Assembly: GCA_034117325.1 (NCBI GenBank) | Contig: JAXEPX010000009.1 | Location: 3,208-67,207 of the forward strand | DNA from: Phascolarctobacterium sp. | GTDB taxonomy: Bacteria > Bacillota > Negativicutes > Acidaminococcales > Acidaminococcaceae | Length of the DNA: 64,000 nt | Reading direction: 5' to 3' | Shown here: positions 1 through 64,000 of the stretch, piece after piece | Numbering within the stretch: position 1 is the first letter of the stretch | Layout of the letters: every line of letters starts with the position of its first letter | Notes under the pieces: model-generated | The model's input: only the letters and a program-made list of their open reading frames with translations | Told to the model about the DNA's origin: nothing | Databases searched by the model: none | Program-made: the position numbers and the translations under genes

Positions 1-1
1 C

Positions 2-934
2 GTTTCCGTCTTCCTGGGCACTGAGCTGACCGCAGTTCTGGAAGCAATCGCTGCTGATAAGGTTTACACCGGCAACCCGGCTGAATTCATGAAGATTAGT
101 GACGATACCATTCCGGCACTGGTTAAGGATAACACTGATAGAAACAGAACCTCCCCGTTCGCCTTTACTGGTAACAAATTCGAGTTCCGTATGCTGGGCT
201 CCATGTTCTCCATCTCCGGTCCGAACATCGTGCTGAACACTATCGTTGCTGAAGAACTGGATCAATTTGCTGATAAACTGGCAGATGCTCCGGATTTGGA
301 AGCAGCAGTATATGACCTGGTTAAAGAAACCTACCTGGCTCATAAACGTATCGTCTTCAATGGTAATGGTTATACCGATGAATGGGTTGCAGAAGCTGCT
401 AAACGTGGCCTGCTGAACCTGAAATCCACTCCGGAAGCTATTCCTTACCTGGGCGCTGAAAAGAACGTTAAGCTTTTTGCTAAGCATCATATCTTCACTG
501 AAGCTGAAGTTAAATCTCGTGTGGAAATCCTGCTGGAAAACTACAGCACTGTTATTTCCATCGAGGCTGCAACTGCTCTGGATATGTTCCACAAGGATAT
601 CCTGCCGAGCATAGCTGCTTACACTGAAGACCTGACCAAGGCTGCTTTAGCTAAGAAGGCTGCAGGCATTAGCGCAGGCTTCGAGGCTGAGCTGGCTGAT
701 AAGCTGAGCAAGCTGAGTGCAGAAATGTACGCTGCAAGCGTAAAACTGGACGCAGACCTGAAGGCTGCAGGCGAAATCGAATGCTCCAAGGAGCAAGCAA
801 TGTTCTACCATGATGCAGTTCTGGAGGATATGACCGCTCTGCGTGCTGCAGTAGATGCTGCTGAAGCTCTGACTGGTGGCAAGTACTTACCTTATCCGAC
901 GTATGGTGAGTTGCTCTTCGGTGTAAATGAGTAA
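2..934 (+). CDS. glnA: Glutamine synthetase type III, C-terminal part (begins before window)
   Basis: Frame open from position 2 (VSVFLGTELTAVLEAI...). DRNRTSPFAFTGNKFEFRM and the C-terminal PYPTYGELLF are GS III motifs. Confidence 0.93.
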   Translation, partial: VSVFLGTELTAVLEAIAADKVYTGNPAEFMKISDDTIPALVKDNTDRNRTSPFAFTGNKFEFRMLGSMFSISGPNIVLNTIVAEELDQFADKLADAPDLEAAVYDLVKETYLAHKRIVFNGNGYTDEWVAEAAKRGLLNLKSTPEAIPYLGAEKNVKLFAKHHIFTEAEVKSRVEILLENYSTVISIEAATALDMFHKDILPSIAAYTEDLTKAALAKKAAGISAGFEAELADKLSKLSAEMYAASVKLDADLKAAGEIECSKEQAMFYHDAVLEDMTALRAAVDAAEALTGGKYLPYPTYGELLFGVNE

Positions 935-939
935 TAAGT

Positions 940-1040
940 AAATCGCGTATAAGGCCGCATCTGCTTCCCTGTGACTCCTAGACGTGCTTCTAGTACGCCG
1001 TCGTCGTCACAGCTCGCATCTACAACCTTCTCCACGATTT
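940..1040 (+). repeat. Family-2 multi-stem palindromic 3' element, copy 1
   Basis: AAATCG...CGATTT outer stem with conserved TATAAG, CTTC, GTACGCC, CTCG and CTTCT motifs shared with 45119-45220 and 58139-58237. Confidence 0.8.
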
Positions 1041-1063
1041 AAAGATAATAAGAATATTATTTT

Positions 1064-1114
1064 AATACACAACGAGGTGTATTCCAGTAAAATGGGATAC
1101 ACCTCTTCTCTTTT
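1064..1114 (+). promoter_or_regulatory. Terminator overlapped by an alternative hexaloop hairpin (ANTAR-like attenuator) upstream of amtB
   Basis: Terminator stem GAGGTGTATTCC/GGGATACACCTC plus TTCTCTTTT. Competing hairpin AATACAC-AACGAG-GTGTATT at 1064-1083. Confidence 0.55.
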
Positions 1115-1224
1115 CCCAGACCATAAATACACTAAAGAGTGCCTGGAAAACAAAAACAACATGCCCTCGGGCATGAAGGATAGAGATTTAGAGATTTTCC
1201 GAAATTTTTGAGGGGTGATTTATA

Positions 1225-2895
1225 ATGGATAAATACGTATCTACAGATACTATATGGGTACTCATTGGTGCTTTCCTCGTTTTCTCCATGCAGCCCGGCT
1301 TTGCTATGGTAGAAACTGGTTTTACAAGAGCTAAGAATGCTGCGAATATCGTCATGAAAAACGTGATGGATATGAGTCTTGGCTCTATCGTGTTCTGGAT
1401 TTTAGGCTTCGGCCTGATGTTCGGTGAGGACGTAAGCGGCTTCATCGGTACTCCCGACTTTTTCGTTAAAGGTGACTACGGTGCAGCTTATCCGTCCAGC
1501 ACCTTCTTCATTTTCCAAACCATGTTCTGCGCAACTGCAGCTACCATCGTTTCCGGTGCTATGGCAGAGCGTACGAACTTCTTGGTTTACTGCATGTACA
1601 GCGTTTTAATTAGCGCTATCGTTTACCCCATCAGTGGTCACTGGATTTGGGGCGGCGGCTGGCTCGCAGAAATGGGCTTCCATGATTTTGCAGGCTCCAC
1701 TGCCGTACATATGGTAGGTGGCGTTGCTGCTCTGATTGGCGCAAAAATGATTGGCCCTCGTATTGGTAAATACAACGAGGACGGCAGCGTTAACGCAATC
1801 CCGGGCCACAGCATTCCGCTGGGTGCTCTCGGCGTCTTCCTCCTCTGGTTCGGTTGGTTCGGCTTCAACGGTGCTTCCACCGTCTGCGCAACTGGCGACG
1901 AAGCATTGATTTCCATGGGCGATATTTTCGTAACCACCAACATGGCAGCAGCTGCAGGTTCAACCGCAACCATGATTTACACCTGGGTTCGCTACGGTAA
2001 GCCTGATGTTTCCATGACCCTGAACGGCGTGCTGGCAGGTCTGGTAGCAATTACTGCAGGCTGCGATCTGGTAAGCCCGGCTGGCGCTTTAATCATTGGC
2101 CTCATCGCAGGCGTTGTCGTTGTAGTTTCCGTAGAATTCTTCGACCAAAAGATGAAGATTGATGACCCTGTAGGCGCTATCTCCGTACATGGTGTGTGCG
2201 GCGCTCTGGGTACCATTCTTACCGGCCTCTTCGCTACTAAAGATGGTCTGCTCTATGGCGCAGGCTCCGGCTTCCTGATGACTCAGATTTTGGGCGTGGT
2301 AGTTGTAGCCATCTACGTAGCAATCATGATGACCATCATCTTTGGTGTTCTCGATAAAATCTTTGGTCTGCGCGTAAGCGAAGAAGAAGAAATCAAGGGT
2401 CTGGATATGGAAGAGCATGGCCTGATGAGCAGCTATGCAGACTTCATGCCGACTGCAGAAGAAATCCCGACCGTTACCACTACCTATGTAGCTCCGGCTG
2501 CAGTAACCGCTCCGAGTGCTGAACCTACTGGCGAGCATCAGCTGAGCAAGGTTTGCATCATTACTTCTCAAAACCGTTTCGAAGCCCTCAAGGCTGCGCT
2601 GGATAAGCTGGGTATCACCGGTATGACCGTGACTAAGGTTCTGGGCTATGGCATCCAAAAGGGTCAAACCGAAATGTACCGTGGTGCTGAGGTTGCAGCT
2701 CACCTGCTGCCGAAGGTTAAGGTTGAGATGGTTGTCTCCGCTATTCCTGTAGCAGATGTTGTGAATACTGCTAAATCCGTACTGTATACTGGTAAATATG
2801 GCGATGGTAAGATCTTCGTTTACAACGTAGCTGACGTTGTGAAGATTCGTACCGGCGAAACCGGCTTCGACGCTTTGCAGGATAAACCAATGTGA
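1225..2895 (+). CDS. amtB: Ammonium transporter fused to a C-terminal P-II (GlnK/GlnB) domain
   Basis: Amt motifs (MQPGFAMVETG, DFAGSTAVH, WFGFNGAS, DDPVGAISVHG) followed by P-II motifs (GYGIQKG, EMYRGAE, GDGKIFV, RTGETG). Confidence 0.95.
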   Translation: MDKYVSTDTIWVLIGAFLVFSMQPGFAMVETGFTRAKNAANIVMKNVMDMSLGSIVFWILGFGLMFGEDVSGFIGTPDFFVKGDYGAAYPSSTFFIFQTMFCATAATIVSGAMAERTNFLVYCMYSVLISAIVYPISGHWIWGGGWLAEMGFHDFAGSTAVHMVGGVAALIGAKMIGPRIGKYNEDGSVNAIPGHSIPLGALGVFLLWFGWFGFNGASTVCATGDEALISMGDIFVTTNMAAAAGSTATMIYTWVRYGKPDVSMTLNGVLAGLVAITAGCDLVSPAGALIIGLIAGVVVVVSVEFFDQKMKIDDPVGAISVHGVCGALGTILTGLFATKDGLLYGAGSGFLMTQILGVVVVAIYVAIMMTIIFGVLDKIFGLRVSEEEEIKGLDMEEHGLMSSYADFMPTAEEIPTVTTTYVAPAAVTAPSAEPTGEHQLSKVCIITSQNRFEALKAALDKLGITGMTVTKVLGYGIQKGQTEMYRGAEVAAHLLPKVKVEMVVSAIPVADVVNTAKSVLYTGKYGDGKIFVYNVADVVKIRTGETGFDALQDKPM

Positions 2896-2989
2896 TGAGA
2901 ATATCACGAGGCTTGACGCAAGTATCGTTCGGAATAGCCAAAGTTCGCTCTTAAGATTGCTTCTCCCTAATTACTCCCTAATATAGCAG

Positions 2990-3034
2990 AAGACACTGAA
3001 ACCCTTGCTCCGTGCGGGGTTTTCAGTGTCTTTT
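2990..3034 (+). terminator. Rho-independent terminator after amtB
   Basis: AAGACACTGAAACCC...GGGGTTTTCAGTGTCTT followed by a T-run. Confidence 0.8.
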
Positions 3035-3158
3035 GCGTAAAAGCGTAAAGAAAACGTAAAGTTATTTCGGTGAAAAAATTCCGTCAAGTTTTTCGGCGTG
3101 CTCTTGTTTTGCTCTTGAAAATCAATTGAAATCTATAATGCATTATTCCGAATGAAAC

Positions 3159-3187
3159 TTGTATTATACGGAATGATATGCTATACT
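3159..3187 (+). promoter_or_regulatory. Sigma70-type promoter of the AAA-nuclease gene
   Basis: TTGTAT-17 nt-TATACT with extended -10 TG; RBS GGGAGG before ATG 3221. Confidence 0.65.
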
Positions 3188-3220
3188 GTATTTAAAGATA
3201 AAGGCTAGGGAGGTAGAGCT

Positions 3221-5179
3221 ATGAGCGCATATATGACTACTAGAGAAGCAGCTACGCTGTGGGGCATCTCCATGCGTCGCATTAATCTTTTGTGCCAGGA
3301 AGGGCGCATAGAGGGCGCCTACAAGGAGGGCAGGCAGTGGCTCTTGCCCAGTAATGCTAGTAAGCCACAGGATAAAAGGAAAAAGGTGGCTCCTGTGAGC
3401 ATTGTTTCTCCGTCCAAGCAGCCTAAAAAGGTTGTATATCCTACGGCTGATCAATATGTAGTGCCCATGAAGGTGAGCGAGGGCTTTATGCAATATTCCT
3501 GCCCTAAGCTTCCGTTGCCTATAGGTGTATCGGAGTATAGGTCTGTTTCTAGTGAGGGCTATTATGTTGATAAAACATTGTTTATTAGAGATATCCTAGA
3601 TATTCATAGAAAGGGTACTTATCTTTTCACTCGTCCGCGGCGTTTTGGTAAAACACTGAATATGGATATGCTGCGCACGTTTTTCGAAATCAGTGATGAG
3701 GATACTGCCCAGTATTTCCGCGATAAAAAAATCTGGGCTTGTGGCGAGCGCTATACCTCCGAGCAGGGTAAATATCCGGTTATTTTTCTTTCATTAAAAG
3801 ATATCAAAAACCTAACTTGGGAAGAAACATTATCGTTATTGTCTAATGTTATAAGCTCTGAGTTTGCTCGGCACAGGGAGCTAGAAACAAGCACAAAGAT
3901 TTCTCGTAGACAAATATATGATACCATCGTCAAGGGTAAGCCTACTGCAGCGGATTTAAGTACTAGCATCAAGGAGCTTTCGCGTATGCTGCACGAGCAT
4001 CATGGTGTACCGCCCATTATTTTGATTGATGAATATGATACGCCAATTATCGCTGGTTATTATAATGGATATTACGAGCAAGTGATTAATTTTATGCGTA
4101 CCTTCTACACCAGCTGTCTGAAGGACAATATACACATCAAATTTGCTGCCTTGACAGGTATCCTGCGTGTGGCGAAGGAGAGCATTTTTAGCGGACTCAA
4201 TAATTTAACCGATTTTTCAATTTTAGAAGATCGTTTTAGCGAATACTTTGGTTATACAGACGCTGAAGTGCGCACGATGGCGGAGTATTTTGAAGCTCCT
4301 CAGGAATATACGAATATCAAAAAATGGTACGATGGCTATCGCTTCGGAGAAACGGATATTTTTAATCCCTGGTCCATGAATAATTACTTTGATCGTGGCT
4401 ATAAGCCCCGTCCGTATTGGGTTAATACAAGCAGTAATGACATTATCAGTGAGCTTCTGGAATCTGTTGAGCAGAAGACTGCGGAGAAGCTAGAAGCGTT
4501 AATGCAGGGCAAAACTATTACTGCTCCTGTTGATACGGGTATTGTCTTTAGTGAGTTAAAGCAGGATCCCAACGCTATATTTAGCTTCCTGCTCTTTACC
4601 GGCTATTTAAAGGCAGTTTCTGTAACTGATGATTGGTTTGAAGGCATGCGCTGCGAGCTCGCTATTCCCAATATGGAGCTACGCTATGTCTATAATAAGG
4701 ATATTTTGACCAAGATTAGACGTAGACTGCAAGGCTTTGACTCCTATGACTTTATTAATGCAGTTGCGCAAATGGACGTGGAGAATATGCAGCGTTATCT
4801 TAATGACTACCTCATGCGCAGTGTTAGCTACTATGATGGCGCGCAGGAGAGTTTTTATCACGGACTCGTGCTGGGGCTTTGCGTGTTGTTCGGTAAATGC
4901 TATACTACTACCTCCAACCGTGAGGCGGGAACTGGGCGGTACGATATTCAGCTCATGCCGTTAGACAGTGCTTATCCTGGCATTATCCTCGAGATTAAAG
5001 CCTGCAAGGAGGCTGACGAGGAAGCCTTGGCTATGGTAGCGCAGCAGGCTCTTGAGCAGATAAACGAGCGCAATTATATCGCAGAGCTACGCGCGCGTAA
5101 TGTGAAGTCTATTTTAAAATATGGAGTTGCCTTCAGCGGTAAGCAGTCCCAGATACTGGCTGCCTGGGAGCGTTATTGA
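3221..5179 (+). CDS. N-terminal excisionase-like HTH + AAA-ATPase-like domain + C-terminal PD-(D/E)XK nuclease
   Basis: MTTREAATLWGIS...RI HTH; Walker A RPRRFGKTL; Walker B IILIDEYD; ESFYHG and SNREAGTGRYDI...ILEIK nuclease motif. Confidence 0.88.
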   Translation: MSAYMTTREAATLWGISMRRINLLCQEGRIEGAYKEGRQWLLPSNASKPQDKRKKVAPVSIVSPSKQPKKVVYPTADQYVVPMKVSEGFMQYSCPKLPLPIGVSEYRSVSSEGYYVDKTLFIRDILDIHRKGTYLFTRPRRFGKTLNMDMLRTFFEISDEDTAQYFRDKKIWACGERYTSEQGKYPVIFLSLKDIKNLTWEETLSLLSNVISSEFARHRELETSTKISRRQIYDTIVKGKPTAADLSTSIKELSRMLHEHHGVPPIILIDEYDTPIIAGYYNGYYEQVINFMRTFYTSCLKDNIHIKFAALTGILRVAKESIFSGLNNLTDFSILEDRFSEYFGYTDAEVRTMAEYFEAPQEYTNIKKWYDGYRFGETDIFNPWSMNNYFDRGYKPRPYWVNTSSNDIISELLESVEQKTAEKLEALMQGKTITAPVDTGIVFSELKQDPNAIFSFLLFTGYLKAVSVTDDWFEGMRCELAIPNMELRYVYNKDILTKIRRRLQGFDSYDFINAVAQMDVENMQRYLNDYLMRSVSYYDGAQESFYHGLVLGLCVLFGKCYTTTSNREAGTGRYDIQLMPLDSAYPGIILEIKACKEADEEALAMVAQQALEQINERNYIAELRARNVKSILKYGVAFSGKQSQILAAWERY

Positions 5180-5253
5180 TATACTCGCGCAGAGACTTTA
5201 GATACTTTGAGATTTAGCTTATTTAATGTTTGATTTGCAAATGAGGTGGAAAA

Positions 5254-5754
5254 ATGAATAAAAATATTGCATTATACAAGGCCATGGTAGAATATTTCGT
5301 AGGCGATGCACGGCGTTGCCAGCACTTTATCAAGGTGGCAAGCCTGGCAAAGGAAATCGCGCTGCTCGAGGGTGCGAGTCCCGAAATAGTGGAGCTTGTC
5401 GAGGCAGCTGGCTATGTGCATGACTGTGGTATTAAGGTGGGCGAGGCTAAATATGGCGCAGGGCACTGCACAGGCAAGATTCAAGAGGAGGAGGGGCCTA
5501 GTGTAGCGCGTGAGCTACTTACAAGCCTTGGCTATACCCCAGAAGTGATAGAGCGCATCGCTTATCTTGTAGGCCATCACCATACCTATACGCATATTGA
5601 TGGCCTCGACTACCAGATTCTCGTCGAGGCAGACTTTCTAGTTAATTTCTACGAGGATGGCGTGAGTAAGGAGGCTATCACTACCTGCGTAGCGAAGATT
5701 TTTCGCACTGCTAGCGGTATAGCGCTCGCGCAGAGCATGTTTGGGTTAAAGTAA
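5254..5754 (+). CDS. HD-domain metal-dependent phosphohydrolase
   Basis: H...HD...HH...D metal ligands (QHFIKV, YVHDCGIK, VGHHH, EADFLVN). Confidence 0.85.
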   Translation: MNKNIALYKAMVEYFVGDARRCQHFIKVASLAKEIALLEGASPEIVELVEAAGYVHDCGIKVGEAKYGAGHCTGKIQEEEGPSVARELLTSLGYTPEVIERIAYLVGHHHTYTHIDGLDYQILVEADFLVNFYEDGVSKEAITTCVAKIFRTASGIALAQSMFGLK

Positions 5755-5763
5755 AATAATGCA

Positions 5764-5810
5764 TAAAAAAGCTGACTACGTCCGTGCGAAAGACGTAGTC
5801 AGCTTTTTTG
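5764..5810. terminator. Bidirectional terminator, copy 1 of a ~46-bp direct repeat
   Basis: AAAAAAGCTGACTACGTC-CGTGCGAAA-GACGTAGTCAGCTTTTTT; two substitutions versus 11930-11975. Confidence 0.85.
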
Positions 5811-6104
5811 AGGAGAAAATGTGGTGCTTCATCCAAAGCCTGTGAAGCACTAAAATTGGTTATAGTTCCAAGGCTACCGCTCACAAATATGCTTTTGGAG
5901 GGGAAATACGGTCAAGGTCAAGGCTGCAAAATCAGGAAGGTTCGAAGGAAATGGAGCTTTATTAAGACTCCTAAAAATGGTTTCCATATACTTCGTGAGT
6001 TTTGGTTAGCGCTTGTTAACTACATGTATATTGTAGCATAGATTAACCGGGTTAGCAAGTGCTAATCTGAAAATTTTTTAGAAAAATGCTAGCAGTAGTT
6101 TAAG

Positions 6105-6133
6105 TTGAAGTTCAAATTTGAATTTGATATAAT
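6105..6133 (+). promoter_or_regulatory. Efflux operon promoter with a palindromic operator in the spacer
   Basis: TTGAAG-17-TATAAT with extended TG; perfect 12-bp palindrome TTCAAATTTGAA at 6111-6122. Confidence 0.7.
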
Positions 6134-6200
6134 GAGGCTGGAACTTTTCGCTCAATTTATTATAAATAGATAAGCTACGAAGAGGAAAGGATGGCGTAAA

Positions 6201-7178
6201 ATGGAGAAAAAGAAAATCGGGATAGCTCTTGCTGCTCTGCTAATAGCTGCTGGCGGCTGGTACTATAAGGTAAGCCACGAGGATAACGAGTTCAAGCTAT
6301 ATGGCAATATCGATATCCGTCAGGTAAGCCTCGCCTTTAATGCTAGCGAGCGCATTGCTAAGATGCATGTGGAGGAGGGCGCTAAGGTTACTAAAGGACA
6401 GGTACTGGCCGAATTAGAAACTACTCCCCTTAAACTTAATATTGCTAAGCTCGAGGCGCAGGTTGCAATGCAGCAGGCGCTCGTCGAGAAGCTGGAGAAT
6501 GGCAATCGCCCCGAGGAGATTGCGCAAGCTGACGCTGCCGTACGCGCTGCCGAAGCTGAATTCAATGATGCGCAAATTGATAAGCAGCGCCTGCAAAGCT
6601 TGTATTTAGAAAATGCCATTGCGAAAAAAAGCCTAGACAGTGCTGCTGCTCGCCTAGAGACTGCTGCTGCTAATCTGCGTTCTGCGCAGGAGGGACAGAA
6701 TTTGGCGCATATCGGCGCCCGCTCCGAGGATATTGCGGCTCAAAAGGCACAGCTCCGCGCATACGAGGAGGAGCTGAAGGTGCAAAAATATAATTTAAGC
6801 CAGACGACGCTCGTCGCACCTGTAGATGGCGTGATTCGCTCCCGCCTGCTGGAGCCTGGTGACATGGCTTCTGCGAATAAAGCAGTTTACCTGCTTTCTG
6901 CTAATGAGAAAAAATGGGCACGTGTTTATGTGCCGGAAAAACGGCTCGGATTGCTGAAGGAGGGCATGGCGGCAGAGGTATATAGTGATAGCTTCCCGGA
7001 TAAGCCGCTGCAGGGAAGCGTGGGCTATATTTCTGATACGGCTGAGTTTACGCCTAAATCCGTGCAAACGGAGGAGTTACGTACCGCCCTTCTTTACGAG
7101 GTGCGCGTCAATATCAATGATGAAAATAATGTGCTGCGTATGGGTATGCCCGTGACGGTACGTTTTCCCGACCTTTAA
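6201..7178 (+). CDS. HlyD-family efflux periplasmic adaptor (YbhG-like)
   Basis: N-terminal anchor, LYGNIDIRQV, coiled coil, APVDGVI, AEFTPKSVQTEELR. Confidence 0.9.
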   Translation: MEKKKIGIALAALLIAAGGWYYKVSHEDNEFKLYGNIDIRQVSLAFNASERIAKMHVEEGAKVTKGQVLAELETTPLKLNIAKLEAQVAMQQALVEKLENGNRPEEIAQADAAVRAAEAEFNDAQIDKQRLQSLYLENAIAKKSLDSAAARLETAAANLRSAQEGQNLAHIGARSEDIAAQKAQLRAYEEELKVQKYNLSQTTLVAPVDGVIRSRLLEPGDMASANKAVYLLSANEKKWARVYVPEKRLGLLKEGMAAEVYSDSFPDKPLQGSVGYISDTAEFTPKSVQTEELRTALLYEVRVNINDENNVLRMGMPVTVRFPDL

Positions 7179-7240
7179 GCTTACCTGCATAAAGCAAAGC
7201 TTTGACGCTAGGTTACAGTAGGTTTTAAGGATGGATACTT

Positions 7241-8998
7241 ATGAATAGAAAATTTATTATCAAGGCTACGGGTCTTTCGAAAAGCTTTGCTGCCAAGCAA
7301 GGCCGGGAAATAACCCAAGCCTTGGCTAAGGTGGATATTGAGGCATGCGAAGGCAGTATGACGGCTATTATCGGTCCTGATGGCGCTGGTAAAACTACCT
7401 TTATGCGCCTTGTCTGTGGCCTTTTGAGTCGCACCGAAGGCGAGCTGGAGGTACTGGGGCTGGACGTGCAAAAAAATAGCCAGCGCGTGCAGGAGCAGCT
7501 GGGTTACATGCCCCAACGCTTCGGCCTGTACGAGGATTTAAGCGTGCGCGAAAATATGGATCTCTATGCTGATTTACACGGTATAAGTAAGGAGCTGCGT
7601 GAGCAGCGCTTTGCTAAGCTGCTCGCTATGGCTGGGCTCACGCCCTTTCAGGAACGTCTGGCAGGTAAGCTTTCTGGTGGCATGAAGCAAAAGCTGGGCC
7701 TCGTCTGCACCCTCGTGCGCTCGCCGAAGCTCTTGTTGCTCGATGAGCCCACCGTGGGTGTCGACCCGCTATCACGTCGTGACCTGTGGCAAATTTTACA
7801 GCAGCTCGTGGCCGAGGAAAAGCTTACAGTGCTCGTGAGCACGGCCTATATGGAGGAGGCGGAGCTTTGTGAGCATGTCTATGTGCTGCATAAGGGGCGC
7901 GTACTCGCCCATGGTACGCCAGAGGAGCTACGCCAGCTAACGAGCGGGCAATGCTATAAAATGCAGCTGCCAGAGGGCAAGCCTGCACGGCTTTTGGGCG
8001 CAGCCTTATTAGAGGATCGCGAGCATGTGGTAGATGCGGTGCCCGATGGTGGTGCTGTACGCTTTGTTCTGAAGCAGGGTGCGCAGCTCGAGCAGCTTTT
8101 AGCTTATCGCTATTTAGGCCATTTGCATACGCAACGTGTACCCTCCCGCCTCGAGGATAGCTTCATGCTGCTTTTGCACGAGGCTGAGCAGGAGAATCAG
8201 GGCGTTAGCATTGCTGTTGATTATCAGCAGGGCGTTAAGCTGCACACCGAAAAGGATATTGAGGTAAAAAATCTCTTACGCAAATTCGGTGATTTCATTG
8301 CTGTTAATCGCACCAGCTTTGACGTGCATCGAGGCGAAATTTTTGGGCTATTAGGTCCTAATGGCGCCGGTAAAACCACTACCTTTCGCATGCTGTGCGG
8401 CCTTTTGCCGGCTAGTGATGGCGAGGCGCAGGTAGCAGGAATGAATATGCGCACGGCCAGAACGCAGGCGCGTGCTAATTTAGGCTATGTGGCGCAGAAG
8501 TTTTCTCTCTATAGCGACCTTAGTGTGGACGAAAATCTACGCTTTTTTGGCGGTGCCTATGGACTTTTTGGCAAAAAATTAGCAGAGCGGATGGAGAGTG
8601 TCAAAGGGCTTTTTGGCCTGACGCATTTGAGTGATGTGCAGGCGGGTAGCCTTCCTGGTGGCTATAAGCAGCGTCTCTCCATGGCCGTGGGATTGATTCA
8701 TGGGCCGCGCATTCTCTTTCTCGACGAGCCCACAAGTGGTATTGATCCCTTGGCGCGCAGAGAGTTCTGGCGCCAGATTACAGCGCTTGCCGCTAGCGGC
8801 ACGACGATTATCATTACCACGCACTTTATGGATGAGGCTGAGTATTGTGATCGCATGATGATTCAGGATGCAGGCACCTGCATTGCGATTGGCACGCCGC
8901 GAGAAATCCTGCGACAGGGAAAAGATGCCAGCACGATGAACGATGCCTTTATTGCCATTGTGGAGCAGGGTAGAAGCAAGGAGGCGCAGCATGCATGA
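7241..8998 (+). CDS. ABC transporter ATP-binding protein with two NBDs (YbhF-like)
   Basis: Walker A GPDGAGKT and GPNGAGKT; LSGGMKQK and LPGGYKQR signatures; two LDEPT. Confidence 0.93.
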   Translation: MNRKFIIKATGLSKSFAAKQGREITQALAKVDIEACEGSMTAIIGPDGAGKTTFMRLVCGLLSRTEGELEVLGLDVQKNSQRVQEQLGYMPQRFGLYEDLSVRENMDLYADLHGISKELREQRFAKLLAMAGLTPFQERLAGKLSGGMKQKLGLVCTLVRSPKLLLLDEPTVGVDPLSRRDLWQILQQLVAEEKLTVLVSTAYMEEAELCEHVYVLHKGRVLAHGTPEELRQLTSGQCYKMQLPEGKPARLLGAALLEDREHVVDAVPDGGAVRFVLKQGAQLEQLLAYRYLGHLHTQRVPSRLEDSFMLLLHEAEQENQGVSIAVDYQQGVKLHTEKDIEVKNLLRKFGDFIAVNRTSFDVHRGEIFGLLGPNGAGKTTTFRMLCGLLPASDGEAQVAGMNMRTARTQARANLGYVAQKFSLYSDLSVDENLRFFGGAYGLFGKKLAERMESVKGLFGLTHLSDVQAGSLPGGYKQRLSMAVGLIHGPRILFLDEPTSGIDPLARREFWRQITALAASGTTIIITTHFMDEAEYCDRMMIQDAGTCIAIGTPREILRQGKDASTMNDAFIAIVEQGRSKEAQHA

Positions 8999-10112
8999 TT
9001 TTCTAAGGCGTCTACGCGCGCTCGTCACTAAAGAAATGAAGCAGCTGCTCCGTGATAGAAGCAGTCTGTTAATTGGTATCGTCATTCCACTTATGCTATT
9101 ATTTTTAATCGGCTATGGCCTCTCCATGGATGTGAAGCATTTGCCCACGGCTGTGGTGCTGGAGGATAATTCTCCTACGGCGCAGCAGCTGACAAGCAGC
9201 CTGCGCGGCTCGGAATATATTTCTCCCACCTATGTGACCAATATGCAGGAGGCGGAGCAGCTGATGCTACAGCGCAGGGTGGATGCCATTTTAGTCGTAC
9301 CGCCTAATTTTACGGAAAGCGTTTACCAAGGGCGGGGTGAGGTGCAGGTAATTATCTATGGCATTGAGACCAGTGCTACCTCCGCTAAGAGCTACGTGCA
9401 GGCGGCTGTAGGGCAATGGTATGCGCAAAACGCTAGCAAGCTTGCGCTTAATGGCTCCGGTAAGGGGCAAATCAGCGTGGAGCAGCGCATTTGGTTCAAT
9501 GATGCCAATACTAGCACCTGGTACTTTGTGCCCGGTATTATCGTCATCGTTTTATCCCTGGTCGGCGTTTTTCTTACTTCCCTAGTTATGGCGAAGGAAT
9601 GGGAGCGGGGCACGCTGGAGGCCTTGTTTATTACGCCGGTCAAGGTTCTGGAAATCATCTTAGCAAAAATGATTCCTTATTTTCTTGTAGCCATGGTGGG
9701 CTGGACATTGAGCCTTTTGGCTTCTCGCTACGTTTTCGAGGTGCCTCTCTATGGCTCGCTGCCCATGTTGCTTCTAGCTTCCGTGGTTTATCTTTTTGTC
9801 ATGCTAGGCATGGGCTTGACAATATCCTCGGTTGTGCGCAGCCAATTTATAGCTTGCCAGCTGTCGATGATGGTCAGCATGCTGCCGACGATGCTGCTCT
9901 CGGGCTTTATTTATGATTTGCGCAATGTACCCAAGGTTATCAATATGATTGGCCATGTGCTGCCCGCGACGTATTATCTGGAGATTGTGAAAAATATTTT
10001 CCTGGCGGGGAATAATTGGCCCCTGATGCTGAAAAATACGGCTATTTTAGTTGGCTATGCGATTTTTTTCGTCGGGATGTCCTTTCATGTGACGCGCAAG
10101 AAGGTGGAATAA
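8991..10112 (+). CDS. ABC-2 permease (YbhS-like); start taken at ATG 8991
   Basis: KEMKQLLRDRSS, WFNDA...PG, AKEWERGTLEAL; overlaps the upstream stop. Confidence 0.9.
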   Translation: MHDFLRRLRALVTKEMKQLLRDRSSLLIGIVIPLMLLFLIGYGLSMDVKHLPTAVVLEDNSPTAQQLTSSLRGSEYISPTYVTNMQEAEQLMLQRRVDAILVVPPNFTESVYQGRGEVQVIIYGIETSATSAKSYVQAAVGQWYAQNASKLALNGSGKGQISVEQRIWFNDANTSTWYFVPGIIVIVLSLVGVFLTSLVMAKEWERGTLEALFITPVKVLEIILAKMIPYFLVAMVGWTLSLLASRYVFEVPLYGSLPMLLLASVVYLFVMLGMGLTISSVVRSQFIACQLSMMVSMLPTMLLSGFIYDLRNVPKVINMIGHVLPATYYLEIVKNIFLAGNNWPLMLKNTAILVGYAIFFVGMSFHVTRKKVE

Positions 10113-10113
10113 T

Positions 10114-11229
10114 ATGGAAGCATTAAAAATATATTTACGCAAGGTGTTCTATATTTTCCAAAAGGAGCTCCTGGCGACGATTAAGGATCCTAAAAGTGCA
10201 GCGGTGCTTGTAGTGCCGGTTATTCTGCAGTGCTTTGTCTTCGGCTATGTGGCCAATTATAATCTGGAGAATGTGCCCTATGTAGTGGTGGATCATAGCA
10301 AAAGTGCTGTTTCGCGCGATGTGCTAGCACGCTTGGAGGGCTCAGGTATTTTTCATAAGCTGGCCGAATTAGACAATGAGAACCAAATTGCCGAATTCAT
10401 CGATAAGGGTGATGCGCTCGTAGCGCTGAGCTTTGAGCATGAATTTGCTCGCAAAATCGAGCATGGGGAGACTGCTAAGCTGCAGGTGATTGCGGACGGA
10501 CGCAATTCTACGACGGCTGGTAGCGCCATCGGCTACATCTCAAGCATTGTTTCCGCCTATAATGCAAAGCTTAACAGCGCAAGCAGTGCCGTGACTATCA
10601 AGACGCGCGTCTGGTATAACGAGAATGAGCTTAGTCAGTGGACCTTCCTCGCGAGCCTGATGCCCATTCTCTGTCTGACGCAGATTCTAGTGCTGGCAGG
10701 GCTTTGCGTAGCGCGCGAAAGGGAGAATGGTACCTTTGATCAACTGCTGGTAACGCCTCTGACGAGTATGCAAATCATGCTGGGCAAGGCACTTTCACCC
10801 ATGCTGATAGGCCTCGTGCAGGGCTTAGTAGCACTGGGAATTTGCCGCCTATGGTTCAAGCTACCTTTGCAAGGGAGCTTCTGGCTTCTAATTTTTACGC
10901 TACTGCTCTTTATGCTCAGTATTGTAGGTATTGGACTCTGCGTTTCGGCAGTCTCTTCCACTATGCAGCAGGTTATGGTGTATGTTATGGTCATCATGCT
11001 GCCGATGAACCTGCTCTCGGGCCTTTCGACACCGGTCAGCAATATGCCTGAGCTATTACAATATTTCACATATATTAATCCGTTGCGCTTTGCGATTGAC
11101 GCCGTGCGCAGGATTTACCTCGCAGGAGCTACCTTTAGCGAGCTAAGCATGGATTTTATTCCCATGCTCTGTGTAGCGGTACTGACGCTGCCCGTAGCCA
11201 CCTGGCTATTTCGTAATAAATTAAGTTAG
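10114..11229 (+). CDS. ABC-2 permease (YbhR-like)
   Basis: VARERENGTFDQLLVTP and LLSGLSTPVSNMP motifs; multiple TM segments. Confidence 0.9.
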   Translation: MEALKIYLRKVFYIFQKELLATIKDPKSAAVLVVPVILQCFVFGYVANYNLENVPYVVVDHSKSAVSRDVLARLEGSGIFHKLAELDNENQIAEFIDKGDALVALSFEHEFARKIEHGETAKLQVIADGRNSTTAGSAIGYISSIVSAYNAKLNSASSAVTIKTRVWYNENELSQWTFLASLMPILCLTQILVLAGLCVARERENGTFDQLLVTPLTSMQIMLGKALSPMLIGLVQGLVALGICRLWFKLPLQGSFWLLIFTLLLFMLSIVGIGLCVSAVSSTMQQVMVYVMVIMLPMNLLSGLSTPVSNMPELLQYFTYINPLRFAIDAVRRIYLAGATFSELSMDFIPMLCVAVLTLPVATWLFRNKLS

Positions 11230-11241
11230 GAGGTAGCTTTG

Positions 11242-11904
11242 ATGGAAAGTAAAGCAAATAGATGCAAGCGAGTTCCCCGAACTGATGGTACGGAGACACG
11301 CAAGCAGATAATTGAGTGTGCGGGCAAGCTGATTGCCCAAAAGGGCTTTGTGGCTACTACAAGCAAGGAAATCTGCCAAGAGCTGGGCATTAACTTAGCG
11401 GCGATAAATTATCATTTTGGCAGTCGTGATGGACTTTATGTCGAGATTTTAAGCAATGTGCATGATCATCTGCTGAGCTTGGATTTTTTAGAAGAGCTCG
11501 CAAGTGAGCAGCTGACACTCCAGCAACGGGTGGAGCAGCTGATTGGCTTTATTATTCATAAAGCCTGTATCGAGGAGGATTGGCAGCTACAGCTGTGGCT
11601 TAGGGAAATCGTTAGTGGTAATCCTCTGCTAGATAAGGTTATTGAAAAGACAGTCCTGCCTAAGCTCAAGCTAGTGCTCACGATTTTTGGCGCGTATTTT
11701 GAGCTTGCTCTCGATGATATGCGTCTGCATAGCCTGATTCAATGTCTGCTGGCCCCTGTTTTTTCCTTCATCATCGCTAGACAGCATAATGTACAGCGCT
11801 TATTGCCTGCGACGTATGATTTGCAGCATTTTGTAGAGCTGATGCAAGCAAATATACTTATCAATCTGCAGGCGCAAAGGGCTGCGCTAGCGGCTAAGCA
11901 CTAA
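11242..11904 (+). CDS. TetR-family regulator (CecR/YbiH-like)
   Basis: DGTETRKQII...KGF...INYHFGSRDGLY HTH; last gene of the efflux operon. Confidence 0.88.
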   Translation: MESKANRCKRVPRTDGTETRKQIIECAGKLIAQKGFVATTSKEICQELGINLAAINYHFGSRDGLYVEILSNVHDHLLSLDFLEELASEQLTLQQRVEQLIGFIIHKACIEEDWQLQLWLREIVSGNPLLDKVIEKTVLPKLKLVLTIFGAYFELALDDMRLHSLIQCLLAPVFSFIIARQHNVQRLLPATYDLQHFVELMQANILINLQAQRAALAAKH

Positions 11905-11929
11905 TAATGCGCAAGAATTTAAAACACTA

Positions 11930-11975
11930 TAAAAAAGCTGACTGCGTCCGTGTGAAAGACGTAGTCAGCTTTTTG
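11930..11975. terminator. Bidirectional terminator shared by tetR and ftsH, copy 2 of the direct repeat
   Basis: AAAAAAGCTGACTGCGTC-CGTGTGAAA-GACGTAGTCAGCTTTTT. Confidence 0.85.
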
Positions 11976-12004
11976 CTTTAGTATTTACTTAGCTTAACGC
12001 TTGC

Positions 12005-13861
12005 TTATGCTTCTTCTGCTTGCGCTTCAATTACTTCGCCCTGCTCTTCTTTTTTCAGCAGTGCCATGAATTGTTCGCCGGTAATAGTTTCCTTCTCCAG
12101 CAGGAAGTTCGCCAGCACGTCGAGCTTATCGCGGTTCTCGCTGAGAATTGCGCGTGCAGTCTCGTGTGCTTCCTTAATAATGGCGAGCACCTTTGCATCA
12201 ATGCGTCCAGCGGTCTCCTGACTGCAGGCGAGGGAGGTATCTCCGCCGAGGTATTGGTTCGTAACTACCTCGGTAGCCATCATGTCAAATTCCTCCGTCA
12301 TGCCGAGGCGGGTGACCATGCTGCGGGCAATCTTCGTCGCTTGCTCAATATCGTTCGCTGCGCCGCTGGTAATGCTGCCGAAGACAAGCTCCTCGGCCGT
12401 ACGGCCACCGGTAATGGTGACAATCTTATTGAAGAGCTCCTCCTTCTTCATCAGGACGGAGTCGTTATCATTGATCTGCATCGTATAGCCCAGTGCGCCA
12501 TTGGTGCGGGGGATAATGGTAATCTTATGTACGGGAGCGCTATTCTTCTGCATTGCAGCGACGAGGGCATGGCCAATCTCGTGGTAGGCGATAACGCGTT
12601 TTTCCTCGGGGCTGATGACTGCGCCCTTGCGTTGGTAGCCGGCGATAACAACCTCAATGGATTCTTCGAGGTCTGCCTGCTCAACAGTCTGACGCTGCAG
12701 CTTGACAGCACGCAGAGCACCTTCGTTAATAATATTCGCCAGCTCAGCGCCACTAGCACCAGCGGTAGCGCGGGCGAGAGCTTTATAATCAATATCGTCC
12801 GCCATTTTTACATCGCGGGCGTGTACCTTGAGAATGGCTTCACGACCTTGCAGGTCGGGCAGCTCCACGGGGATGCGACGGTCGAAACGACCGGGACGCA
12901 AGAGGGCTTTATCGAGGGATTCGGGCCTATTGGTAGCGGCGAGGATGACTACACCCTTACTGCCGTCAAAGCCGTCCATTTCGCTGAGCAGCTGGTTTAG
13001 CGTCTGTTCGCGCTCGTCATTGCCACCGAATTGGCCGCTGTCGCGACGCTTGCCGATGGCATCAATCTCGTCGATGAAGACGATGCAGGGGGCTTTTTCC
13101 TGTGCTTGCTTAAAGAGGTCGCGCACGCGGGCTGCGCCCATGCCGACGAACATTTCTACGAATTCACTGCCGCTGATGGAGAAGAAGGGAACCTTCGCCT
13201 CGCCGGCAACGGCCTTCGCTAGCAGAGTTTTACCAGTACCTGGAGGGCCTACGAGCAATGCGCCCTTGGGCATATTAGCGCCGATGGCCTTGTACTTGCC
13301 AGGGTTATGCAGAAAGTCTACAAGCTCCATCAGGGCTTCCTTCGCCTCGTCCTGACCGGCTACGTCGGCGAAGCTTTTACCAGTCTGCGCTTCGACGTAA
13401 ACCTTAGCATTACTCTTGCCAAAGGTCATGGCATTGCCACCGCCCATGCGCTTACTCATGAAGTACATGAAAAGCTGGCCCAGACCGAAGAAAATGAGGA
13501 TGGGTAGAATCCAGTTTTTAAAGATGCTGACGATGGCAGAGTCTTCCTTGGGGACTACTTGGGAGAAGGTAACCTTGCTCTTTAAGAGGCGGTCAGCCAT
13601 AAGGGGGTCTTCAACACGTCCGGTGACGTAGATTTCCTTTTCCTCACTGTCCTTGCCAAAGGCAGCAATACGCTTGTCGGTGATTTCAACCTTGGAAAGC
13701 TTGTTTTCGTCAATCATTTGCATGAAGGTGTTGTAGGGGACCTCATGCACCTTCGGGCTGAAGAAGGTGGGCATGATGACGGTGTTGATGAGCATGATAA
13801 TCAGCAGCGCCATGACGTAGTAGTAGAGCAGGGGCCGCTTTTTATTATTGTCGCTATGCAT
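12005..13861 (-). CDS. ftsH: ATP-dependent zinc metalloprotease FtsH
   Basis: Two TM segments, [26 protein letters not shown] and HEIGH zinc motif. Confidence 0.95.
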
Positions 13862-14047
13862 ACGTTCATCTCCTTATATTTTATTATGCTACTATTTTAC
13901 TATTATTAAGGGAAATACACAAATGAAAGTTTTGTAAACAAGTAAAACTGTACACCGCAAGAATACTTGTATACATTCCTCTCAGACCTTGCCAATCCGC
14001 GCGCTTTTATATACAATTATGCTTGTAACTGTAAAGGAGGTTCGACT

Positions 14048-17000
14048 ATGCCTAAAATTAACACAGTCCTAGTTGCTAACCGCGGCGAAATCGCCATTCG
14101 CGTCTTCCGCGCCTGCAATGAACTCGGTATTCGTACCGTCGCTATATATTCGAAAGAAGATACTCTCTCCCTGCACCGCAACAAAGCCGACGAGGCTTAC
14201 CAGGTAGGCGAGGGCAAGAGTCCTACCGATGCTTATCTTGACATTGAGGACATCATGCGCATTGCGCGTGAGCACGAGGTAGATGCTATCCACCCGGGCT
14301 ACGGCTTCCTCTCTGAAAATAGCAATCTGGCTCGCCGTTGCCAAGAAGAGGGCATCACCTTCATCGGTCCTCGTCTTGAGCATCTCATCATGTTCGGCGA
14401 CAAGATTAACGCTCGCAAACAGGCTGAGCTCGCCGGCATCCCCATGATTCCCGGCAGCAATGGCACCATAAATTCCATGCAAGAGGTGCTGGATTTTGGT
14501 GAAGCCTATGGCTATCCCATCATCATCAAGGCCGTTAATGGCGGCGGTGGTCGTGGCATGCGCGTGGTACACTCCGCTGAGGAGGCAATCACCGCCTACG
14601 ACATGGCTAAAAGCGAAGCGAAGAAGGCTTTTGGCAATGATGAAATTTATTTAGAAAAATATCTGCAAAATCCGAAGCATATCGAGGTCCAGATTATCGG
14701 CGACGAGCATGGCAATCTGATGCACCTCTTCGAGCGTGACTGCTCCGTACAGCGCCGTCACCAAAAGCTCGTTGAGATTGCGCCCGCCTTCTCCCTGCCC
14801 TTGGAGCAACGCAAGGCAATTTGTGAGGCTGCTGTGAAGCTGATGAAAAACGTTAATTACATCAGCGCCGGCACTGTTGAGTTCCTCGCTACCCCCGATG
14901 GCAAATTCTACTTTATCGAGGTTAACCCCCGCATTCAGGTAGAGCATACCGTTACCGAGCAAATCACTGGTATCGATATTGTGCAAGCGCAAATCAAGGT
15001 TGCCGAGGGCTACAGCCTGCACGGCCCTGAAATCGCTCTGCCCGAGCAGGACGAGCTGCACACCATTGGCCACGCTATTCAGTGCCGTATTACCACCGAG
15101 GATCCGTCCAATAACTTCATGCCCGACACTGGCAAGCTCATTACCTACCGCAGTGGTGGCGGTATGGGTATTCGTCTCGACGGCGGCAACGCTTTCACGG
15201 GCTCTGTTATTACTCCGTACTACGATTCCCTCCTGGTTAAGGCTACTACCTGGGGCCTGACCCATCAAATCGCAATTACCAAGATGCTGCGCTGCCTGAA
15301 GGAATTCCGTATCCGCGGCGTTAAGACTAATATTCAATTCCTGGAAAATGTGCTGCAAAACGAGCACTTTGTGAAGGGTGACTATACCACTGACTTCGTA
15401 GATACTACGCCCGAGCTTTTCGTCTTCCCGAAAACTCTGGACCGTGGCAATAAGCTCCTGCATTACATTGCCGATATCACCGTTAATGGTTATTCCAATG
15501 TGGGCGTACAGCCGAAGCCTGACTTCGCGCCGCTGAATATGCCGAAGCATTATAATGGCTTCCTGGCGCTGGGCGCTAAGCACATCCTCGATACCCAGGG
15601 CCCTGACGGCCTGGCTGAGTGGGTAATGGCTCAACAGGAGGTACTGGTAACCGATACCACCTTCCGTGATGCGCATCAATCCCTGTTCGCTACTCGTCTG
15701 CGTACTGCCGACATGCTGCGCGTAATGCGCGACACTGCTGGCAAGCTGCCCGGCTTCTTCTCCTTCGAATGCTGGGGCGGTGCGACCTTCGACGTAGCTT
15801 ATCGCTTCCTAGACGAAAGTCCTTGGCAGCGTTTGGCTCAATTCCGCGAGGCTGCACCCAATATCCTGCTGCAAATGCTGCTGCGCGGTGCGAACGCCGT
15901 GGGCTACACCAGCTATCCGGATAATGTTGTTAAGGAATTTATCAAATTGGCTGCGAAAAACGGCATCGACGTGTTCCGTATTTTCGATAGCCTGAATGGT
16001 CTCGATAATATGCGTCTGTCCATCGATACTGTCCGCGAAAGCGGCAAGGTGGCAGAGGCTGCTCTTTGCTACACGGGCGATATTCTTGATCCGCGTCGCG
16101 ATAAATACGATTTACAATACTATATTAATATGGCGAGGGAGCTGGAAAAAGCCGGCGCCAATATTATCGCCATTAAGGACATGGCAGGCCTCTTGAAGCC
16201 CGAGGCAGCATATCGCCTCGTAAGCAGCCTGAAGTCCTATGTGGGCGTGCCCATTCATCTGCATACGCACGAGGGCAGCGGTAACGCTATCTATACCTAC
16301 GCGCGTGCAATTGACGCAGGTGTCGACATTGTCGATACTGCGATGAGCTCCATGAGCTGTGGCACGAGCCAACCCTCCACCTCCAGCCTGTACTATGCGC
16401 TGAGCGGTCATCCGCGTCAACCGCGTCTGGATGTGGACTCTCTGAACGAAATGTCCCGCTATTGGGAGACTGTCCGCCCCTACTACAAGGCTGCGGATAG
16501 AACTGAGAATTTCCCGAATCCCGAGGTTTACTGCCATGAGATGCCGGGCGGCCAATATACCAATCTGAAGCAACAGGCACAGGCTCTGGGCCTCATGCAG
16601 CGTTGGGAAGAGGTCAAGGATATGTATCATCGCGTATCCATGATGTTTGGCGACCTGATTAAGGTTACTCCGTCCTCCAAGATTGTCGGCGATATGGCGC
16701 TCTTCATGGTGCAGAATGAGCTCTCCGAGGAGGATGTTTATGCTAAGGGCGATGTGCTGGACTTCCCGGCCTCCGTCGTAGAATTCTTTGAGGGACGTAT
16801 TGGTGTGCCCTACCAGGGCTTCCCTGAAAAGCTGCAGCAAATCGTGCTCAAGGGTCGCAAGCCCATTACCGAGCGTCCGGGTGCAGTGCTGCCGCCGGTT
16901 GATTTTGAAGCAGTACGCGAGAAGCTGAAGGAGATGAATGCTCCGACTACGGACGAGGCTGTAAGCTCCTATTGCCTGTATCCGAAGGTATTTACCGATT

Positions 17001-17494
17001 GGGTAACGCGTTATAATGAGTTTGGCGATGTTTCTGTGCTGGATTCTCCCACCTTCTTCTTCGGCATGACGCCGGGCGAGAAGATTAAGGTTGAGATTGA
17101 GCAGGGCAAGGTGCTGGTAATTAAGCTAGTACACGTTTCCGAGGCTAATGCTGCTGGCATGCGCACGGTAACCTTCGAGTTCAATGGTCTGCCGCGTGAG
17201 ATTCAGGTGAAGGATCGCAATGCGAAGGCTACGGAGGTAACCCGCAAGAAGGCGGATAAGTCTAATCTGGGCGAGATTGCTGCTTCCCTCTCTGGCTCCG
17301 TGGTGAAGGTGCTGGTGGAGAAGGGCCAGGCTGTGACGAAGGGCACGCCGCTCATCGTTACTGAGGCGATGAAGATGGAGACGACGCTGTCTGCGCCGCT
17401 CAGCGGTATCGTGAGCATTATTCACGTGGCTCCGGGCGAGCGCGTGGAGAGCGGGGACTGCCTGATGGAGATTAAGACGCAGGTGGACAAATAA
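14048..17494 (+). CDS. pyc: Pyruvate carboxylase (start ATG 14048 after AAGGAGG)
   Basis: ANRGEIA biotin carboxylase, RDAHQS carboxyltransferase, HEMPGGQYTNL, EAMKME biotin site. Confidence 0.97.
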   Translation: MPKINTVLVANRGEIAIRVFRACNELGIRTVAIYSKEDTLSLHRNKADEAYQVGEGKSPTDAYLDIEDIMRIAREHEVDAIHPGYGFLSENSNLARRCQEEGITFIGPRLEHLIMFGDKINARKQAELAGIPMIPGSNGTINSMQEVLDFGEAYGYPIIIKAVNGGGGRGMRVVHSAEEAITAYDMAKSEAKKAFGNDEIYLEKYLQNPKHIEVQIIGDEHGNLMHLFERDCSVQRRHQKLVEIAPAFSLPLEQRKAICEAAVKLMKNVNYISAGTVEFLATPDGKFYFIEVNPRIQVEHTVTEQITGIDIVQAQIKVAEGYSLHGPEIALPEQDELHTIGHAIQCRITTEDPSNNFMPDTGKLITYRSGGGMGIRLDGGNAFTGSVITPYYDSLLVKATTWGLTHQIAITKMLRCLKEFRIRGVKTNIQFLENVLQNEHFVKGDYTTDFVDTTPELFVFPKTLDRGNKLLHYIADITVNGYSNVGVQPKPDFAPLNMPKHYNGFLALGAKHILDTQGPDGLAEWVMAQQEVLVTDTTFRDAHQSLFATRLRTADMLRVMRDTAGKLPGFFSFECWGGATFDVAYRFLDESPWQRLAQFREAAPNILLQMLLRGANAVGYTSYPDNVVKEFIKLAAKNGIDVFRIFDSLNGLDNMRLSIDTVRESGKVAEAALCYTGDILDPRRDKYDLQYYINMARELEKAGANIIAIKDMAGLLKPEAAYRLVSSLKSYVGVPIHLHTHEGSGNAIYTYARAIDAGVDIVDTAMSSMSCGTSQPSTSSLYYALSGHPRQPRLDVDSLNEMSRYWETVRPYYKAADRTENFPNPEVYCHEMPGGQYTNLKQQAQALGLMQRWEEVKDMYHRVSMMFGDLIKVTPSSKIVGDMALFMVQNELSEEDVYAKGDVLDFPASVVEFFEGRIGVPYQGFPEKLQQIVLKGRKPITERPGAVLPPVDFEAVREKLKEMNAPTTDEAVSSYCLYPKVFTDWVTRYNEFGDVSVLDSPTFFFGMTPGEKIKVEIEQGKVLVIKLVHVSEANAAGMRTVTFEFNGLPREIQVKDRNAKATEVTRKKADKSNLGEIAASLSGSVVKVLVEKGQAVTKGTPLIVTEAMKMETTLSAPLSGIVSIIHVAPGERVESGDCLMEIKTQVDK

Positions 17495-17514
17495 GTGTCA
17501 TTTCTGCAAACAGC

Positions 17515-17592
17515 TTGCGCTAACCTTATGCAAGTGTTATACTAATTTCATATCCGAATCTACGAAAAGCAGCGGACTTACCGCTGCTTTTT
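17515..17592 (+). promoter_or_regulatory. Promoter followed within ~45 nt by an intrinsic terminator (candidate short RNA or attenuated leader)
   Basis: TTGCGC-17-TATACT with extended TG; AAAAGCAGCGG-ACTTA-CCGCTGCTTTTT at 17565-17592. Confidence 0.55.
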
Positions 17593-17626
17593 CAATATGA
17601 AAATTATTATCATTGCTATTAATGAA

Positions 17627-17801
17627 ATTCGCAATTAGTTATCAAACGCTCAGTGCGGCTTTTTTTACGCTCATTTCGTGGTGTTCAATAACGAAATCTC
17701 GCCAAACTCGCTAACGCTCAAACATGTCTCGATTTCTATTGAACAATCCACTCATTCGCTAAAAGCCGCAATCATTCGCTTATTGATTAACTAATTGCTC
17801 A
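17627..17801 (+). repeat. Family-1 ~175-bp palindromic element, copy A
   Basis: Ends ATTCGCAATTA...TAATTGCTCA; core ACGAAATCTCGCCAAACTCGCTAACGCTCAAACATGTCTCGATTTC shared with 34604-34777 and 43721-43890. Confidence 0.88.
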
Positions 17802-17837
17802 TTCTTCTTACTAACTGTTGCAAAAATTGTAAAGCTA

Positions 17838-17985
17838 TTCGGCAGCGAAGCGGTGATAATGGCAAAGCCCTTTTTTTGCGGAGCTTTTTTGGGCGAGCAA
17901 AAAAAGCGACGTTTCCCGCGCTTTCTAAAAGCGCGCACTTTCTTGCTTCTTCTTTGGTGACAAAGAAGAAGGATGAGAAGTAGAT
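17838..17985. repeat. REP-like double T-tract/A-tract hairpin stack
   Basis: CTTTTTT-GGGCGAGC-AAAAAAAG and CTTCTTCTTTG-GTGA-CAAAGAAGAAG hairpins; GCAGCGAAGCGG motif. Confidence 0.5.
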
Positions 17986-18029
17986 AAACAAAAAGATAAA
18001 CTCAGATTAAATTTCCTTTAAGGAGTCCC

Positions 18030-19586
18030 ATGCGAGAATCATTATATAATTATATCAAAAATCATATATATGACGACGGTGTGTTTACCGAGCCCGCGCT
18101 CCCTGATTTAGACGAGGCGTACAGCGTCATTCAGCTGGGGCAGAGTGACGCCTTTTTCTACACAGCCGACATGCCCAGTGATGTGGAGGATGCGAGCGCC
18201 ATTGTGACAGCCTTGCGCGAGTATCTCGCGGAGCCTGTGCAGGAAAAAAGGCAGAGCCTCTACCGCCTGTTGAAAAATAAGACGCTAGCCGAATACTGCG
18301 ATCCCTTTATCTCCACCTTCGATAGTGACGATATGAACGAGGTGGCCTTGGATTTGGCACGGCGCTTTTTATACAATGCCCGCCACCGCGAGCCCTTGAA
18401 GTTTGCGCTGCTCCTCTTTGGACTGTACGGTATGGAGCGCATCGAGCGCGAGGAGCCGGAGCTGTGGCAGGATTTGCTGCTGGTGGCGCACTGTGAGGAG
18501 TTTACCTTTGCCTTCCTCTATGCCTGCCGTAGCGGTAATTATATTTGCCAAAAGGCTGTCTGGGAGCTCCTAGGCTGCACGAAAGGCTGGGGCAAGGTCT
18601 TTTGCATTATCGATTGTCAATGTCCCGATGATGAGCACCGGCTGTGGCTCTTGAAAAATGGCCCCGATATCGAGGTTGAGTATCCGCCGCTAGCAGTGAA
18701 GCTCATTACTGCTACGCATTTGGGAGCTTTTCTAGAGCGTCCTGTGCTAGATTACGAGTGCTACAAGAATACCATTGCCATTGTGGGCAATTATATGCAG
18801 CTTCTTCTGCATTATCAGCCTGCGGCAGTGCGCGAAAATTATAATTTAGCAGATATTGATTTATATAAGCTGCTCAAGGCTATCCTGCACCATGCCCTGT
18901 ACTTATGCGTGGAGCCCGAGGATATGCTGGATATGCTGACGCTTGCTACGCTGCTGCGCCAGCTGCAGGAGGAGGGAGCATATTATTCCCTGTCCCCCAA
19001 TCAAATTCATGAGCTCATTGCGAGCTGCGATAGGCTGGTCTATAGCACTAATTGGGAGCCGCTGATCAAGGAGCGGGTAATTGACGAGGGTCAGATTAAT
19101 TATCGCCTGGCGGATTTTGCCTATGAGCTGGAGCTTGATATTTGGCCCATGCTGTACGATTTCTGGCTGGAGCACCCCGAGGAGTATACGCTGCTGCCGT
19201 ATTTATTGGCCTATGAGGGGGAGCGACGCTCCGTACTAGTGCTAGAGCAGCTGACGCTGAGGCTGAATTTATATCGTGCGGATATGCACTCCTTAATTGT
19301 ACCCCTGCATTATTTACGTAATAATCCAGGTAAGGGTGAGGCTATTGTGTGCGCGGCGCTGGAGTCGATTTTTGAGCTGGTGCGCAGCTGCGCCTGTGAT
19401 GTGCTGGAGGCCTGGGATAGGGAGTATTTTAGTCCGGCGATTATGGAGAGTATTGTCAAGGGCATGCATATGTGTACGGACGAGCTCTTGACTTTGCGCT
19501 TGAGGGCTTTGTATGTGAACGAGCGCTTTGATATGGAGGGCTTTATCCAGAAGCTGAAAAAGCAGCAGCGCGAGGATAGTAAATAA
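18030..19586 (+). CDS. Hypothetical, probably alpha-helical protein (518 aa)
   Basis: Long ORF with RBS AAGGAG; motifs HCEEFTFAF, TKGWGKV, WLLKNG; no function recognised. Confidence 0.75.
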   Translation: MRESLYNYIKNHIYDDGVFTEPALPDLDEAYSVIQLGQSDAFFYTADMPSDVEDASAIVTALREYLAEPVQEKRQSLYRLLKNKTLAEYCDPFISTFDSDDMNEVALDLARRFLYNARHREPLKFALLLFGLYGMERIEREEPELWQDLLLVAHCEEFTFAFLYACRSGNYICQKAVWELLGCTKGWGKVFCIIDCQCPDDEHRLWLLKNGPDIEVEYPPLAVKLITATHLGAFLERPVLDYECYKNTIAIVGNYMQLLLHYQPAAVRENYNLADIDLYKLLKAILHHALYLCVEPEDMLDMLTLATLLRQLQEEGAYYSLSPNQIHELIASCDRLVYSTNWEPLIKERVIDEGQINYRLADFAYELELDIWPMLYDFWLEHPEEYTLLPYLLAYEGERRSVLVLEQLTLRLNLYRADMHSLIVPLHYLRNNPGKGEAIVCAALESIFELVRSCACDVLEAWDREYFSPAIMESIVKGMHMCTDELLTLRLRALYVNERFDMEGFIQKLKKQQREDSK

Positions 19587-19674
19587 AGCGTTAGTAGAGC
19601 TAATTAGTATAAATAGAGATTTGAGCGTAAGCCCAAAATAGACGTATTTATATGGATAATTTGGGAGGATAAGA

Positions 19675-20928
19675 ATGAAAAATTGGAAAATAGTGCTGGG
19701 TATTCTCACAGCGAATGTGGTAATGATGGCAGCGGGCTACACGATGCTCATTCCCTTTTTGCCCATGTATCTGATAAAAGAGCTGGGTGTGAGCATGGAA
19801 GCGGTCAAGCTGTGGAATGGAGCCATTTTTTCCATTACCTTTTTAATCGGCGGCATTATGGCGCCCATCTGGGGCAAGCTGGCCGATACGAAGGGCAAGA
19901 AGATGATGGCCATGCGTGCGGGCGCAGGCTTAGCGCTATCCTATTACTTGGGTGGCGTGGTTACGTCTCCGGAGCAGATGTTCTGCGTGCGGGTGCTGCA
20001 GGGCTTTGCAGCGGGTCTATGGAGTGTGTGCCTGGCCATTGCGACGAGCCTGGTACCTCTGGAGAAGCTGGGCGTGAGCCTGGGCGTTTTGCAGGCGGGT
20101 TTGACCTGTGGTAATGTTATCGGGCCCTTGCTGGGTGGCTCGCTGGCGACGCTATTTGGCATGCGCATGAGCTTTTTTGTGGCAGGTAGTCTGCTTACGC
20201 TGATTACGATTATCTTTTACTTCTATATCCCTGAGCCTAATCAGCTGCAGCAGGGCGAGGAGCAAAATGAGCAAAATGAGCAAAATGAGCAGGCTGGAGC
20301 TCGCAGGCAGTCGCTCTTGACTGAGGCTGCGCCTGAGACGGAGGGGCCGCTGTGGAAGCAGCCCTTGATTCGCGAGGCGTTACTGTATGTGGCGATTGCG
20401 CAGATGGTAATTCTCTTGATTCAGCCGATTTTGACGCTGTATGTGGGTGAATTGACCCAGGGCGAGGGCAATTTGCTGTTTTTGTCAGGCATGGTGTTTA
20501 GCCTGGTGGGTATCGCCAGCGCACTGACAGCACCGAGCTGGGGGCGATTTGGCCAGAAGCATGGCTTTTATAGCAGTCTTTGCTTTGCTAGCCTGAGTGC
20601 GGGCCTGATGAACTTTTTTGTAGCGCTGCCGAATACCCTGTTATATTTTGGCGTGGCTAATTTTGTCTATGGCTTGTGTACGGCGGGTATTCAGCCATCG
20701 TTGAGTGCGATTTTGGCTAGTAATACTAATGCTAATCAGCGAGGACGCGTTTTTGGCTTCATGTTTAGTGCGCAGCAGTTTGGCTCCATGGTGGGGCCGC
20801 TGGTAGGCGGTGCGATTGCTACCTTTTTCCCTTTGCGTGCGCTATTTATTGTGGCTGCGTTTATCCTTTTGGGTATCAGCGTGGCGGTGTGGAGAAAGCA
20901 TTTGGGAGCGAAAAGTAGGCTGGCATGA
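19675..20928 (+). CDS. MFS transporter, DHA1/MdtG-like
   Basis: About 12 TM segments; WGKLADTKGKK motif A; RVLQGFAAG; GNVIGPLLGG motif C. Confidence 0.9.
   Translation: MKNWKIVLGILTANVVMMAAGYTMLIPFLPMYLIKELGVSMEAVKLWNGAIFSITFLIGGIMAPIWGKLADTKGKKMMAMRAGAGLALSYYLGGVVTSPEQMFCVRVLQGFAAGLWSVCLAIATSLVPLEKLGVSLGVLQAGLTCGNVIGPLLGGSLATLFGMRMSFFVAGSLLTLITIIFYFYIPEPNQLQQGEEQNEQNEQNEQAGARRQSLLTEAAPETEGPLWKQPLIREALLYVAIAQMVILLIQPILTLYVGELTQGEGNLLFLSGMVFSLVGIASALTAPSWGRFGQKHGFYSSLCFASLSAGLMNFFVALPNTLLYFGVANFVYGLCTAGIQPSLSAILASNTNANQRGRVFGFMFSAQQFGSMVGPLVGGAIATFFPLRALFIVAAFILLGISVAVWRKHLGAKSRLA
20260..20291 (+). repeat. In-frame 9-bp tandem repeat (GAGCAAAAT x3.5) encoding EQN
   Basis: Read directly in the central loop of the MFS gene. 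Confidence 0.9.
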
Positions 20929-20973
20929 AGGAATTTTTTAGCTAAGACAAAGAAAATTAAACAATTTAGACGA

Positions 20974-21016
20974 GTCTCGTAGGGTGCTTGAGAGAGTGCC
21001 CTGCGAGACCTTTTTT
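20974..21016 (+). terminator. Terminator after the MFS gene
   Basis: GTCTCGTAGGGTGC...GTGCCCTGCGAGAC plus T6. Confidence 0.75.
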
Positions 21017-21123
21017 ATTATCAAGACACAAATATGTCACAAAAAACTCACACGGAAGTTTCAATTGTGACAAAAATTTTTAATGATGGTAACGAGCGCA
21101 GCTTTTATGATTAGGAGCAGGAG

Positions 21124-22167
21124 GTGATAAAAATTCTGCACAGAGTTAAGGCTACGACTAAGGACAGAATTGTCTTTTTGCGTCAATTGGCACTCATTTT
21201 GCGGAGCGGCCTGCCAATCCTAGAAGCAATGGAGCTGCTGCGCATGCAGCTGAGGGGACGCATGGCTCTTTCCTGCTACCATGTACAAAGGCTGCTGCAG
21301 CACGGAAGCTCCCTGGCTGAAGCGATGAGCAAGGAGACTATGCTCTTTACGCCCTTGATGGTACAGTTAGTTAGTGCCGGTGAACTGAGTGGTCAGCTTA
21401 GCCCCGTGCTGGAGGAATTGGCGAAGTATTATGAGCAACAAGATAAGCTGCGTGATTATCTGCTGAAGTCCGCTTTATACCCACTTTTTTTATTAGCTGC
21501 GGCGCTAGCTGTGCTTATCTTTTTCTTTCTCTATATTTTGCCCATTCTAGCAGGGGTGTATGCCAATATGCATCTGCGCCCCTCCGGCATCATGCTGACA
21601 CTGCTTAATTTTCAGGCCTGGCTGAGTACGCATGTGGCGTTAGTAGGTGCTTTGCTAGCAGGCTTAGTATTAGCAGCTCGTTTTTATGGACGCAGATTCT
21701 GCCTTTGGTTGCTTAACAAGCATTGGTGTGGAAATTTTTATAGCTCAATTTATGAAATTCGCTTCTGTAAGCTACTAGCTTTGCTTTTGGATAGCGGATT
21801 AAGTATTACTTCGGCAATGCAAAGCATAGCTGCCAGTATGACTGGTAGCAGCTATGAGCGACAGCTATTGCTTCTCAAAAGCAGGCTGGAACGGGGCGTG
21901 GATATAGCAACTGCTTTGTCAGGTGTAAAGGGCTTGCTTTCGCCCTTAAGCTTAAGCCTCGTAGGTGTTGGCGTAGCGACAGGGTGTTTGCCGGAAATGC
22001 TGCGTGAGGCCGCCAGGCTGGGCGAGGATAATTTAGCAAGCAAGCTGATGCGCTTTAAGGAGCTCTTTACACCTCTTCTGCTACTAATGGTAGCAGGCAT
22101 TATCGCAGTTGTAGTCTGCAGCGTTTTGGGGCCGCTTATGGAAATGATAGCATTATTGCCGGAGTAA
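21124..22167 (+). CDS. Type II secretion/type IV pilus platform protein (ComGB/PilC, GspF family)
   Basis: FLRQLALILRSGLPILEA, AGELSGQL, LYPLFLL; two T2SSF repeats. Confidence 0.88.
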   Translation: MIKILHRVKATTKDRIVFLRQLALILRSGLPILEAMELLRMQLRGRMALSCYHVQRLLQHGSSLAEAMSKETMLFTPLMVQLVSAGELSGQLSPVLEELAKYYEQQDKLRDYLLKSALYPLFLLAAALAVLIFFFLYILPILAGVYANMHLRPSGIMLTLLNFQAWLSTHVALVGALLAGLVLAARFYGRRFCLWLLNKHWCGNFYSSIYEIRFCKLLALLLDSGLSITSAMQSIAASMTGSSYERQLLLLKSRLERGVDIATALSGVKGLLSPLSLSLVGVGVATGCLPEMLREAARLGEDNLASKLMRFKELFTPLLLLMVAGIIAVVVCSVLGPLMEMIALLPE

Positions 22168-22195
22168 AGGCTTCACTTAAAAAGGAGGAAAAATT

Positions 22196-22591
22196 ATGGT
22201 AGGTAAAATTAAGAGTCAAAAGGGTTTCACCTTAATTGAGGTAGTAGCTGCAGCGGCTTTGATAGGTATCTTAGCAACCATGCTCATGCCCTCGCTTTCA
22301 GGTGCTAATGACAGAGTTAAGAATGCCAAATTGAGCAATGATTTGGCGACGATTGATCAGGCAATTCAGCTCTACCGCATGGATACCGGCAAGGTGCCCA
22401 GCGATTTAACGAGCCTGGATAGCAGCTATCTGGGCGGCAAGCTGGAGTTTAAGGATGCTGCAGGGGACGAGCTTGTTTATACGGCTGATGGCAATGGCAG
22501 CGATTATAGCTTGACCGGTAAAAATTCCAGTGGTAGTGTTGTGAAGTCTCCTGCTAGCAAGGACAGTGTTCAAGCACCTTCTGAATCCTAA
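22196..22591 (+). CDS. Major pilin/pseudopilin (ComGC/GspG-like)
   Basis: Class III signal KGFTLIEVV; DLATIDQAIQLYRMDTGKVP. Confidence 0.88.
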   Translation: MVGKIKSQKGFTLIEVVAAAALIGILATMLMPSLSGANDRVKNAKLSNDLATIDQAIQLYRMDTGKVPSDLTSLDSSYLGGKLEFKDAAGDELVYTADGNGSDYSLTGKNSSGSVVKSPASKDSVQAPSES

Positions 22592-23069
22592 AGCTGCTCT
22601 TCGCTTACAGAGAGGAAGCATTTTAATTGAATTCCTCACTGTGATGGCGCTAGCGGCAATTTTTAGTGAATTTCTGCTGGTGCAAAGTAGTGCTTTTTGG
22701 CAGTATTATTATAAAAATCAAGTGCGGCTGGTAGCGCAGCTCCTAGCTGCTGATTTAAGAAGCCTACAGCAGGAAACGCTCTTTGAAGTAGGCACACCTC
22801 GGGATATAAAAACTAGCAGTCAAAATAAATCGGTTTATGGCATTTATTTAACTAGAACCGTCAAAAAGCGCGTTGCTTTTGATGACTATGGTTGTGGTGA
22901 TGTTTATTTCAAATATGGCGTTGACACCCTGCGCTTCAGCTATAATGGTGCACCTTCGCAGACAGTGAATAGCTCTTATTCATTAGGGCATGCGAAGCTG
23001 GCTAATTTTAGCTGTCGTGTTGAGGTGCAGCCTGTAACCGGGAGGGTGTTAGTCTATGAGGAAGAGTAG
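22566..23069 (+). CDS. Minor pilin-like protein (ComGD-like); start uncertain
   Basis: RGSILIEFL followed by a hydrophobic helix; C-terminal VQPVTGRV. Confidence 0.65.
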   Translation: MFKHLLNPKAALRLQRGSILIEFLTVMALAAIFSEFLLVQSSAFWQYYYKNQVRLVAQLLAADLRSLQQETLFEVGTPRDIKTSSQNKSVYGIYLTRTVKKRVAFDDYGCGDVYFKYGVDTLRFSYNGAPSQTVNSSYSLGHAKLANFSCRVEVQPVTGRVLVYEEE

Positions 23070-23358
23070 TGGCTTTATCCTCTTGAGTGAGCTGCTGTGC
23101 TTCGCGTTAAGTGCGTTGTTATTAGCGAGTACGCTGCAAAGCCTGACAGCCTGCTTCGAGGTGCAAAAGAAAATCCTCCTGCTTAGTGAGGCTCTGGATA
23201 GTGCTATGCAGGCTGCAAGTGGGCTGGAGGTGAAGCAGTATCTAGTTCAGCAAAGGCTGGAGGAGCAAAATGGTTACCTATTTAAGGAGGTTGCAGTCTA
23301 TGCGAGTGAAAATAGCAAGCTTATCTGCACCTTGCTTGAGGCACAGCCGACGGAATAG
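23056..23358 (+). CDS. Minor pilin-like protein (ComGE-like)
   Basis: SGFILLSELL plus hydrophobic helix; overlapping gene junctions. Confidence 0.55.
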   Translation: MRKSSGFILLSELLCFALSALLLASTLQSLTACFEVQKKILLLSEALDSAMQAASGLEVKQYLVQQRLEEQNGYLFKEVAVYASENSKLICTLLEAQPTE

Positions 23359-23827
23359 GGGCTATTTTTTAATAGAATTGCTGTTTGCAGTGGTATTTGC
23401 TGCAAGCCTGGCCGCTGTGCTCTGTACGGGCGTGGGCAGCTTCACAAGTAGCTATCAGTATCTGAATGAGCAGCTGCGTATGCAGCAGGCGGGGCAATAT
23501 ATGCAGGTACTGCTAGCGAAGCATTTAGCCTATAATGCGACGGAAATCACAATTACGAGCCAGCAAGAGGTGAACTTTAAGACTATTTGGGGAAATAAAA
23601 GCTCTAAAATATATGCCAATAAGCAGGGTCTGTATATTAGTACGAAAACAGGCACAGGAACAGGGAGTAATCCGCTTTTTATACCCAGCTGGGCAGTGGA
23701 AAATTGGCAGGTGTCCAAGGTAGCTGCGAATAGACTATACATCAGCTTTGAGCTTACCGGAGTGCGTAGCAGGAGACATTTTGCACAATTACTGCTTTGT
23801 CAAAATGGAGAGATTAGGGATGAATAG
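23270..23827 (+). CDS. Minor pilin-like protein (ComGF-like); true start probably ~23330
   Basis: RGYFLIELLF class III-like signal. Confidence 0.6.
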   Translation: MVTYLRRLQSMRVKIASLSAPCLRHSRRNRGYFLIELLFAVVFAASLAAVLCTGVGSFTSSYQYLNEQLRMQQAGQYMQVLLAKHLAYNATEITITSQQEVNFKTIWGNKSSKIYANKQGLYISTKTGTGTGSNPLFIPSWAVENWQVSKVAANRLYISFELTGVRSRRHFAQLLLCQNGEIRDE

Positions 23828-24755
23828 CATGCAGAAATTTCTTACCTGGAGGCAGGGAAGCAGAGGCAGCGTGAGCATATTTTTGTTAATAGCTGCGCTG
23901 ATTATGGCCCTGGTAGGGCAGCTGATGCTGCTCTGGTGCAGGGAGGAGCTAGTGCGAACTCGTGCTTATCTTTTCCAGCAACAGCTGCGTTATCTAAACG
24001 GCTCCTGTTATAGCATGCTTAAAGACATGGATGTGGAGGATGGCAGTAAAACAATCTATAGGGGTGTTCTGCAGCCTGGCAATGCAGAGGTAGAGGTGGT
24101 AGTAAAAAAGACAACTAGCAGTGATGGACTGCTGCATTTTCTAGAGGTAACTAGTACAAGCGCCAATCAGGATGGCGCATTACAGCGCTTGTGCAGGTTA
24201 AAGCTGGATTTTGCAGCTGCTCAAAAAAATCTGGGCGGAAGTATGGCCTTAGCTAGCAAAAAGGTAACGGGCTTGGAAAATATTTCCCAGGAGGCAGTAT
24301 ATACACAAGCAAGCGATGAAGAAGTAAAGCTTCCTGAACTACAGTTTTTTTACCTGAAGGCAGTTAATAGCATTACTACGACCGATGCTGTTAGTGAGGG
24401 CTTATCGCGCAGGTTTATTTATTTAGATGCAAATAATACCTTTCAGTTTAAAGCCAATAGTGTCATTGGTGGGGCTAGTGCTTTTGCCAATAAGGGCAGT
24501 ATTGAAATCGGTAATGGTGCCCACTTTCCGGATCGCCTGGCTTTATATAGCAGAAATGGCAATATTACAATTGGCGATAATGTAAAGCTGGATAAAGCAC
24601 TGGTGCATGCCTATGGCACAGTAACTATTGGTACGGGGTGTAAAATAAATGGACTTGTGCTGGCAAACAATATTGTCTTGAAAGGGGATTCTCGCTTTAT
24701 GGCAGATGCGGATGTGGTAGCGCCGTTTGCTTCTGTCGCATATATTAATCAATAA
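23820..24755 (+). CDS. ComGG/PilX-like protein with repetitive beta-rich C-terminus
   Basis: RGSVSIFLL signal lacking E5; C-terminal I-x-I-G repeats. Confidence 0.6.
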   Translation: MNSMQKFLTWRQGSRGSVSIFLLIAALIMALVGQLMLLWCREELVRTRAYLFQQQLRYLNGSCYSMLKDMDVEDGSKTIYRGVLQPGNAEVEVVVKKTTSSDGLLHFLEVTSTSANQDGALQRLCRLKLDFAAAQKNLGGSMALASKKVTGLENISQEAVYTQASDEEVKLPELQFFYLKAVNSITTTDAVSEGLSRRFIYLDANNTFQFKANSVIGGASAFANKGSIEIGNGAHFPDRLALYSRNGNITIGDNVKLDKALVHAYGTVTIGTGCKINGLVLANNIVLKGDSRFMADADVVAPFASVAYINQ

Positions 24756-24880
24756 TTGCATAACCTACAAAAGCAAGACAAACAACAAAAAAAGCATGCT
24801 GGAGACTGGCAGAGGTCAGCCTTGAGCATGCTTTTTATATATTCTTGTTGCGAGCCTTGTCTAGTAGTCCGGATGGGAAT

Positions 24881-25573
24881 TTATCCCTCCAGCTCCTTCA
24901 CATATACCCAGGTCTCCTGCTCTCCGAGCGCAGGCAGCACTCGGTTGACAAAATGCCCCGCCGCGCGGTAGCCACGGCGCAGGTAATAGTCATAATCACA
25001 GGTTGCATCCGCCCAGAGGTAGAGCTGTGTGAGGCCGTGCGCCCGCGCCACCTCCTCAATATTGCGCAGGAGGGTACTCCCCACCCCGGCCTTGCGGCTC
25101 AGGAAAAGGTAGAGTACGAGAGCTAGGGCACCATGGCACTCCGCTAGCTTACGCACCTGCTGACCATTGTAGGACAGGTAGCGCAGATAGTTATAGACAA
25201 GGTCCTGTTCCTCGGAAGCAAAAGGCTTTAAGGCTGCCTTTAGCCAGGACTGCGAGCTGTCGCGTGCTGCAAGCGGTGCTGCGAGGAGAAAGCCCTGCAT
25301 AGTAGCTGCTTCAGAAAGGCTCTCACTCGTGTGAGCGTTAGTTGCTTCTTCTTGTTTATTCGTCGGTAAAGCTCCCTCGCTTAGCTTGAAGGAGAAGCTC
25401 GAGCTGCGCAAATAATAGCGTACTAGAGCCTCGTAGAGCACGTGCTTCAGTGCCTCATGCGTCAGCGCCATCTCGTCGCCCCAGGTGAGCTCCGTGAGGT
25501 AGGCTGCTTCGGAAATATCGTCAGCAGTAAAATTGGAGATAAAGGTAGTTTTGGTGTTCGTTGCGTTAGTCAT
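24881..25573 (-). CDS. GNAT-family N-acetyltransferase
   Basis: RKAGVGSTLL acetyl-CoA motif; YYLRRGY. Confidence 0.75.
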   Translation of the reverse strand: MTNATNTKTTFISNFTADDISEAAYLTELTWGDEMALTHEALKHVLYEALVRYYLRSSSFSFKLSEGALPTNKQEEATNAHTSESLSEAATMQGFLLAAPLAARDSSQSWLKAALKPFASEEQDLVYNYLRYLSYNGQQVRKLAECHGALALVLYLFLSRKAGVGSTLLRNIEEVARAHGLTQLYLWADATCDYDYYLRRGYRAAGHFVNRVLPALGEQETWVYVKELEG

Positions 25574-25631
25574 GGGGTATCCTTTGATAAATGGGTTGTT
25601 TATAAGTTTACGTACGTGGAGGGTGATTGCT

Positions 25632-26513
25632 TCAAGCGCTTTGCTGCTTGTATGGCAAATTTAAAATTACGATGGAGCCGAAAATCAGCAGCATGCCTAA
25701 TGCCTTCGTCAGCGTCATGGGCTCGGCGAAAAAGAGCATGCCCACACCCGCTGCTACGAAGGGCTCAATCGTCGCGAGGATGGAGGCCTGCCCTGGCTCC
25801 ACCTGCTCCAGCCCCAGGGTATAGAGCAGATAAGGAATAACGGCGCAGATGAGGCCCAGACCGAGCGCACCGCCGATGGTAGCGAGGTTAAGCTGCGCTA
25901 GGCTAGCAGCGTCAAAGCCTGCCATGGGCACAGCTGCCAGCAAGGCAATATAAAAGGTATAGGCGGTAATCGTGAGCGAGCTGTATTTTTGCACTGCATA
26001 TTTACCAAAAATGCTGTACAAAGCGTAGCCCAGACCACTACCGAGACCGTAGAGCAGACCACTAAAGGTGAGGCTCAGACCGCCGTCGAGAGCGCCCGTG
26101 ACGCAGGCACAGCCACCGAAGGTACACACGAGGGCGATGCCTTTCTTCACTGTGAAGTGCTCGCCGAAGAGCACGAGGCTCATCAGCATGACGAAAATGG
26201 GCGCCGTGTAAAGCAGAAGCGCCGCTACGGCGAGGCTGGAAGCCTGAATGCAATTGAAATAGCAAAAATTAAAAAAGACGAGACTGCAAATGCCCGTGCC
26301 GACAAACATCCAGAGGTCGCGCAGGGCAATTTTTAATTTTTCGATGCCTTGCCAGAGCAGTACGAGGGTAATGCAGCTGGCAGAGGCAATGGCCCTGAGG
26401 GCCACAATCTGCATGGAGCTGAAGCCCTGGGCTGCAATGCTTTTGACGAAAATGCCGATCAGGCCCCAGAGGACAGCGGCAGCGATAATGTAAAGGTAGG
26501 AGCGTGTTTTCAT
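25632..26513 (-). CDS. EamA/DMT-family transporter
   Basis: Ten TM segments in two EamA repeats; LLYTAPIFV, ASILATIEP. Confidence 0.9.
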   Translation of the reverse strand: MKTRSYLYIIAAAVLWGLIGIFVKSIAAQGFSSMQIVALRAIASASCITLVLLWQGIEKLKIALRDLWMFVGTGICSLVFFNFCYFNCIQASSLAVAALLLYTAPIFVMLMSLVLFGEHFTVKKGIALVCTFGGCACVTGALDGGLSLTFSGLLYGLGSGLGYALYSIFGKYAVQKYSSLTITAYTFYIALLAAVPMAGFDAASLAQLNLATIGGALGLGLICAVIPYLLYTLGLEQVEPGQASILATIEPFVAAGVGMLFFAEPMTLTKALGMLLIFGSIVILNLPYKQQSA

Positions 26514-27388
26514 GACTGTGCCTCGCTGTTGCTTTCGTTAGTGTGCTCCTGCGTCGGGGCTGCGGGTTGAGCATCAGTCTGAGTGTGGCGCTCTTTTTTG
26601 CGTCCCCAGAAGGCGCGGAACTTCGCAACCATGGTCTTGTCATTGTCCTTGAGCTTCGCGGGCCACAGCTCCTGCGTCTCGCTGCAGCGCATGGCTGCGG
26701 CGAGATGGTCGTAGACCTCGGGATAACGCTCGTTAAGCTCCGCAATATGCTCCTTGATATCCTGGCGCATGGTGTGACCATCGTAGGGGCAGGGGTTTTT
26801 AATTGGCTTAAGATCAAGCTTCGCTACCAGCTCGCGGATTTCGGACTCGCGGTAGTAGAGCAGGGGGCGTAGTACGGTGATGCCGCTACGGGAAAGCGGT
26901 GTTACGGGGAGAAAGGTGCGCAGCTGGCCGCTGGTCATGAGGTTCATGAAGAAGGTTTCCACGGCGTCGTCATTGTGGTGGGCGAGGGCCACCTTGTTAA
27001 AGCCCAGCTCCACGGCACGACGGTTCATGGCTGCGCGGCGAAAATAGGCGCAGGTAAAGCAGGGGCTGCCGCCCTTTTTGGCATGGGCCGCCATTACGTC
27101 CACATCATCGCTGTAATGTGTTAGTCCGTAGTGGGCGCAGAAGGCCTCGAGCTGCTGCTTGGGGAAATTGTTGGCGAACATGCCGTTCATGGTGTAGCAG
27201 GCGAGGTCGAAGGGGATGGGGGAGAATTTTTTGATTTCGGCTAGCATGGCAGTCAAGAGCATGCTGTCTTTGCCGCCGCTGAGGCCGATGAGAATGCGGT
27301 CCCCGGGGGCGAGCATATCGAATTCAATTAGTGCGCGCCACAGCTTACTGAGGTCGTCGGCGGGCACAAAGGGGATATTTTTAGGCAT
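26510..27388 (-). CDS. ttcA: tRNA 2-thiocytidine synthetase TtcA-family protein
   Basis: PP-loop SGGKDS, PCFTC, ALAHHNDD, LRPL, NPCPYDG. Confidence 0.85.
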   Translation of the reverse strand: MPKNIPFVPADDLSKLWRALIEFDMLAPGDRILIGLSGGKDSMLLTAMLAEIKKFSPIPFDLACYTMNGMFANNFPKQQLEAFCAHYGLTHYSDDVDVMAAHAKKGGSPCFTCAYFRRAAMNRRAVELGFNKVALAHHNDDAVETFFMNLMTSGQLRTFLPVTPLSRSGITVLRPLLYYRESEIRELVAKLDLKPIKNPCPYDGHTMRQDIKEHIAELNERYPEVYDHLAAAMRCSETQELWPAKLKDNDKTMVAKFRAFWGRKKERHTQTDAQPAAPTQEHTNESNSEAQS

Positions 27389-27533
27389 GGTGGGGCTCCT
27401 TGTAGATGGTAAAAATATGTTTCTTTTTTCGATTAACTATGCTATAATATTCGTGGTGCTACTGTAACGGTAGGTGGTTGCCCTCTGATAAGGAGGGCTG
27501 AGCAGCCCTCTAAAACGAAGGAGGGTGGTAGCT

Positions 27534-27623
27534 ATGAGCTTTTCTGAAGTAATAGATTTATTGAGACTATTAGTCGAAGTATCTTCTTTAGTAGTTTTGT
27601 TAGCGATAAATGCAAAAAAATAA
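27534..27623 (+). CDS. Type I toxin-like hydrophobic peptide, 29 aa MSFSEVIDLLRLLVEVSSLVVLLAINAKK (absent from ORF track)
   Basis: RBS AAGGAGGG; single TM helix with C-terminal KK; extended -10 TGCTATAAT at 27440-27448; 5'/3' UTR long-range pairing. Confidence 0.8.
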   Translation: MSFSEVIDLLRLLVEVSSLVVLLAINAKK

Positions 27624-27704
27624 CCGCCCAGCCTCAGAAACTAGCGGTTATTTTTTGTAACTTGTAAGTCATGAGGGCAACCGTCTATCGGTAGCACCTT
27701 TGCT
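27614..27704 (-). ncRNA. Cis-encoded antisense antitoxin RNA (~90 nt)
   Basis: Minus-strand promoter TTGCAG(27739-34)-17-TATAAT(27716-11); terminator AAAAAATAACCGC...GCGGTTATTTTTT at 27614-27656. Confidence 0.72.
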
Positions 27705-27716
27705 ATAATCATTATA

Positions 27717-27749
27717 CAGCTTGCAGAATAAATCTGCAAGCTGTTTTTT
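27717..27749 (+). terminator. Terminator of the toxin mRNA, overlapping the antitoxin promoter
   Basis: CAGCTTGCAG-AATAAAT-CTGCAAGCTG plus T6. Confidence 0.7.
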
Positions 27750-27755
27750 ATATAA

Positions 27756-29923
27756 TTAGAATGCCCATTGAGCGTCGATGGCACCGCCGATACCGCGTTG
27801 CTTGCCGAGCCAACCGGTTACGTTGAAGTCCAGGCTCATGTTCTTGCCGGACTGCAGCTTGTAGCCAGCCTCGATAATTGCGCTGTGGCCCTGCAGGGAC
27901 GGAGTGGGAGACTCAATGCCGTTGATTGCAGCCTCTGCGTCGCCGCCGAATTCATACTGCCATGCCAGACCTGCGTACGCTGCACTCTTCTCGTTAATAT
28001 CGGAGGTGTAGCGGCCGCCCAGACGGATGCGGTGGGAGTTCAGAGAGTCGAAGTCCACTGCTTCGCCCGTAGCGAGAGTAGCGTCGGAGTCAGCGATATG
28101 GGTGAAGTAGTAACGGCCATAGAGGTCGAGGGAAGCCTTCTCCGTGTAGCTGATTTCCTTGCCTGCGCCGAGGGTGAGGCCGTAGTAGGTAGCACTGTCG
28201 TCGTAGCTGGTAGCTGCGGATTTGTAATCGCTCTTTACTCTGCCAGCACGCAGGCTTGCGTCATAGTGTACGCCGTTTGCGTTTTTAATCTGGCCAAAGA
28301 GTACGCCGCCGGTGGACTTAATATCGCCCTCGCCATGAACAGCGCCGACATAGGAGTCGTAGTCGCCCCTGCCATGCTCTACAGCTACGCCGTAGGTAGC
28401 ATTGCCAGCAGTCTTCGCAAAGCCCACTGCTGCGTTCCAGCCGTCCACATCCACATGGGAACCGGTCTCATAGCGGGAATTGCTGCCGCCCACTGCTACG
28501 AAAGGAGCGAACGCTGCGTCCTTATCCTCGCCTGCAGCTGCCTTAGCCTGCATCATACCGGAGCTCAGCATGAAGTCGGTCATATTGTTCACTACATAAC
28601 CTGCAACTGCGCGGGTCTCGACTACGGATTTACCGTTGTCGTTAACAGTCCCTTCGTGGATTTCTAGGTTGATAGACTTTTTATCTTCGGAGAGAGTAAG
28701 TTCAGCTTCGTAGGAAATGGTAGCGCCTTGATTGAGAGTGCGGGTTTTATTCTCTACGCTGTCAAAGCCATCAAATACACCGTCGGTATACTCATCATTA
28801 TCCAAAACATCCTCTAGATTTTCTTTGGCAATCAAAGCAATGGTCTTATTGGCTGCATTACCGCTAGTGCCTGCGAGAGTGATGTCGAATTTATTGGGAA
28901 TTTTTTCAGAAATAGATGTAGTATTATCATCTGAAATCTTTAGCATGGAGTCGCCATCAGTAAAGGGATTGGTGATAACAAAGTTTAAAGATTTTTCTGC
29001 CTCGATATCTCTAGCTTGATTGTTAAAGTTGGCAATATATAAATCGTCGCAACCATAAACGTGGTTTTTGATTATAGAGCCATTAGCGATAGCAATTTTG
29101 TTACCTGTAGCAGCACCGTTTTCAGAATAACCGCCGACAAGATTGTACCCTATCTTGGAATTTGATACGATAACTATGTTGTTATTGGCTGTTTTATCTG
29201 TTTCTTTAGAATAACCACCAAAAACTGAATCATCTGTTTTGGAGTCAATTATTTTAACAATGTTGCCGTTAGCGTTGCCCTTGTAAGAGATGCCGCATTT
29301 AATGTTGTATACAGTAGCGTTAGTAATGGTAACGGAGTTGCCATTAGCATCGCCCGTCCCCGCGGCATAGCCGCCATAAACCGTTTTTTCAACCTTAGCG
29401 CCATTAGTGATAGTAACAGAGTTGTCATTAGCATCGCCAGAGCCTTCAGCATAGCCGCCATAGACCGAATTAGTTACCTTTGAATTATTTATTTCCACAC
29501 TGTTACTGATAACATTACCAGCATCCACAGAACGTGCTCCCGAAACATAGTTGATTTCACTGCCGTTAGAAATAACAACATGGTTATTGGTAGCATCTCC
29601 TTTTATAACAAAGATACCATTAGTATAAGCAAGCTTAGAATTATTAATGATAACTTTGTAATTAGAGAGTTTGTCATTAGGGTCAGATGGTTTCCAGTAA
29701 GCAACCATGCCATAATCTTCATTTCCATCAATAGTGATGGTGTCTGCACTAATTGTTTTATTTGCATCAGGAATACCAGATGTTTCAGCTACGCCAGCCG
29801 CTTGCACCACGCCCGGTAGCACCACTGCAGATGAAAAAATACCAGCGAAAAATAGTTTAGTTATTTGCCCCCCCCCAATTTTCTTTGTGCTTGTTTTGCT
29901 TTTAATTTGCTTAAGAATGTCAT
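27756..29923 (-). pseudogene. Autotransporter (type Va) adhesin, frameshifted at a poly-G tract in the signal-peptide region (phase OFF)
   Basis: RBS AAGGAGG plus ATG 29923 runs into TAA after G9. G10 gives MTFLSKLKAKQAQRKLGGGQITKLFFAGIFSSAVVLPGVVQAA in frame with the 689-aa ORF. Beta-barrel ends ...IDAQWAF. Confidence 0.85.
29868..29876 (-). repeat. G9 homopolymer (candidate slipped-strand switch)
   Basis: Nine consecutive C on the + strand. Confidence 0.9.
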
Positions 29924-30146
29924 AAATATAACCTCCTTGAAGTAATTTCGACCTAGCAGCGCAGCGTTTGCCCTAGCCTCGTAGCGCGCCACTAGACTCA
30001 GGATATACCTTCGTTGCTTATAATATAGCATAAAGCGCACTTCTACACCCCACCCCAACGGCTGATTTTGGGTAGGAAGGAGGAAATTTTTTAGGAAAAA
30101 GCACTGCGTTAGAGTGAAAATTAAAATTTTGCTACGAAAGCTCTTG

Positions 30147-30172
30147 AAAGGCTCCCCTTGCAAGGGGAGGCT
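30147..30172. repeat. Truncated family-3 REP-like hairpin
   Basis: AAAGGCTCCCCTTGCAAGGGGAGG, nearly identical to 49178-49200. Confidence 0.7.
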
Positions 30173-30237
30173 AACTTTCTAGCTGATTTTGTGGTATAAT
30201 AAAATAGCGCAAAAATAGATGGAGGTTACTTAACAAG

Positions 30238-34597
<4,360 letters not shown>

Positions 34598-34603
34598 ATG
34601 ATG

Positions 34604-34777
34604 ATTCGCAAATTATATATCTCTTCAGTCAACTGAGATTTCTTAACGCGAATTTCGTTGGGAACAATTACGAAATCTCGACAAACTCGCTAACGCTCAA
34701 ACATGTCTCGATTTCTATTGTTCCATCAACTTATTCGCTAAAATCTCAATTCCTTCCGAGATATTATAATTTGCTCA
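34604..34777 (+). repeat. Family-1 palindromic element, copy B
   Basis: ATTCGCAAATTA...TAATTTGCTCA ends with the same core as copy A; arms differ but remain complementary. Confidence 0.88.
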
Positions 34778-34816
34778 ATTTAGTTTAGGAAGATTTTCCG
34801 AAAATAAATTGTTAGG

Positions 34817-34870
34817 AAAGGCGCCCCTTTAGGGGAGCTGGCTGCGAGCGTAGCGAGCAGACTGAGGGGT
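34817..34870 (+). repeat. Family-3 REP-like element
   Basis: AGGGGAGCTGGCTGCGAGCGTAGCGAGCAGACTGAGGGGT. Confidence 0.8.
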
Positions 34871-34899
34871 CATTTGAGCGTTATTTAAGGAGAAAAAAC

Positions 34900-35586
34900 A
34901 TGAGAAAAACTATAAATTTACTAATAATGCTGTTGTGTCTCATTACTTCCGTGAGTGCCCTCGCCGCTCCGAAGGAGGAAATCAGTTCCATTGACGCGCT
35001 GGATAAGGGCGTGGCGGATACGGGCGAGACGCATTTTACGAAGGGCGAGAAGCAGCTGGTGGAGTGCACGCTGCCCTATACGGTGGCAGTGCTGCCGATT
35101 GTAGATACGTCCGGCCTGGAGGGGCGCAGTCGTGAGATGGCGGTGGGCGCAGTGAAGGATGCCTTGAAGAAGAAGTATCCCGGTAAGGCTACGAGTGTTA
35201 CGCACATTGTGAATAATAATCTGCTACAGCAGGCTCTGGTGGCACATCCGATGGAGAATCCCGAGGTGCCGACCTTAAATGAGCTGGTGGCTATTGGCGA
35301 GGCCTGTGGTGCGGACAGGGTAATTTTCGTGAGCATTCTGCCGGCGCGTGAGAAGGAAACGGGCTTTATGGTGATTGCAGGCACGCAGACCTATAGTGCG
35401 ACGGTGCTGATGAAGCTGAAGTGCGTGGATGTGAATGAGGAGAAGTTCCTCTTTAATCAGAATGTGGAGGGCATTGGCTCCTCTACCTCCATTAATTTCT
35501 GGAAGATTGGCGAGCCGAGCAAAGCGAAGGCTGTGAAGCGCGGCGTGAATGATTGCATGGAGTTTTTCCTGACGAGCTTCGAGTAA
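34900..35586 (+). CDS. Exported hypothetical protein (possible TolB-N/CsgG-like fold)
   Basis: Signal peptide ending ...SALA; TVAVLPIVD and GEACGADRVIFV pattern. The fold call is inference. Confidence 0.7.
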   Translation: MRKTINLLIMLLCLITSVSALAAPKEEISSIDALDKGVADTGETHFTKGEKQLVECTLPYTVAVLPIVDTSGLEGRSREMAVGAVKDALKKKYPGKATSVTHIVNNNLLQQALVAHPMENPEVPTLNELVAIGEACGADRVIFVSILPAREKETGFMVIAGTQTYSATVLMKLKCVDVNEEKFLFNQNVEGIGSSTSINFWKIGEPSKAKAVKRGVNDCMEFFLTSFE

Positions 35587-35626
35587 TGCGAATAATTTGA
35601 GAAACCTTTTAATAGGAGGTGTGATT

Positions 35627-36502
35627 ATGGAAATTCAGGAATGGAAAGAGTATGTGCAGAAGGTTACGACCTGGGATATTCCCCTGCCGATGGGCATGGT
35701 AAGCAATATGGATGACTGGAAGTGCCGCAGTATTGTGGGACGATCCCTCCTGATGATGAAGGATGTGGAGGGCGCGATGAATGTACTGGCTACGGTGCGC
35801 GAGATTGAGCCGAATATGGACGATGCGCCGGAGTTTGGCTTTAGTGAGGCGGAGCATATGGTGCTGTGCCTGCGCGATTTGGCGGAAATTATCTGGATGC
35901 TGACGGGCACGGGTGATGCGCCTGCGTTCTACCTGAAGCGTGCGGATAAGCTGTGTCGTGCTTATAAGCATGTCTTCCGTGCTGCGGACAGGGGCAAGAT
36001 CTGGGTGCGTCGCCTGGAGCTGATGCGTTCCTGCGGCATGGAGGCGGAGGCCTTGGGCGAGGCGAGTGCAGCTATTGAGGCGGAGAAGGCGAAGCTGGCG
36101 CAGACTGGCGAGGCTTCCGATTGGACTGTGAACCTGGAGCCGGGCGCGAATCCGTATATCTTCCGCGCGCTGATTTTTATGGCGGAGAGTATGGCGGCTA
36201 AGGAGGAGTATAGCAAGGCAGCGCTCTTAATTGAGGACGCGTATGCGTACTATCCTTGCACGGAGGCTACCCGTAAGGACTTGGCAGAGGCGAAGGCGGC
36301 AGCGGAGCCGGCGGAGCGCTATGCTAAGCTGCTGCACTGCACGACGATTCCCTATCAGCCGTGGGAGCGGGATAATATCCCCACGCTGGAGGATGTGCAT
36401 CGTCTGCAGGAGGAGAATTTCCTGAAACGCGAGGCAGCGAAGGCTGGCGGTGGCGTCGAGGGGACGATGGACCTGATGCAGAAGTTCCAACAGGGAGAAT
36501 AA
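35627..36502 (+). CDS. Hypothetical helical (TPR-like) protein
   Basis: RBS AGGAGG; Ala/Glu-rich helical sequence; no catalytic motif recognised. Confidence 0.7.
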   Translation: MEIQEWKEYVQKVTTWDIPLPMGMVSNMDDWKCRSIVGRSLLMMKDVEGAMNVLATVREIEPNMDDAPEFGFSEAEHMVLCLRDLAEIIWMLTGTGDAPAFYLKRADKLCRAYKHVFRAADRGKIWVRRLELMRSCGMEAEALGEASAAIEAEKAKLAQTGEASDWTVNLEPGANPYIFRALIFMAESMAAKEEYSKAALLIEDAYAYYPCTEATRKDLAEAKAAAEPAERYAKLLHCTTIPYQPWERDNIPTLEDVHRLQEENFLKREAAKAGGGVEGTMDLMQKFQQGE

Positions 36503-36511
36503 TTCAACTTT

Positions 36512-36571
36512 AAGAGCAATTAGTTATCGGCTATGCAATGTTCGCCTTACCGATAAGCTAATTGCTCTTTT
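36512..36571. terminator. Long hairpin sharing end sequences with family-1 copy A
   Basis: AAGAGCAATTAGTTATCGG...CCGATAAGCTAATTGCTCTT plus T-rich tail. Confidence 0.65.
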
Positions 36572-36699
36572 CTTCACTGATCGTTAATCAAACGTTTAAA
36601 TCATTTGATTAACGATTTTTGTGCATCCTATTCTGAAAACTGATACAATGATATTTAGCTGTATTATAGAAAAATTTATGAGAAGGGATGTATAAGGAT

Positions 36700-37977
36700 A
36701 TGAAAAAGAAGTTATTAGCTTTTGCTGTGGCTGCGGCTTTGTTAGCTCCGCAGGCTGTTGGCGCTGAAGGCTTTGCAATTTATGAATGGTCCGCTGAAGG
36801 TCTGGCAATGGGTGGTGCGCGTATGTTCGCAGAGAACGATGCTGCGAATATGGCTTACAACCCCGCTTCTATTACGAAGGTTAAGGGTGAGGCTGCGAAG
36901 ATTTCTGCAACCTATCTCAGCCCGCATGGCAAGTATGATGCATATCAAGGCGAAAACATTGTAGAATCCGGTCATAACCGTGTTCACCCTGCATGGGCGC
37001 CTGGTATGTACTATGTAAAGCAAATGAACGATAAAGAATGGATCGGTATGGGTACCTATAGCCGTTTTGGCATGGTTTCCCAGTTCGAGCGTAATTCTTT
37101 GGCTGGTACTAACGCTTTTAGCTCTAAGCTGAATGGTATTTCCTTAGGCATTAACTATGCACGTAAGCTGGACAAGAAGTTTACTGCTTCTTTAGGTGCT
37201 GAAGTAAACTATGTTGGCCTGCAATTAGATAAGAACCAAGGTATTCAGACTGAAACTCCGTTAGGTGTTGTTGGTGGCCGTGGTGGTATGCATATTGAGG
37301 GCGATAGCTATGCACTGGGCTGGAATGCTGCAGCTAATTATGAGTTTGATGATAAGAACGAAATCGGTGTAGTATATCGCAGCAAGATTACTCATTCCAT
37401 GGAGGCAGATTATGACTTCCATCCCAGCATGGCTTTGTATAGCGCTAATGGTGTAGTACCTGTTGGTGTTACCCATATGAAGGGTGGCGCTTATGGCGTT
37501 GTTACTCTGCCTGAAAGCATCGATGTTGGTTATTCTCATAAATTCAATGATAAGACTCGTATCGAGGCTAGATATACCTGGACTCGTTGGGAACGTTATG
37601 ATGCTCTGAATATGAACTTTGATACTTTGGGATATGTAGAGCAACCGAAGAATTGGTCCAATGGCCAACGCTTTGCTCTTGGCTTGGAGCATAAATTCAG
37701 TGATAAATATTCTGGCTTAATGGGTATTGCATATGATAAGTCTTCCATTCCTTACGATGGTGGCGACTTCATGATTCCGACTGGTACTCGTACTACTTAT
37801 GGTTTAGGTGCGCAATATCATGATAAGAAGCAAACCTTAGGCTTTGCTTTGGCATGGATGAATGTTGGTTGCCTTGATTTTGCTGGCCACCCTGCAAAAG
37901 GTGATGCTTTCACTTCTGCTCACACTCGCGACAGCTACACGAAGATTGCTTCCATTTCTTACCAACGTAATTTCTAA
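36700..37977 (+). CDS. OmpP1/FadL/TodX-family outer-membrane transporter
   Basis: EGFAIYEWSAEGLAMGGA N-terminus, AYNPASI, WTRWERY, C-terminal Phe. Confidence 0.85.
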   Translation: MKKKLLAFAVAAALLAPQAVGAEGFAIYEWSAEGLAMGGARMFAENDAANMAYNPASITKVKGEAAKISATYLSPHGKYDAYQGENIVESGHNRVHPAWAPGMYYVKQMNDKEWIGMGTYSRFGMVSQFERNSLAGTNAFSSKLNGISLGINYARKLDKKFTASLGAEVNYVGLQLDKNQGIQTETPLGVVGGRGGMHIEGDSYALGWNAAANYEFDDKNEIGVVYRSKITHSMEADYDFHPSMALYSANGVVPVGVTHMKGGAYGVVTLPESIDVGYSHKFNDKTRIEARYTWTRWERYDALNMNFDTLGYVEQPKNWSNGQRFALGLEHKFSDKYSGLMGIAYDKSSIPYDGGDFMIPTGTRTTYGLGAQYHDKKQTLGFALAWMNVGCLDFAGHPAKGDAFTSAHTRDSYTKIASISYQRNF

Positions 37978-37988
37978 TCTAAAAATTT

Positions 37989-38022
37989 AAGGCCTTCCCC
38001 GTGCGTGGGGAGGGCCTTTTTT
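37989..38022 (+). terminator. Terminator after the fadL-like gene
   Basis: AAGGCCTTCCCC...GGGGAGGGCCTT plus T-run. Confidence 0.8.
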
Positions 38023-38103
38023 AGTTCTTGCCAAGGGATGGATTGTGGAGTAGAATTTAAAGTGTAGATGCTAAATAAGTAATAATTTCAGAAAGGTTGT
38101 GTC

Positions 38104-38457
38104 ATGATGTTATTTGTATGCTATGCGAAATGCGGGACCTGCAAGAAGGCCGAGAAATATTTATTAGACAAGGGCTTCACGCTGGAAAAACGCGATATTA
38201 AGGAGGAGAAGCCCACCTTAGAGGAGCTCAAGGCGTGGTATAAGGCGAGCGGCCTGCCCCTGAAGCGCTTTTATAACACCAGTGGCAAGCTGTATAAGGA
38301 ATTGAATTTGAAAGAAAAAATCCCCACCATGACTGAGGAGGAGCAGCTGGAGCTGCTCGCTAGCGACGGGATGCTAGTGAAGCGCCCCATCGTAGTCAAT
38401 GGTGAGGATGTGCTTATTGGCTTCAAGGAAGCGGAGTATGCAGAGAAGGGGTTATAA
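38104..38457 (+). CDS. ArsC/Spx-family thioredoxin-fold protein
   Basis: KCGTCKKA CxxC; FYNTSG; DGMLVKRPI. Confidence 0.88.
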   Translation: MMLFVCYAKCGTCKKAEKYLLDKGFTLEKRDIKEEKPTLEELKAWYKASGLPLKRFYNTSGKLYKELNLKEKIPTMTEEEQLELLASDGMLVKRPIVVNGEDVLIGFKEAEYAEKGL

Positions 38458-38510
38458 GGATCAGTGCTCTCTCCGTCAGCTCGGGTTTAGTGAATGCGTG
38501 TATTTACTAA

Positions 38511-38629
38511 ACCCCTCAGTCAGCTTCGCTGACAGCTCCCCTTTGCCCCTAAAGGGATTAGTACGACCAGCACGTTCTCACTGCGCTACGCTTGTGACAA
38601 CGTGGGTCTTAGCGTCAAGGGGAGCCTTT
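38511..38629 (-). repeat. Family-3 REP-like element with a ~70-bp nested insert
   Basis: ACCCCTCAGTCAGCTTCGCTGACAGCTCCCC...AAGGGGAGCC, with an internal hairpin ACGTTCTCAC-TGCGCTACGCTT-GTGACAACGT. Confidence 0.75.
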
Positions 38630-38668
38630 CTTAAGTCTTTACAATGACGGTGCTGTGCAGAGCAGCCT

Positions 38669-39292
38669 TTAGTTAGCTCTAGGTAGCTCTACGTAGGTGG
38701 TGCCGGCGGCGTAGCAGTCGAGGTAGTAGGGATAGTACATCAGGTAGACCTTGCCGTTTTGCAAAATATAGAACTGGCTAACCTCCATCTGCTCAGGCTT
38801 AATATATTCGAGGAAGGGAGCATCGCTGCGGGTTTTCAGGTCGGCCATATATACGGGAAAGCTGCCATTGGCGATGCCGTTATACAGTTCAACGCTGGTA
38901 ACAGGATTAGTAAAGGTGAAATAGGGCACTCGTTCGCCTGTATGCTTGTCGTAGACGATACCATTGTCATAGTACATACCGTGCGCGCCGCCGAGGTAAT
39001 CCCAGGGAGTTATCACAAGGTTTACATAGGTGTCAGTTTCTTCAATGATTTTATACTGGAGTCCAACCTCCACCACCTCAGGATCCTTGCCCTTGGCTAG
39101 CTTTTTCACGTTGTTAACAAAACCGAGAATATCATTATTAATCAAATCAGCAGCTTCCTGGCTTTCCAAAGTGAAGACAGGGTAGCTGCATTTATATTTT
39201 TTGCCCGTTTCCACCTGTTCTGTAATGGCAGCAAAGGCGGTAGCGCAGAGGGTGAATGAGAGTCCGAGAGCGAGAAGCGTCTTTTTGAGCAT
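38669..39292 (-). CDS. Exported protein, DUF3298/RsiV-PdaC-like
   Basis: Signal peptide ending ...TAFA; YPVF...INNDI, DYLGGAHG, YPYYLDCYAAG. Confidence 0.65.
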   Translation of the reverse strand: MLKKTLLALGLSFTLCATAFAAITEQVETGKKYKCSYPVFTLESQEAADLINNDILGFVNNVKKLAKGKDPEVVEVGLQYKIIEETDTYVNLVITPWDYLGGAHGMYYDNGIVYDKHTGERVPYFTFTNPVTSVELYNGIANGSFPVYMADLKTRSDAPFLEYIKPEQMEVSQFYILQNGKVYLMYYPYYLDCYAAGTTYVELPRAN

Positions 39293-39409
39293 GATGGTGC
39301 CTCCTTTTTGTTTGCGTTTTCTAACATTATAGTATAAAATATCATAGTAGTTGTAAAGGGATAAGTTGAGAAATTTTTGCAAATTAAATACAAGCTTTGG
39401 GGGAGTACT

Positions 39410-40093
39410 ATGTTAGGAACAATTGTCAATGTGAGCTGCATTCTGATGGGCTCGGTAATCGGTAGCTTTGTCAGTCGTGGCATTAATGAAAAATATAAAA
39501 CTGCGTTGTTCGATGGTCTGGGCCTCGCGACTGTGGGCCTGGGAGCAAACGCCTTCGTCAGCAATATGCCGAAGGTTAGCTATCCCGTGCTCTTTATCGC
39601 GAGCATTGCGATTGGCACCATTATCGGCACACGTCTCGATTTAGATGGGCGCTTTCACGGCCTTTTGGAAAAGGCTAAGGGTGGCTCCAAGCTGGCAGAG
39701 GGCCTGTCCACGGCCATCCTACTCTTCTGCATCGGCACTCTGTCTATTTTGGGACCTATCGAGAGTCGTTTAAATGGCAATAATACCTACCTGTTTACGA
39801 ATGCGACGCTGGACTTTGTGTCCTCGATTATCCTGTCCTCCGCCTATGGCATCGGCATTGCGCTGGCGGCGCTGGTGCTCTTTTGCTGGCAGGGCAGCAT
39901 TTATCTTTTTGCGGGCGTCATTGCGCCCTACATGACCCCGGCGCTGATGGGCGAGATCAGCGTGCTGGGAGGCATTTTTCTGATGAGCTCGGGCCTGGGC
40001 ATTTTGCAGATTCGCGATTGCAAGACGTTGAACATGCTGCCAGCCTTGATTGTGCCGCCACTTTTTTATGCGGTAATGAGCTTTTTCCATTAA
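39410..40093 (+). CDS. DUF554 (YdfK-like) membrane protein
   Basis: MLGTIVNV...GS; FCIGTLSILGPIES; LNMLPAL. Confidence 0.88.
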   Translation: MLGTIVNVSCILMGSVIGSFVSRGINEKYKTALFDGLGLATVGLGANAFVSNMPKVSYPVLFIASIAIGTIIGTRLDLDGRFHGLLEKAKGGSKLAEGLSTAILLFCIGTLSILGPIESRLNGNNTYLFTNATLDFVSSIILSSAYGIGIALAALVLFCWQGSIYLFAGVIAPYMTPALMGEISVLGGIFLMSSGLGILQIRDCKTLNMLPALIVPPLFYAVMSFFH

Positions 40094-40297
40094 GCAAGCA
40101 GTAAATTAATAAGTTAGTAGAGTCCTACGCGTGAGGCTGGGGACTCTACTTTTTCTTTTGCGAAGGCTTTTCGAGCAGAAATTTAGGAATATGAGGACTG
40201 CAGGCTGAATAAGTGTTGACAAGTGCATTTATATGAAATATGCTATTACTGGAACATTGTAAGGTTCACTTTTTTAAGAAAGAGTAAGAGGATAAAT

Positions 40298-41173
40298 ATG
40301 AAAAAAATATTAGTATTATTAATAATAGCAGTAAATATTTTGGCGGGCTGCGGTGGCAGCGGTAGTGCTGATAAAAATAAGCTGCAGGTAGCTGCAAGCT
40401 TCTACCCCATGGCTGAATTTGCTCAGGCTGTGGGCGGGCAATACGTTGAGGTGACTACGCTGGTGCCCGATGGAGCTGAGCCCCACGATTGGGAGCCGAG
40501 TCCTAAGGACATCTCTCGCTTAGGTAAAGCGCAGGTTTTCGTGTACAACGGCATCGTGGAGCCCTGGGCTGAGCAGGCCGTGAAGGCGCTGGGCGAGCGA
40601 AAGCTGGTGGCTGTGGAGGCTGGCAAGGGACTCTATGAGCGGCAGGGCAAGCAGGACCCCCATGTTTGGGTAAGCCCGAAGAAGGCGATGCACGAGGTGG
40701 AGCAGATTGCAGCGGCCTTGGCTCAGGCGGATGCACAGCATGCGGAGGCTTATAAGGCTAATGCGAAGGAATATATTGGCAAGCTCGCTGCGCTTGATAA
40801 AAAATTAACTGAGGTGGCTAATAAGGCGCCGAAGAAGGTTTTCGTAACTGCGCATGCAGCCTTTGGGCATTTGGCTAATGATTATGGTCTGCAGCAGCTG
40901 AGCGTGAAGGGGATCAGCGCTGAGGCAGAGCCAACTCCGGGTGATTTGCAGCGCTTAATCGCTACTGTAAAGCAGGAAAAGGTGCGCTATGTGTTCTTTG
41001 AAACGCTGACGGACCCGAAAATTGCGAAATTAGTAGCGCAGGAGACAGGAGCGCAAACTGCAGTGCTCGACCCGCTCGAGGGCCTTGATGAGCCTGGTCG
41101 CAAGGCAGGCCTTGATTATCTGAAAATCACGGAGCAAAATATTGCTAATTTAGCAAAGGCGCTCAACGAATAA
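40298..41173 (+). CDS. Zn/Mn ABC transporter substrate-binding lipoprotein (ZnuA/AdcA-like)
   Basis: Lipobox LAGC; EPHDWEP, DPHVW, TAHAAF, DPLE. Confidence 0.9.
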   Translation: MKKILVLLIIAVNILAGCGGSGSADKNKLQVAASFYPMAEFAQAVGGQYVEVTTLVPDGAEPHDWEPSPKDISRLGKAQVFVYNGIVEPWAEQAVKALGERKLVAVEAGKGLYERQGKQDPHVWVSPKKAMHEVEQIAAALAQADAQHAEAYKANAKEYIGKLAALDKKLTEVANKAPKKVFVTAHAAFGHLANDYGLQQLSVKGISAEAEPTPGDLQRLIATVKQEKVRYVFFETLTDPKIAKLVAQETGAQTAVLDPLEGLDEPGRKAGLDYLKITEQNIANLAKALNE

Positions 41174-41253
41174 TTTAAGCTAATTTTACTTAATTCAGCT
41201 GCTGGGGCATAACGCTATTAAGCCTCAGTTCAGCAGGCATAGGAATAATAGAT

Positions 41254-41976
41254 ATGGAAAATAATGTAATTACCGTGCGGGGTCTGGGCTTCGACTATGG
41301 CGAGGGCTGGGTCTTTCATAAGCTGGATTTGGACATTGCCGAGGGCGATTTTGTCGCTGTTATCGGTGCAAATGGTGCGGGAAAAAGCACGCTTTTGAAA
41401 ATGCTGGCCCACGCTATGCCGCCTACGACGGGCGAAATTTATTACTACGGCAAGCCCATTACGGAATTTAAGGAATGGCATAAAATCGGCTATGTGGCGC
41501 AAAACCCCATGAAAATGCAGCGCGCCTTCCCCATTAGTGTGGAGGAGGTCGTGAAGCTGGGCCTGCTTAAGCCGGGTAGCCTGCTGCATCGCTTCGGACA
41601 CGAGGAGAAGGAGGCAGTGGAGAAGGCTCTGCTGGACTTCAAGCTGACAAGCCTGCGGCACCGCAAAATCGGCGAGCTGAGCGGGGGGCAGCAGCAGCGC
41701 GTATTTTTGGCGCGTGCCATGGTGCATAATCCACGCATTTTGCTACTGGACGAGCCTGCCACGGGCATTGATACTGCGTCGAAAATTGCGCTCTATGCCA
41801 TGCTGAAAAAGATTAATCGCGAGCAAAATGTGACCATTGTGATGATTTCCCATGATCTGGAGCTGGCAGCAGATGCAGCTAAATCTGCACTCTGCATTAA
41901 CCATGGTATCTGCTTCAGGGGTGAGGTGCACGCCGCACTGCAGCATCATCATAAGCATGGTTATTTTTATAGATAA
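41254..41976 (+). CDS. Metal ABC transporter ATPase (ZnuC-like)
   Basis: GANGAGKS, LSGGQQQR, LDEP; His-rich C-terminus. Confidence 0.9.
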   Translation: MENNVITVRGLGFDYGEGWVFHKLDLDIAEGDFVAVIGANGAGKSTLLKMLAHAMPPTTGEIYYYGKPITEFKEWHKIGYVAQNPMKMQRAFPISVEEVVKLGLLKPGSLLHRFGHEEKEAVEKALLDFKLTSLRHRKIGELSGGQQQRVFLARAMVHNPRILLLDEPATGIDTASKIALYAMLKKINREQNVTIVMISHDLELAADAAKSALCINHGICFRGEVHAALQHHHKHGYFYR

Positions 41977-41995
41977 TAGATAGAAGGATATTGCT

Positions 41996-42883
41996 ATGCT
42001 GGAAATGTTTGAAATGGAATTTATGCAGCGGGCTTGGCTGGCTGGCTTAATTATGGCCTTGATCTGCCCGCTCATTGGTAGCTTTCTCGTGCTGCGTCGT
42101 CAGTCCCTCATCGGTGACGGACTGGGGCATATCGCCTTTGCCGGTGTGGCCGGGGGCGCGCTGTGGGGCTATAGCCCTGTGCTAAGCGCGGCAGCGGCTA
42201 CCATTCTTGGTGCGCTGGCCATTGAAAGAGTGCGTGTGCGCTTAAGCGAGGCCGCAGATATGGTGCTGGCTATTTTTTTCTATAGTGGCATGGGCTTGGC
42301 AGTTGTTTTTACCGGACTTAATAAGGATGGTGGCTTTAATCTGGGCAGCATTCTTTTCGGCAGCTTGATGACGGTTAGCAGCAAGGACTTGGTAATTGTA
42401 GCCCTGCTAGCCTTATTTACCGTGCTTTTTGTGGTGCTTTTCTATCGTCCACTGCAATATTTGACCTTTGACGAGACCTCAGCGAAGGTAGCAGGCCTGC
42501 CAGTGGAGCGACTGAACCTGCTGCTGGCACTGCTGACAGCACTTACTGTGGCCCTTTCCATGCGCATCGTGGGCCTCTTACTCGTATCCGCCATGATGGT
42601 TATCCCCGTGGCCTGCGCTCTGCAGACGGCACGGAGCTTCGGCGGCACGATTATGCAAAGCATGCTCTATGGCCTGCTCACCGTGAGCCTGGGCCTAAGC
42701 ATTTCCTATTACATGAACCTCGCACCCGGTGGCACCATTGTGCTGATGGGAACGCTGCTCTTTTTGCTGAGCTGCCTAGTGGGCACGCGCGTAAGAACAG
42801 CTCAGCCCGTACCGGGACAATGCCAGTGCAAGGTCTGCGAGGAGGAGGCCGCAGAGGCTGGGAAAGAGGGGCTGGCTAAATGA
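41996..42883 (+). CDS. Metal ABC transporter permease (ZnuB-like)
   Basis: GDGLGHIAFAG, LFGS, VGLLLVSAMMVIP. Confidence 0.9.
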   Translation: MLEMFEMEFMQRAWLAGLIMALICPLIGSFLVLRRQSLIGDGLGHIAFAGVAGGALWGYSPVLSAAAATILGALAIERVRVRLSEAADMVLAIFFYSGMGLAVVFTGLNKDGGFNLGSILFGSLMTVSSKDLVIVALLALFTVLFVVLFYRPLQYLTFDETSAKVAGLPVERLNLLLALLTALTVALSMRIVGLLLVSAMMVIPVACALQTARSFGGTIMQSMLYGLLTVSLGLSISYYMNLAPGGTIVLMGTLLFLLSCLVGTRVRTAQPVPGQCQCKVCEEEAAEAGKEGLAK

Positions 42884-43701
42884 GTGTTCGAGCTGATTTA
42901 CACATCCACACCACTGCCTCCGACGGTACCTGGACACCGCGTGAGCTCATTGAGCAGGCGCAAGCAGTGGAGCTAGGTCTACTCGCCGTGACGGACCACG
43001 ATAGCGTGGTCAATGTAGCAGAGACGCAGCGCCTCGCTAAGGCTGCAGGACTCAAGTTTCTACCAGCGTCTGAAATATGCTCCACGAAGGAAGATATCTC
43101 CTTTCACATCCTGGGCTATGGCATCGACATCACGAATAAACACTTACTTGAGCTCATAAACCATAACGAAGACCTACTTGCACAAAAGGATGTCGATAGC
43201 ATTCGTCTGCTTGAACGTGACGGCTGGCCTGTAGATAGCCTGGAATTCACTCGTTATGATTACGACAGACGACGCGGGGGCTGGCGAGCACTCGCCTACC
43301 TAATAGACAAGGGCCTCTGCACAGACGTCAACGACTTCTTCAAGCGCATCTTCACGCCTGAGCACGACCTAGGCTTTCCTGAATTTCCGCCCATTTCGCA
43401 GGTCGTAGACGCTATCCACGGCGCTGGTGGGGTAGCCATTTGCGCTCATGCAGCCAGTGGCTTCCATGGACCTGGACTAGAGCGCGTCATGGACATCCTG
43501 CGCGTCGAAAGCTTCGACGGCTTCGAATGCTACCACAGTGGTCACAACGAAGCAGGCACCCAACGCCTGCTCGCACACTGCCGCAAGCACGACCTCATGA
43601 TCACAGGCGGTAGCGACTGCCACGGCACCTTCGTGCCAGGACGCCGCCTCGGCGAGCCTTATGTAGATACCAGCATGCTTAGATTAGACGGATTGCTTTA
43701 A
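42880..43701 (+). CDS. PHP-domain phosphoesterase (YciV/TrpH-like)
   Basis: DLHIHTTASDG, TDHD, AHA, TGGSDCHG. Confidence 0.9.
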   Translation: MSVRADLHIHTTASDGTWTPRELIEQAQAVELGLLAVTDHDSVVNVAETQRLAKAAGLKFLPASEICSTKEDISFHILGYGIDITNKHLLELINHNEDLLAQKDVDSIRLLERDGWPVDSLEFTRYDYDRRRGGWRALAYLIDKGLCTDVNDFFKRIFTPEHDLGFPEFPPISQVVDAIHGAGGVAICAHAASGFHGPGLERVMDILRVESFDGFECYHSGHNEAGTQRLLAHCRKHDLMITGGSDCHGTFVPGRRLGEPYVDTSMLRLDGLL

Positions 43702-43720
43702 AAAGAACTCTATAGTAGCT

Positions 43721-43890
43721 TGAGCAATTATAAAAATACGGAGCGAATAGGAATTTTAGCACATAAGTGCATGGTTCAATAGAAATTGAGCCATGTTTGA
43801 GCGAAGCGAGTTTGGCGAAATTTCGTAATTGAACCGCACGAAATGGGCGTCAGAAATTCCTGTTGAGCGCAGTATTTTATAATTGCGAAT
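43721..43890 (-). repeat. Family-1 palindromic element, copy C (inverted)
   Basis: Reverse complement reads ATTCGCAATTA...TACGAAATTTCGCCAAACTCGCTTCGCTCAAACATGGCTCAATTTC...TAATTGCTCA. Confidence 0.88.
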
Positions 43891-43991
43891 ATAATATGTA
43901 TAGCAAACAACAGTAAAACGAAGCATGTTTATAATGACGAATCTAGAAATTACATACATACATACTTATTTACTCTCGGAGGTAGAACACA

Positions 43992-45119
43992 ATGGAAAAA
44001 TCTAAAGTATACTTCACCGACTTCCGCACCAAACCCGGTGGCGCAAGCATGCCACAAAAACTCCAAAAACTCGCCCAAAAAGCAGGCATCGCCAACATCG
44101 ACTTCGAAAACAAATTCGTAGCCATCAAAATCCACTTCGGCGAACTCGGTAACATCTCCTACCTGCGTCCCAACTACGCCAAAGCCGTAGTCGACCTCGT
44201 CAAAAAACTTGGCGGCCGTCCCTTCCTCACCGACTGCAACACCCTCTACGTAGGCAGCCGCAAACACGCACTAGAACACATGGACACCGCCTACGAAAAC
44301 GGCTTCAGCCCCTTCTCAACCGGCTGCCACGTTATCATCGCTGACGGCCTCAAGGGCACCGACGAAGCCTACGTACCTGTTAAAAACGGCGAACTCGTTC
44401 AAGAAGCAAAAATCGGCCGTGCCATCATGGACGCCGACATCGTCATCAGCCTCAACCACTTCAAGGGCCACGAAATGGCTGGCTTCGGCGGCGCGTTGAA
44501 AAACCTTGGCATGGGCAGCGGCTCCCGCGCCGGAAAAATGGAAATGCATAACGATGGCAAACCCAAAGTAAACCAAAAGAAATGCATCGGCTGCGGCCGT
44601 TGCGTCAATATCTGCGCCCATGGTGCGCCCAGCATCACCGAGCGCAAGGCTACTATCGACATCAATAAATGCGTGGGCTGTGGTCGCTGCCTTGGCCTGT
44701 GTCCTGTTGACGCCATCCATACCCTCTACGACGCAAGCATGGACAACCTTAACAAAAAAATGGCCGAATATGCGCAAGCAGTCTGCCAGGACCGTCCTAG
44801 CTTCCACATCAGCCTCATCGTCGACGTATCTCCCTACTGCGACTGCCATGCTGAAAATGATGCACCCATCGTGCCCAATATCGGCATGCTGGCCTCCTTC
44901 GACCCCGTGGCACTTGACCAAGCCTGCGCTGATCTCGTTAACGCTGCACCTGCTGTAGCTAACTCCGTACTGGGCGAGCATCTGACTGCAGACCCCGAAG
45001 GCTGCCAGGGTCATGACCATTTCCATAATACTACGCCTGAATCCGAATGGAAGATGTGCCTTGAGCATGCAGAAAAGATTGGCGTAGGTATGCGCGAGTA
45101 CGAACTTATTAAGATGTGA
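43992..45119 (+). CDS. DUF362-domain protein with a 2x[4Fe-4S] ferredoxin insert
   Basis: KIHFGE, HFKGH...GGALKNLGMG, CIGCGRC...C and CVGCGRC...C, DPVALD. Confidence 0.88.
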   Translation: MEKSKVYFTDFRTKPGGASMPQKLQKLAQKAGIANIDFENKFVAIKIHFGELGNISYLRPNYAKAVVDLVKKLGGRPFLTDCNTLYVGSRKHALEHMDTAYENGFSPFSTGCHVIIADGLKGTDEAYVPVKNGELVQEAKIGRAIMDADIVISLNHFKGHEMAGFGGALKNLGMGSGSRAGKMEMHNDGKPKVNQKKCIGCGRCVNICAHGAPSITERKATIDINKCVGCGRCLGLCPVDAIHTLYDASMDNLNKKMAEYAQAVCQDRPSFHISLIVDVSPYCDCHAENDAPIVPNIGMLASFDPVALDQACADLVNAAPAVANSVLGEHLTADPEGCQGHDHFHNTTPESEWKMCLEHAEKIGVGMREYELIKM

Positions 45120-45220
45120 AATCGTTTATAAGGCATCATCTACTTCGTCATCGCTCCTAAGAGTACTAATCTGTACGCCGTCGTCGCGATTTCTCGTATC
45201 TGATGCCTTCTGAACGATTT
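45119..45220 (+). repeat. Family-2 palindromic 3' element, copy 2
   Basis: Aligns with 940-1040 with compensated stems. Confidence 0.82.
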
Positions 45221-45371
45221 CTAAGATATGTTTTCCGAAAATTTTCTAGAAATTCACGAAAAATGTTCGACTTTTTTGTCAGCCTGTGATATTATATTAC
45301 AGTAATATTGCAAAGCTTACACTTTTGGAGAAATTTTAGTTTGCGAAAGAAAAATTAGGAGGCTTATTTCA

Positions 45372-46247
45372 ATGCAAGAATACAAACCCTTTAAATCCGG
45401 TAAGGTTCGTGAAATGTATGATATTGGTGATAGCATCGTTATGGTTGCTACCGACCGCATCTCTGCTTTCGACGTTATTTTAAAAAATGATATCAAGAAA
45501 AAAGGCACCGTGCTGACCCAAATCTCCAAATTCTGGTTCGATTTTACCAGCGACATCGTGCCCAACCATATGCTCTCCGTAGACGTAAAGGATATGCCTG
45601 AATTCTTCCAAAAAGAGGAGTTCACCGGTAACAGCATGAAATGCAAAAAGCTGGAAATGCTGCCCGTAGAATGCATCGTACGCGGCTACATCACCGGTAG
45701 CGGCTGGTCCAGCTACAAAAAAAGTGGCGAAATCTGCGGTATTAAGCTGCCCGAAGGCCTCGAAGAATGCCAAAAGCTGCCGGAGGTACTCTTCACTCCT
45801 AGCACCAAGGCTGAAATCGGCGACCATGACGAAAATATCAGCGTAGAGCAAAGCATTGAAATCCTCGAGAAGCTCTATCCCGGTCGTGGCAAGGAATACG
45901 CTCTGAAGCTTAGAGATTATACCATTGCTATTTACAAAAAATGTGCTGACTATGCTCTGTCCCGTGGCATCATCATCGCTGACACCAAATTCGAATTTGG
46001 TCTGGATGAGAACGGCGAGGTTGTACTGGGCGACGAAATGATCACCCCCGACTGCTCCCGCTTCTGGCCGCTGGAGGGCTATGAAGTTGGTCATGACCAA
46101 CCCTCCTACGATAAGCAATTCGTACGTAATTGGCTGAAGGAAAACCCGGATTCCGATTACAAGCTGCCGCAAGAGGTTATTGATAAGACCATCGGCAAAT
46201 ATATCGAGGCTTATGAAAAGCTGACCGGCAAAGAATTCAACTTCTAA
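45372..46247 (+). CDS. purC: SAICAR synthetase
   Basis: SGKVRE, ATDRISAFD, ECIVRGY, ADTKFEFG, SRFW, DKQFVR. Confidence 0.96.
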   Translation: MQEYKPFKSGKVREMYDIGDSIVMVATDRISAFDVILKNDIKKKGTVLTQISKFWFDFTSDIVPNHMLSVDVKDMPEFFQKEEFTGNSMKCKKLEMLPVECIVRGYITGSGWSSYKKSGEICGIKLPEGLEECQKLPEVLFTPSTKAEIGDHDENISVEQSIEILEKLYPGRGKEYALKLRDYTIAIYKKCADYALSRGIIIADTKFEFGLDENGEVVLGDEMITPDCSRFWPLEGYEVGHDQPSYDKQFVRNWLKENPDSDYKLPQEVIDKTIGKYIEAYEKLTGKEFNF

Positions 46248-46323
46248 TTTTGTGAAGAAAGTGTAAACTTTGACGCAAAAAGCGAACGTTTAAAAGTTTT
46301 TCACCAAAAATATACAAAAACTA

Positions 46324-46410
46324 TTTACAAGCGATAGTTTCGTGTTGTATAATTTCACCATAAACAACAACGGCGTTGTGGCAATAGCCTTACTGCCGTT
46401 GTTGTTTTTT
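46324..46410 (+). promoter_or_regulatory. Promoter followed by a long terminator-like hairpin
   Basis: TTTACA-18-TATAAT; AAACAACAACGGC...GCCGTTGTTGTTT plus T-run. Confidence 0.6.
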
Positions 46411-46419
46411 ATTTTCTCC

Positions 46420-46670
46420 TTGTAGAGCACAGATGCCGTGAGGAGGAATGGACACTGCCTGCTAGAGAAAAAGCGGCAGGAGCCCGCTAATAATGCAAAA
46501 TAGTGCTCCTATCGTGTGACGCAATTTCCACCGTAGAGAAAAAAGAGGTGGTTCGTTGAAGCGGCCAATTGAGGGGACTTTTAGGTTGCTGAAAGTAAGA
46601 GCACTGCCGGCTGGGGGGCCGGGCGGAAGTCATACGAAGTAAAAATGCCCGCTGGGAGGCGGGTTTTTTT
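46420..46670 (+). ncRNA. Unidentified structured RNA with attenuator-like 3' end (T-box-like)
   Basis: GC-rich non-coding stretch with several hairpins, ending in GCCCGC-TGGGAG-GCGGG-T7; alternative helix CGGG/CCCG + CAU/AUG around a 7-nt bulge. Confidence 0.55.
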
Positions 46671-46705
46671 ATGCGTAAAATACGGCTTAAGACTTATATT
46701 TATGC

Positions 46706-46745
46706 AAAAAAGAGAAGCAGCTGGTGGTAAGCTGCTTCTCTTTTT
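46706..46745. terminator. Bidirectional terminator at the cysK 3' end
   Basis: A5-AGAGAAGCAGC...GCTGCTTCTC-T5. Confidence 0.85.
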
Positions 46746-46810
46746 GAAATGGGATGTGTATTATCTTATAGATAGGGAAGACCTATAATGCAAATTAAAT
46801 TGCTGGCTGC

Positions 46811-47743
46811 TTAGTCCGTGAAGAGCGGAGTGGACAGGTAGCGGTCGCCCGTGTCTGGCAGGAGGACAACTATGGTCTTGCCTTTGTTTTCAGGGCGTTT
46901 AGCAATTACGGTAGCTGCATAGAGGGCTGCGCCGCTGGAGATACCTACGAGTACGCCTTCCTTGTGGGCAATAGCGCGACCGGTAGCAAAGGCGTCCTCT
47001 GCTTCTACAGGAATGATTTCATCGTAAATTTTCGTATTCAGGGTGTCAGGCACGAAGCCTGCGCCAATGCCCTGAATTTTATGCGGACCGGCGATACCCT
47101 TAGACAGCACAGGGCTGGTGGAGGGCTCTACGGCTACAACCTTCACATTCGGATTCTGGGCTTTCAGATATTCGCCAGTGCCGGAAAGCGTGCCGCCGGT
47201 GCCAACGCCGGCTACGAAGAAGTCTACTTGGCCATCGGTATCAGCCCAGATTTCCGGACCGGTAGTAGCTCTGTGGACAGCGGGGTTAGCAGGGTTGGTG
47301 AATTGACCGGGGATGAAGCTGCCCGGTGTAGCTGCTGCCAGCTCCTCGGCCTTAGCGATAGCGCCCTTCATGCCTTTAGCTCCGTCGGTGAGTACGAGCT
47401 CGGCACCGTAGGCCTTTAGCAGATTGCGACGCTCCACGCTCATGGTTTCGGGCATGGTGAGGATGATTTTGTAGCCGCGAGCTGCAGCTACGCTAGCGAG
47501 ACCAATGCCGGTGTTGCCGCTGGTGGGCTCAATAATAGTAGCCCCCGGCTTTAAGAGATCCTTAGCCTCTGCGTCGTCCAGCATGGCCTTGGCGATTCTA
47601 TCCTTAACACTGCCTGCAGGATTGAAATATTCCAGCTTAGCGAGAATTTTTGCTTCCAGCTTGTTTTCCTTTTCATAATTAACGAGTTCTACCAGCGGGG
47701 TACCGCCGATCAGTTGAGTAATGCTAGTATATACCTTTGCCAT
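46811..47743 (-). CDS. cysK: Cysteine synthase A
   Basis: [12 protein letters not shown] lysine, [33 protein letters not shown]. Confidence 0.96.
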
Positions 47744-47902
47744 AATTTATCGCTCCTTATAAAGTAATTTTTACCTATTTTCTTAAGCTCTTTTTTATAA
47801 TTGTTAATTGTGATTGACGTAGCAACATCGTGTACCAGGTTTCAGCATTGTAAGAACCTCACTTTGATTAATATCTAGTATTCATAGCTGATTGATAGGT
47901 TT

Positions 47903-47984
47903 ATTATACATCGCTGTGAGCAGATGTCAATAGTTTTTTGCAAAAATATCTGAACTTGACAAGGGAAGAGTTTTAATGTAATAT
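47903..47984. promoter_or_regulatory. Back-to-back sigma70 promoters for cysK (-) and the hydE-like gene (+)
   Basis: Minus strand TTGACA(47930-25)-16-TATAAT(47908-03); plus strand TTGACA(47956-61)-17-TAATAT. Confidence 0.7.
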
Positions 47985-48025
47985 ATGAAACATATTAAAG
48001 CACTAGGAATTATGGAGGTGAGTTC

Positions 48026-49081
48026 ATGAGTGGAGTGGCAGCTTTAATAGCTAAATTGGCGCAGAAGCATGATTTGACTGATGCGGAGCTACTTGAAGTG
48101 ATTACAAGTGAGGAAGCGGGAACGAATGCGCTCCTTGCTACGGAGGCGGATAAGCTACGCCGCAAGTATTATGGAAATAAGGTCTATATCCGCGGGCTCA
48201 TTGAATTCACTAATTACTGTAAAAATAATTGCTACTACTGCGGCATTCGCGCGGGTAATAAATGCGCGCAGCGCTATCGCCTGACTCAGGAGCAGATTCT
48301 TGCCTGCTGTAGGGAGGGCTATAGGTTGGGCTTTAGGACCTTCGTGCTGCAGGGGGGTGAGGACCCCTATTTTACAGATGAGCGCGTGTGCGAGCTTGTG
48401 GCGGCGATTCGCAAGCAGCATCCTGATTGCGCGATTACGCTTTCTATAGGCGAGAAGGAGCGTGCTAGCTATGCGGCCTATTTTGCGGCGGGAGCTAATC
48501 GTTATCTTTTGCGCCACGAGACGGCGACGGACGAGCATTATAAAATGCTGCACCCGGAGAGCATGAGCCTTGCAAACCGCAAGCGCTGCCTTTTTGATTT
48601 GAAGGATATCGGCTACCAGGTGGGCAGTGGCTTTATGGTGGGCTCGCCGTATCAGAGGCCGGAGCATTTGCTCGCGGATCTTCGCTTTTTGCAGGAGCTC
48701 GAGCCTGATATGATTGGCATCGGACCCTATATTACCCATGCGGAGACGCCCTTTGCGAAGCAGAAGAGTGGTACGGCGGAGCAGACGCTGCGCTTGCTCT
48801 CGATGCTGCGCTTATTATTTCCCTATGCGCTTTTGCCTGCGACGACGGCGCTAGGAACGATTACGCCCGATGGGCGCGAGCGCGGACTGCAGGCGGGGGG
48901 CAATGTGGTAATGCCTAATCTGTCGCCTGTGGACGTGCGCAAGCTGTACGACCTGTATGAGAACAAGCTTTGCACAGATGAGGAGGCGGCGCAGTGCCGC
49001 AGCTGTCTGGAGGCCCGCGTGCGGAGTGTGGGCTACGAAATCGTCACTGATAGGGGCGATGTGGCACGGAATGTGGTATAA
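48026..49081 (+). CDS. hydE: HydE-like radical SAM protein (biotin synthase/HydE/PylB family)
   Basis: TNYCKNNCYYC, QGGED, LLRHET, PATTALG, GNVVMPN, YDLYENK. Confidence 0.85.
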   Translation: MSGVAALIAKLAQKHDLTDAELLEVITSEEAGTNALLATEADKLRRKYYGNKVYIRGLIEFTNYCKNNCYYCGIRAGNKCAQRYRLTQEQILACCREGYRLGFRTFVLQGGEDPYFTDERVCELVAAIRKQHPDCAITLSIGEKERASYAAYFAAGANRYLLRHETATDEHYKMLHPESMSLANRKRCLFDLKDIGYQVGSGFMVGSPYQRPEHLLADLRFLQELEPDMIGIGPYITHAETPFAKQKSGTAEQTLRLLSMLRLLFPYALLPATTALGTITPDGRERGLQAGGNVVMPNLSPVDVRKLYDLYENKLCTDEEAAQCRSCLEARVRSVGYEIVTDRGDVARNVV

Positions 49082-49106
49082 TTAAGAGAGAAGAATAATT
49101 TACGAG

Positions 49107-49236
49107 AACCTCTCCGCCTCGCTACGCTCGGCACCTCCACTTTAAAGGGGAGGCTCTCTAGATGCTAAATTTAGGAGAAAGGCTCCCCATGCAAGGGGAG
49201 CTGGCTGCGAGCGAAGCGAAGCAGACTGAGAGGTTT
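49107..49236. repeat. Two family-3 REP-like units in inverted arrangement (BIME-like)
   Basis: AACCTCTCCGCCTCGCTACGCTCGGCACCTCC...GGGGAGG, then GGCTCCCC...GGGGAGCTGGCTGCGAGCGAAGCGAAGCAGACTGAGAGGTT. Confidence 0.8.
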
Positions 49237-49288
49237 AAGCGAGCTATTGAGTGACTTTTAAAATAGCACTATTTAGGAGACAAGAACT

Positions 49289-50374
49289 ATGGAACAAAAC
49301 AAAAAAGCACTTATTGCGATGAGTGGTGGCGTGGATTCCAGTGTAGCAGCACTCCTGATGCAGGAGCAGGGCTGCGCGTGTACGGGCGTTACCATGAAGC
49401 TTTTTAATAATGAGGATATTGGCCTGCCCATCATGGACAGCAAATGCTGCAGCCTTGATGATATTGAGGATGCGAAGGCAGTCTGTGCGAAAATGGGCAT
49501 GGAGCATTTCACATTTAACTATGGCGACCGTTTCCGCAAGGAGGTTATCGACCGCTTTATCGATGCGTATATGCATGGCATGACGCCGAACCCATGCATT
49601 GACTGCAATCGCTATCTGAAGTTTGGCGAGCTTTTTGAGAAAGCGCAGGAAATGGGCTGCGATTACGTGGTAACGGGTCATTATGCTCGCATTAGTTATG
49701 ATGAGGAAAAGGGTCGTTACTTGCTGCTGAAGGCAGTGAGCTCCGAGAAGGACCAGAGCTATGTGCTCTACAGCCTGACGCAGGAACAGCTGGCGCATGT
49801 GCAGTTCCCGCTCGGAGGCCTTGCTAAGCCTGAGGTGCGTGCCATCGCGGAGGAGCATGGCTTCGTCACGGCGCATAAGCATGATAGCCAGGATATTTGC
49901 TTCATCCAAAACGGCATGAGCTATGCCGACTTTATTGAAATGCGCACGGGTCGCAAATTCAAGCCCGGTAATTTTGTGGATACTACGGGCAAGGTGCTTG
50001 GCCGTCACAAGGGCATTATCCACTACACCATTGGCCAGCGCAAGGGCCTTGGTCTCGCTTTGCCCGCACCCATGTATGTGCAAAATATTGATGTCAAAAA
50101 TAATACGGTCATCCTCAGCGATAACGCTGGCCTCTTCACGAAGGAGGTCACTGCTACCGATATTAATCTTATCGATTGCGAGCGTATTACTGAGCCGCGC
50201 CGCGTGAAGGCGCGCATTCGCTACCACCATGTGGAGCAGTGGGCGACGGTAACGCAGCCCGATGACAATACACTGCAGCTCGTGTTCGACGAGCCACAGC
50301 GCGCGATTACGAAGGGGCAAGCTCTTGTAATGTACGATGGTGATGTTGTAGTAGGTGGCGGCCGTATCATCTAA
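49289..50374 (+). CDS. mnmA: tRNA-specific 2-thiouridylase
   Basis: AMSGGVDSS, TPNPCIDCN, TGHYAR, KDQSY, DSQDICF, YTIGQRKG, GQALV. Confidence 0.96.
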   Translation: MEQNKKALIAMSGGVDSSVAALLMQEQGCACTGVTMKLFNNEDIGLPIMDSKCCSLDDIEDAKAVCAKMGMEHFTFNYGDRFRKEVIDRFIDAYMHGMTPNPCIDCNRYLKFGELFEKAQEMGCDYVVTGHYARISYDEEKGRYLLLKAVSSEKDQSYVLYSLTQEQLAHVQFPLGGLAKPEVRAIAEEHGFVTAHKHDSQDICFIQNGMSYADFIEMRTGRKFKPGNFVDTTGKVLGRHKGIIHYTIGQRKGLGLALPAPMYVQNIDVKNNTVILSDNAGLFTKEVTATDINLIDCERITEPRRVKARIRYHHVEQWATVTQPDDNTLQLVFDEPQRAITKGQALVMYDGDVVVGGGRII

Positions 50375-50378
50375 AAAT

Positions 50379-50432
50379 AAAAAAGCTTATGGTTTTTCCT
50401 AATCTTGTAAGATAGGTAAGCCATAAGCTTTT
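50379..50432. terminator. Bidirectional terminator between mnmA and tetR
   Basis: AAAAGCTTATGG...CCATAAGCTTTT. Confidence 0.75.
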
Positions 50433-50452
50433 ACTTTTTGTTTATGAAAATT

Positions 50453-51145
50453 TTATAGTAGGTCGCGCTTCGAAGGCTCACCCTCGCCGAAAAGATAGCG
50501 GTCTACGATAATATCCGCCGCTCTTTCGGGGGTGAACTCCTGCTTAAGCGATTGCGTAGGGTTGAAAATGCTCATCGCTACGCCGAAGAAGACATATTTC
50601 ACCGAGGTTTCCAGGTCGCTACATTCCTTGATCAGCCCTTTATCATAGCCCTCGCGGATAATATCCTCTAGAATAAAATACTCAGCCTGTAGCAGCTCGT
50701 GGTAGCGCAGAATGCGCTCCTCCAGCTCGGAAGAAATCTCTACCTGGCTATAGCGCGGCAGTACGCGATAGACTCCGTCCACACGCTGCACACGGCAGGC
50801 ACTGCTGGCCCCCAGCATTTCGAAGCAAATGATTTGCCAAAGAGCGCTATTTTCATAATAAAAAGCAACAAATTCCTGGAAATAGGCATGCATTTTTTCC
50901 GCTAGGGTTGTGCCGCTGGCGGTTGCCTTTTTTAAACGCTCTACAAAAGGTTTATTTTTATCAGAAACGAGCTTATAAAAAAGCTGCTCTTTATTACCGA
51001 AATATTTATAAACAGTGCCCTTACCAACGTCGGCAAGCTTGATGATTTCATCCAATGTGGCCTTTTCGTAGCCGTACATGGAGAAGATTTCCTCTGCCGC
51101 CTGCAATATCCGCTCATCCTTGGGCATTAGTTTACTTAGCTCCAC
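50453..51145 (-). CDS. TetR/AcrR-family regulator, divergent from the kor operon
   Basis: ILQAAEEIF...ATLDEI...VGKGTVYKYF HTH. Confidence 0.9.
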   Translation of the reverse strand: MELSKLMPKDERILQAAEEIFSMYGYEKATLDEIIKLADVGKGTVYKYFGNKEQLFYKLVSDKNKPFVERLKKATASGTTLAEKMHAYFQEFVAFYYENSALWQIICFEMLGASSACRVQRVDGVYRVLPRYSQVEISSELEERILRYHELLQAEYFILEDIIREGYDKGLIKECSDLETSVKYVFFGVAMSIFNPTQSLKQEFTPERAADIIVDRYLFGEGEPSKRDLL

Positions 51146-51396
51146 CTTGCAACCTCCTCACATAAGTAATTTTCGTTCAGCTTTACTTCATCTGTATCTT
51201 ATATTATAACTTGTTTGGCAAGTAAATGCCAGTCATGGAAGCGAATTTTGCCAATAAATATTATGTAAAAAATCTCAATATTCAAGCAGCCTTTTAAAGA
51301 AAAAATACAAAAAAAGTATATGGAGAAGTGATTTTTCTGTTATAATATAGCTAGGCTACTCTATGCTTTTTTAAGGTATCTGAAGGAGGTTACCGT

Positions 51397-51576
51397 ATGT
51401 TAAAAATTATTACTAACCGTTGCAAGGGCTGCGGTATCTGCGCAGCATTCTGCCCGAAAAAGGTTCTGGCAGTCAACGAAGTAGGCAAGGTCGAGGCTGT
51501 TGCTGAAGAAAATTGCATTAAATGCGGTCAATGTGAAATGCGTTGCCCGGACTATGCTATCTTGCTAGATAAATAA
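51397..51576 (+). CDS. korD: 2x[4Fe-4S] ferredoxin, delta subunit of 2-oxoacid:ferredoxin oxidoreductase (59 aa, absent from ORF track)
   Basis: RBS AAGGAGG; CKGCGICAAFCP and CIKCGQCEMRCPDYAI. Confidence 0.92.
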   Translation: MLKIITNRCKGCGICAAFCPKKVLAVNEVGKVEAVAEENCIKCGQCEMRCPDYAILLDK

Positions 51577-51594
51577 CAAAGGAGTGAATTACCC

Positions 51595-52734
51595 ATGTCA
51601 AGAGTTCTGCTGTTACAAGGTAACCAAGCAGTTGTTGAGGGTGCGATTGCTGCCGGTGTAAAATTCTACGGCGGTTATCCGATCACCCCTTCCACCGAAA
51701 TTGCTGAACAATTAGCACTGCGTCTGCCCCAGGTTGGCGGTAAATTTATGCAGACCGAGGACGAAATTGCCGGTCTGGGTACTGTTATCGGCGCTTCTAT
51801 GGCAGGCAAAAAGGCTATGACCGCTACCAGCGGCCCTGGCTTCTCTCTGAAACAAGAAATGCTGGGCTTGGCTTGCATCGCCGAGATTCCCTGCGTAATC
51901 GTGAACGTACAACGTGTGGGCCCGGCTACCGGCCAACCGACCTCCCCTGCTCAAGGCGAGGTTATGCAAACTCGTTGGGGCACCCACGGCGACCACTGGC
52001 TGATTACCGTTTCTCCCTCCAGCGTTCCTGAATGCTTTGATTTGACTCTGCGCGCAGTTGCACTGTCCGAAAAATATCGTTGCCCGGTTATTCTCTTGAT
52101 GGACGAAGTTATCGGCCACATGCGTGAAAAAATCGAGCTGCCCGACAATTATGATGGAATTCCGCAGGCTGAGCGCAAACAACCGACCTGCGCTCCCGAG
52201 GACTACCTGGCTTATGGCTGCGAGGAAGGCTCCAAGGTGCCTGCAATGGCTCCGTTCGGCAGCGGCTATCGTTGGCATGTAACCGGCCTGGTACATGATG
52301 AGACCGGCTTCCCCAAAGGCACCGGTGCGGCTACTAAAGAATCCCAGGACCGTCTGCGCACTAAGCTGATGGATAATCTGGATGATATCGTACAAGTAGA
52401 AAACTATCGTATGGAAGACGCTGAATTTGCAGTTGTAGCTTTCGGTGGCGCTGCCCGCACCGCTTATGAAGCTATCGATATGGCTCGCGCTGAAGGTCTG
52501 AAGGTTGGCTTCGTGCGCCCGATTACCATCTGGCCCTTCGCTGAAAAGCAAATTCAAGAGCTTGCTTCCAGGGTTAAAGGCATCCTCGTACACGAGCTCA
52601 ACGCCGGCCAATATGTGCTGGAGGTTGAACGCGCTGTAGCAGGCAAGGTTCCTGTAACCCTGTACGGCAAATACGATAATGAATCTGCTACTCCGGCCGA
52701 GCTTTTAGCTGAAATTAAAAAGGCTATGGCCTAA
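51595..52734 (+). CDS. korA: 2-oxoacid:ferredoxin oxidoreductase alpha subunit
   Basis: GYPITPSTE, EDEIA, ATSGPGFSL, VQRVGPATG. Confidence 0.92.
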   Translation: MSRVLLLQGNQAVVEGAIAAGVKFYGGYPITPSTEIAEQLALRLPQVGGKFMQTEDEIAGLGTVIGASMAGKKAMTATSGPGFSLKQEMLGLACIAEIPCVIVNVQRVGPATGQPTSPAQGEVMQTRWGTHGDHWLITVSPSSVPECFDLTLRAVALSEKYRCPVILLMDEVIGHMREKIELPDNYDGIPQAERKQPTCAPEDYLAYGCEEGSKVPAMAPFGSGYRWHVTGLVHDETGFPKGTGAATKESQDRLRTKLMDNLDDIVQVENYRMEDAEFAVVAFGGAARTAYEAIDMARAEGLKVGFVRPITIWPFAEKQIQELASRVKGILVHELNAGQYVLEVERAVAGKVPVTLYGKYDNESATPAELLAEIKKAMA

Positions 52735-52757
52735 TCGGATGAGAGGAGAATAATACA

Positions 52758-53606
52758 ATGAGTAGTGTAATGGAAGATTTAATTACTAAATATTTCCGTC
52801 CGGGTCGTTTGCCTCACATCTGGTGTCCCGGCTGTGGCAACGGCGTTATTACCGGCGCTATTGTAAAGGCTATTGATAAACAAGGCCTGGCTAAAGACGA
52901 TGTTGCTGTTATCAGCGGTATCGGCTGCTCCAGCCGTAGCTCCGGCTATTTGGATTTCAATACTGCAAACACTCTGCATGGTCGTGCTCTGCCCATCGCT
53001 ACCGGCGTTAAAATGGGTAACCCCAAGCTGAATGTTATCGTTTGCAGCGGCGACGGTGACTGCACTGCTATCGGCGGCAACCACCTGATTCATGCTGCAC
53101 GTCGTAATATCGATTTGACCCTCGTTGTTTATAACAACAGCATTTATGGTATGACCGGCGGTCAATATTCCCCGATGACCCCGAAAGGCTCCAAGGCTAC
53201 CACCGCTCCCTACGCAACCATCGAGCCCAGCTTCAACCTGCTGCAGCTCGCTCAGGCTGCTGGCGCAACCTATGTAGCACGCGGTACCACCTATCATGTA
53301 CCGCAGCTGGTTGACGTTATCGCTAAGGGTATCGCTCACAAGGGCTTCTCCATTATCGAGGTAGTAAGCGCTTGCCCGATTTCCTTCGGTCGTCAGAATA
53401 AGATGGGTGGCCCTGCGCAAATGATGATGTGGCAGCGTGACCATGGTGTACTGAAGGCTGTTTGGGACCGCATGGACGAGGAAAAGAAGGCAGAAGCAAT
53501 TGCTGCTGGCAAATTCCCCATCGGCGTGCTCTATGAAAACAACGATGTACAAGAATACACCGCTGCTTATGACGAACTGATTAAACGTGCACAGGAGGGT
53601 AAATAA
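52758..53606 (+). CDS. korB: 2-oxoacid:ferredoxin oxidoreductase beta subunit
   Basis: WCPGCG, SGIGCSSR, HGRALP, GDGD...NN TPP motif. Confidence 0.92.
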   Translation: MSSVMEDLITKYFRPGRLPHIWCPGCGNGVITGAIVKAIDKQGLAKDDVAVISGIGCSSRSSGYLDFNTANTLHGRALPIATGVKMGNPKLNVIVCSGDGDCTAIGGNHLIHAARRNIDLTLVVYNNSIYGMTGGQYSPMTPKGSKATTAPYATIEPSFNLLQLAQAAGATYVARGTTYHVPQLVDVIAKGIAHKGFSIIEVVSACPISFGRQNKMGGPAQMMMWQRDHGVLKAVWDRMDEEKKAEAIAAGKFPIGVLYENNDVQEYTAAYDELIKRAQEGK

Positions 53607-53608
53607 TC

Positions 53609-54142
53609 ATGAGAACTAGCTTTCGTTTTTCCGGTACCGGTGGCCAAGGCTTGATTACTGCCGGTATTATTTTGGCCGAAGCTGCCCTCTTAGATGACAA
53701 GCTGGCTGTACAATCCCAATCCTATGGCCCGGAAGCCCGTGGTGGCTCCTCCAAGGCCGAAGCAATCATCAGTGATGAGCCCATTTATTTCAGCCGCGTT
53801 ATTGATCCCGATATCCTGCTGGTAATGAGCCAGGAGGCTGCTAATAAATTTACTGCTGATACTGATGAGCACACCACCGTTATTACCGATACCCTCTTCG
53901 TGGACCAGGTTCCCGGTAAGTATGGCAAGCGTGTAGACGTGCCCATCACCCATACTGCAAATAGTGTTTGCGGCAAAGCTCTCTTTGCTAATATCGTAGC
54001 ACTGGGCGTAGTAGTAGGTCTGACTAAATGCGTTTCCAAGGAAGCCATCCTCAAGGCTGTATTAAATCGCGTACCGAAAGGCACCGAAGATGCTAATACC
54101 AAGGCTTTGGAAGCAGGTATGGCTCTTGTAGAGAATCTGTAA
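53609..54142 (+). CDS. korC: 2-oxoacid:ferredoxin oxidoreductase gamma subunit
   Basis: SGTGGQG, QSYGPEARGG, NIVALG. Confidence 0.92.
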   Translation: MRTSFRFSGTGGQGLITAGIILAEAALLDDKLAVQSQSYGPEARGGSSKAEAIISDEPIYFSRVIDPDILLVMSQEAANKFTADTDEHTTVITDTLFVDQVPGKYGKRVDVPITHTANSVCGKALFANIVALGVVVGLTKCVSKEAILKAVLNRVPKGTEDANTKALEAGMALVENL

Positions 54143-54174
54143 GACTCTTTAGCAAAAGCACATAGCACAAATAC

Positions 54175-54226
54175 ACTCCTAGAGTGGAGCGGACTTTGAA
54201 GTCTCGCTCCGCTGTAGGAGTTTTTT
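54175..54226 (+). terminator. Terminator after the kor operon
   Basis: ACTCCTAGAGTGGAGCG...CGCTCCGCTGTAGGAGT plus T-run. Confidence 0.7.
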
Positions 54227-54228
54227 GT

Positions 54229-54257
54229 TTGACTTATTTACGGTAATAGCATATAAT
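54229..54257 (+). promoter_or_regulatory. Promoter of the Rrf2 regulator
   Basis: TTGACT-17-TATAAT. Confidence 0.7.
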
Positions 54258-54315
54258 TTAACTAGGCTTACGCTAATTACTACTTTACTATTTGCTCGAA
54301 AAAGGTGGTCTGACT

Positions 54316-54753
54316 ATGAAGATTTCTACTAAAGGACGTTATGCACTGCGCATGCTTTTAGATTTAGCTATGCACCAACAGGATGGCTTTATTGCCTTAA
54401 AGGATATTGCCGCCCGCCAAAATATTTCTAAAAAATATTTAGAGCAAATTGTGCCGATTTTAAATAAGTCAAATATTCTTCAAGCAAGCCGCGGCTTTCA
54501 AGGTGGTTATCGCCTAGTGAATCAGCCTAGTGAGTATAGCGTGGGCAGCATTTTGCGCCTCACTGAGGGGAGTCTTACTCCCATTGCCTGTTTAGATTGG
54601 GAACCCCAGGGCTGCGAGCGCCGTTGTGATTGTATTACATTACCCATGTGGCAGGGCTTGTCCAAGGTTATTGCCGATTATTTGGACAACATTACGCTGC
54701 AGGATATCATCGATGATTATCAAGCTCGTGGCGTCGATAATTATAGCATTTAA
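54316..54753 (+). CDS. Rrf2-family regulator (IscR/CymR-like) with Cys cluster
   Basis: MKISTKGRYALR, ISKKYLEQI, SRGFQGGY, ACL...C..RCDC. Confidence 0.92.
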   Translation: MKISTKGRYALRMLLDLAMHQQDGFIALKDIAARQNISKKYLEQIVPILNKSNILQASRGFQGGYRLVNQPSEYSVGSILRLTEGSLTPIACLDWEPQGCERRCDCITLPMWQGLSKVIADYLDNITLQDIIDDYQARGVDNYSI

Positions 54754-54919
54754 ATATTTGCCTTTTTCAAGCACTGAGGCTTCGCTCATTTAGAGTGAGT
54801 TTACTCAGTGCTTTCGTTTATGTGTGTAGAAATTTTAGTCGCATTCAAGCGCTAGATGTGATATAATAAAACAGGTTATTTCTTAAAATCAATTTAAATA
54901 GAATTAGGATGGTGAAAAA

Positions 54920-55207
54920 ATGAAAGTATCTGCTGAAGACGTTAAACACATTGCACAGCTTTCCCGTCTGACCGTTCCCGAATCTGAAATGGAAGTGTTC
55001 ACTGAACAATTCAACCAGATTCTGAACTATGCCGATATTCTTGAAAAAATCGATACCACCGGTATCGAGCCTACCCCCTACGTGCTGCCCGTCAGCAACG
55101 TACTGCGTGAGGACGTTGTTAAAGAAGGCGTATCCCATGAGGATGCTCTGAAGAACGCTCCTGCTGTTCACAACGACGGCTTCAAAGTACCGCGCGTAAT
55201 CGATTAA
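54920..55207 (+). CDS. gatC: Asp/Glu-tRNA amidotransferase subunit C
   Basis: HIAQLSRL, NVLRED, NAP...FKVPRV. Confidence 0.95.
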   Translation: MKVSAEDVKHIAQLSRLTVPESEMEVFTEQFNQILNYADILEKIDTTGIEPTPYVLPVSNVLREDVVKEGVSHEDALKNAPAVHNDGFKVPRVID

Positions 55208-55222
55208 TAAGGAGGCACTACT

Positions 55223-56692
55223 GTGGAACTGTATAAACTTACGGCACACGAGCTGCACGACAAGCTCGTTAATAAAGAAGTCAGCTCCGTCGAGCTCACG
55301 AATGCTCTGTATGAGCGTATCGACGCAGTTGAAGATAAGGTTAATGCCTATGTAACTCTGGATAAAGAAAATGCTCTGGCACAGGCTGCTAAGGTTGATG
55401 CAAAAATCGCTGCAGGCGAAGCTATCGCTCCGTTGGCAGGTGTTCCGGGCGCTATTAAAGATAATATCTGCACTAAGGGCCTCTTGACTACCTGCTCCTC
55501 TAAAATGCTGAGCAATGTAGTGCCCATTTATGATGCGCATGTTATTAAAAATCTGCGTGCTGATGAAACTGTTTTCCTCGGCAAGACCAATATGGACGAA
55601 TTTGCTATGGGCTCCACCACGAAGACCTCCTTCTATGGCCCGACCCATAACCCCTGGAACCTGGACCGTGTACCCGGTGGCTCCTCCGGTGGTAGTGCTG
55701 CTGCTATCGCTGCAGGCGAAGCTATCTGGACTCTGGGCTCCGATACCGGCGGCTCCATCCGTCAACCGGCTTCCTTCAATGGCTGTGTAGGTATTAAACC
55801 GACCTATGGCCGTGTATCCCGTTATGGCTGCGTAGCCTTCGCATCCTCCCTGGATCAAATTGGACCTATCACCCGCGACGTAACCGACGCTGCGCTGGTG
55901 CTGAACACTATCTGCGGCAAGGATGAGATGGACTCCACCTCTCTGGATGTAGAGGTGCCCGACTTCACTAAAGCTCTGCGCCAGGACGTAAAAGGTCTGC
56001 GCATCGGCCTGCCGAAGGAATATTTCGGCGAAGGCATTGACCCGGAAGTAAAGGCTGAAATTATGAAGGCTGTGAAGAAGTATGAAGAGCTGGGTGCTGA
56101 AATCGTAGAGGTATCCCTGCCCCATACTGAATATGCAGTAATCACCTATTATATCATTGCTCCGGCAGAAGCATCTGCAAACCTGGCTCGCTATGACGGC
56201 GTACGCTATGGCTATCGCAATCTGAATGCTACCTCCGCTCCGGAGATGACCACCACGAGCCGTACTGAGGGCTTCGGTCTCGAGGTACGCCGCCGTATCA
56301 TGCTGGGTACCTATGTACTGTCTAGCGGCTACTATGATGCATACTACAACAAGGCTATGCAAGTACGTACCTTGATTCGCCGCGACTTCGAGGCTGCCTT
56401 CGAAAAATGCGACGTGCTGCTGACCCCGACCTCTCCTGTACCCGCTTATGGTATTGGCGACCAAATGGATCCGCTGACCGTGTACATGCTGGACGTAACT
56501 ACCATCCCTGTAAACATGGCTGGTCTGCCCGGTATCTCCATCCCCTGCGGCTTCGCAAAGGACGGTATGCCCATTGGTATGCAATTAATCGGCAAGGTAC
56601 TGGACGAAGAAACCATTCTGCGTGCTGCTTATACCTTTGAACAAGCAACTGAATATCATAAAGTATTCGCACCGCTGGGAGGTAACAAATAA
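55223..56692 (+). CDS. gatA: Asp/Glu-tRNA amidotransferase subunit A
   Basis: [22 protein letters not shown] amidase signature. Confidence 0.97.
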
Positions 56693-58134
56693 TGACTAGA
56701 TATATTACCGTTATCGGCCTGGAGGTCCATGCCGAGCTGAAAACTAAAACTAAAGCATTCTGCAGCTGCTCCACTGAGTTCGGCAGCACTCCGAATACCC
56801 ATGTTTGCCCCGTTTGCCTGGGCATGCCCGGTGCTTTGCCCGTGCTGAATAAGCAGGTTGTTGACTTCGCTATTAAAGCAGGTCTGGCACTGAACTGCGA
56901 TATTCAAAAATACAATAAATTTGACCGTAAAAACTATTTCTATCCTGACCTGTCCAAAAACTATCAGATTTCCCAATTTGATAAACCCATTTGCCTGGGC
57001 GGTCATATCGACATCGTGGTAGATGGCGAGCACAAACGCATCGGCATCACCCGTATCCACATGGAAGAGGATGCTGGCAAGCTGAACCATAGCGGCGCTA
57101 CCATTTCCACCTCCGACTCCTCCGCAGTTGACTACAACCGCGCTGGCGTACCCCTGATTGAAATCGTTTCTGAGCCTGATATGCGTAGTGCTGCTGAAGC
57201 ACGCGCTTACATGGAAAATCTGAAGGCTATTCTGGAATATACCGATGTTTGCGACTGCAAGATGCAGGAAGGTAGCCTGCGTTGCGATGCGAATATCTCC
57301 ATTATGCCCGAGGGTGCTAAGGAATTTGGTACTCGTGCCGAGATTAAAAACCTGAACTCCTTCCGTGCTCTGGAACGTGCTATTAACTACGAAGTAGAGC
57401 GTCAAAAAGAGATTCTCGAGGATGGCGGTCACGTTGTCCAAGAAACTCGTACCTGGGACGAGGGCAATGGCGTAACCCTGTCCATGCGCTCTAAAGAGGA
57501 AGCTCATGACTATCGTTATTTCCCCGAACCCGACTTGGTTCCGGTTCAGCTGGATGATGCTTGGATTGAGCGCATTCGCGAGACTCTGCCCGAACTGCCG
57601 GCACAACGCCAGGCACGCCTGATGAGCGAGCACGGTCTGCCCGAATACGATGCTTCTCAAATCGTTTCTACTAAGGCTATGGCTGAATACTTTGATGAAG
57701 CTGTGAAGACTGCTAAAGACAGCAAGGGCGTTTCCAACTGGCTGCTGGGCGATGTTTCTGCATATATGAATAATGAGGGCATCACCATTAGCGAGTTCAA
57801 GGTAACCCCTGCACATCTGGCAGAGCTTGTTAACCTGATTAAAGACGGCGTGCTCTCCAGCAAGCTGGCTAAGAAGGTATTCTCTGAGATGGTAAAGGCT
57901 GACGAGGCTCCGAAGGCTCTGGTTAAGAAGCTGGGCCTGGAGCAGGTAAGTGACGAGGGCGCTATCCTGAAGCTGGTTGAAGAGACTCTTGCTGAAAATC
58001 CGCAATCCGTAGCTGACTATAAGGCTGGCAAGGATAAGGCTATTGGCTTCTTGGTTGGCCAAATCATGAAGAAGTCCAAAGGCAAGGCTAACCCGGGGAT
58101 GGTTACTAAGATGCTCAAAGAAAAAATGGCTTAA
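56692..58134 (+). CDS. gatB: Asp/Glu-tRNA amidotransferase subunit B
   Basis: IGLEVHAEL, RKNYFYPDL, NRAGVPLIEIV, YRYFPEPDL. Confidence 0.97.
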   Translation: MTRYITVIGLEVHAELKTKTKAFCSCSTEFGSTPNTHVCPVCLGMPGALPVLNKQVVDFAIKAGLALNCDIQKYNKFDRKNYFYPDLSKNYQISQFDKPICLGGHIDIVVDGEHKRIGITRIHMEEDAGKLNHSGATISTSDSSAVDYNRAGVPLIEIVSEPDMRSAAEARAYMENLKAILEYTDVCDCKMQEGSLRCDANISIMPEGAKEFGTRAEIKNLNSFRALERAINYEVERQKEILEDGGHVVQETRTWDEGNGVTLSMRSKEEAHDYRYFPEPDLVPVQLDDAWIERIRETLPELPAQRQARLMSEHGLPEYDASQIVSTKAMAEYFDEAVKTAKDSKGVSNWLLGDVSAYMNNEGITISEFKVTPAHLAELVNLIKDGVLSSKLAKKVFSEMVKADEAPKALVKKLGLEQVSDEGAILKLVEETLAENPQSVADYKAGKDKAIGFLVGQIMKKSKGKANPGMVTKMLKEKMA

Positions 58135-58138
58135 CGAG

Positions 58139-58237
58139 AAAGCGCTATAAGCACCGTTATGCTTCACAATTTTTCGTCGACGTATTTCTAATACGCCTTC
58201 CTCAAAATTGCTCGCCTTCCGGTACTTCTACCGCTTT
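58139..58237 (+). repeat. Family-2 palindromic 3' element, copy 3 (more diverged)
   Basis: AAAGCG...CGCTTT outer stem; GACGTATTTCTAATACGCC centre; CAATTTT/AAAATTG stem. Confidence 0.7.
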
Positions 58238-58329
58238 CTTAGAAGAAATTTTTCTGAACAGCCGCTAGAAAGCAAGGCGCTTCTAACGCTTTCTTGAAAG
58301 TATAGTAAAAGTATAGTATTAGAAACAAT

Positions 58330-58361
58330 GCTCCCCCGAGGATAAGCTTGGGGGAGCTTTT
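58330..58361 (+). terminator. Terminator after gatCAB
   Basis: GCTCCCCC...GGGGGAGC plus T4. Confidence 0.75.
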
Positions 58362-58420
58362 GTTCTAAAATTTTTCATAAATAATATACATAATACAAGA
58401 GCTTTGAGTGGTGTGTATCA

Positions 58421-58449
58421 TTGCGAAATAAGCTCAGCTGTGCTATTAT
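58421..58449 (+). promoter_or_regulatory. Promoter upstream of the small Cys-rich gene and alr
   Basis: TTGCGA-17-TATTAT with extended TG. Confidence 0.6.
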
Positions 58450-58513
58450 ATTATGAGTAAAAGAAGCATGTTAATTTTATGGTGAAGCTGGTAGCTGAAA
58501 GCGAGGCGAGCAG

Positions 58514-58657
58514 ATGGCTGATTATGTTGTTGGTGGCGTGTTGGTGCTGCTCTTCGTGCTGGCGGCACGCAGCTATTTTGGTAGAAAGTTTCGCGGGAAC
58601 GGTTGCGGCTGTGGCTGCAGTACCTGTCCTCACGCTACTAAATGTGGTAAAAAATAA
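58514..58657 (+). CDS. FeoB-associated-type Cys-rich small membrane protein, 47 aa (absent from ORF track)
   Basis: MADYVVGGVLVLLFVLAARSYFGRKFRGNGCGCGCSTCPHATKCGKK: one TM helix, basic patch, GCGCGCxxC...C tail. Confidence 0.8.
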   Translation: MADYVVGGVLVLLFVLAARSYFGRKFRGNGCGCGCSTCPHATKCGKK

Positions 58658-58765
58658 AGTGAGCATGCTTTGTGCAATGCAAATGCTGGGCTTTAGCTTG
58701 GCTGCTTGCGTAAGCGTAGCTTTTTAGCTTACCGAGGTTCAGGTAGAAGTTGGGAGGTCTCTAGG

Positions 58766-59884
58766 GTGCATATTCAACGTGGTGCGTGGGCGGAAATCAA
58801 TCTTGATGCTATAGCTCACAATGTACAAATGGCGAAGGCCAATTTGAAGCCGACGACGAAGCTGTGCGCCGTAGTTAAAGCTGATGCCTATGGGCATGGT
58901 GCGGTGCGTGTGGCTCAGGAGGCTGCGCGCAACGGGGCGGACTTCTTTGCAGTAGCGCTTTTGCAGGAGGGTGTGAAGCTGCGGGATGCGGGCATTGATC
59001 AGCCCATTCTGGTGCTGGGATCCCTGCTTCCTGAGGTTGCCGATATCTGCGTGCGCTATAATATAAGCCATGCAGTTTTCGACGAGGAGAGGCTTTATGC
59101 TTTGAACGAAGCGGCACTGCGTCAGCATACGAAGGCCAAGATCCATATTAAGGTGGATACTGGTATGCATCGCATTGGTGTGCATGTACGCGATGCGGGT
59201 AAATTTGCTAAGCTGGCAGCATCATTGCCAGGTATTGAAATCGAGGGTGTTTTCTCGCATTTTGCTACCGCGGATGCTGATGATAAGCAGTATGCGGCCT
59301 ACCAATTCGGACGATTTCAGGAAGCGTTGCGCCTTATTGAGGCGGAGGGAGTGCATATTCCTTTGCGTCATATTGCCAATAGTGCAGCGTTGACGGAGCT
59401 AGAGGAGTATCAGCTGGACATGGTGCGTCAAGGTATTACCCTCTATGGACTTCATCCTGCGCACATGATAGATTGCTATAAGGGCTTTGAGCCTGTGATG
59501 ACAGTGAAGACGCAGGTTTCTTTTGTGAAAACACTGCCTGCCGGTGAGACCATCGGCTATGGCAGAACCTTTACTACTGAGCGCAGTAGTGTGATAGCTA
59601 CAGTTCCCATTGGCTATGCGGATGGCGTGAGCCGGCGTCTGTCCAATCGGGGCTATATGATAGTCAATGGTCAGCACGCTCCCATTGTGGGCAAGGTGTG
59701 TATGGACCAGGTTATGCTGGACGTGACCGATATTCCCGATGTTCATGTGGGTAGTGAGGTCATTGTTTTCGGCGGTCATGAGCTTCCTATGGAGCTGGTG
59801 GCTGAATGGGCGGACACAATTTGCTATGAAATTATTTGCAATGTGAGCCCCCGCGTGCCGCGTGAATATGTGCGTGGCAATTAA
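58766..59884 (+). CDS. alr: Alanine racemase (start GTG 58766 after GGGAGG)
   Basis: AVVKADAYGHG PLP lysine, HIKVDTGMHRIG, SHFA, IGYG, CMDQ. Confidence 0.95.
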   Translation: MHIQRGAWAEINLDAIAHNVQMAKANLKPTTKLCAVVKADAYGHGAVRVAQEAARNGADFFAVALLQEGVKLRDAGIDQPILVLGSLLPEVADICVRYNISHAVFDEERLYALNEAALRQHTKAKIHIKVDTGMHRIGVHVRDAGKFAKLAASLPGIEIEGVFSHFATADADDKQYAAYQFGRFQEALRLIEAEGVHIPLRHIANSAALTELEEYQLDMVRQGITLYGLHPAHMIDCYKGFEPVMTVKTQVSFVKTLPAGETIGYGRTFTTERSSVIATVPIGYADGVSRRLSNRGYMIVNGQHAPIVGKVCMDQVMLDVTDIPDVHVGSEVIVFGGHELPMELVAEWADTICYEIICNVSPRVPREYVRGN

Positions 59885-59957
59885 ATTATTACGCTTTCCC
59901 TTATTTTATGGCTGCCGGAGGACAAGTCCAAAGGCAGTCCTTTTTTCTTATTTGAGT

Positions 59958-60015
59958 AAAAATAAAACGCACTCGCGTTCCGCTAGCTTAGCGTAACAGG
60001 AGTGCGTTATTTTTT
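59958..60015. terminator. Bidirectional terminator between alr and the ABC permease
   Basis: AAAAATAAAACGCACTC...GAGTGCGTTATTTTT. Confidence 0.7.
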
Positions 60016-60811
60016 AGTTCTTCCAGGGTACGGCTTTGCGCTCGCACCATTGTAGGAGCAGGTTGAAGATGAGACCTAGGAGTGAAAGCACGATGACGCC
60101 GGCCATGAGGCGGTCCGTGATCATTAAATCACCATAGTGCAGGATTAGTGCGCCAATGCCCTCTTGGGCTGCAATCATTTCGGCAGCGACGAGCAGCAGG
60201 AGCGAGGTGCCAGCAGCAAGACGCAGACCTGCGAAAATCATGGGCATAGCGTTGGGGAGCACGACACTTTTCATCGTCTGCCACCAGTTCGCATTGAAGC
60301 TTACGGCTACCTTGATGAGCAGGGGGTCGACATTTTTGACACCGCTATAGGTATTCATAGCCACGGGGAAGAAGACGCCCATGGCAATAATCGTTACTTT
60401 AGAGAGCTCGCCTATGCCCAGCCAAAGGATGAAGAGGGGCAGCAGAGCGATTTTCGGAATGGGATAGAGAGCGTTGACAATGGGGTTACCGATTTTGTCC
60501 GCGAGGGCGGAGGTGCCCGTCACGAGGCCCACAGCAAGGCCAATCAGGCTGCCTACAGCAAAGCCTAAGAGAATACGATAGAGGCTGGCTGCAAGGCTGA
60601 CACCAATTTCGCCATCGCCAATCATCGTGAAGAGGGAGGCGACAATTTGGCTTGGTGCCGGGAGGAAGAGGGAGGAGACGAAGCCTGCACGGCAGATGCC
60701 CTCCCACACAATTAAAACGCAGATGATAGAGACGACACTGACCCAATGCGGATAGCTTTTTTGCCAGTGAGTCATGCGATTACGTACGAGATATTCAGTG
60801 TTTTTCGCCAT
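60014..60811 (-). CDS. NitT/TauT/SsuC-family ABC permease
   Basis: FLPAPSQI, PIPKIALLPLFILWLG, LVAAEM. Confidence 0.9.
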   Translation of the reverse strand: MAKNTEYLVRNRMTHWQKSYPHWVSVVSIICVLIVWEGICRAGFVSSLFLPAPSQIVASLFTMIGDGEIGVSLAASLYRILLGFAVGSLIGLAVGLVTGTSALADKIGNPIVNALYPIPKIALLPLFILWLGIGELSKVTIIAMGVFFPVAMNTYSGVKNVDPLLIKVAVSFNANWWQTMKSVVLPNAMPMIFAGLRLAAGTSLLLLVAAEMIAAQEGIGALILHYGDLMITDRLMAGVIVLSLLGLIFNLLLQWCERKAVPWKN

Positions 60812-61593
60812 TAGCCTTCCACCTCCATTAATGCTGCACGCGCATCCTTAGAGATGTGCTCCCAAATAATACGGATAAATTCAGCAATTTCCTCCGCATG
60901 CTCGGGCTTATCGCGGTCAGCACGAGGGATGTTGATGCTTAAAATTTTATTAACCTTACCGGGGCGACGGCTGAGCAGGACTACTCTGTCGGCTAGCATC
61001 ACGGCCTCTTGAATGTTATGAGTTACGTAAAGCGTGGTGAGACGCGTCTTTTCCCAGAGCGTAACGAGCTCCTCCTGCATAATGGTGCGAGTTTGCGCGT
61101 CGAGAGCGCTGAAGGGCTCGTCCATCAGGAGCAGGTCGGGCTCAATCGCGAGGGCGCGGGCGATGCCTACGCGCTGGCGCATGCCGCCGCTGAGCTGATG
61201 GGGGAAGGAGGTCTCGAAGCCCTTGAGGCCTACGAGCTCGATATAGTGCTTAATACGCTCTTCACGTTCGGCTGTGGGCATGCCAGCGGTCTCGAGACCA
61301 AAGGCAATATTATCATGCACATTGCGCCAGGGGAAAAGCCCCGTCTCCTGAAAGACGATGCTCATGCGGGGATCGTAGCCCGCCTCCATCTCGGTGAATT
61401 TGACAGTGCCGCTCGTGGGCTCGAGAAGCCCCGACGCGATGTTTAACAGTGTGGATTTGCCACAGCCAGAGGGCCCTACCAATGCTACAAATTCTTCCTC
61501 ATTAATGCTCAGATTAATATCCTGCAAAACGGGAAGCACTTTGCCATGGCTGGTGGTAAAATCCTTGCAGATTTTATCAATGACTAATTTCAT
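60811..61593 (-). CDS. NitT/TauT/SsuB-family ABC ATPase
   Basis: GPSGCGKST, LSGGMRQR, MDEPFSALD. Confidence 0.92.
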   Translation of the reverse strand: MKLVIDKICKDFTTSHGKVLPVLQDINLSINEEEFVALVGPSGCGKSTLLNIASGLLEPTSGTVKFTEMEAGYDPRMSIVFQETGLFPWRNVHDNIAFGLETAGMPTAEREERIKHYIELVGLKGFETSFPHQLSGGMRQRVGIARALAIEPDLLLMDEPFSALDAQTRTIMQEELVTLWEKTRLTTLYVTHNIQEAVMLADRVVLLSRRPGKVNKILSINIPRADRDKPEHAEEIAEFIRIIWEHISKDARAALMEVEG

Positions 61594-61720
61594 AAATCTT
61601 TATACCTCCATACTACCTTTATGCTAAGAGTATTTGCTTATATTTAGGCCAAAATGTCCAATTTTCTCAGCAGCTACTGCTTTATTAATAATAAAATAAG
61701 GAGCTTGTTTTACTATTAAT

Positions 61721-61752
61721 AAAGCAGGGAGGATTGCTCCACCCCTGCTTTT
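61721..61752 (-). terminator. Hairpin between the binding-protein gene and the ATPase gene
   Basis: AAAGCAGGG...CCCTGCTTT. Confidence 0.6.
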
Positions 61753-61765
61753 GTGAAAGACGAAA

Positions 61766-62782
61766 TTATTTTACAGCTGCTTCCTGGAAGGAGGTAATAG
61801 CTACGTCCTTCGCCTCCAGCTTGCCGGAGATCATTTTGTTAGCAGTGTACCATTTAATTTGGGTTTCGATATCGGAAGCGAGCAGCTGACCGTTTTTGTC
61901 AATGTAGGGCAGACCTGCTTTAATATCAGCAGCGGGAGCCTTAACATATTTGGAAACGATATTGACAACCTCTTCCAGCTTTTTCGCATCCTTTTTCTCG
62001 ACAGCTGCTTCATAATAGTAGTTGCATGCCTTCACATATGCCTTCATAAAGCGGGTAGCTGCGTCCTTGTTTTTCATGAACTCAGGAGAGTAGAAAATAG
62101 CGGAGGTTTGATAAGGAATCAAATCGCCAACTTGGACAACCAGCTTGCCGTAGCCAGCTTTTTGTACCTTGGTGATGTTGGGCTCGTTGAGAATGCAACC
62201 GTCGATTTGCTTGCTTTCCAGAGCTGCCATAACAGCGCTCAGCTTGCCCAGCGGTACTACTTCAACATCAGCGAGGCTCATGCCCTGGGTTTCCAGCATA
62301 CGACCGAGCATATATTGGAAGGTGGAGCCTTTTTGGGTAATACCAATGCGTTTGCCTTTGATATCTTTCAGGGATTTTACGCCTTTGTTGTAGTTATCGG
62401 TAGTAACGAGGAGTGCGGAGGAGGAATAGCCCTTCTGCTCACGACCCTTATCAGCTACGATGCCCAGCTTTTGGCCATTAGCAGCCATGTTGTAGAGGCT
62501 GGCAGTAATGCCGGTAGCACCTACATTGATCTTAGAGGAAGCAGTGGAAACTGCAATTGGATGGGCTGCGTCGAACCATTGGGGTTCGATTTCGATGGCT
62601 TCATCTGCGAAGAAGCCCTTATCCATGGCAATAAAGAGCGGTGCGCTACTGGTCAGACGGAGCATGCCCAGGCTTACCTTAACCTTTTCCTTCGGAGCTG
62701 CTTTTTTGGCGTCGTTGCCACCGCAACCAGCCATGACAAGCATCATGCACATGGCCATTAATAATGCTATAATTTTTCTCAT
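61766..62782 (-). CDS. SsuA/NMT1-like ABC substrate-binding lipoprotein
   Basis: Lipobox MAGC; SAPLFIAMDKGFF, KGKRIG, EPNIT. Confidence 0.88.
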   Translation of the reverse strand: MRKIIALLMAMCMMLVMAGCGGNDAKKAAPKEKVKVSLGMLRLTSSAPLFIAMDKGFFADEAIEIEPQWFDAAHPIAVSTASSKINVGATGITASLYNMAANGQKLGIVADKGREQKGYSSSALLVTTDNYNKGVKSLKDIKGKRIGITQKGSTFQYMLGRMLETQGMSLADVEVVPLGKLSAVMAALESKQIDGCILNEPNITKVQKAGYGKLVVQVGDLIPYQTSAIFYSPEFMKNKDAATRFMKAYVKACNYYYEAAVEKKDAKKLEEVVNIVSKYVKAPAADIKAGLPYIDKNGQLLASDIETQIKWYTANKMISGKLEAKDVAITSFQEAAVK

Positions 62783-62917
62783 ATAAATACTTCCCTTCTC
62801 CCATGCTACTGAGATAGAATATACGTAATTATTGTACACTATTTACTGTAAAAAAGCATTAGCATCAAGAAAAATTTTGCTTAAATATGAGCATTTTGTA
62901 AAAAAATGTCTGCTTTG

Positions 62918-62946
62918 TTACATTATTGGCTCAATAATGATATAAT
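62918..62946 (+). promoter_or_regulatory. Promoter with an 8-bp inverted repeat operator
   Basis: TTACAT-17-TATAAT with extended TG; CATTATTG-GCT-CAATAATG at 62921-62939. Confidence 0.65.
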
Positions 62947-63002
62947 GTAGTAAACAGTTTATGCTTATGCATAGCTTTAGCTTGCAGAAAGGATGTGTCC
63001 TA

Positions 63003-64000
63003 GTGAAAAGCTCACAAGGCTTATGGAAGATAAAATTAGTAACAGCTAGTTGCGCCTGCGCTTTTGGGATGCTTATGCCGCTGGCAGTAGAGGCGTCTGA
63101 CTTGTTGCTGGCAAGTACTAGCATAAAGCAGGAAGCGGGGCAAATGACGGTTGAGCTCTGGGGTGATAGGCTGCCAAGCGGGTATTTGGAGGACCTTTTA
63201 GTGGTACTGAAAAATGAGCAGGGAAAGCTGGTGACTGCCTATGCGCCCAGTATTAAGGGTGGGTATAATCCTACACTGCGTGCGGTAAAGCTTAAGCCTA
63301 GGTTCGCGGACAAGGAACAGAAGAATGAACAGCTTATGCTGAGTGTAGCTCAGGGTGATTGGCGGGCAGCAAGCGAGTTTCGTGTGTTAGATTTTAGCGA
63401 TGGCAAAAAGATCGAGGAAATTTTTAGCTCTGCAGATAATATGGGGCTCGTAACTAAAGCCCAAATAAAGGATGCTAAGCTTGAGGTTACACTAAAAGAT
63501 GGACAAAATAGTGCAACGAACTTGCCTGAAGAATTTGTCAAGGAGAAGCCCTTGGGGCGGCTTTATTATGGTGGTCTGTATGCTTTGACGCCGCATGATG
63601 TGGATGGCGATGGTCAGGAGGAGCTGTTTGGTACCCAGCAGCTAGTGATGGGCAAGCAGAATGTGGCTGATGTGGGCGCAGTTTGGCGCTTACAGGAGGA
63701 TGGTAGCTGGAAAAACAGTGCCTTTACTATTATGACGGTAACGCCCACGCCCGCAAGTAATACTGTGAATGATGGCTGTAGTATCGTCGGCGCTGCGGGT
63801 AAGCTAGGCGAAATTCTGCCTCGCCGCATAGTTGTGCCTGGCGGAGAAGCCACCTATCCGATTTTCGTTAGTGAAAGGGTGGAGCTGCAGAACGATGTCA
63901 ATAAGCTTTTGGCGGAGGAATGTAGCGAATACTTGGAGCGCTTTTATAAGGGGCAAGCAGATATGGCCTTTAAGGTCATGAATAAGGATGAACGAATTTT
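63003..64000 (+). CDS. Exported hypothetical protein, partial (runs off window; absent from ORF track)
   Basis: RBS GAAAGGA, GTG start, signal-like N-terminus, frame open to the end; DVDGDGQEEL Ca-binding-like motif. Confidence 0.8.
   Translation, partial: MKSSQGLWKIKLVTASCACAFGMLMPLAVEASDLLLASTSIKQEAGQMTVELWGDRLPSGYLEDLLVVLKNEQGKLVTAYAPSIKGGYNPTLRAVKLKPRFADKEQKNEQLMLSVAQGDWRAASEFRVLDFSDGKKIEEIFSSADNMGLVTKAQIKDAKLEVTLKDGQNSATNLPEEFVKEKPLGRLYYGGLYALTPHDVDGDGQEELFGTQQLVMGKQNVADVGAVWRLQEDGSWKNSAFTIMTVTPTPASNTVNDGCSIVGAAGKLGEILPRRIVVPGGEATYPIFVSERVELQNDVNKLLAEECSEYLERFYKGQADMAFKVMNKDERI

Follow-up and report, generated by a model that had tools for sequence, protein, structure and literature searches.

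ERIC, Correia/NEMIS, RUP, SMAG and bcr1 elements are intergenic rods of 100-170 nt that can fold as RNA or as DNA. In the attC sites of integrons, the structure is kept while the sequence varies, the bottom strand folds and is the active single-stranded DNA (ssDNA), and the extrahelical bases matter. REP/REPIN/BIME repeats (RAYT, Y1 HUH) are high-copy extragenic hairpins at the 3' ends of genes. They are non-autonomous, leave no target duplication, persist for long at orthologous sites and also occur as inverted doublets and mosaic arrays. Some RAYT-dependent enterobacterial REPs carry an AAGCG-N-AGCGC tip (PMC2817692). Among the elements of small replicons, ssoA is a long hairpin with a conserved TAGCG(T/A) motif (CS-6) in its terminal loop (PMC4598088), and in CTXphi the RstA nick lies in the hairpin-rich, 167-bp Ig-1 [ori(+)] that adjoins rstR (PMC8265649, PMC4439123). 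The DNA mini-hairpins GCGNAGC/GCGNNAGC of Hirao and co-workers have a melting temperature of 70-76 C irrespective of N, compared with 39 C for r(GCGAAAGC), and mini-hairpins of this type are found in the origins of G4, St-1 and alpha3, in ssiA of RSF1010 and in the N4 promoters (PMC13037366).

In the 64,000-nt stretch of Phascolarctobacterium sp. DNA analyzed in this study (the window), three copies of a rod-like hairpin were found (Table 1). The coordinates and strands that the first-pass annotation had given for the three copies were all borne out. The core that it had described, CAAACTCGCT-AA-CGCTCAAACATG, was exact in copies A and B, and copy C, read on the minus strand, had a one-base spacer. 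The core was matched in none of 100 shuffled sequences. A covariance model run with the filters off recovered only these three copies in the 64 kb, with scores of 47.6-51.7 bits, and the next score was 8.5 bits. The ends were also as described previously, namely ATTCGCAA(A)TTA...TAA(T)TTGCTCA. Metagenome contigs carrying other copies left the window sequence at 17627 for copy A and at 34602-34605 and 34780 for copy B. These points of divergence fix the left end of copy A and both ends of copy B, demonstrating that the ends are real.

Table 1. Positions in the window of the three copies, of their tips and of the neighbouring features
Feature	Position	Better-folding strand	Remarks
Copy A	17627-17801	(-)	Rod hairpin, 175 nt; written on the + strand in the first-pass annotation
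Copy B	34604-34777	(-)	Rod hairpin, 174 nt
Copy C	43721-43890	(+)	Rod hairpin, 170 nt
Tip of copy A	17703-17726	(-)	CATGTTTGA-GCG-TT-AGC-GAGTTTG; mini-hairpin centre GAGCGTTAGCGAG at 17707-17719
Tip of copy B	34682-34705	(-)	Mini-hairpin centre at 34686-34698
Tip of copy C	43792-43814	(+)	One-base spacer, CATGTTTGA-GCG-A-AGC-GAGTTTG; centre at 43799-43810 contains GCGAAGC
Pyruvate carboxylase gene	13967-17494		Neighbour of copy A
Terminator hairpin of the pyruvate carboxylase gene	17571-17588		Before copy A
518-aa ORF without assigned function	18030-19586		Neighbour of copy A
NAD-dependent DNA ligase gene (LigA)	32513-34597		Copy B starts 7 nt past its stop codon
228-aa ORF without assigned function	34900-35586		Downstream of copy B
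PHP-domain gene	42880-43701		Neighbour of copy C
DUF362/4Fe-4S gene	43992-45119		Neighbour of copy C

All three copies are intergenic and lie amid housekeeping genes, which on the side of copy B include a PcrA/UvrD gene preceding that of the DNA ligase. Neither a target-site duplication nor a direct repeat was found at the junctions of copies A, B and C, no flank was conserved around them, and no promoter or terminator inside the element was common to them. Exact-protein look-ups led to contigs that either broke at the repeat or carried the same copy, and an independent assembly had the same 290-nt spacer with copy C. No empty site, i.e., a locus without the copy, was present among the contigs and assemblies compared. 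The subfamily-specific pattern of the window copies had no match in metagenome contigs.

On the strand written in the first-pass annotation, copies A, B and C folded with energies of -47, -50.3 and -47.3 kcal/mol, respectively (z -6.3, -8.8 and -6.5 relative to shuffles). The complementary strands reached -56.8, -64.0 and -60.5 kcal/mol. Among 116 copies, including A, B and C, the complement was more stable in 106, by ~10 kcal/mol (Wilcoxon p 5e-18). Moreover, isolated mismatches on the strand first written comprised 28 G.T and 73 A.C (p 9e-6), counted in an arm alignment that favoured neither wobble type, and pyrimidine-pyrimidine mismatches dominated on that strand. This asymmetry between the strands speaks for a single-stranded form and against a symmetric duplex or a cruciform.

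The two strands also differ at the tip. Its sequence on the well-folding strand is TTTGA-GCG-N(N)-AGC-GAGTTTG, in which C-G, A-T and then G.T, T-A, G.T and G-C pairs enclose a small loop. On the opposite strand, the tip is an unpaired, pyrimidine-rich loop. Thus, the core noted previously is an open loop only on the strand on which it was first written, and it pairs almost throughout on the complement. By sequence definition, the centre of the tip fits the mini-hairpin consensus exactly (GCGTTAGC in copies A and B and GCGAAGC in copy C), and the only free positions of the tip are the N or NN of GCGNAGC/GCGNNAGC. The mini-hairpin itself is a physical motif and not a genetic element; here it caps a rod of 170 nt within an invariant CATGTTTGA...GAGTTTG. 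Given that the copies were collected via the exact core, the invariance of the core is partly by construction, and its true variation was read from extra copies in the same loci that were found with mismatches or with the covariance model. In the variant tips, the stem of the mini-hairpin covaried and the G-N(N)-A loop was kept (GC-GNA-GC replaced by CC-GCA-GG, CCC-GCA-GGG, CC-GAA-GG or GGC-GATA-GCC). A further variant had a lengthened stem, CGCGC-GCA-GCGCG. All of these kept the flanks TYTGAG...CGAGTTTG. Only 5 of 28 variants with a two-base spacer fitted a GNRA loop of RNA. Because of this low GNRA fit, and because the N-tolerant consensus is much more stable as DNA, DNA is favoured over RNA. 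The first-pass annotation had proposed either RNA or ssDNA; judged from the sequence of the tip, which fits the DNA mini-hairpin better than an RNA tetraloop, ssDNA is more likely to be the acting molecule.

The arms had been claimed to be rewritten and still paired, and this description held. In the alignment of the three copies, 21 of the 61 predicted pairs had two-sided changes with pairing kept, compared with only 2 one-sided changes. The stems listed previously, such as GTTCAA/TTGAAC versus GAACAA/TTGTTC, were among the compensated pairs. The covariation persisted when more copies were included. In 48 diverse copies, the stem adjoining the tip was 96.3% paired versus 78.1% in shuffles; none of 500 shuffles reached this value, and slid partners gave 19-55%. 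The five pairs beside the tip were each 88-98% paired among 116 distinct copies, with all four pair types found at every position. In nine pairs of copies found at the same locus in different species, there were 65 two-sided changes versus ~19 expected, of which 77% kept the pair, and in 7 of the 9 the conservation of the element equalled or exceeded that of its flanks, which were mostly coding. At one locus shared by three Clostridium species, a whole 8-bp helix was swapped with its complementarity kept, from which it follows that conversion between copies contributes to the apparent compensation. Compensation could also stem from hairpin-templated repair or copy-to-copy conversion. Of the selection on a folded RNA or ssDNA rod that had been proposed for these elements, the compensation thus stands with many copies; the strand does not, as the well-folding one is the complement of the one written.

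The copies of the window belong to a family of hairpin repeats of intergenic DNA that appears not to have been described before. The family is not peculiar to this genome. In a scan of one genome per species with 22 specified core bases, the tip of 23-24 nt matched at least 120 stretches of genomic sequence in 10 or more phyla, versus 0.14 expected by chance. Hosts among the matches listed included Alpha-, Beta- and Gammaproteobacteria, Clostridia, Thermotogaceae, Elusimicrobia and Planctomycetia as well as Nitrospira, Saprospiraceae, Thermoanaerobaculia and a CPR bacterium (Magasanikbacterium). The core was also found on a Microcystis plasmid and on small plasmids of Bacillus cereus. In all lineages, the core was at the tip of a rod, whose length ranged from 78 to 280 nt. 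The arms shared little sequence between lineages, and their G+C content tracked that of the locus (r 0.96 over 26-71% G+C). That the composition of the arms follows the host makes contamination unlikely and suggests long residence. Although the taxa assigned to metagenome-assembled genomes may be wrong in places, the match in composition argues that the elements are resident in them. Contamination or an adaptor was ruled out on the same grounds. A coding explanation was also ruled out: the tips of different copies differ by one base in length, and the ORFs that run across the tip are not the same in different hosts.

The earlier statement that the element matches no named family agreed with all searches conducted. 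Rfam 15 had no match at gathering thresholds in the whole window; with E values up to 10, copy A had only chance-level matches, and in 13 loci from many lineages no match fell on the elements. A full-text search of the literature for the core, on either strand and as DNA or RNA, returned only unrelated primers. A descriptive search for such repeats returned nothing relevant, and the REP catalogue (PMC3733652) was without the motif. E. coli genomes contain ERIC and REP sequences; in 5,426 of them, neither the exact tip nor any similarity was found.

In pig-gut metagenomes, the read depth over the element was 10-100x that of the flanks, with sharp common ends, and for copy B it was 30-60x. The pig gut is the habitat of the window organism, and the element is high-copy there. 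In loci with less than 55% G+C, the gene spacers holding copies were convergent in 13 cases, co-directional in 18 and divergent in 1. The orientation of the well-folding strand relative to co-directional genes was mixed (12 vs. 6), and in the window this strand was antisense to the genes in two of the three copies. IS200/IS605-type ssDNA elements are expected to show an orientation bias relative to GC skew; no bias relative to the local GC skew was found here (56 vs. 60). In Proteobacteria, the rods occurred within mosaics with other small hairpins and short tandem repeats, in tandem arrays and often as inverted doublets ~200 nt apart, the doublets being found, for instance, in Comamonadaceae. 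The window contained no inverted doublets. In rumen metatranscriptomes, coverage of an Elusimicrobium locus was thin, and the sole RNA signal was a poly-A stretch. A look-up of RNA runs that include the window or a Curvibacter locus returned none.

Consistent with the earlier remark that the window contains no cognate transposase, none was found in 49 of its 51 long ORFs. These 49 ORFs were also without HUH, Rep_trans and integrase domains. Among the 120 loci listed, no gene was common to the neighbourhoods of the copies. RAYT was found neither in the 49 window ORFs nor as a shared gene of the 120 loci listed, where only ~1 copy-adjacent RAYT would be expected. Clusters of neighbouring ORFs from the 120 loci listed were considered as partners and rejected, given that they comprised housekeeping genes, pilin-like genes and spurious ORFs spanning the repeat. 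Finally, no autonomous insertion sequence with the same ends was found in the window or in the 120 loci listed.

The exact 22-base tip was absent from 2.9 million viral contigs. The short form, AACTCGCT-N(1-2)-CGCTCAAACA, was present in 106 viral contigs versus ~3.5 expected, and together with the plasmids these occurrences formed four groups. The first group consisted of ordinary rods in prophage-labelled contigs, and in P2-like prophages a true family member was located between the small-terminase and gpL genes. In the second group, the Vibrio-type filamentous phages, the motif followed rstR and was 440-1000 nt upstream of rstA, which encodes a protein of the Rep_trans type. The mini-hairpin strand was the packaged strand in 12 of 13 contigs, and the motif was kept between phages whose RstA proteins were only 33-40% identical, with N being T, A, AA or AG. 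The motif of 19-21 bases was not at the tip of a rod in these phages; therefore, the link to them rests on ~20 bases. In the third group, which comprised ~45 lambdoid contigs, an AT-rich, iteron-like stretch immediately preceded the motif, which was located within an O-like initiator gene. This occurrence may go back to one chance event. In the fourth group, 5-kb plasmids of B. cereus, the rod adjoined iteron-like repeats and was in a non-coding block that was ~100% conserved, although the plasmids were only 85% alike overall. The tip was found on only ~10 of 72,556 plasmids. An sso function suggested by the Bacillus plasmids was considered and rejected, as these plasmids showed no HUH Rep gene, their only candidate being an HTH_36 protein with a weak resemblance to initiators. 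The links to phages and plasmids, which rest on ~20 bases plus conserved position, all suggest DNA replication or nicking machinery and not RNA; they are leads, not proof.

The element is filed here among the interspersed hairpin repeats, as a member of no named family. No named family is assigned because the tests that define REP, MITE, attC and ssoA gave negative results and because Rfam had no match. Similar to REP/REPIN/BIME, the present copies are high-copy extragenic hairpins at the 3' ends of genes, are non-autonomous, lack target duplications and persist at orthologous sites, and in Proteobacteria they also form inverted doublets and mosaic arrays. The AGCG-N-AGCG mini-hairpin tip is likewise the same as that of some enterobacterial REPs. 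Identity with a described REP, which the first-pass annotation had considered, was nevertheless not found. The unit is 170-175 nt in the window and 78-280 nt elsewhere, whereas the REP palindrome is 20-40 nt. REPs have a GTAG or CGTC end tag, whereas the window copies end in ATTCGCAA... and ...TTGCTCA; in some G+C-rich relatives, GTAGCGCAGG occurs within the arm, inconsistently. Moreover, classes of REP are lineage-specific, whereas here the sequence of the tip, the conserved part, does not change from phylum to phylum. No RAYT gene was seen in the 49 window ORFs or as a shared gene of the 120 loci listed.

ERIC, Correia/NEMIS, RUP, SMAG and bcr1 resemble the present family in being intergenic rods of similar length that are able to fold. 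Each of them is, however, restricted to one genus or family, with conservation over the whole length or at the ends, whereas here the arms are free and only the tip is fixed. Similar to attC, the present family keeps structure over sequence and has one folding strand. However, attC sites conserve the base of the stem (R''/R' boxes) and vary at the tip, and the present family does the opposite. Its ends are without RYYYAAC/GTTRRRY boxes, and its neighbours are housekeeping genes rather than cassette ORFs or an integrase. The origins ssoA and ssi and the CTX-type Ig-1 ori(+) are also hairpin regions that act in single-stranded form and span 130-170 nt. ssoA and ssi share with the present family a short conserved motif in the terminal loop (CS-6), with mini-hairpins in G4 and ssiA, and the 19-21-base form of the tip occurs in the Ig-1-equivalent region of Rep_trans phages. 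However, ssoA has an RSB box (TTATGCCGAGAAAATTT) and is found on rolling-circle plasmids, whereas the present element lacks RSB and is chromosomal and multi-copy. The present tip, NAGCGA, equals CS-6 only when N is T. In general, ssoA, ssi and Ig-1 are single-copy parts of small replicons, whereas the present family is a chromosomal multi-copy repeat.

Taken together, the reading that we favour, with a probability of about one in two, is that of a non-autonomous repeat similar to REP/BIME that would act as one strand of DNA and whose tip would be read by a trans-acting ssDNA enzyme, such that the arms would need only to pair. The fold, the covariation, the asymmetry between the strands, the distribution, the genomic context and the copy number were demonstrated in the present analysis; the identification of DNA as the acting molecule, the reading of the tip by a protein and the origin of the copies through transposition-like copying are our inferences. 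When single-stranded, the well-folding strand would nucleate at the GCG-N(N)-AGC mini-hairpin in the tip, which would be flanked by tandem G.A and G.T pairs (TTTGA...GAGTTTG). The strand would then zip into the 170-nt rod with a few fixed, asymmetric internal loops, such as GTTAAG opposite TA. The opposite strand would be unable to pair in the tip, where the same 19-21 bases would form an open, pyrimidine-rich loop. The fixed tip would serve as the handle for a trans-acting ssDNA protein, which may be a nickase or transposase of the HUH or Rep_trans type or a priming enzyme. The arms would be free to drift with the base composition of the host, their complementarity being maintained by selection, perhaps together with hairpin-templated repair. 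Copies would spread to the 3' ends of genes and then persist for long. Their persistence at orthologous loci fits a host function as well as a quiet selfish element. Also against this reading stand the missing target-site duplications and conserved flanks of the window copies, the negative searches for an empty site and, in the 49 window ORFs and as a shared gene of the 120 loci listed, for a transposase, HUH or Rep_trans gene, the lack of a bias relative to GC skew, the contribution of conversion seen in the helix swap and the position of the Vibrio phage motif away from a rod tip.

A further proposal, which we put forward only tentatively, is that the tip is a universal ssDNA signal, with a compact GNA mini-hairpin and its tandem G.A and G.T pairs on one strand and a fixed loop of 20 bases on the other. 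Its reader would be either a conserved enzyme of replication, namely primase or RNA polymerase working on ssDNA, or a nickase of the Rep_trans/HUH type. On this view, the rods in chromosomes would represent a new, mobile or domesticated class of 'orphan origin' in at least 10 phyla, whose key site would be common to the replication modules of filamentous phages and small plasmids.

It is unlikely, although worth considering in some detail, that the element acts as RNA, i.e., as a structured 3'-UTR or intergenic rod made by read-through from a neighbouring gene or from an outside promoter. Such a rod could be a barrier to exonucleases, a substrate of RNase III or a platform for a protein that reads purine-rich loops (UGAGCG/AGCGAAU). 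REP, ERIC and Correia elements affect the fate of mRNA. The strong covariation and the strand asymmetry, by which G.U and G.A are favoured on one strand, would be expected of an RNA, as would the location of the copies at the 3' ends of genes (13 convergent vs. 1 divergent spacer), the in-situ conservation across species and the recurrence of same-strand motifs in the internal loops and at the base of the rod. However, the orientation to co-directional genes is mixed (12 vs. 6), with two of the three window copies being antisense, and the window copies have no promoter or terminator in common. No Rfam family was matched. Moreover, the tip variants show no preference for GNRA (5/28), and a GNA/GNNA centre is much more stable as DNA.

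We regard it as rather improbable that the tip is a replication signal in its own right, with the chromosomal rods as orphan or captured copies. Such a signal could serve single-strand initiation or as a complementary-strand origin, similar to ssi/sso or the minus origin of G4, or could belong to a plus origin of the rolling-circle type, and its reader would be a conserved enzyme of the host. A universal host enzyme would explain the identity of the tip across phyla without a co-transferred gene. The occurrence of such mini-hairpins in the G4/St-1/alpha3 origins, RSF1010 ssiA and the N4 promoters is consistent with a signal of this kind, and so are the position of the motif in the Ig-1-equivalent region and on the packaged strand of Rep_trans filamentous phages, its presence in the O-like initiator gene of the ~45 lambdoid contigs, the conserved non-coding block with iteron-like repeats that holds the tip in the B. 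cereus plasmids and the likeness to ssoA origins, in which a long hairpin likewise bears TAGCG(T/A) in its terminal loop. For chromosome replication, however, it would be senseless to have tens of copies on each chromosome and to have them in both orientations to GC skew. The tip is found on only ~10 of 72,556 plasmids, and the exact 22-base tip in 0 of 2.9 million viral contigs. The RSB box of ssoA is absent and CS-6 is matched only if N is T, and the lambdoid case could be a single chance event (~3.5 expected).

A classical MITE, i.e., an insertion sequence with an internal deletion whose terminal inverted repeats are read by a DDE transposase and which moves in double-stranded form, with the hairpin as a mere by-product of long inverted ends, would account for the small size, the long inverted arms, the sharp common ends, the high copy number and the intergenic location. 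We consider this very improbable, given that the conserved part is the centre and the ends differ between lineages, that copies A, B and C have no target-site duplication and that no related full-length element or transposase was found near 130 copies. The strand asymmetry and the covariation of the whole rod are, in addition, unexpected from a reading of duplex ends. Finally, there is hardly any likelihood that the rods lack a function, being inert palindromes whose complementarity is due to hairpin-templated mismatch repair or to conversion between copies, with the tip conserved only through the youth of the copies: the great excess of two-sided over one-sided changes in the window copies (21 vs. 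2) speaks for this reading, and conversion would yield the swap of whole helices at the same locus, but hairpin repair would erase the asymmetric loops and the non-pairing tip, which are the most conserved parts, and the tip is identical between phyla in which the arms are fully diverged and of host composition, with a consistent strand bias.

REPs and MITEs are normally lineage-specific. The tip of ~23 bases described here is unchanged from Thermotogaceae and Clostridia to Betaproteobacteria and a CPR bacterium, and the rest of the element is rewritten in each host. A fixed tip together with arms that match the host implies a very conserved reader of the tip. The tip also offers a precise and testable handle, as it has two defined strands, of which one matches an ultra-stable DNA fold. 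In short-read data, the rods break assemblies, and they create false ORFs, e.g., 'MFERSEFA' peptides. The rods are absent from Rfam, and a model of them would improve annotation. Were the reader a replication or nicking enzyme, the family would connect chromosomal repeats with the origins of ssDNA replicons; with an RNA-binding factor as the reader, it would instead be a large class of structured RNA that lacks annotation.

The tip of the rods was also present in a second repeat family of the window, whose members are short, being ~55 nt in length. In these repeats, a hairpin of the form CCCC-loop-GGGG is followed by CTGC-GAGCG-N-AGCGA(G/A)-GCAG, so that the GAGCG-N-AGCGAG tip is common to both families, while the TTTG flanks of the rod tip are missing from the short one. 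Similar to the rods, the ~55-nt repeat is high-copy, with depths in the metagenomes ranging from 265 to 340 vs. 12. The occurrence of the rod tip in another high-copy repeat suggests that a single reader, the proposed trans-acting factor that recognizes the tip, is common to several repeat families of the window's genome. In addition, a third repeat, which is high-copy as well, was found 57 nt away from rod copy A and in the opposite orientation. Its minus strand reads TTCTTCTTTG-tcacc-CAAAGAAGAA GCAAGAAAG ..., in which a purine-rich run, together with G+C hairpins, comes after a small A/T hairpin. In Neisseria and Comamonadaceae, a module located immediately before the rods, CCTTCTTTCTTTG-cttcgc-CAAAGAAAGAAGG CAAAGAAAGGCGA, is very similar to this repeat.

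Coordinates of the repeats and other features (L + number, genome stretch with rod copies)
Feature	Stretch	Coordinates
~55-nt repeat	Window	34820-34881 (+); 49106-49155 (-); 49181-49234 (+)
Third repeat	Window	17858-17981
Pentamer-expanded tip copies	L019	1643-1739; 2030-2126
Pentamer-expanded tip copies	L046	3785-3881; 4175-4269
Pentamer-expanded tip copies	L097	1201-1297
Insert between inverted copies, Curvibacter sp. PAE-UM	L088	4855-6131
Counterpart at the same locus, Hylemonella	L017	703-745
Non-coding block, B. cereus plasmid pJ75_4	L123	~2990-3300
Terminator-like hairpins	Window	5763-5808; 11929-11974
Type II secretion/type IV pilus-like cluster	Window	21124-23069
FadL-type outer-membrane protein	Window	36688-37977
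Spurious ORFs crossing repeats (examples)	L064	3115-3738
Spurious ORFs crossing repeats (examples)	L043	299-1888

Metagenome contigs of runs X1 and X3 contained a short form of the rod in which window position 34641 is joined to 34757, the outer arms being linked via TTTT and the inner 115 nt, including the tip, being absent. This form could be a deletion product, or it could be an outer hairpin that predates the gain of the inner module. Moreover, tips enlarged by tandem pentamers (GAGCG AAGCG TAGCG TAGCG AG) were identified in three genome stretches, a pattern that resembles slippage of a microsatellite at the mini-hairpin.

Two inverted copies in Curvibacter sp. PAE-UM enclose a 1.3-kb insert of lower G+C, whose 298-aa secreted or membrane ORF had no Pfam match. 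At the same locus of a Hylemonella genome, the two copies abut. The non-coding block of pJ75_4 is near-identical among plasmids that are 85% alike overall. This block, in which a rod and the iteron-like repeats TTCGC(T/C)AAT.CTCG are located, probably represents the origin region.

In the window, terminator-like hairpins (AAAAAAGCTGACT..GTAGTCAGCTTTTT) were also found on either side of an ABC-transporter/TetR block; the two are 6.2 kb apart and share 96% identity. The type II secretion/type IV pilus-like cluster (T2SS F protein, prepilin N-methyl protein) and the FadL-type outer-membrane protein indicate that the host is a diderm.

Finally, long spurious ORFs cross the repeats at many G+C-rich loci, where the tip is translated as MFERSEFA or FERSERSERSEF, and public genomes likely carry such ORFs as annotated hypothetical proteins.

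What the first reader, a model, noticed from the sequence alone, without database searches (positions are those of the whole stretch)
27440..27749. Unannotated complete type I toxin-antitoxin locus
All parts are visible: extended -10 (27440-48), RBS, a 29-aa TM peptide ending in KK, and a terminator (27717-49). The 5' UTR 27468-85 pairs with the 3' region 27673-90 over 18 bp using three G-U wobbles, and 27455-62 pairs with 27691-98. The wobbles pair only on the toxin strand, as expected for an RNA helix. A convergent TTGCAG-17-TATAAT promoter drives a ~90-nt antisense RNA covering that 3' strand. This matches the architecture of Firmicutes type I systems with holin-like toxins; the exact family is unassigned. 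It sits beside the switchable autotransporter, so it may stabilise an accessory block.
Basis: partly seen in the sequence, partly recalled or inferred. Interest (0 to 1): 0.68.

Follow-up and report, generated by a model that had tools for sequence, protein, structure and literature searches.

The report
bsrG-like type I toxin-antitoxin locus
A 300-base gap in a pig-gut Phascolarctobacterium genome holds a small toxin gene and an opposing small RNA, and that RNA belongs to a conserved, uncatalogued family also carried by gut phages.

Summary
The + strand encodes a predicted 296-nt mRNA (27455-27750). Its 5' end pairs with its 3' region (helix P1), its ribosome-binding site sits in a hairpin, and it carries a 29-codon ORF and a terminator. 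The - strand encodes a ~92-nt small RNA (27706-27614) with its own promoter and terminator.

Relatives turned up in nine viral contigs, one GenBank phage and four metagenome contigs. A covariance model built without the window finds the window's small RNA at 65.5 bits (E 5e-12). P1 is kept in six loci with compensatory changes and two invariant G-U pairs. The layout matches Bacillus subtilis bsrG/SR4. Rfam's BsrG model aligns end to end but scores 22.9 bits, below its 55-bit cut-off.

Two related loci encode Pfam Hol_Tox toxins. The window's own peptide matches no family and has charged residues inside its hydrophobic stretch.

No RNA data were available, so expression and toxicity are untested. 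Linkage to the autotransporter is not supported: one of eight homologue loci has the RNA nearby.

Verdict: a real, probably functional type I toxin-antitoxin module. It represents a new RNA-defined family of a known kind.

The parts
27440..27448 (+). toxin promoter, extended -10 (TGCTATAAT); weak -35
   Evidence: Read from the sequence. Related loci have a promoter at the same place (L089 TTGCAA-17-TATAAT, L092 TTGCAA-17-TATAGT).
27455..27750 (+). predicted toxin mRNA, 296 nt
   Evidence: Start inferred from the -10, end from the terminator. Folds at -115.8 kcal/mol, z -7.7. Rfam BsrG aligns over 27470-27731.
27455..27489 (+). 5' arm of long-range helix P1
   Evidence: Covariation across 6 loci.
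27505..27526 (+). hairpin SL1 that sequesters the Shine-Dalgarno sequence (GGAGGGT, 27520-27526)
   Evidence: Seven pairs in the minimum-energy fold. The five central SD bases (GAGGG, 27521-27525) have an unpaired probability of 0.01-0.03. A hairpin covering the SD is predicted in all six related mRNAs.
27534..27623 (+). toxin ORF, 29 aa, MSFSEVIDLLRLLVEVSSLVVLLAINAKK
   Evidence: Its position relative to the SD hairpin and to the small-RNA terminator is the same as in related loci.
27614..27657 (-). terminator of the antisense RNA. Its U-run is encoded by the toxin's Lys-Lys-stop codons.
   Evidence: Hairpin energy -18.3 kcal/mol on the - strand, -14.1 on the + strand. Conserved with compensatory changes.
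27668..27698 (+). 3' arm of helix P1, complementary to the 5' domain of the antisense RNA
   Evidence: 27679-27702 is identical in L089. No substitutions are listed across about 27675-27710 in the metagenome contigs.
27614..27706 (-). antitoxin small RNA gene, about 92 nt (5' hairpin, linker, terminator)
   Evidence: A model built without the window scores it 65.5 bits, E 5e-12, over the full model length.
27711..27739 (-). promoter of the antisense RNA: TTGCAG, 17 nt, TATAAT
   Evidence: Read from the sequence. A TTGnnn -35, a 16-17 nt spacer and a TATAAT-like -10 lie at the same distance in every aligned family member and in the metagenome variants.
27716..27750 (+). terminator of the toxin mRNA
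   Evidence: Metagenome variants keep the stem with a different loop.

Best explanation
The locus is a type I toxin-antitoxin module built like Bacillus subtilis bsrG/SR4.

Toxin side. The + strand gives a ~296-nt mRNA. Its first 35 nt pair with nt 214-244 (helix P1), and its ribosome-binding site is locked in a hairpin, so little of the 29-residue peptide is made.

Antitoxin side. The - strand gives a ~92-nt small RNA from its own promoter. It is fully complementary to the mRNA from the last three codons through the 3' arm of P1.

How the two interact. The 5' domain of the small RNA is a near copy of the mRNA's own 5' arm, but it has A where the arm has G at two conserved wobble positions. 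The small-RNA duplex is therefore about 20 kcal/mol stronger than P1. It should displace the 5' arm and form a long duplex that marks the mRNA for double-strand-specific cleavage.

Shown here: the parts, their conservation, the covariation in P1, and the predicted energies.

Inferred by analogy with bsrG/SR4: transcription of both RNAs, toxicity of the peptide, and RNase III-type decay.
For: - Parts are present and non-random.
- The small RNA is a full-length family member in a leave-one-out test (65.5 bits, E 5e-12).
- Family members occur in nine viral contigs, a GenBank phage and metagenome contigs. Each aligned member has a -35/-10 promoter and a terminator on the small-RNA strand.
- P1 across six loci: 94.8% of cells paired. 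Five pairs changed on both sides (1 of 500 shuffles reach this). Covariation score 0.213 against 0.138 for shuffles (0 of 500 reach it). Two G-U pairs are invariant.
- All six related mRNAs are predicted to form P1 and a hairpin covering the SD.
- Energies: P1 arms -45.5 kcal/mol, small RNA on the same arm -65.0 kcal/mol.
- Rfam BsrG aligns over model positions 1-259, with P1, the SD hairpin and the AUG in register, in the window (22.9 bits, E 0.0013) and in L089 (22.6 bits).
- Published bsrG structure: 296 nt, P1 formed by nt 1-35 with nt 232-262, SD in SL1, terminator just after P1. SR4 pairs with the 3' half of P1 (PMC3834814).
- Related loci encode Pfam Hol_Tox toxins: L089 26.6 bits and L021 34.6 bits, cut-off 23.3.
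Against: - No transcript evidence. No RNA run holds the locus, and the one metatranscriptome found has no contig over it.
- The peptide has no detectable homologue in Pfam, NCBIfam, PHROGs or 1.84 billion representative proteins.
- The peptide carries D8, R11 and E15, so membrane insertion and toxicity are less certain than for the related toxins.
- Both -35 boxes are weak, and the consensus scan found no promoter.
- The small-RNA terminator hairpin is followed by six T on the + strand too. Some toxin transcripts may stop at about 27660 and never form P1.
- Folding with the small-RNA target blocked leaves SD pairing unchanged. A bsrG-style translational switch is therefore not supported here.
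Confidence: 0.75

Rival explanations
1. The conserved - strand small RNA is the functional unit: a phage-type regulatory or immunity RNA that acts in trans. The window's ORF is a decayed remnant that is no longer toxic.
For: - Small-RNA copies occur without an intact toxin ORF (L099, L100, and the second copy in L094).
- L105 has the ORF but lacks the 5' arm.
- L022 has lost the toxin ORF but keeps the antisense part.
- The window peptide is atypically charged and has no homologues.
- The core of the RNA is invariant across loci with unrelated toxins.
Against: - In the window the promoter, SD, start codon, ORF, P1 and terminator are all intact.
- P1 carries a paired change on both arms relative to the family, which keeps the helix in register. 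That is hard to explain if the mRNA were dead.
- L092 encodes a similarly charged peptide with the same E-x-I-D positions inside an intact scaffold.
Confidence: 0.15
2. The locus is an inert relic of phage or mobile DNA that is not expressed in this host.
For: - The block lies in an insertion hotspot between the PP-loop ATPase gene and pcrA.
- Relatives are mostly on viral contigs.
- There is no expression evidence.
Against: - The locus is 100% identical over 368 nt in six independent pig-gut contigs that span it; two shorter contigs are identical over the part they hold.
- No element is disrupted.
- Absence from RNA runs carries little weight, because only one metatranscriptome with sparse contigs was available.
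Confidence: 0.07
3. The inverted repeats and hairpins are only the terminators of flanking genes, or a chance or transposon-type inverted repeat. The small ORF is meaningless.
For: - The region lies between two genes.
- Both strands fold well: z -7.7 on + and -8.7 on -.
Against: - The whole unit recurs in unrelated genomic contexts with the same order of parts.
- The helix covaries.
- There is no second copy in the 64-kb window, as a multicopy repeat would give.
- The PP-loop ATPase gene is transcribed away from the locus. The 27716-27744 hairpin has no T-run on the - strand, so it is not the autotransporter's terminator.
Confidence: 0.02

Closest known systems
bsrG/SR4 of Bacillus subtilis prophage SPbeta (BsrE-G-H / as-BsrE-G-H group; Rfam RF01412)
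   Same: - The toxin mRNA and the antitoxin RNA are convergent and overlap at their 3' ends.
- The mRNA is about 296 nt, and its first ~35 nt pair with a 3' segment in a long helix P1.
- The SD sits in the first stem-loop.
- A terminator follows P1.
- The antitoxin pairs with the 3' half of P1 (PMC3834814).
- Relatives are phage-borne.
   Different: - Sequence similarity is only 22.9 bits against a 55-bit cut-off.
- The small RNA is about 92 nt rather than 183 nt, and it does not cover the toxin's terminator.
- The SD is already in a 7-pair hairpin, and folding predicts no further change on binding.
- The window peptide is not a Hol_Tox member.
- The host is a diderm Negativicute.
txpA/ratA of the B. 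subtilis skin element (TxpA/RatA family; Pfam Hol_Tox PF16935)
   Same: - 3'-overlapping antisense organisation (PMC8594479).
- Related loci L089 and L021 encode peptides above the Hol_Tox cut-off.
   Different: - No Rfam antitoxin family matched the - strand at E <= 1.
- The window peptide gives no Hol_Tox hit.
- These toxins are 22-32 aa, while TxpA is longer (my own knowledge).
hok/sok of plasmid R1
   Same: Long-range pairing of the 5' and 3' ends of the toxin mRNA keeps it translationally silent (general knowledge; cited in PMC8594479).
   Different: - Sok binds the 5' leader, not the 3' end.
- hok needs 3' processing and a leader ORF.
- The sequence family and host range are unrelated.
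par (fst/RNAII) of Enterococcus faecalis pAD1
   Same: The genes are convergent and share a bidirectional terminator. The toxin is small and hydrophobic (PMC3834814 introduction).
   Different: In par, direct repeats make the 5' ends of the two RNAs complementary. Here, inverted repeats make the 5' ends alike, and pairing is at the toxin's 3' region.

Membership tests
Type I toxin-antitoxin system (generic) | Small ORF with a ribosome-binding site that encodes a short hydrophobic peptide | tested here: met
   29 aa, GRAVY 1.22, SD GGAGGG 8-9 nt upstream. Atypical in having R11 and E15 inside the hydrophobic stretch.
Type I toxin-antitoxin system (generic) | An antisense RNA gene complementary to the toxin mRNA, with its own promoter and terminator | tested here: met
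   The promoter and terminator are present and conserved across the family.
Type I toxin-antitoxin system (generic) | Both RNAs are transcribed | tested here: inconclusive
   No RNA run holds the locus. One metatranscriptome has no contig over it, which does not show absence.
Type I toxin-antitoxin system (generic) | The peptide is toxic and the RNA neutralises it | not testable with these tools
   Needs expression experiments.
BsrG RNA (Rfam RF01412) | Score at or above the curated gathering cut-off (55 bits) | tested here: not met
   22.9 bits, E 0.0013 in a 331-nt search. The alignment is end to end. Nothing in the window reaches any Rfam gathering score.
BsrG/SR4-type architecture | P1 helix between the 5' end and a 3' segment, SD in the first stem-loop, terminator after P1, and an antitoxin that pairs with the 3' half of P1 | tested here: met
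   Predicted fold, covariation, complementarity by sequence. Reference structure from PMC3834814.
Hol_Tox (Pfam PF16935; TxpA/BsrG-type toxins) | The peptide scores above the Pfam cut-off (23.3 bits) | tested here: not met
   The window peptide gives no hit even at E <= 10. Related loci do: L089 26.6 bits and L021 34.6 bits.
New small-RNA family defined here (core GGUGCUACCGAUAGACGGUU, model R2) | Full-length match to a covariance model built from the other members only | tested here: met
   Window 27706-27614, - strand, 65.5 bits, E 5e-12, model positions 1-94 of 94.
New small-RNA family defined here | A toxin mRNA 5' arm that mimics the 5' domain of the small RNA and pairs with the 3' arm through two conserved G-U pairs | tested here: met
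   G-U at both positions in 6 of 6 loci, the window included.

The most novel reading that the evidence does not exclude
The family's antitoxin RNAs may be interchangeable. Their 5' domain and the matching 3' arm of the toxin mRNAs are almost invariant across loci that encode unrelated toxins. Predicted heterologous duplexes (-41 to -63 kcal/mol) mostly beat the intramolecular helix P1 (-37 to -46.5 kcal/mol).

Chromosomal and orphan copies could then neutralise the toxins of incoming phages. Equally, phage copies could neutralise host toxins. That would make a shared anti-addiction or superinfection network among gut Firmicutes and their phages, unlike the insulated paralogues seen in known type I families.
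Probability: 0.25. Interest if true: 0.75.

Novelty: new variant of a known kind. Interest (0 to 1): 0.55.

Why it matters
[quoted passage not shown] Their peptides are too short for gene callers and their RNAs diverge fast.

This locus led to an RNA-defined family that no Rfam model reaches at its curated cut-off. In one metagenome its core reaches about 150 times the depth of this organism. It is carried by phages next to recombinase and terminase genes. It pairs one nearly invariant antitoxin scaffold with at least three unrelated kinds of toxin peptide.

That gives three things:
- a usable search model for annotating such loci in gut Firmicutes, phages and Negativicutes, for which the paper search returned no relevant report of a type I system;
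- a natural experiment in swapping toxins on a fixed regulatory RNA chassis;
- a testable question about cross-talk between antitoxins of host and phage.

For the window itself, it marks the gap between the PP-loop ATPase gene and pcrA as an insertion hotspot.

Tried and rejected
1. Peptide homology searches found nothing. These were tblastn against plasmids and phages, pattern scans of viral, genome and metagenome contigs, and phmmer against 1.84 billion representatives.

2. Synteny. 80 PP-loop ATPase gene neighbourhoods in relatives do not contain this locus. They did reveal the L021 locus and the insertion hotspot.

3. RNA evidence. Three run searches found nothing over the locus, and laying one metatranscriptome on it gave no contig there.

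4. My own idea of a three-way CCCUC/GAGGG switch, in which small-RNA binding would close the SD, was rejected. The SD is paired with or without the target blocked. The effect on the AUG is inconsistent across members.

5. The Rfam hit to ncr1015 on the - strand (24.5 bits, E 0.2) was rejected. It is not significant, and ncr1015 is an unrelated Bacillus sRNA.

6. A transposon-like inverted-repeat element was rejected. There is no second copy in the window, and the helix covaries.

7. Linkage with the autotransporter is not supported. Only L105 of eight homologue loci has a family RNA within 3 kb.

8. BLASTP of the window peptide against the L092 peptide gave no alignment. The shared E5/I7/D8 positions are only a lead.

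Full report
OBSERVATION

- Toxin promoter: an extended -10, TGCTATAAT, at 27440-27448.
- Ribosome-binding site: GGAGGGTG at 27520-27527.
- ORF: 29 codons, 27534-27623, encoding MSFSEVIDLLRLLVEVSSLVVLLAINAKK.
- Inner helix: 18 bp between 27468-27485 and 27673-27690. Its three wobbles would all be mismatches on the other strand.
- Outer helix: a perfect 8 bp between 27455-27462 and 27691-27698.
- Toxin terminator: stem 27716-27744 plus a T-run.
- Antisense promoter on the - strand: TTGCAG, 17 nt, TATAAT (27739-27711).

The predicted 296-nt + strand RNA folds at -115.8 kcal/mol, against -75.5 +/- 5.3 for shuffles (z -7.7), with the long helix in the minimum-energy structure. The - strand also folds well (z -8.7), so the z-score alone does not pick the strand.

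Two corrections:
- The consensus scan flags neither promoter, because both -35 boxes are weak.
- The peptide is hydrophobic (GRAVY 1.22), but R11 and E15 interrupt the hydrophobic stretch.

SETTING

The organism is a Phascolarctobacterium species (Negativicutes) from pig gut.
- The flanking PP-loop ATPase (ttcA-like, 26510-27388, - strand) is at most 90% identical to proteins of uncultured Phascolarctobacterium genomes.
- The locus DNA is present in about 20 pig-gut and related metagenome runs.

In most related genomes this ATPase gene lies back to back with pcrA/uvrD (window 30238-32499; Pfam), with only about 200-280 bp between them. The window has 2.85 kb there: this locus plus the autotransporter-like gene.

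The same gap holds other inserts elsewhere:
- an ATPase gene in L023;
- in L021, a different small toxin locus whose peptide MTVFEVLSLMISFATLVVLILSFRK is a Pfam Hol_Tox member (34.6 bits, cut-off 23.3). It has the same layout: 5'-3' helix, SD hairpin, and a convergent TTGACT-17-TATAAT promoter for a ~92-nt antisense RNA.

HOW RELATIVES WERE FOUND

Peptide searches failed. I then laid metagenome contigs on the locus. Many other contigs matched only 27608-27727 and then diverged. No substitutions are listed across about 27675-27710, and depth there reaches about 1980, against 13 for this organism.

Every variant kept a -35/-10 promoter on the - strand at the same distance.

Scanning with the core sequence gave three metagenome contigs, nine viral contigs and a GenBank phage from human faeces. 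A further member, L105, lies 1.7 kb from an autotransporter homologue.

THE FAMILY

On the - strand each aligned member has:
- a TTGnnn -35, a 16-17 nt spacer and a TATAAT-like -10;
- the transcript start ...AAGGUGCUACCGAUAGACGGUUAGCC, which forms a 5' hairpin;
- a variable linker;
- a terminator AAUAACCGC...GCGGUUAUUUUU, with compensatory changes.

A covariance model built without the window finds window 27706-27614 (- strand) at 65.5 bits, E 5e-12, over the full model length, and nothing else significant in the 64 kb.

On the + strand, six distinct complete loci have a promoter, a 5' arm, an SD hairpin, a 22-32 codon ORF that ends at or just before the A-run of the small-RNA terminator, and the 3' arm. 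All six are predicted to form P1 and to sequester the SD.

Counting pairs of P1 on these six loci gives:
- 94.8% of cells paired;
- five pairs changed on both sides (1 of 500 shuffles reach this);
- covariation score 0.213 against 0.138 for shuffles (0 of 500 reach it);
- two G-U pairs invariant in all six loci.

The window differs from the others by one nucleotide fewer on each arm, which keeps the helix in register.

TOXINS

The peptides on this common RNA scaffold fall into at least three kinds:
- Hol_Tox-like. L089 is MVSFSDLFQFCILIVAIIGLVYKLSHKKK (26.6 bits). L095, MTIYDFLTVVFLVAICVVAIKS, looks similar but gives no Pfam hit.
- A C-F-x-x-G-Y/F type (L094, L101, L105).
- A more charged type: L092 MEIVEHIDTILEWISKILVIAVTIRNFHKEK and the window peptide. 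These two share M1, E5, I7, D8, N26 and K29 without gaps.

That last resemblance is not statistically supported. The window peptide matches nothing in Pfam, NCBIfam, PHROGs or 1.84 billion representative proteins.

The C-terminal Lys codons double as the template of the small RNA's U-run. This may explain why several of these toxins end in lysines (reading).

MECHANISM

Shown by sequence and prediction:
- The small RNA is perfectly complementary to mRNA nt 160-250, that is the last codons, the hairpin 27614-27657 and the 3' arm of P1.
- Its 5' domain equals the mRNA's own 5' arm, except for A instead of G at the two conserved wobble positions and for lacking the 5-nt bulge.
- The small-RNA duplex on the arm is -65 kcal/mol, against -45.5 for P1. 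The same gap of about 20 kcal/mol appears in all members.

Inferred: the small RNA displaces the 5' arm and forms a ~90-bp duplex. The duplex is cut by a double-strand-specific RNase, as shown for SR4 and RNase III on bsrG (PMC3834814).

The SD sits in a 7-pair hairpin, and the five central SD bases (GAGGG) are 0.01-0.03 unpaired, whether or not the target is blocked. Basal translation should therefore be low. I found no consistent support for an extra SR4-like translational switch.

Uncertainty: the hairpin at 27614-27657 is followed by six T on the + strand as well. It is weaker there (-14.1 against -18.3 kcal/mol), but some toxin transcripts may end near 27660.

COMPARISON WITH KNOWN SYSTEMS

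The published bsrG mRNA is 296 nt. Nt 1-35 pair with nt 232-262 in P1, the SD is in SL1, and the terminator follows P1. [quoted passage not shown] The window's predicted RNA is 296 nt, with nt 1-35 paired to nt 214-244.

Rfam's BsrG model aligns over its whole length with P1, the SD hairpin and the AUG in register, both in the window (22.9 bits, E 0.0013) and in L089 (22.6 bits). The curated cut-off is 55 bits, so membership is not met. No Rfam family reaches its threshold anywhere in the window.

T1TAdb describes the 3'-overlap organisation as typical of the TxpA/RatA and BsrE-G-H families of Gram-positive bacteria (PMC8594479).

So the locus works like bsrG/SR4, but it is a separate family at the sequence level. 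I found no paper describing it, and none that reports a type I system in Negativicutes. I could not query T1TAdb itself.

RIVALS

- The small RNA may be the only functional part, with the window's ORF a remnant. Orphan copies exist (L099, L100, the second copy in L094; L022 lost its ORF), and the window peptide is atypical. Against this, every mRNA element is intact and P1 carries a compensated change.
- An inert relic is possible but unlikely. The locus is identical in every independent contig that holds it, six of them over the full 368 nt.
- Chance, or terminators of the flanking genes, is excluded by the comparative data.

AUTOTRANSPORTER LINK

Homologues of the neighbouring protein are annotated as autotransporters of Phascolarctobacterium. 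Seven of eight homologue loci lack the family RNA within 3 kb. The idea that the module stabilises this block remains speculation.

LIMITS

There are no transcript data and no toxicity data. The family alignment has only six complete and about four partial distinct members. Model E-values are rough. The hosts of the viral contigs are unknown.

Noticed in passing
window 29868-29876 (G9 on the - strand) and ATG at 29923-29921: The autotransporter-like gene has a good SD and ATG upstream of a run of nine G. With nine G, the start (MTFLSKLKAKQAQRKLGGGK, then a stop) is out of frame with the main ORF, which continues with a signal-peptide-like stretch. This looks like a phase-variable gene caught in the OFF state. 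The ORF itself gives no Pfam hit, but its homologues are annotated as autotransporters.
   Followed up: partly
window 27389-30237; L013, L021, L022, L023: The gap between the PP-loop ATPase gene and pcrA is an insertion hotspot in Phascolarctobacterium. It is 200-280 bp in most genomes. It holds a Hol_Tox toxin-antitoxin locus in L021, a 432-aa ATPase gene in L023, and the toxin-antitoxin locus plus autotransporter in the window.
   Followed up: partly
L022 3540-3790, compared with L021 3570-3840: L022 keeps the promoter and the antisense/terminator part of the L021 locus. The toxin ORF is cleanly missing, and a short segment (CCTTAACTAAAAC-TATGATAT) is duplicated around an unrelated insert. 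The toxin was lost and the antitoxin side retained.
   Followed up: no
L094 10938-11206; L099 3307-3450; L100 1571-1705: Small-RNA copies occur without an intact toxin ORF. In L094 a second copy follows a complete locus in tandem. L094 and L099 lie beside serine recombinase genes, and L095/L097 beside HNH and terminase genes.
   Followed up: partly
window 27389-27450, - strand: The promoter upstream of the PP-loop ATPase gene in several relatives (TTGAGC, 17 nt, TGCTAGAAT; seen in L013, L021, L022 and L049) is absent here. Only 51 nt separate the toxin's -10 from that gene's ATG. The gene may therefore be transcribed from a divergent promoter that overlaps the toxin promoter.
   Followed up: no
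window 27711-27758, - strand: The hairpin 27716-27744 has no T-run on the - strand. Autotransporter transcripts may read through the small-RNA gene and stop at the 27614-27657 terminator, so that they carry the antitoxin sequence in their 3' UTR.
   Followed up: no
metagenome runs X15, X18, X19, X20 over window 27678-27726: A variant has the same 3' arm and the same terminator stem but a different loop (…CAGCTTGCAG CTTCCTT CTGCAAGC…). Its depth is broadly similar to this organism's (3.3-8.1 against 3-12.9), so it may be a second copy in the same genome or a co-occurring strain.
   Followed up: no
L105 570-830: This family member encodes MLTVDTFVGILSFGVACFGLGFALGSLHSKK and has the window-type 3' arm (GAGGGCAACC). 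It has no 5' arm or obvious promoter, and it lies 1.7 kb upstream of an autotransporter homologue.
   Followed up: partly

Follow-up and report, generated by a model that had tools for sequence, protein, structure and literature searches.

The 64-kb stretch of DNA analyzed here (the window) very probably carries a slipped-strand phase-variable type Va autotransporter of a pig-gut Phascolarctobacterium-like Negativicute, with the switch residing in a poly-G run in the code for the signal peptide. Under the mechanism we propose, this run would gain and lose G's by slipped-strand mispairing at replication, presumably in a manner that is reversible within one clone. At G7 or G10, the start codon would be in frame with the rest of the gene, and a full precursor of 721 or 722 amino acids would be made, exported via Sec, inserted by BAM, and displayed at the outer membrane. 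At the remaining observed lengths, translation would end after 19 to 22 codons, and no protein would result; the window assembly, which has a G9 run, would be such an OFF variant. The two or three glycines that the run encodes lie in a region that is cleaved off, so in-frame changes in run length should leave the mature protein unaltered.

Anatomy and frame arithmetic of the gene

On the minus strand, an ATG at 29923-29921 opens MTFLSKLKAKQAQRKLGGGK, and a TAA at 29863-29861 ends this short frame (Table 1). Its codons 17 to 19 are part of a nine-G run at 29876-29868. Immediately after the run, a stretch of 702 codons opens in the -1 frame; its first residues are QITKLFFAGIFSSAVVLPGVVQAAGV, and it continues down to a TAA at 27758-27756. 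We translated the gene in silico at each run length from G5 to G12. Within this range, the full protein was obtained only at G7 (721 amino acids) and G10 (722 amino acids), and the other lengths (G5, G6, G8, G9, G11, and G12) all gave a stop after 19 to 22 codons. At the two in-frame lengths, the signal peptide reads MTFLSKLKAKQAQRKLGG(G)QITKLFFAGIFSSAVVLPGVVQA|A.

These results bear out most of an earlier note on this DNA, which had described an autotransporter gene turned OFF by a G run in its signal-peptide code. The note had the ATG at 29923 followed by 20 codons and a TAA, and both coordinates and translation agree. The ribosome-binding site (RBS) it claimed for this ATG is present as AAGGAGG at 29938-29932, with a spacer of 8 nt, and translation at G10 confirms that one added G yields a 722-residue protein spanning 27756-29923. 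The frame arithmetic thus supports the OFF assignment for the window assembly. The idea that the ON allele has one more G holds insofar as G10 is in frame and was seen in one natural assembly (X12), but the commonest natural ON allele turned out to be G7, which has two G's fewer than the window.

The start chosen by the gene caller for its product (P0001, 684 amino acids) is an internal GTG within the signal peptide. We rejected this GTG, at 29825, as the true start, since it has no RBS and loses most of the signal peptide and since homologs align from the upstream ATG; the earlier note had faulted it in the same way. The AAGGAGG-ATG arrangement is common to the window gene, its paralog at locus L003, and the homologs at L001 and L002.

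Several features argue that the run is not there by chance. It is the sole G/C homopolymer of at least 7 nt within the 64-kb window, where the next-longest G/C runs are four G6 runs and C6 to C8 runs are absent; a first-order model leads one to expect 0.05 to 0.2 runs of at least 9 nt in the window. It is also built from the rarest glycine codon of the 43 window genes (GGG, 7.3%, versus 55% for GGC). Only 2 of the 103 Gly-Gly codon pairs in these genes are GGG-GGG, and the tract itself is one of the two.

A consensus scan upstream of the window gene found no full sigma-70 -35/-10 promoter. A candidate extended -10 element was read by eye (Table 1), and homologous upstream regions have TGGTATAAT or TGCTATAAT. 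Two hairpins lie 3' of the stop codon, scoring -18.5 kcal/mol (z = -3.9) and -20.9 kcal/mol (z = -7.2), and the one with the U7 tail is likely an intrinsic terminator. The autotransporter gene is monocistronic. Its neighbors are housekeeping genes encoding PcrA/UvrD, LigA, a PP-loop protein, and an EamA transporter, and scans of the 64-kb window found no Rfam families or tRNAs.

The identity of the host follows from this neighborhood. LigA shares 82% identity with its counterpart from an uncultured Phascolarctobacterium, which makes the host a Negativicute, and the closest genomic relatives of the autotransporter come from Phascolarctobacterium, Acidaminococcaceae, and Selenomonadaceae genomes; both observations uphold the placement in the Negativicutes made earlier from the sequence. 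The locus was found in sequencing runs of pig or other gut metagenomes, plus one fertilizer metagenome and two runs without an organism label. A scan of GTDB genomes did not recover the window gene itself, the best matches being 47 to 49% identical and coming from Phascolarctobacterium metagenome-assembled genomes (MAGs), and no JGI metagenome contig was matched when scanned for the exact flanks.

Table 1. Features of the autotransporter locus, in window coordinates
Feature	Coordinates	Strand	Basis
Hairpin with U7 tail, likely intrinsic terminator	27614..27656	-	folding scan
Second strong hairpin, without U run	27714-27744	-	folding scan
TAA stop ending the long frame	27756..27758	-	translation
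12-strand beta-barrel translocator, C-terminal end ...QWAF	27759..28532	-	AlphaFold model, Foldseek, profile search
Linker alpha-helix plugging the barrel, model residues 412-447	28533..28640	-	AlphaFold model, Foldseek
Passenger: beta-solenoid, repeats N.V.I..(G/S)..V...VYGGY	28641..29798	-	AlphaFold model, alignment consensus
Signal-peptide code when in frame: basic extension, 2-3 run-encoded Gly, core ITKLFFAGIFSSAVVLPGVV, predicted cleavage VQA|A	29799..29923	-	sequence, homologs, model
OFF-state reading: ATG, 20 codons MTFLSKLKAKQAQRKLGGGK, TAA	29861..29923	-	translation
Poly-G run, G9 in the window assembly (switch)	29868..29876	-	sequence and in-silico translation
RBS AAGGAGG, 8 nt before ATG	29932..29938	-	sequence
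Candidate extended -10 element TGCTATATT, ~100 nt upstream of ATG	30022..30030	-	read by eye

Fold and architecture of the product

Only with the run in frame does the N terminus have, by eye, the makeup of a Sec signal peptide, with a basic n-region, a hydrophobic core of 20 residues, and a predicted cleavage site. This signal peptide is 42 to 43 residues long, and the run sits at the junction of a 16-residue basic N-terminal extension and the hydrophobic core. N-termini homologous to it were found in P0003 and P0005.

An AlphaFold model built from an alignment of 32 relatives has a mean pLDDT of 85.4 and a pTM of 0.77. Its N terminus is of low confidence and includes a short helix, formed by the signal peptide's hydrophobic core. 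From residues ~40 to 410, the model consists of stacked short strands (a beta-solenoid), mostly with pLDDT values of >90, followed by a helix at 412-447 and then by 12 long strands at 456-703. In a Foldseek search against the PDB, the first matches were the translocators of classical autotransporters, namely, EstA (9e-10), EspP, Hbp, BrkA, NalP, and AIDA-I. The best-fitting barrel was the BrkA beta-domain (TM 0.80), which was also matched at E = 0.0024 by a profile of 19 relatives. The C terminus, ...AQWAF, ends in a phenylalanine that is invariant in 32 homologs, as the beta-signal for BAM.

In sequence searches with the window protein, there was no direct Pfam match, PF03797 included, even at E values of ≤10; searches of NCBIfam and of PDB sequences gave no match, and a cluster look-up yielded no names. 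A search of a large protein collection returned 289 relatives, many with PF03797 and some named autotransporter from Phascolarctobacterium; many homologs at E values of 1e-50 to 1e-102 bear both PF03797 and autotransporter names. The modeled combination of beta-solenoid, linker helix, and 12-strand barrel, together with the Foldseek matches and these homologs, supports assignment of the product to the classical (type Va) autotransporters. The designation as an autotransporter given in the earlier note therefore stands on fold and homologs, although the window protein itself has no direct Pfam match. The product is probably an adhesin-like surface protein. Metatranscriptome contigs match three short stretches of the gene body, none of which spans the run.

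Run-length polymorphism, with ON and OFF alleles common in near-identical strains

We compared 551 nt around the site in Logan contigs from 20 independent metagenome runs, mostly from pig gut, each contig representing the majority allele of its sample only. The assemblies fall into two lineages. In lineage A, the 551-nt flanks are free of any substitution, and yet the run occurs at five lengths: G7 (ON) in nine assemblies (X1, X2, X3, X5, X11, X13, X14, X18, and X19), G6 (OFF) in three (X4, X6, and X17), G10 (ON) in X12, G11 (OFF) in X20, and G9 (OFF) in the window assembly. The G9 allele is unique to the window assembly, being found in 0 of the 20 others. Lineage B is defined by three single-nucleotide polymorphisms (SNPs), in which the first G of the run becomes T, the ATG becomes TTG, and AGGAGG becomes AGGAGT; its members have either T+G7 (OFF; X7, X8, and X10) or T+G6 (ON; X9). 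Leaving out X15 and X16, whose contigs end at the run, the gene is ON in 11 and OFF in 8 of the 19 resolved assemblies, window included.

Phase variation at the population level, the central claim of the earlier note, is strongly supported by these data: there are seven allele states with two distinct ON lengths, the flanks are otherwise identical, ON and OFF alleles are both common, and lineages A and B vary independently. The run is neither G10 throughout, as an assembly error in the window would have it, nor fixed at G9 in all strains, since G6, G7, G10, and G11 are all present. When the comparison was widened to 10 kb, only 5 to 22 SNPs separated the window from each of four strains, no two of which share a run length. 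Other indels in the same 10 kb amount to one at 30048 and a probable artifact near a low-depth contig end. In X6, X10, X15, and X16, contigs are interrupted at the run, and a related locus (L004, see below) has a scaffold gap at its own run; together, these breaks hint at mixed run lengths within samples.

The closest homolog of the window gene provides an internal control. This homolog (P0002, locus L003) is 53% identical to the window protein and begins with the same N terminus, MTFLSKLK.... It occurs in the same sequencing runs at depths matching those of the window gene (47 versus 43.5, 15.9 versus 18.5, 5.1 versus 6, and 10.8 versus 10.7), and it is therefore a paralog in the same genome. 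At the homologous site it carries a G6 run, which is out of frame; G7 would restore LGGQINKLILAGIFASTVVLPGVAQAA. The length of this G6 run was constant in the 4 sequencing runs tested, so that homopolymer noise does not explain the variation of the window run in these same runs.

Three other explanations have to be weighed, and even taken together they seem rather unlikely to account for the locus. In the first, the run is a mere mutational hotspot in a decaying gene, and the out-of-frame alleles are dead-end, drifting pseudogenes without any adaptive switch. The paralog lends this some weight. It is out of frame in 5 of 5 assemblies, so that frameshifts of this kind are, in some cases at least, stable and do not switch. 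Lineage B likewise has weakened initiation signals (the TTG start and the AGGAGT), and lineage-specific decay is known in Campylobacter autotransporters (PMC7168839). The frames behind the runs have nevertheless remained intact, over 702 codons in the window and 936 codons in L003, and each of the two lineages shows both ON and OFF alleles. Moreover, G7 and G10 are both ON on identical flanks, and to get from one to the other requires passage through OFF lengths. Decay also leaves unaccounted for that the run is composed of the rarest glycine codon and that diverged genes have runs at the same position, a recurrence that argues for their being maintained. We consider decay quite unlikely.

The second explanation is that the true run is fixed in frame at G7 and that the other lengths, the window's G9 included, are homopolymer errors of sequencing or assembly. 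Depth is the main point in its favor. Every contig of at least 9x depth has an ON length, whereas the non-G7 alleles all come from contigs of 4 to 7x, and the three G6 calls come from a single study. The G9 allele is found in the window only, and X20, the source of the G11 allele, has a clearly spurious 1-nt deletion in ligA near a contig end. However, G7 was also obtained from five low-depth runs, and gains of three and four G's (G10 and G11) and the loss of one (G6, in three runs) are atypical of Illumina consensus errors. X7, X8, and X10 agree with one another, and in the same sequencing runs neither the G6 of the paralog nor any of the A7/T7 runs in the 10 kb changes in length. An artifact on this scale thus appears highly unlikely.

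The third explanation, expression of the out-of-frame alleles by -1 ribosomal frameshifting on G GGG GGC or by transcriptional slippage, with the run tuning expression, is very improbable: these alleles do need a -1 shift, the run does offer tRNA-Gly re-pairing, and L003 does keep an intact frame while fixed out of frame, but G-only heptamers are poor slippery sites, and the in-frame lengths found in most strains would be needless if recoding were efficient.

Related autotransporters and known systems

Slipped-strand switching of the window gene, our preferred reading, gains context from a quick survey of related loci. A second gene group, with the N terminus MRFLSKIRERQFAKK[WC]GGAYNL..., includes L002, which has a G6 run that is out of frame and for which the gene caller took a false upstream GTG (product P0004); L004, which has a G5 run in frame; and L001 and L005, which have interrupted runs in frame. 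In the L004 scaffold, a 100-N gap with duplicated flanks coincides exactly with the run. A G9 run at L075 lies deeper in the signal peptide and leaves the gene out of frame; in the related L062, the run is interrupted and in frame. Signal peptides of autotransporters from Selenomonadaceae/Anaerovibrio (L019, L037, L080, L081, and L035) contain in-frame runs of G7 to G9, those of L019, L037, L080, and L081 being G8 to G9. In two Phascolarctobacterium genes, the run is placed in the promoter spacer instead, as cttgc-Gn-ACAAGTGTGCTATAAT, with G6 at L040 (P. faecium DSM 14760) and G8 at L067.

The earlier note had called for a scan of other autotransporters for 5' poly-G runs, and such runs proved to be enriched. 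The 79 loci compared (683 kb) contain 31 G/C runs of at least 7 nt; 6 of these fall within the first 150 nt of an autotransporter gene, against 0.31 expected (Poisson P of ~1e-6). This suggests that the slipped-strand design is widespread among Negativicute autotransporters. We lean slightly toward a broader proposal, in which diderm Firmicutes (Phascolarctobacterium, Selenomonadaceae, and Anaerovibrio) would have an autotransporter "phasome" under the control of poly-G runs, located either in the promoter spacer or in the signal peptide that is cleaved off. The origin of this phasome would be independent of that of its proteobacterial and campylobacterial counterparts, and gut commensals would use it to vary their surface between hosts; the window gene, whose ON and OFF alleles circulate in pig herds, would be the first case of it on record.

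Two practical points follow. Gene callers mis-start or truncate genes of this kind, and as a result such genes will be tallied as fragments or pseudogenes in pangenome and functional profiles. From metagenomic reads, for their part, one can extract ON/OFF ratios, which would indicate how surface adhesins are being selected, for instance through host immunity or phage.

Phase variation of surface proteins through homopolymers is textbook knowledge for Neisseria, Haemophilus, Campylobacter, Helicobacter, and Bordetella. In the Opa proteins of Neisseria, CTCTT repeats lie in the code for the leader peptide, so that changes of frame switch the protein and in-frame changes spare the mature protein. 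The window gene resembles opa in having its repeat in the signal-peptide coding region, but the Opa repeat has a unit of five nucleotides and is no homopolymer, and Opa, an 8-strand barrel, is not an autotransporter.

The closest parallels are nalP and mspA (AusI) of Neisseria meningitidis, which have poly-C runs in their coding sequence (PMC3723659). Like the window product, NalP and MspA are classical autotransporters, each with a poly-C/G run in the coding sequence that acts as a slipped-strand translation switch (PMC3723659). Even the ON numbers are alike, nalP being ON at C7, C10, and C13 and the window gene at G7 and G10 (PMC3723659). The NalP barrel (1uyn/1uyo) is, moreover, among the structural matches to the barrel of the window protein, with a sequence identity of 12 to 16% in structural alignments, which is negligible. 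There are also differences. NalP and MspA are proteobacterial, and NalP has a protease passenger, whereas the window gene belongs to a Negativicute, and the window run lies in the signal-peptide code, whereas the nalP and mspA runs are known to us only as lying within the coding sequence. For the Neisseria meningitidis genes, dependence of expression on tract length has been proven by immunoblot (PMC3723659); for the window gene, it is a prediction from the reading frame.

Campylobacter offers both placements of the run, with poly-G inside the coding sequence of CapD and in the putative promoter of CapC (PMC7168839). Both recur in Phascolarctobacterium/Selenomonadaceae, in the signal peptide (the window gene, L003, L075, L019, and others) and in the promoter spacer (L040 and L067). 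CapD and CapC differ in belonging to the Campylobacterota, where lineage-specific decay is prominent, and beyond the barrel fold they have no detectable homology to the window protein. In Bordetella pertussis, a proteobacterial pathogen, poly-G/C runs in or before surface-protein genes are reported to vary between closely related strains, much as the window locus does (PMC1891110). Its BrkA is also the source of the beta-domain that best fits the barrel of the window protein.

The long signal peptide of the window protein, with an extra N-terminal segment before the n-, h-, and c-regions, also recalls the ESPR (PF13018), which some homologs bear. We rejected membership of the extension MTFLSKLKAKQAQRKL in this family, as it has no PF13018 match and a different motif; it is an analog of the ESPR rather than a member.

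A literature search turned up no account of phase variation by simple-sequence repeats in Negativicutes, Veillonella, Selenomonas, or Phascolarctobacterium, in line with the earlier note, which was not aware of homopolymer switching being well described in Negativicutes. For gut commensals, the search surfaced only inverton-based switching (PMC11892184). The window locus places beside it what is very probably the slipped-strand form of switching, in natural populations of a Negativicute gut commensal. In sum, the proposed mechanism is the one known from the neisserial and campylobacterial genes, and what is new is the taxon and the setting, a Negativicute living as a gut commensal.

A second autotransporter gene and a second strain lineage

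The autotransporter gene of the window and a second gene on an ENA pig-gut contig (L003) are paralogues within one genome, since both were found in the same metagenome runs at equal depth. The two share the N-terminus MTFLSKLK, and L003 carries a G6 run at the site homologous to the poly-G run of the window gene. L003 was out of frame in all five assemblies seen, yet a 936-codon frame remains intact 3' of its G6 run. The gene is one of three things: locked in the OFF state, a switch that operates slowly, or a pseudogene of recent origin.

Metagenome runs X7-X10 constitute a second strain lineage. In these runs the start codon of the window gene is changed from ATG to TTG (29923), the RBS from AGGAGG to AGGAGT (29932), and the poly-G run opens with T in place of G (29876), a Leu-to-Phe substitution that leaves the mutable run one shorter.

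In a homologue on a Phascolarctobacterium MAG scaffold, a 100-N gap (L004:3893-3992) coincides precisely with the G run, and about 60 nt is duplicated on either side of it; mixed run lengths would lead an assembler to produce just this. A separate irregularity affects pcrA, where one X5 contig joins 30335 to 31072 and skips 736 nt. The shorter arm of this junction measures only 20 nt. Either misassembly or a variant carried by a related strain is the probable cause.

Features of the window gene's flanks and of homologous autotransporter genes
Feature	Location	Strand	Description
Paralogue of the window gene	L003:2452-5302		pig-gut contig from ENA; G6 run at L003:2498-2503
Second length-polymorphic site	window 30048-30056	minus	GGGGTGGGG
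33-nt element	window 30048-30080	minus	CCTTCCTACCCAAAATCAGCCGTTGGGGTGGGG
Intergenic region 3' of the gene	window 27389-27755		two strong hairpins; GAGGGC-containing inverted repeats
First hairpin	window 27714-27744		preceded by A run
Second hairpin	window 27614-27656		U7 tail
Poly-G upstream of autotransporter gene (promoter side)	L040:3430 (P. faecium DSM 14760)		G6
Poly-G upstream of autotransporter gene (promoter side)	L067:3285		G8
Poly-G upstream of autotransporter gene	L055:771		G9
Runs within signal-peptide code of autotransporter genes	L019:6091, L037:2182, L080:3878, L081:3844, L035:320, L075:3891		G7-G9

Regions flanking the gene

The second length-polymorphic site lies about 20 nt upstream of TGCTATATT (30022-30030), and its promoter-proximal G4 is shortened to G3 in four runs (X3, X11, X12, and X13). 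The motif resembles a poly-G run with interruptions, and at the corresponding position the relatives L040 and L067 have an uninterrupted promoter poly-G.

The 33-nt element, which occurs once within the 64-kb window, is possibly a shared element of the promoter-upstream or operator type. Copies with three mismatches were present on other contigs in nearly all metagenomes examined, again about 21 nt upstream of TGCTATAAT; these belong to another locus or organism because their contigs differ in depth. On the downstream side, the first hairpin could serve as a terminator for transcription arriving from the opposite direction, given the A run before it.

Poly-G runs in related autotransporter genes

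The genes with signal-peptide runs come from Selenomonadaceae, Anaerovibrio, and a Phascolarctobacterium-like genome labelled Bacteroides sp. CAG:545; the run of L075 is a G9 and out of frame. The three genes with upstream runs are all from Phascolarctobacterium. In L040 and L067, poly-G separates a TTGC-like -35 element from an extended -10 element (ACAAGTGTGCTATAAT), an arrangement that suggests phase variation at the level of transcription, too.

Follow-up and report, generated by a model that had tools for sequence, protein, structure and literature searches.

In vertebrate mitochondria, whose H strand is single-stranded for long periods, third codon positions are rich in A and C and G falls to near 4%. 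Such a bias is ascribed to C>T and A>G changes on the single-stranded strand, and it scales with exposure. In the 64,000-nucleotide stretch analyzed here (the window) from a pig-gut Phascolarctobacterium-like bacterium, a short chromosomal tract resembles mitochondrial genes in its third-position composition, with G or T at 24% of third positions in 43263-44927 compared to 55% in the adjoining genes. Unlike the mitochondrial gradient, this bias sits at a chromosomal bacterial locus, for which we know of no strand-displacement replication, and decays over ~1 kb to both sides of one point.

Kataegis and AID-dependent somatic hypermutation are likewise kilobase-scale, strand-coordinated and focal, decay with distance and consist of deamination-type transitions. 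The tract shares its scale, strand coordination, focal character and deamination-type transitions with these zones. It differs from them in two respects: resection from a break places mutations on opposite strands on the two sides, whereas the sign here is the same on both, and the tract represents an evolutionary equilibrium rather than a burst, with conspecific contigs being 99.7% identical and carrying one SNP across 42691-46041. We considered and dismissed ongoing hypermutation in view of this single SNP between conspecifics, a comparison that is uninformative at compositional equilibrium. Replication strand asymmetry (GC or keto skew) also enriches G+T on one strand at weakly selected sites, and in relatives whose pyc locus lies on the opposite strand the sign is mirrored. 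In contrast to the local skew reversals that follow an inversion or the insertion of foreign DNA, nothing is inverted here, and the anomaly is a cusp spanning 1.7 kb that lies inside genes.

The tract contains one copy of a repeat that resembles REP/BIME, ERIC and MITE-like palindromic repeats in being an imperfect palindrome (~175 nt), intergenic and multi-copy. Unlike REP/BIME and ERIC, it has a core that is identical across phyla on covarying stems and no recurrent transposase or RAYT nearby. To our knowledge, local skew effects have not been described for these and similar families. On the stable strand, the middle of the core has the form GCG-N-AGC or GCG-NN-AGC (any base at N) and matches d(GCGNAGC), reportedly described by Hirao and co-workers in the 1990s as an extraordinarily stable DNA mini-hairpin; here, however, the motif caps a hairpin of ~170 nt within a mirror-symmetric conserved 23-mer. 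The features of the tract are as follows:

42880-43701, + strand: PHP-domain gene whose 3' half turns C/A-ending, with enrichment of the rare codons CTA, CGA, GGA and ACA.
43263-44927, no strand assigned: core of the skew reversal, the maximum-likelihood segment, from the 3' half of PHP to about codon 310 of DUF362.
43715-43890, - strand: copy C of the family-1 hairpin repeat, an insertion relative to close relatives, whose more stable fold is that of the + strand (sense with PHP and DUF362).
43792-43814, - strand: invariant apical core CAAACTCGCT-N-CGCTCAAACATG; the + strand reads CATGTTTGAGCGAAGCGAGTTTG and includes GCGAAGC.
43891-43991, + strand: non-coding spacer and DUF362 5' leader, A-rich and poor in G and T, a bias common to the tract.
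43992-45119, + strand: DUF362 gene with a 2x[4Fe-4S] insert and a third-position keto skew of -0.73 in its first 170 codons.

Around copy C, the anomaly is real and extreme, far exceeding chance. Third-position keto skew (G+T versus A+C) averages +0.15 across the window (sd 0.22) and reaches its lowest 60-codon sliding value, -0.83, at 44117. A step model fitted to third positions gave a keto fraction of.24 inside 43263-44927 and.55 outside (LLR 69.7), with a narrow left boundary at 43257-43287. A two-sided exponential cusp described the data better (lnL -1149.1 vs -1168.4, a gain of 19.3), with its center at 44081, decay lengths of 960 and 1370 bp, the same sign of skew on both flanks and tails reaching znuB and purC (LLR 86.8). 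The center is supported over roughly 43,830-44,190, near the right edge of copy C; the fitted value lies ~200-300 bp to the right of the hairpin core and closer to the DUF362 start than to the hairpin apex. The gap holding copy C ranked 50/50 among intergenic gaps, and, compared with 1.1 Mb of related genomes (905 genes), the DUF362 5' end was the most extreme. Third positions in the tract have reached C.63, A.25, T.08 and G.04, a composition complementary to that of the regions with the strongest leading-strand bias in this genome. At 4% G, the amplitude exceeds that of every lagging-strand gene seen in the 1.1 Mb.

Codon counts agree with the preliminary description, which had reported 90 of the first 100 DUF362 codons ending in C or A and a single non-Met G. 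The recount gave exactly these values (62 C, 28 A, 6 T and 4 G, the last being three ATG and one CTG). Across the first 170 codons, all two-fold pyrimidine codons end in C (52/52 in DUF362 with Ile codons included), AAA, GAA and CAA make up 93%, and the T-ending codons that survive in the gene are CGT, GTT, GCT and GGT. The described rise of C/A-ending codons toward the 3' end of PHP was reproduced as well, with the skew moving from -0.05 in the first third to -0.43 in the last. The bias extends into non-coding DNA: at a keto fraction of.39, the spacer is poorer in G and T than any other among 33 intergenic regions (mean.523, sd.043).

In all close relatives (L126-L130 and L162), the order znuA-znuC-znuB-PHP-DUF362-purC is kept on one strand. 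Relatives that do not carry the insertion have a PHP-DUF362 spacer of 27-72 bp and a DUF362 5' skew of +0.15 to +0.39. The anomaly is lineage-specific and coincides with an element insertion absent from these relatives. Third-position identity to L126, the nearest relative both inside and outside the tract, drops to.37-.41 in the tract from.54-.66 in the flanks; amino-acid identity is.85 and.95 inside versus.91,.92 and.87 outside, and the ranking of relatives is unchanged. Among orthologues at 80 loci, including those on the other strand, none came near the skew of the tract, ordinary lagging-strand copies lying at -0.25 to -0.38. DUF362 orthologues are the most C-ending gene of the neighborhood in several other lineages (L190, which falls to -0.68 at its lowest, and L197, L138 and L180 stand out). 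The skew of single genes also changes from one lineage to another for unconnected reasons, as for pcrA (.03 in the window vs.23-.38 in relatives).

The direction of change was reconstructed on an unrooted tree. Lineage changes in DUF362 codons 1-170 comprised 31 T>C, 9 G>A, 7 G>C and 3 T>A against 2 C>T, and those in PHP codons 131-273 comprised 18 T>C and 5 G>A against 1 C>T. Sites with G or T in relatives became A or C in 81-86% of cases, and A/C sites were kept in 76-84%. Keto content of positions 1 and 2 showed no tract-specific shift; at amino-acid-changing positions, K>M to M>K changes stood at 16:10 in the tract vs 46:34 in control genes, a comparison of low power on the same unrooted tree. 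There is a strand-specific transition asymmetry at synonymous sites, and non-coding DNA shares the bias; on the + strand, nearly all G and T free to vary have given way to C and A across ~1.7 kb of the two genes and their spacer.

Putative high-expression + strand genes, for which glnA, amtB, korAB, purC and pyc served as a proxy set, favor CTG, GCT, GTT, GGT, ACT and AAG, the codons depleted in the tract (fractions in these genes: CTG.61, GCT.56, GGT.34, AAG.62). The choices of the tract, CTC, GCC, GGC, ACC and AAA, differ from this set. The earlier argument that avoidance of CTG, GGT and GCT speaks against expression-driven codon choice therefore holds: these high-expression codons are depleted, rare codons accumulate in PHP, and the spacer is biased too. 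Because the codon set does not match, PHP gains rare A-ending codons and the spacer is equally biased, the tract bias looks mutational.

The repeat belongs to a cross-phylum hairpin family outside Rfam with an invariant 23-nt apical core. Its stable-folding strand reads CATGTTTGAGCG-N-AGCGAGTTTG, the 22-23-nt apical core is identical across phyla, and the stems covary and contain a G.T pair on one strand only. The predicted DNA fold has z = -4.2, and the k-mer depth of the element is 8-40x that of its flanks, pointing to some 10-40 family-1 copies in the genome. Pig-gut sequencing runs X1-X5 contain 98-99% of the k-mers of the locus. Among the matches listed, the bottom strand was more stable in 103/115 cases with DNA parameters and in 111/121 with RNA parameters; for the three copies in the window (A, B and C), the advantage of the stable strand is 3.8-7.0 kcal/mol. 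Elements lie mostly downstream of genes or between convergent genes, and in the wider family, among the matches listed, the stable strand is usually 3' of a co-oriented gene (46:19). No Rfam model reached its gathering score in the window, and at five loci from other phyla the element had no Rfam match with E <= 1. Within 2.5 kb of 132 listed copies, no protein family recurred except for ORFs overlapping the repeat, and no associated nickase, deaminase, transposase or RAYT was found. BLAST against plasmids and phages and a literature string search for the element returned no match, viral contigs contained no copies, and an nhmmer profile search of 1.1 Mb of relatives found no further family-1 copies. 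A supposed copy in L142 proved to be a spurious motif match within a gene.

The two other copies in the window have the opposite orientation:

17629-17809, + strand: family-1 copy A, after pyc, with no distinct local skew feature.
34608-34785, + strand: family-1 copy B, after ligA, with a moderate positive cusp that is missing at orthologous junctions without the element.

The preliminary description had seen a mirror pattern around these copies; this part is weak, and the pattern is not confirmed as a feature in its own right. Its count of 37 G/T-ending codons among codons 25-74 of the 34900 gene is exact (G 28, T 9), and the proposed switch to G-ending codons at 3' ends occurs in pyc (G-ending fraction.61 to.85) but not in ligA (.78 to.74). 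Copy A forms no distinct feature (rank 11/50 gaps, cusp LLR 1.5), and its positive flank recurs, with mirrored sign, in element-free relatives that have the locus on the other replication strand; the skew at copy A is explained by the locus itself. Copy B shows a modest cusp within a broad high region (rank 2/50, LLR ~16), and features without an element are as strong (27450, +15.6; 31200, -25.6). The cusp coefficient at copy B is +1.19, and element-free orthologues of this junction give -0.52 and -0.22; for a + copy in L213 it is +0.81, compared to +0.33 and -0.83. The element-bearing lineage is the most positive at both of these junctions, an outcome that chance alone would give in ~1 of 9 cases. 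In L207 and L209, by contrast, + copies of the type-2 center have ordinary flanks (+0.14 in the last 105 codons of PHP, ~0 in DUF362). We had considered L126 as support for an effect of + copies, given its PHP skew of +0.54, yet its sister L209 with the same insertion stands at +0.14, and this candidate was dropped. Comparison with element-free lineages thus supports the proposed role of the element at C, B and L213, where the feature is absent without the insertion, but not at copy A or the + copies of L207 and L209. The expected orientation-dependent peak did not appear on aggregation: for 124 listed core-bearing copies from other phyla, near minus far skew was +0.006 +/- 0.009, neither strand class was shifted, and orientation against background skew was unbiased at 30:30.

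Overall, the tract looks like the product of a local one-strand mutation process rather than of codon optimization, inversion or gene import, in what is essentially one case. Our best reading, unproven and with a probability of roughly 0.35, is that a strand-specific nick or gap arises focally at hairpin copy C and is followed by resynthesis. The source of a long-lasting substitution bias would lie at or just beside this copy. Its stable (+) strand is predicted to serve as template for the lagging strand and also to be the non-template strand in transcription of the PHP-DUF362 operon, so that the hairpin would regularly be extruded here. The extruded hairpin may be recurrently nicked, or may leave a gap in the + strand, with excision and resynthesis tracts of ~1 kb running in both directions. 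The exposed - strand would then gather C-to-U and A-to-hypoxanthine deamination, and/or the + strand would always be the corrected one; nick-directed mismatch correction could be substituted for the excision and resynthesis tracts. By either route, damage in the - strand would end up in the + strand as G>A and T>C changes. Resection from a double-strand break at the hairpin was rejected, as it would give the two flanks skews of opposite sign. For copies A and B, the - strand is the stable one and would rarely be single-stranded, and the predicted sign is that of the replication background; an effect there would be weak and hard to see because it has the same sign. Residual translational selection may act on the remaining codon choice of the tract, which would account for the surviving CGT, GTT, GCT and GGT and for C-ending rather than rare A-ending codons in DUF362. 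We propose, slightly more tentatively again, that a chromosomal hairpin repeat can be a point source of strand-specific mutagenesis that rewrites the synonymous sites of its neighbors in an orientation-dependent manner. The preliminary idea that the oriented element nucleates such mutagenesis fits the cusp lying within ~200 bp of the right end of the element, while its orientation dependence comes down to one strong case.

A strand-asymmetric mutation process specific to the locus and not caused by the element, such as intense antisense transcription confined to this lineage, with R-loops that leave the - strand single-stranded and the element just lying within the tract, would draw on the same mutational evidence and appears unlikely, if less so than the remaining alternatives. 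Such a process could reinforce itself, because a G-rich - strand would favor R-loops. Immediately to the right of the element there are promoter-like - strand sites directed into the element and PHP, the family has no general skew effect, and the chance that a unique 1.7-kb tract holds one of three copies is ~9% as estimated from coordinates. However, promoter prediction gives no antisense candidate to the right of the DUF362 portion, which is where the effect peaks; a single transcript should produce a one-sided profile instead of a two-sided cusp; and relatives without the insertion also do not have the anomaly. Nucleotide-level selection for G/U-poor, unstructured mRNA on both flanks of the hairpin is rather improbable. 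Of the three copies, C alone has its stable strand transcribed in sense within an operon, the cusp is centered on hairpin and leader, only synonymous and non-coding positions appear to be affected and amino-acid positions not, and the co-oriented placement of listed family members is that expected for a 3'-UTR RNA element. Against this, a scale of 1-1.4 kb is too long, far exceeding what is expected for folding insulation or start-codon accessibility; many sense-oriented family members in other genomes have no such flanks, and an RNA this rich in C and poor in G would look like a Rho loading site, to no obvious advantage.

Translational selection, under which DUF362 would have acquired high expression in this lineage (a promoter in the terminal repeat of the element being one conceivable source) and been recoded to optimal codons, is very unlikely. 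The uniform C-ending of its two-fold pyrimidine and Ile codons, the preference for AAA, GAA and CAA, the identity of the surviving T-ending codons and the strongly C-ending orthologues in L190, L197, L138 and L180 would all suit it. However, CTC, GCC, GGC and AAA in the tract are not the CTG, GCT, GGT and AAG of the proxy genes, the 3' half of PHP, with its rare codons, and the spacer are affected too, and the bias fades inside DUF362; metatranscriptome contigs, which are sparse, unstranded and weak as data, gave DUF362 a depth of ~1 vs 6-16 for purC. A shade less likely still is a recombination patch that includes the element and derives from a related lineage under the opposite strand bias. 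While the reduced third-position identity to L126, the narrow left step boundary and the lineage-specific element speak for import, the cusp is 19 lnL units above the step, protein identity and nearest relative are unchanged, no orthologue among the 80 loci approaches the skew of the tract, and the donor would need the same unexplained local process. The chance that a recent inversion or a general 5'-to-3' codon gradient produced the tract is negligible. Inversion is the classic cause of local skew reversals, but conserved gene order and strand exclude a recent one here and the boundaries of the anomaly lie inside PHP and DUF362. The weak 5'-to-3' rise, which had been raised as a caveat, is real and general (mean +0.087, positive in 22/31 + strand genes; +0.37 in the 18030 gene, with no element downstream), but it is far too small, and PHP runs in the opposite direction.

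If the hairpin at copy C is the cause, small repeats between genes would act as local mutators that alter codon usage and GC skew in their flanks. This would bear on codon-usage and skew outliers, which are usually read as horizontal transfer, inversion or high expression, and would provide a natural system in Negativicutes for work on hairpin processing, gap repair and strand discrimination, as well as a bacterial counterpart, on an evolutionary timescale, of kataegis or mitochondrial strand asymmetry. Even if it is not causal, a kilobase of a conserved operon has reached a mitochondrion-like one-strand composition without rearrangement, and such a tract is not predicted by current explanations of bacterial strand asymmetry. 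The element family, present in many phyla with covarying stems and not in Rfam, is worth study by itself.

Two long - strand ORFs (43950-44267 and 44316-45068) were considered as an overlapping antisense gene and rejected; they occupy the codon-for-codon antisense frame and have no Pfam hits. They are a by-product, arising because TTA, CTA and TCA codons have been lost. Promoter-like hexamers are present in the spacer and leader (43891-43991).

Three copies of the family-1 repeat, each an imperfect palindrome of ~175 nt, are found in the window. They and the two genes flanking the inverted copy are:

17629-17809, + strand: copy A, after pyc (core site 17703-17726)
34608-34785, + strand: copy B, after ligA (core site 34682-34705)
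42880-43701, + strand: PHP-domain gene
43715-43890, - strand: copy C, between the PHP-domain gene and the DUF362/ferredoxin gene (core site 43792-43814)
43992-45119, + strand: DUF362/ferredoxin gene

The names attached to homologues assign the organism to Phascolarctobacterium/Acidaminococcaceae, and the locus is present in pig-gut metagenomes. Because most genes lie on the + strand and cumulative GC skew climbs across the window, the + strand is inferred to be the leading one.

Keto skew was calculated as (G+T-A-C)/N at third codon positions of the + strand. The preliminary description had reported a reversal of this skew around copy C, and all of its counts of third-position endings proved exact on recount. 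The window averages +0.15 (sd 0.22 for a 60-codon sliding window), with the global minimum of -0.83 at 44117, in the 5' region of DUF362. Only three + strand genes are clearly negative (PHP, -0.25; DUF362, -0.45; purC, -0.14). A two-change-point fit placed the anomaly at 43263-44927 (keto fraction.24 inside versus.55 outside; LLR 69.7), and the copy C gap ranked last of 50 intergenic gaps (-0.61, 4.4 sd under the mean). Among 905 genes from 1.1 Mb of related metagenomic loci, a 100-codon stretch of the window's DUF362 was the most negative (-0.84; first percentile, -0.50). The anomaly at copy C is genuine and extreme, and the usual causes do not explain it.

A two-sided exponential decay described the anomaly much better than a step (lnL -1149.1 versus -1168.4). 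The cusp is centred at 44081 (2-lnL support ~43,830-44,190). This point falls ~270 bp from the hairpin apex, at the element's right end and the DUF362 start. The decay lengths are 960 bp (left) and 1370 bp (right), the baseline keto fraction of.65 drops by.58 at the centre, and the tails of the cusp explain why skew is slightly lowered at the znuB 3' end and in purC. When a cusp of fixed width was scanned across the whole window, copy C yielded an LLR of 86.8, compared with ~25 for the next strongest features.

The order znuA-znuC-znuB-PHP-DUF362-purC, all on one strand, is shared by close relatives (DUF362 identity 86-90%), which have an element-free PHP-DUF362 spacer of 27 bp (L127, L128, L162) or 72 bp (L129, L130). 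Comparison with loci lacking the element, as the preliminary description had proposed, revealed no reversal: skew values run from +0.15 to +0.39 in the 5' region of DUF362 and from +0.18 to +0.37 in PHP. The element is therefore inserted DNA, and it was on the window's lineage that the skew reversed. The shared order and strand rule out an inversion, and an inversion or a general gradient has next to no weight as an explanation. Synonymous sites of the flanking genes already differ by ~45% between the window and its nearest relative, so there was ample time for the reversal to accumulate, and no burst is required. Within the G/T-poor tract (PHP 3' part, spacer and DUF362 5' part), the window has A/C at 81-86% of the positions where relatives have G/T, and 76-84% of the relatives' A/C sites are unchanged. 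Changes inferred in DUF362 codons 1-170, counted where relatives agree, comprise T>C 31, G>A 9, G>C 7 and T>A 3 versus C>T 2. Diversity between the window and the conspecific contig L001 varies along the sequence and reaches its minimum over the anomalous tract (1 SNP in the 3.3 kb of 42691-46041; ~28 differences in the 2.4 kb of 46676-49050).

The family-1 repeat belongs to a hairpin family of many bacterial phyla. Its core, CAAACTCGCT-N(1-2)-CGCTCAAACATG (22-23 nt), occurs exactly in >120 genomic loci among the matches listed, including Comamonadaceae, Luteimonas, Collimonas, Clostridium, Elusimicrobia, Thermotogaceae, Planctomycetia, Nitrospira and a CPR bacterium. In these matches (L006-L125) and in the window, it always sits at the apex of a long hairpin with species-specific arms. 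In the adjoining 8-bp stem, 77-98% of pairs are Watson-Crick, all four pair types occur, and stems covary. At stem position 8, 41 of 121 listed elements have a G.T pair, possible only on the strand reading CATGTTTGAGCG-N-AGCGAGTTTG. This strand also folds better in 103/115 (DNA parameters) and 111/121 (RNA parameters) of the matches listed, and in copies A, B and C its computed fold is 3.8-7.0 kcal/mol more stable. Its centre, GCG-N-AGC, has the same sequence as the very stable d(GCGNAGC) mini-hairpin. Relative to the stable strand, listed elements usually have a co-oriented gene upstream (46:19) and a convergent gene downstream (56:26), and some form arrays with 320-430 bp spacing (L073, L024, L060, L051). 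The core was absent from 2.9 million viral contigs, the element had no match in Rfam or, by BLAST, in plasmid and phage sequences, and no transposase-like gene recurred beside the listed elements. The repeat is modular; elements of relatives combine the same outer arms with a different, core-less centre, or have the core split by a ~37-nt insert:

L126: 4586-4775 and 111-300
L207: 54-220
L209: 338-504
L213: 5591-5798

In favour of the element as the cause, the insertion is the sole visible lineage-specific change at the copy C locus, and the cusp centre lies no more than ~200 bp from where the element ends. At copy C, the sign agrees with the orientation rule of the preliminary description, in which the oriented element may nucleate strand-specific mutagenesis or resynthesis. 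Two natural experiments on + copies point the same way (chance of both agreeing, ~1/9). At the junction of ligA with the next gene, the cusp coefficient is +1.19 in the window, where copy B is present, and -0.52 and -0.22 without the element (L210/L211, 41-bp spacer; L213). At the pcrA-ligA junction, it is +0.81 in L213, which carries a + oriented variant with split core, and +0.33 (L210) and -0.83 (window) without one. Against it, copy A has no skew feature of its own (LLR 1.5), and in relatives without a family-1 element the spacer between pyc and the next gene shows an equally strong feature of opposite sign (coefficients -1.04, -1.27). Compared with window 89-19586, L215, L216 and L218 have amtB and glnA in inverted orientation with respect to pyc and the next gene, and the pyc locus lies on a keto-poor + strand (pyc 3' end -0.2 to -0.5 versus +0.5 in the window), so the copy A region mirrors the replication background. 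In the L126/L207 lineage, a core-less relative with the same arms occupies the same PHP-DUF362 spacer in + orientation, opposite to copy C; with this + oriented type, PHP skew is +0.54 in L126 but +0.14 in L209. Among the 124-132 listed exact-core elements of other phyla, no orientation-dependent shift was detected at all sites or third positions (near minus far, +0.006 +/- 0.009), nor in either class when split by background skew, and the elements showed no preferred orientation with respect to that skew (30:30). As a general property of the repeat, the orientation effect is thus suggestive at best: copy C, copy B and L213 speak for it, and copy A and the distant family members contradict it.

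The pyc comparison illustrates neatly how weakly constrained codons follow the replication strand. The same spacer in L218 holds a different 208-nt palindromic element (3948-4155) with GCGAAGC at its centre, whose + strand folds 3.8 kcal/mol better than the - strand.

Several features of the tract favour a strand-specific bias at the nucleotide level over translational optimisation. The window's + strand genes with putatively high expression (glnA, amtB-PII, 2-oxoacid:ferredoxin oxidoreductase alpha/beta, purC, pyc) favour CTG (.61), GCT (.56), GTT/GTA, GGC/GGT, ACC/ACT, CGT and AAG (.62), which upholds the earlier argument that avoidance of CTG, GGT and GCT speaks against expression bias. Tract codons are CTC (.64), GCC (.59), GGC (.88), ACC (1.0) and AAA (.86). 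The PHP part is enriched in CTA (.30), CGA (.20), GGA (.17) and ACA (.40), almost never used by the same putative highly expressed genes; G>A pressure predicts such rare A-ending codons. Of 33 intergenic regions, the 114 nt of non-coding spacer next to the element is the poorest in keto bases (fraction.39 versus.523 +/-.043). Tract usage is an exaggerated form of that in the window's - strand genes (e.g. CTC over CTG), and its third positions taken together (C.63, A.25, T.08, G.04) come near to complementing those of the strongest + regions (G.47-.50, T.23-.25, C.19-.21, A.07). Traces of translational selection persist: every one of the 52 two-fold Y and Ile codons is C-ending, whereas T is retained in 17% of four-fold codons, and the surviving CGT, GTT, GCT and GGT are the locally preferred set. 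Two observations pull the other way. Amino-acid-changing positions showed no additional keto-to-amino excess, at low power, and in several other lineages no neighbouring gene is as rich in C-ending codons as the DUF362 orthologue. The latter pattern suggests that expression is moderately high, which could supply perhaps -0.3 of the effect, not -0.9, and translational selection is an improbable source of the anomaly. The metatranscriptome contigs examined were sparse and unstranded. Two long - strand ORFs (43950-44267 and 44316-45068) lie antisense to DUF362, codon-for-codon in its frame; neither matched Pfam, and both were rejected as genes, being a by-product of lost TTA, CTA and TCA codons.

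The bias at copy C is focal, two-sided, of the same sign on both sides and kilobase-scale, and strips the + strand of G and T at unconstrained sites. Either the - strand would be damaged or exposed (C>T, A>G) or, equivalently, the + strand would be repeatedly resynthesised or corrected. We rejected double-strand-break resection at the hairpin, which would give opposite signs on the two sides, and sense transcription or a lagging-template gap, which would expose the + strand and give the wrong sign. Our preferred reading, with a probability of roughly one in three, is a recurrent nick or gap in the + strand where the hairpin is extruded at copy C; excision and resynthesis would proceed from it in both directions, or mismatch correction would be aimed at the interrupted strand. 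This fits the sign, symmetry and length scale of the cusp, and + copies would merely add to the existing background. The stable-fold strand is - at copies A and B and + at copy C, where it probably is also the lagging-template strand. It is the coding strand there, and selection that keeps the mRNA poor in G and U around an RNA hairpin in sense orientation is a rather unlikely alternative. A local process independent of the element, for instance antisense transcription accompanied by R-loops, is unlikely, though the most probable of the alternatives. Per-gene skew also drifts between lineages, as in pcrA (+0.03 here versus +0.23 to +0.38 in relatives), which speaks against the element as the cause. 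An imported patch, which would have brought the tract in from elsewhere, is slightly less probable than translational selection. The pcrA gene (30238-32499) also has a negative cusp around 31200 (LLR 25.6) without a repeat nearby.

Further repeats were noted in the window. A second hairpin repeat of ~100 nt (AATCG..TATAAGGC..GTACGCCGTCGTCG..CCTTCT..ACGATT), without a match in Rfam and with very high k-mer depth in pig-gut runs, directly follows the stop codons of the glutamine-synthetase gene (941-1040) and DUF362 (45125-45225), so that two different hairpin repeats bracket DUF362. Two terminator-like hairpins (AAAAAAGCTGACT.CGTC...GACGTAGTCAGCTTTTT; 5763-5808 and 11929-11974) are 96% identical and 6.2 kb apart, and a 689-aa - strand gene contains an 84-bp tandem duplication (29320-29480; 78% identity).
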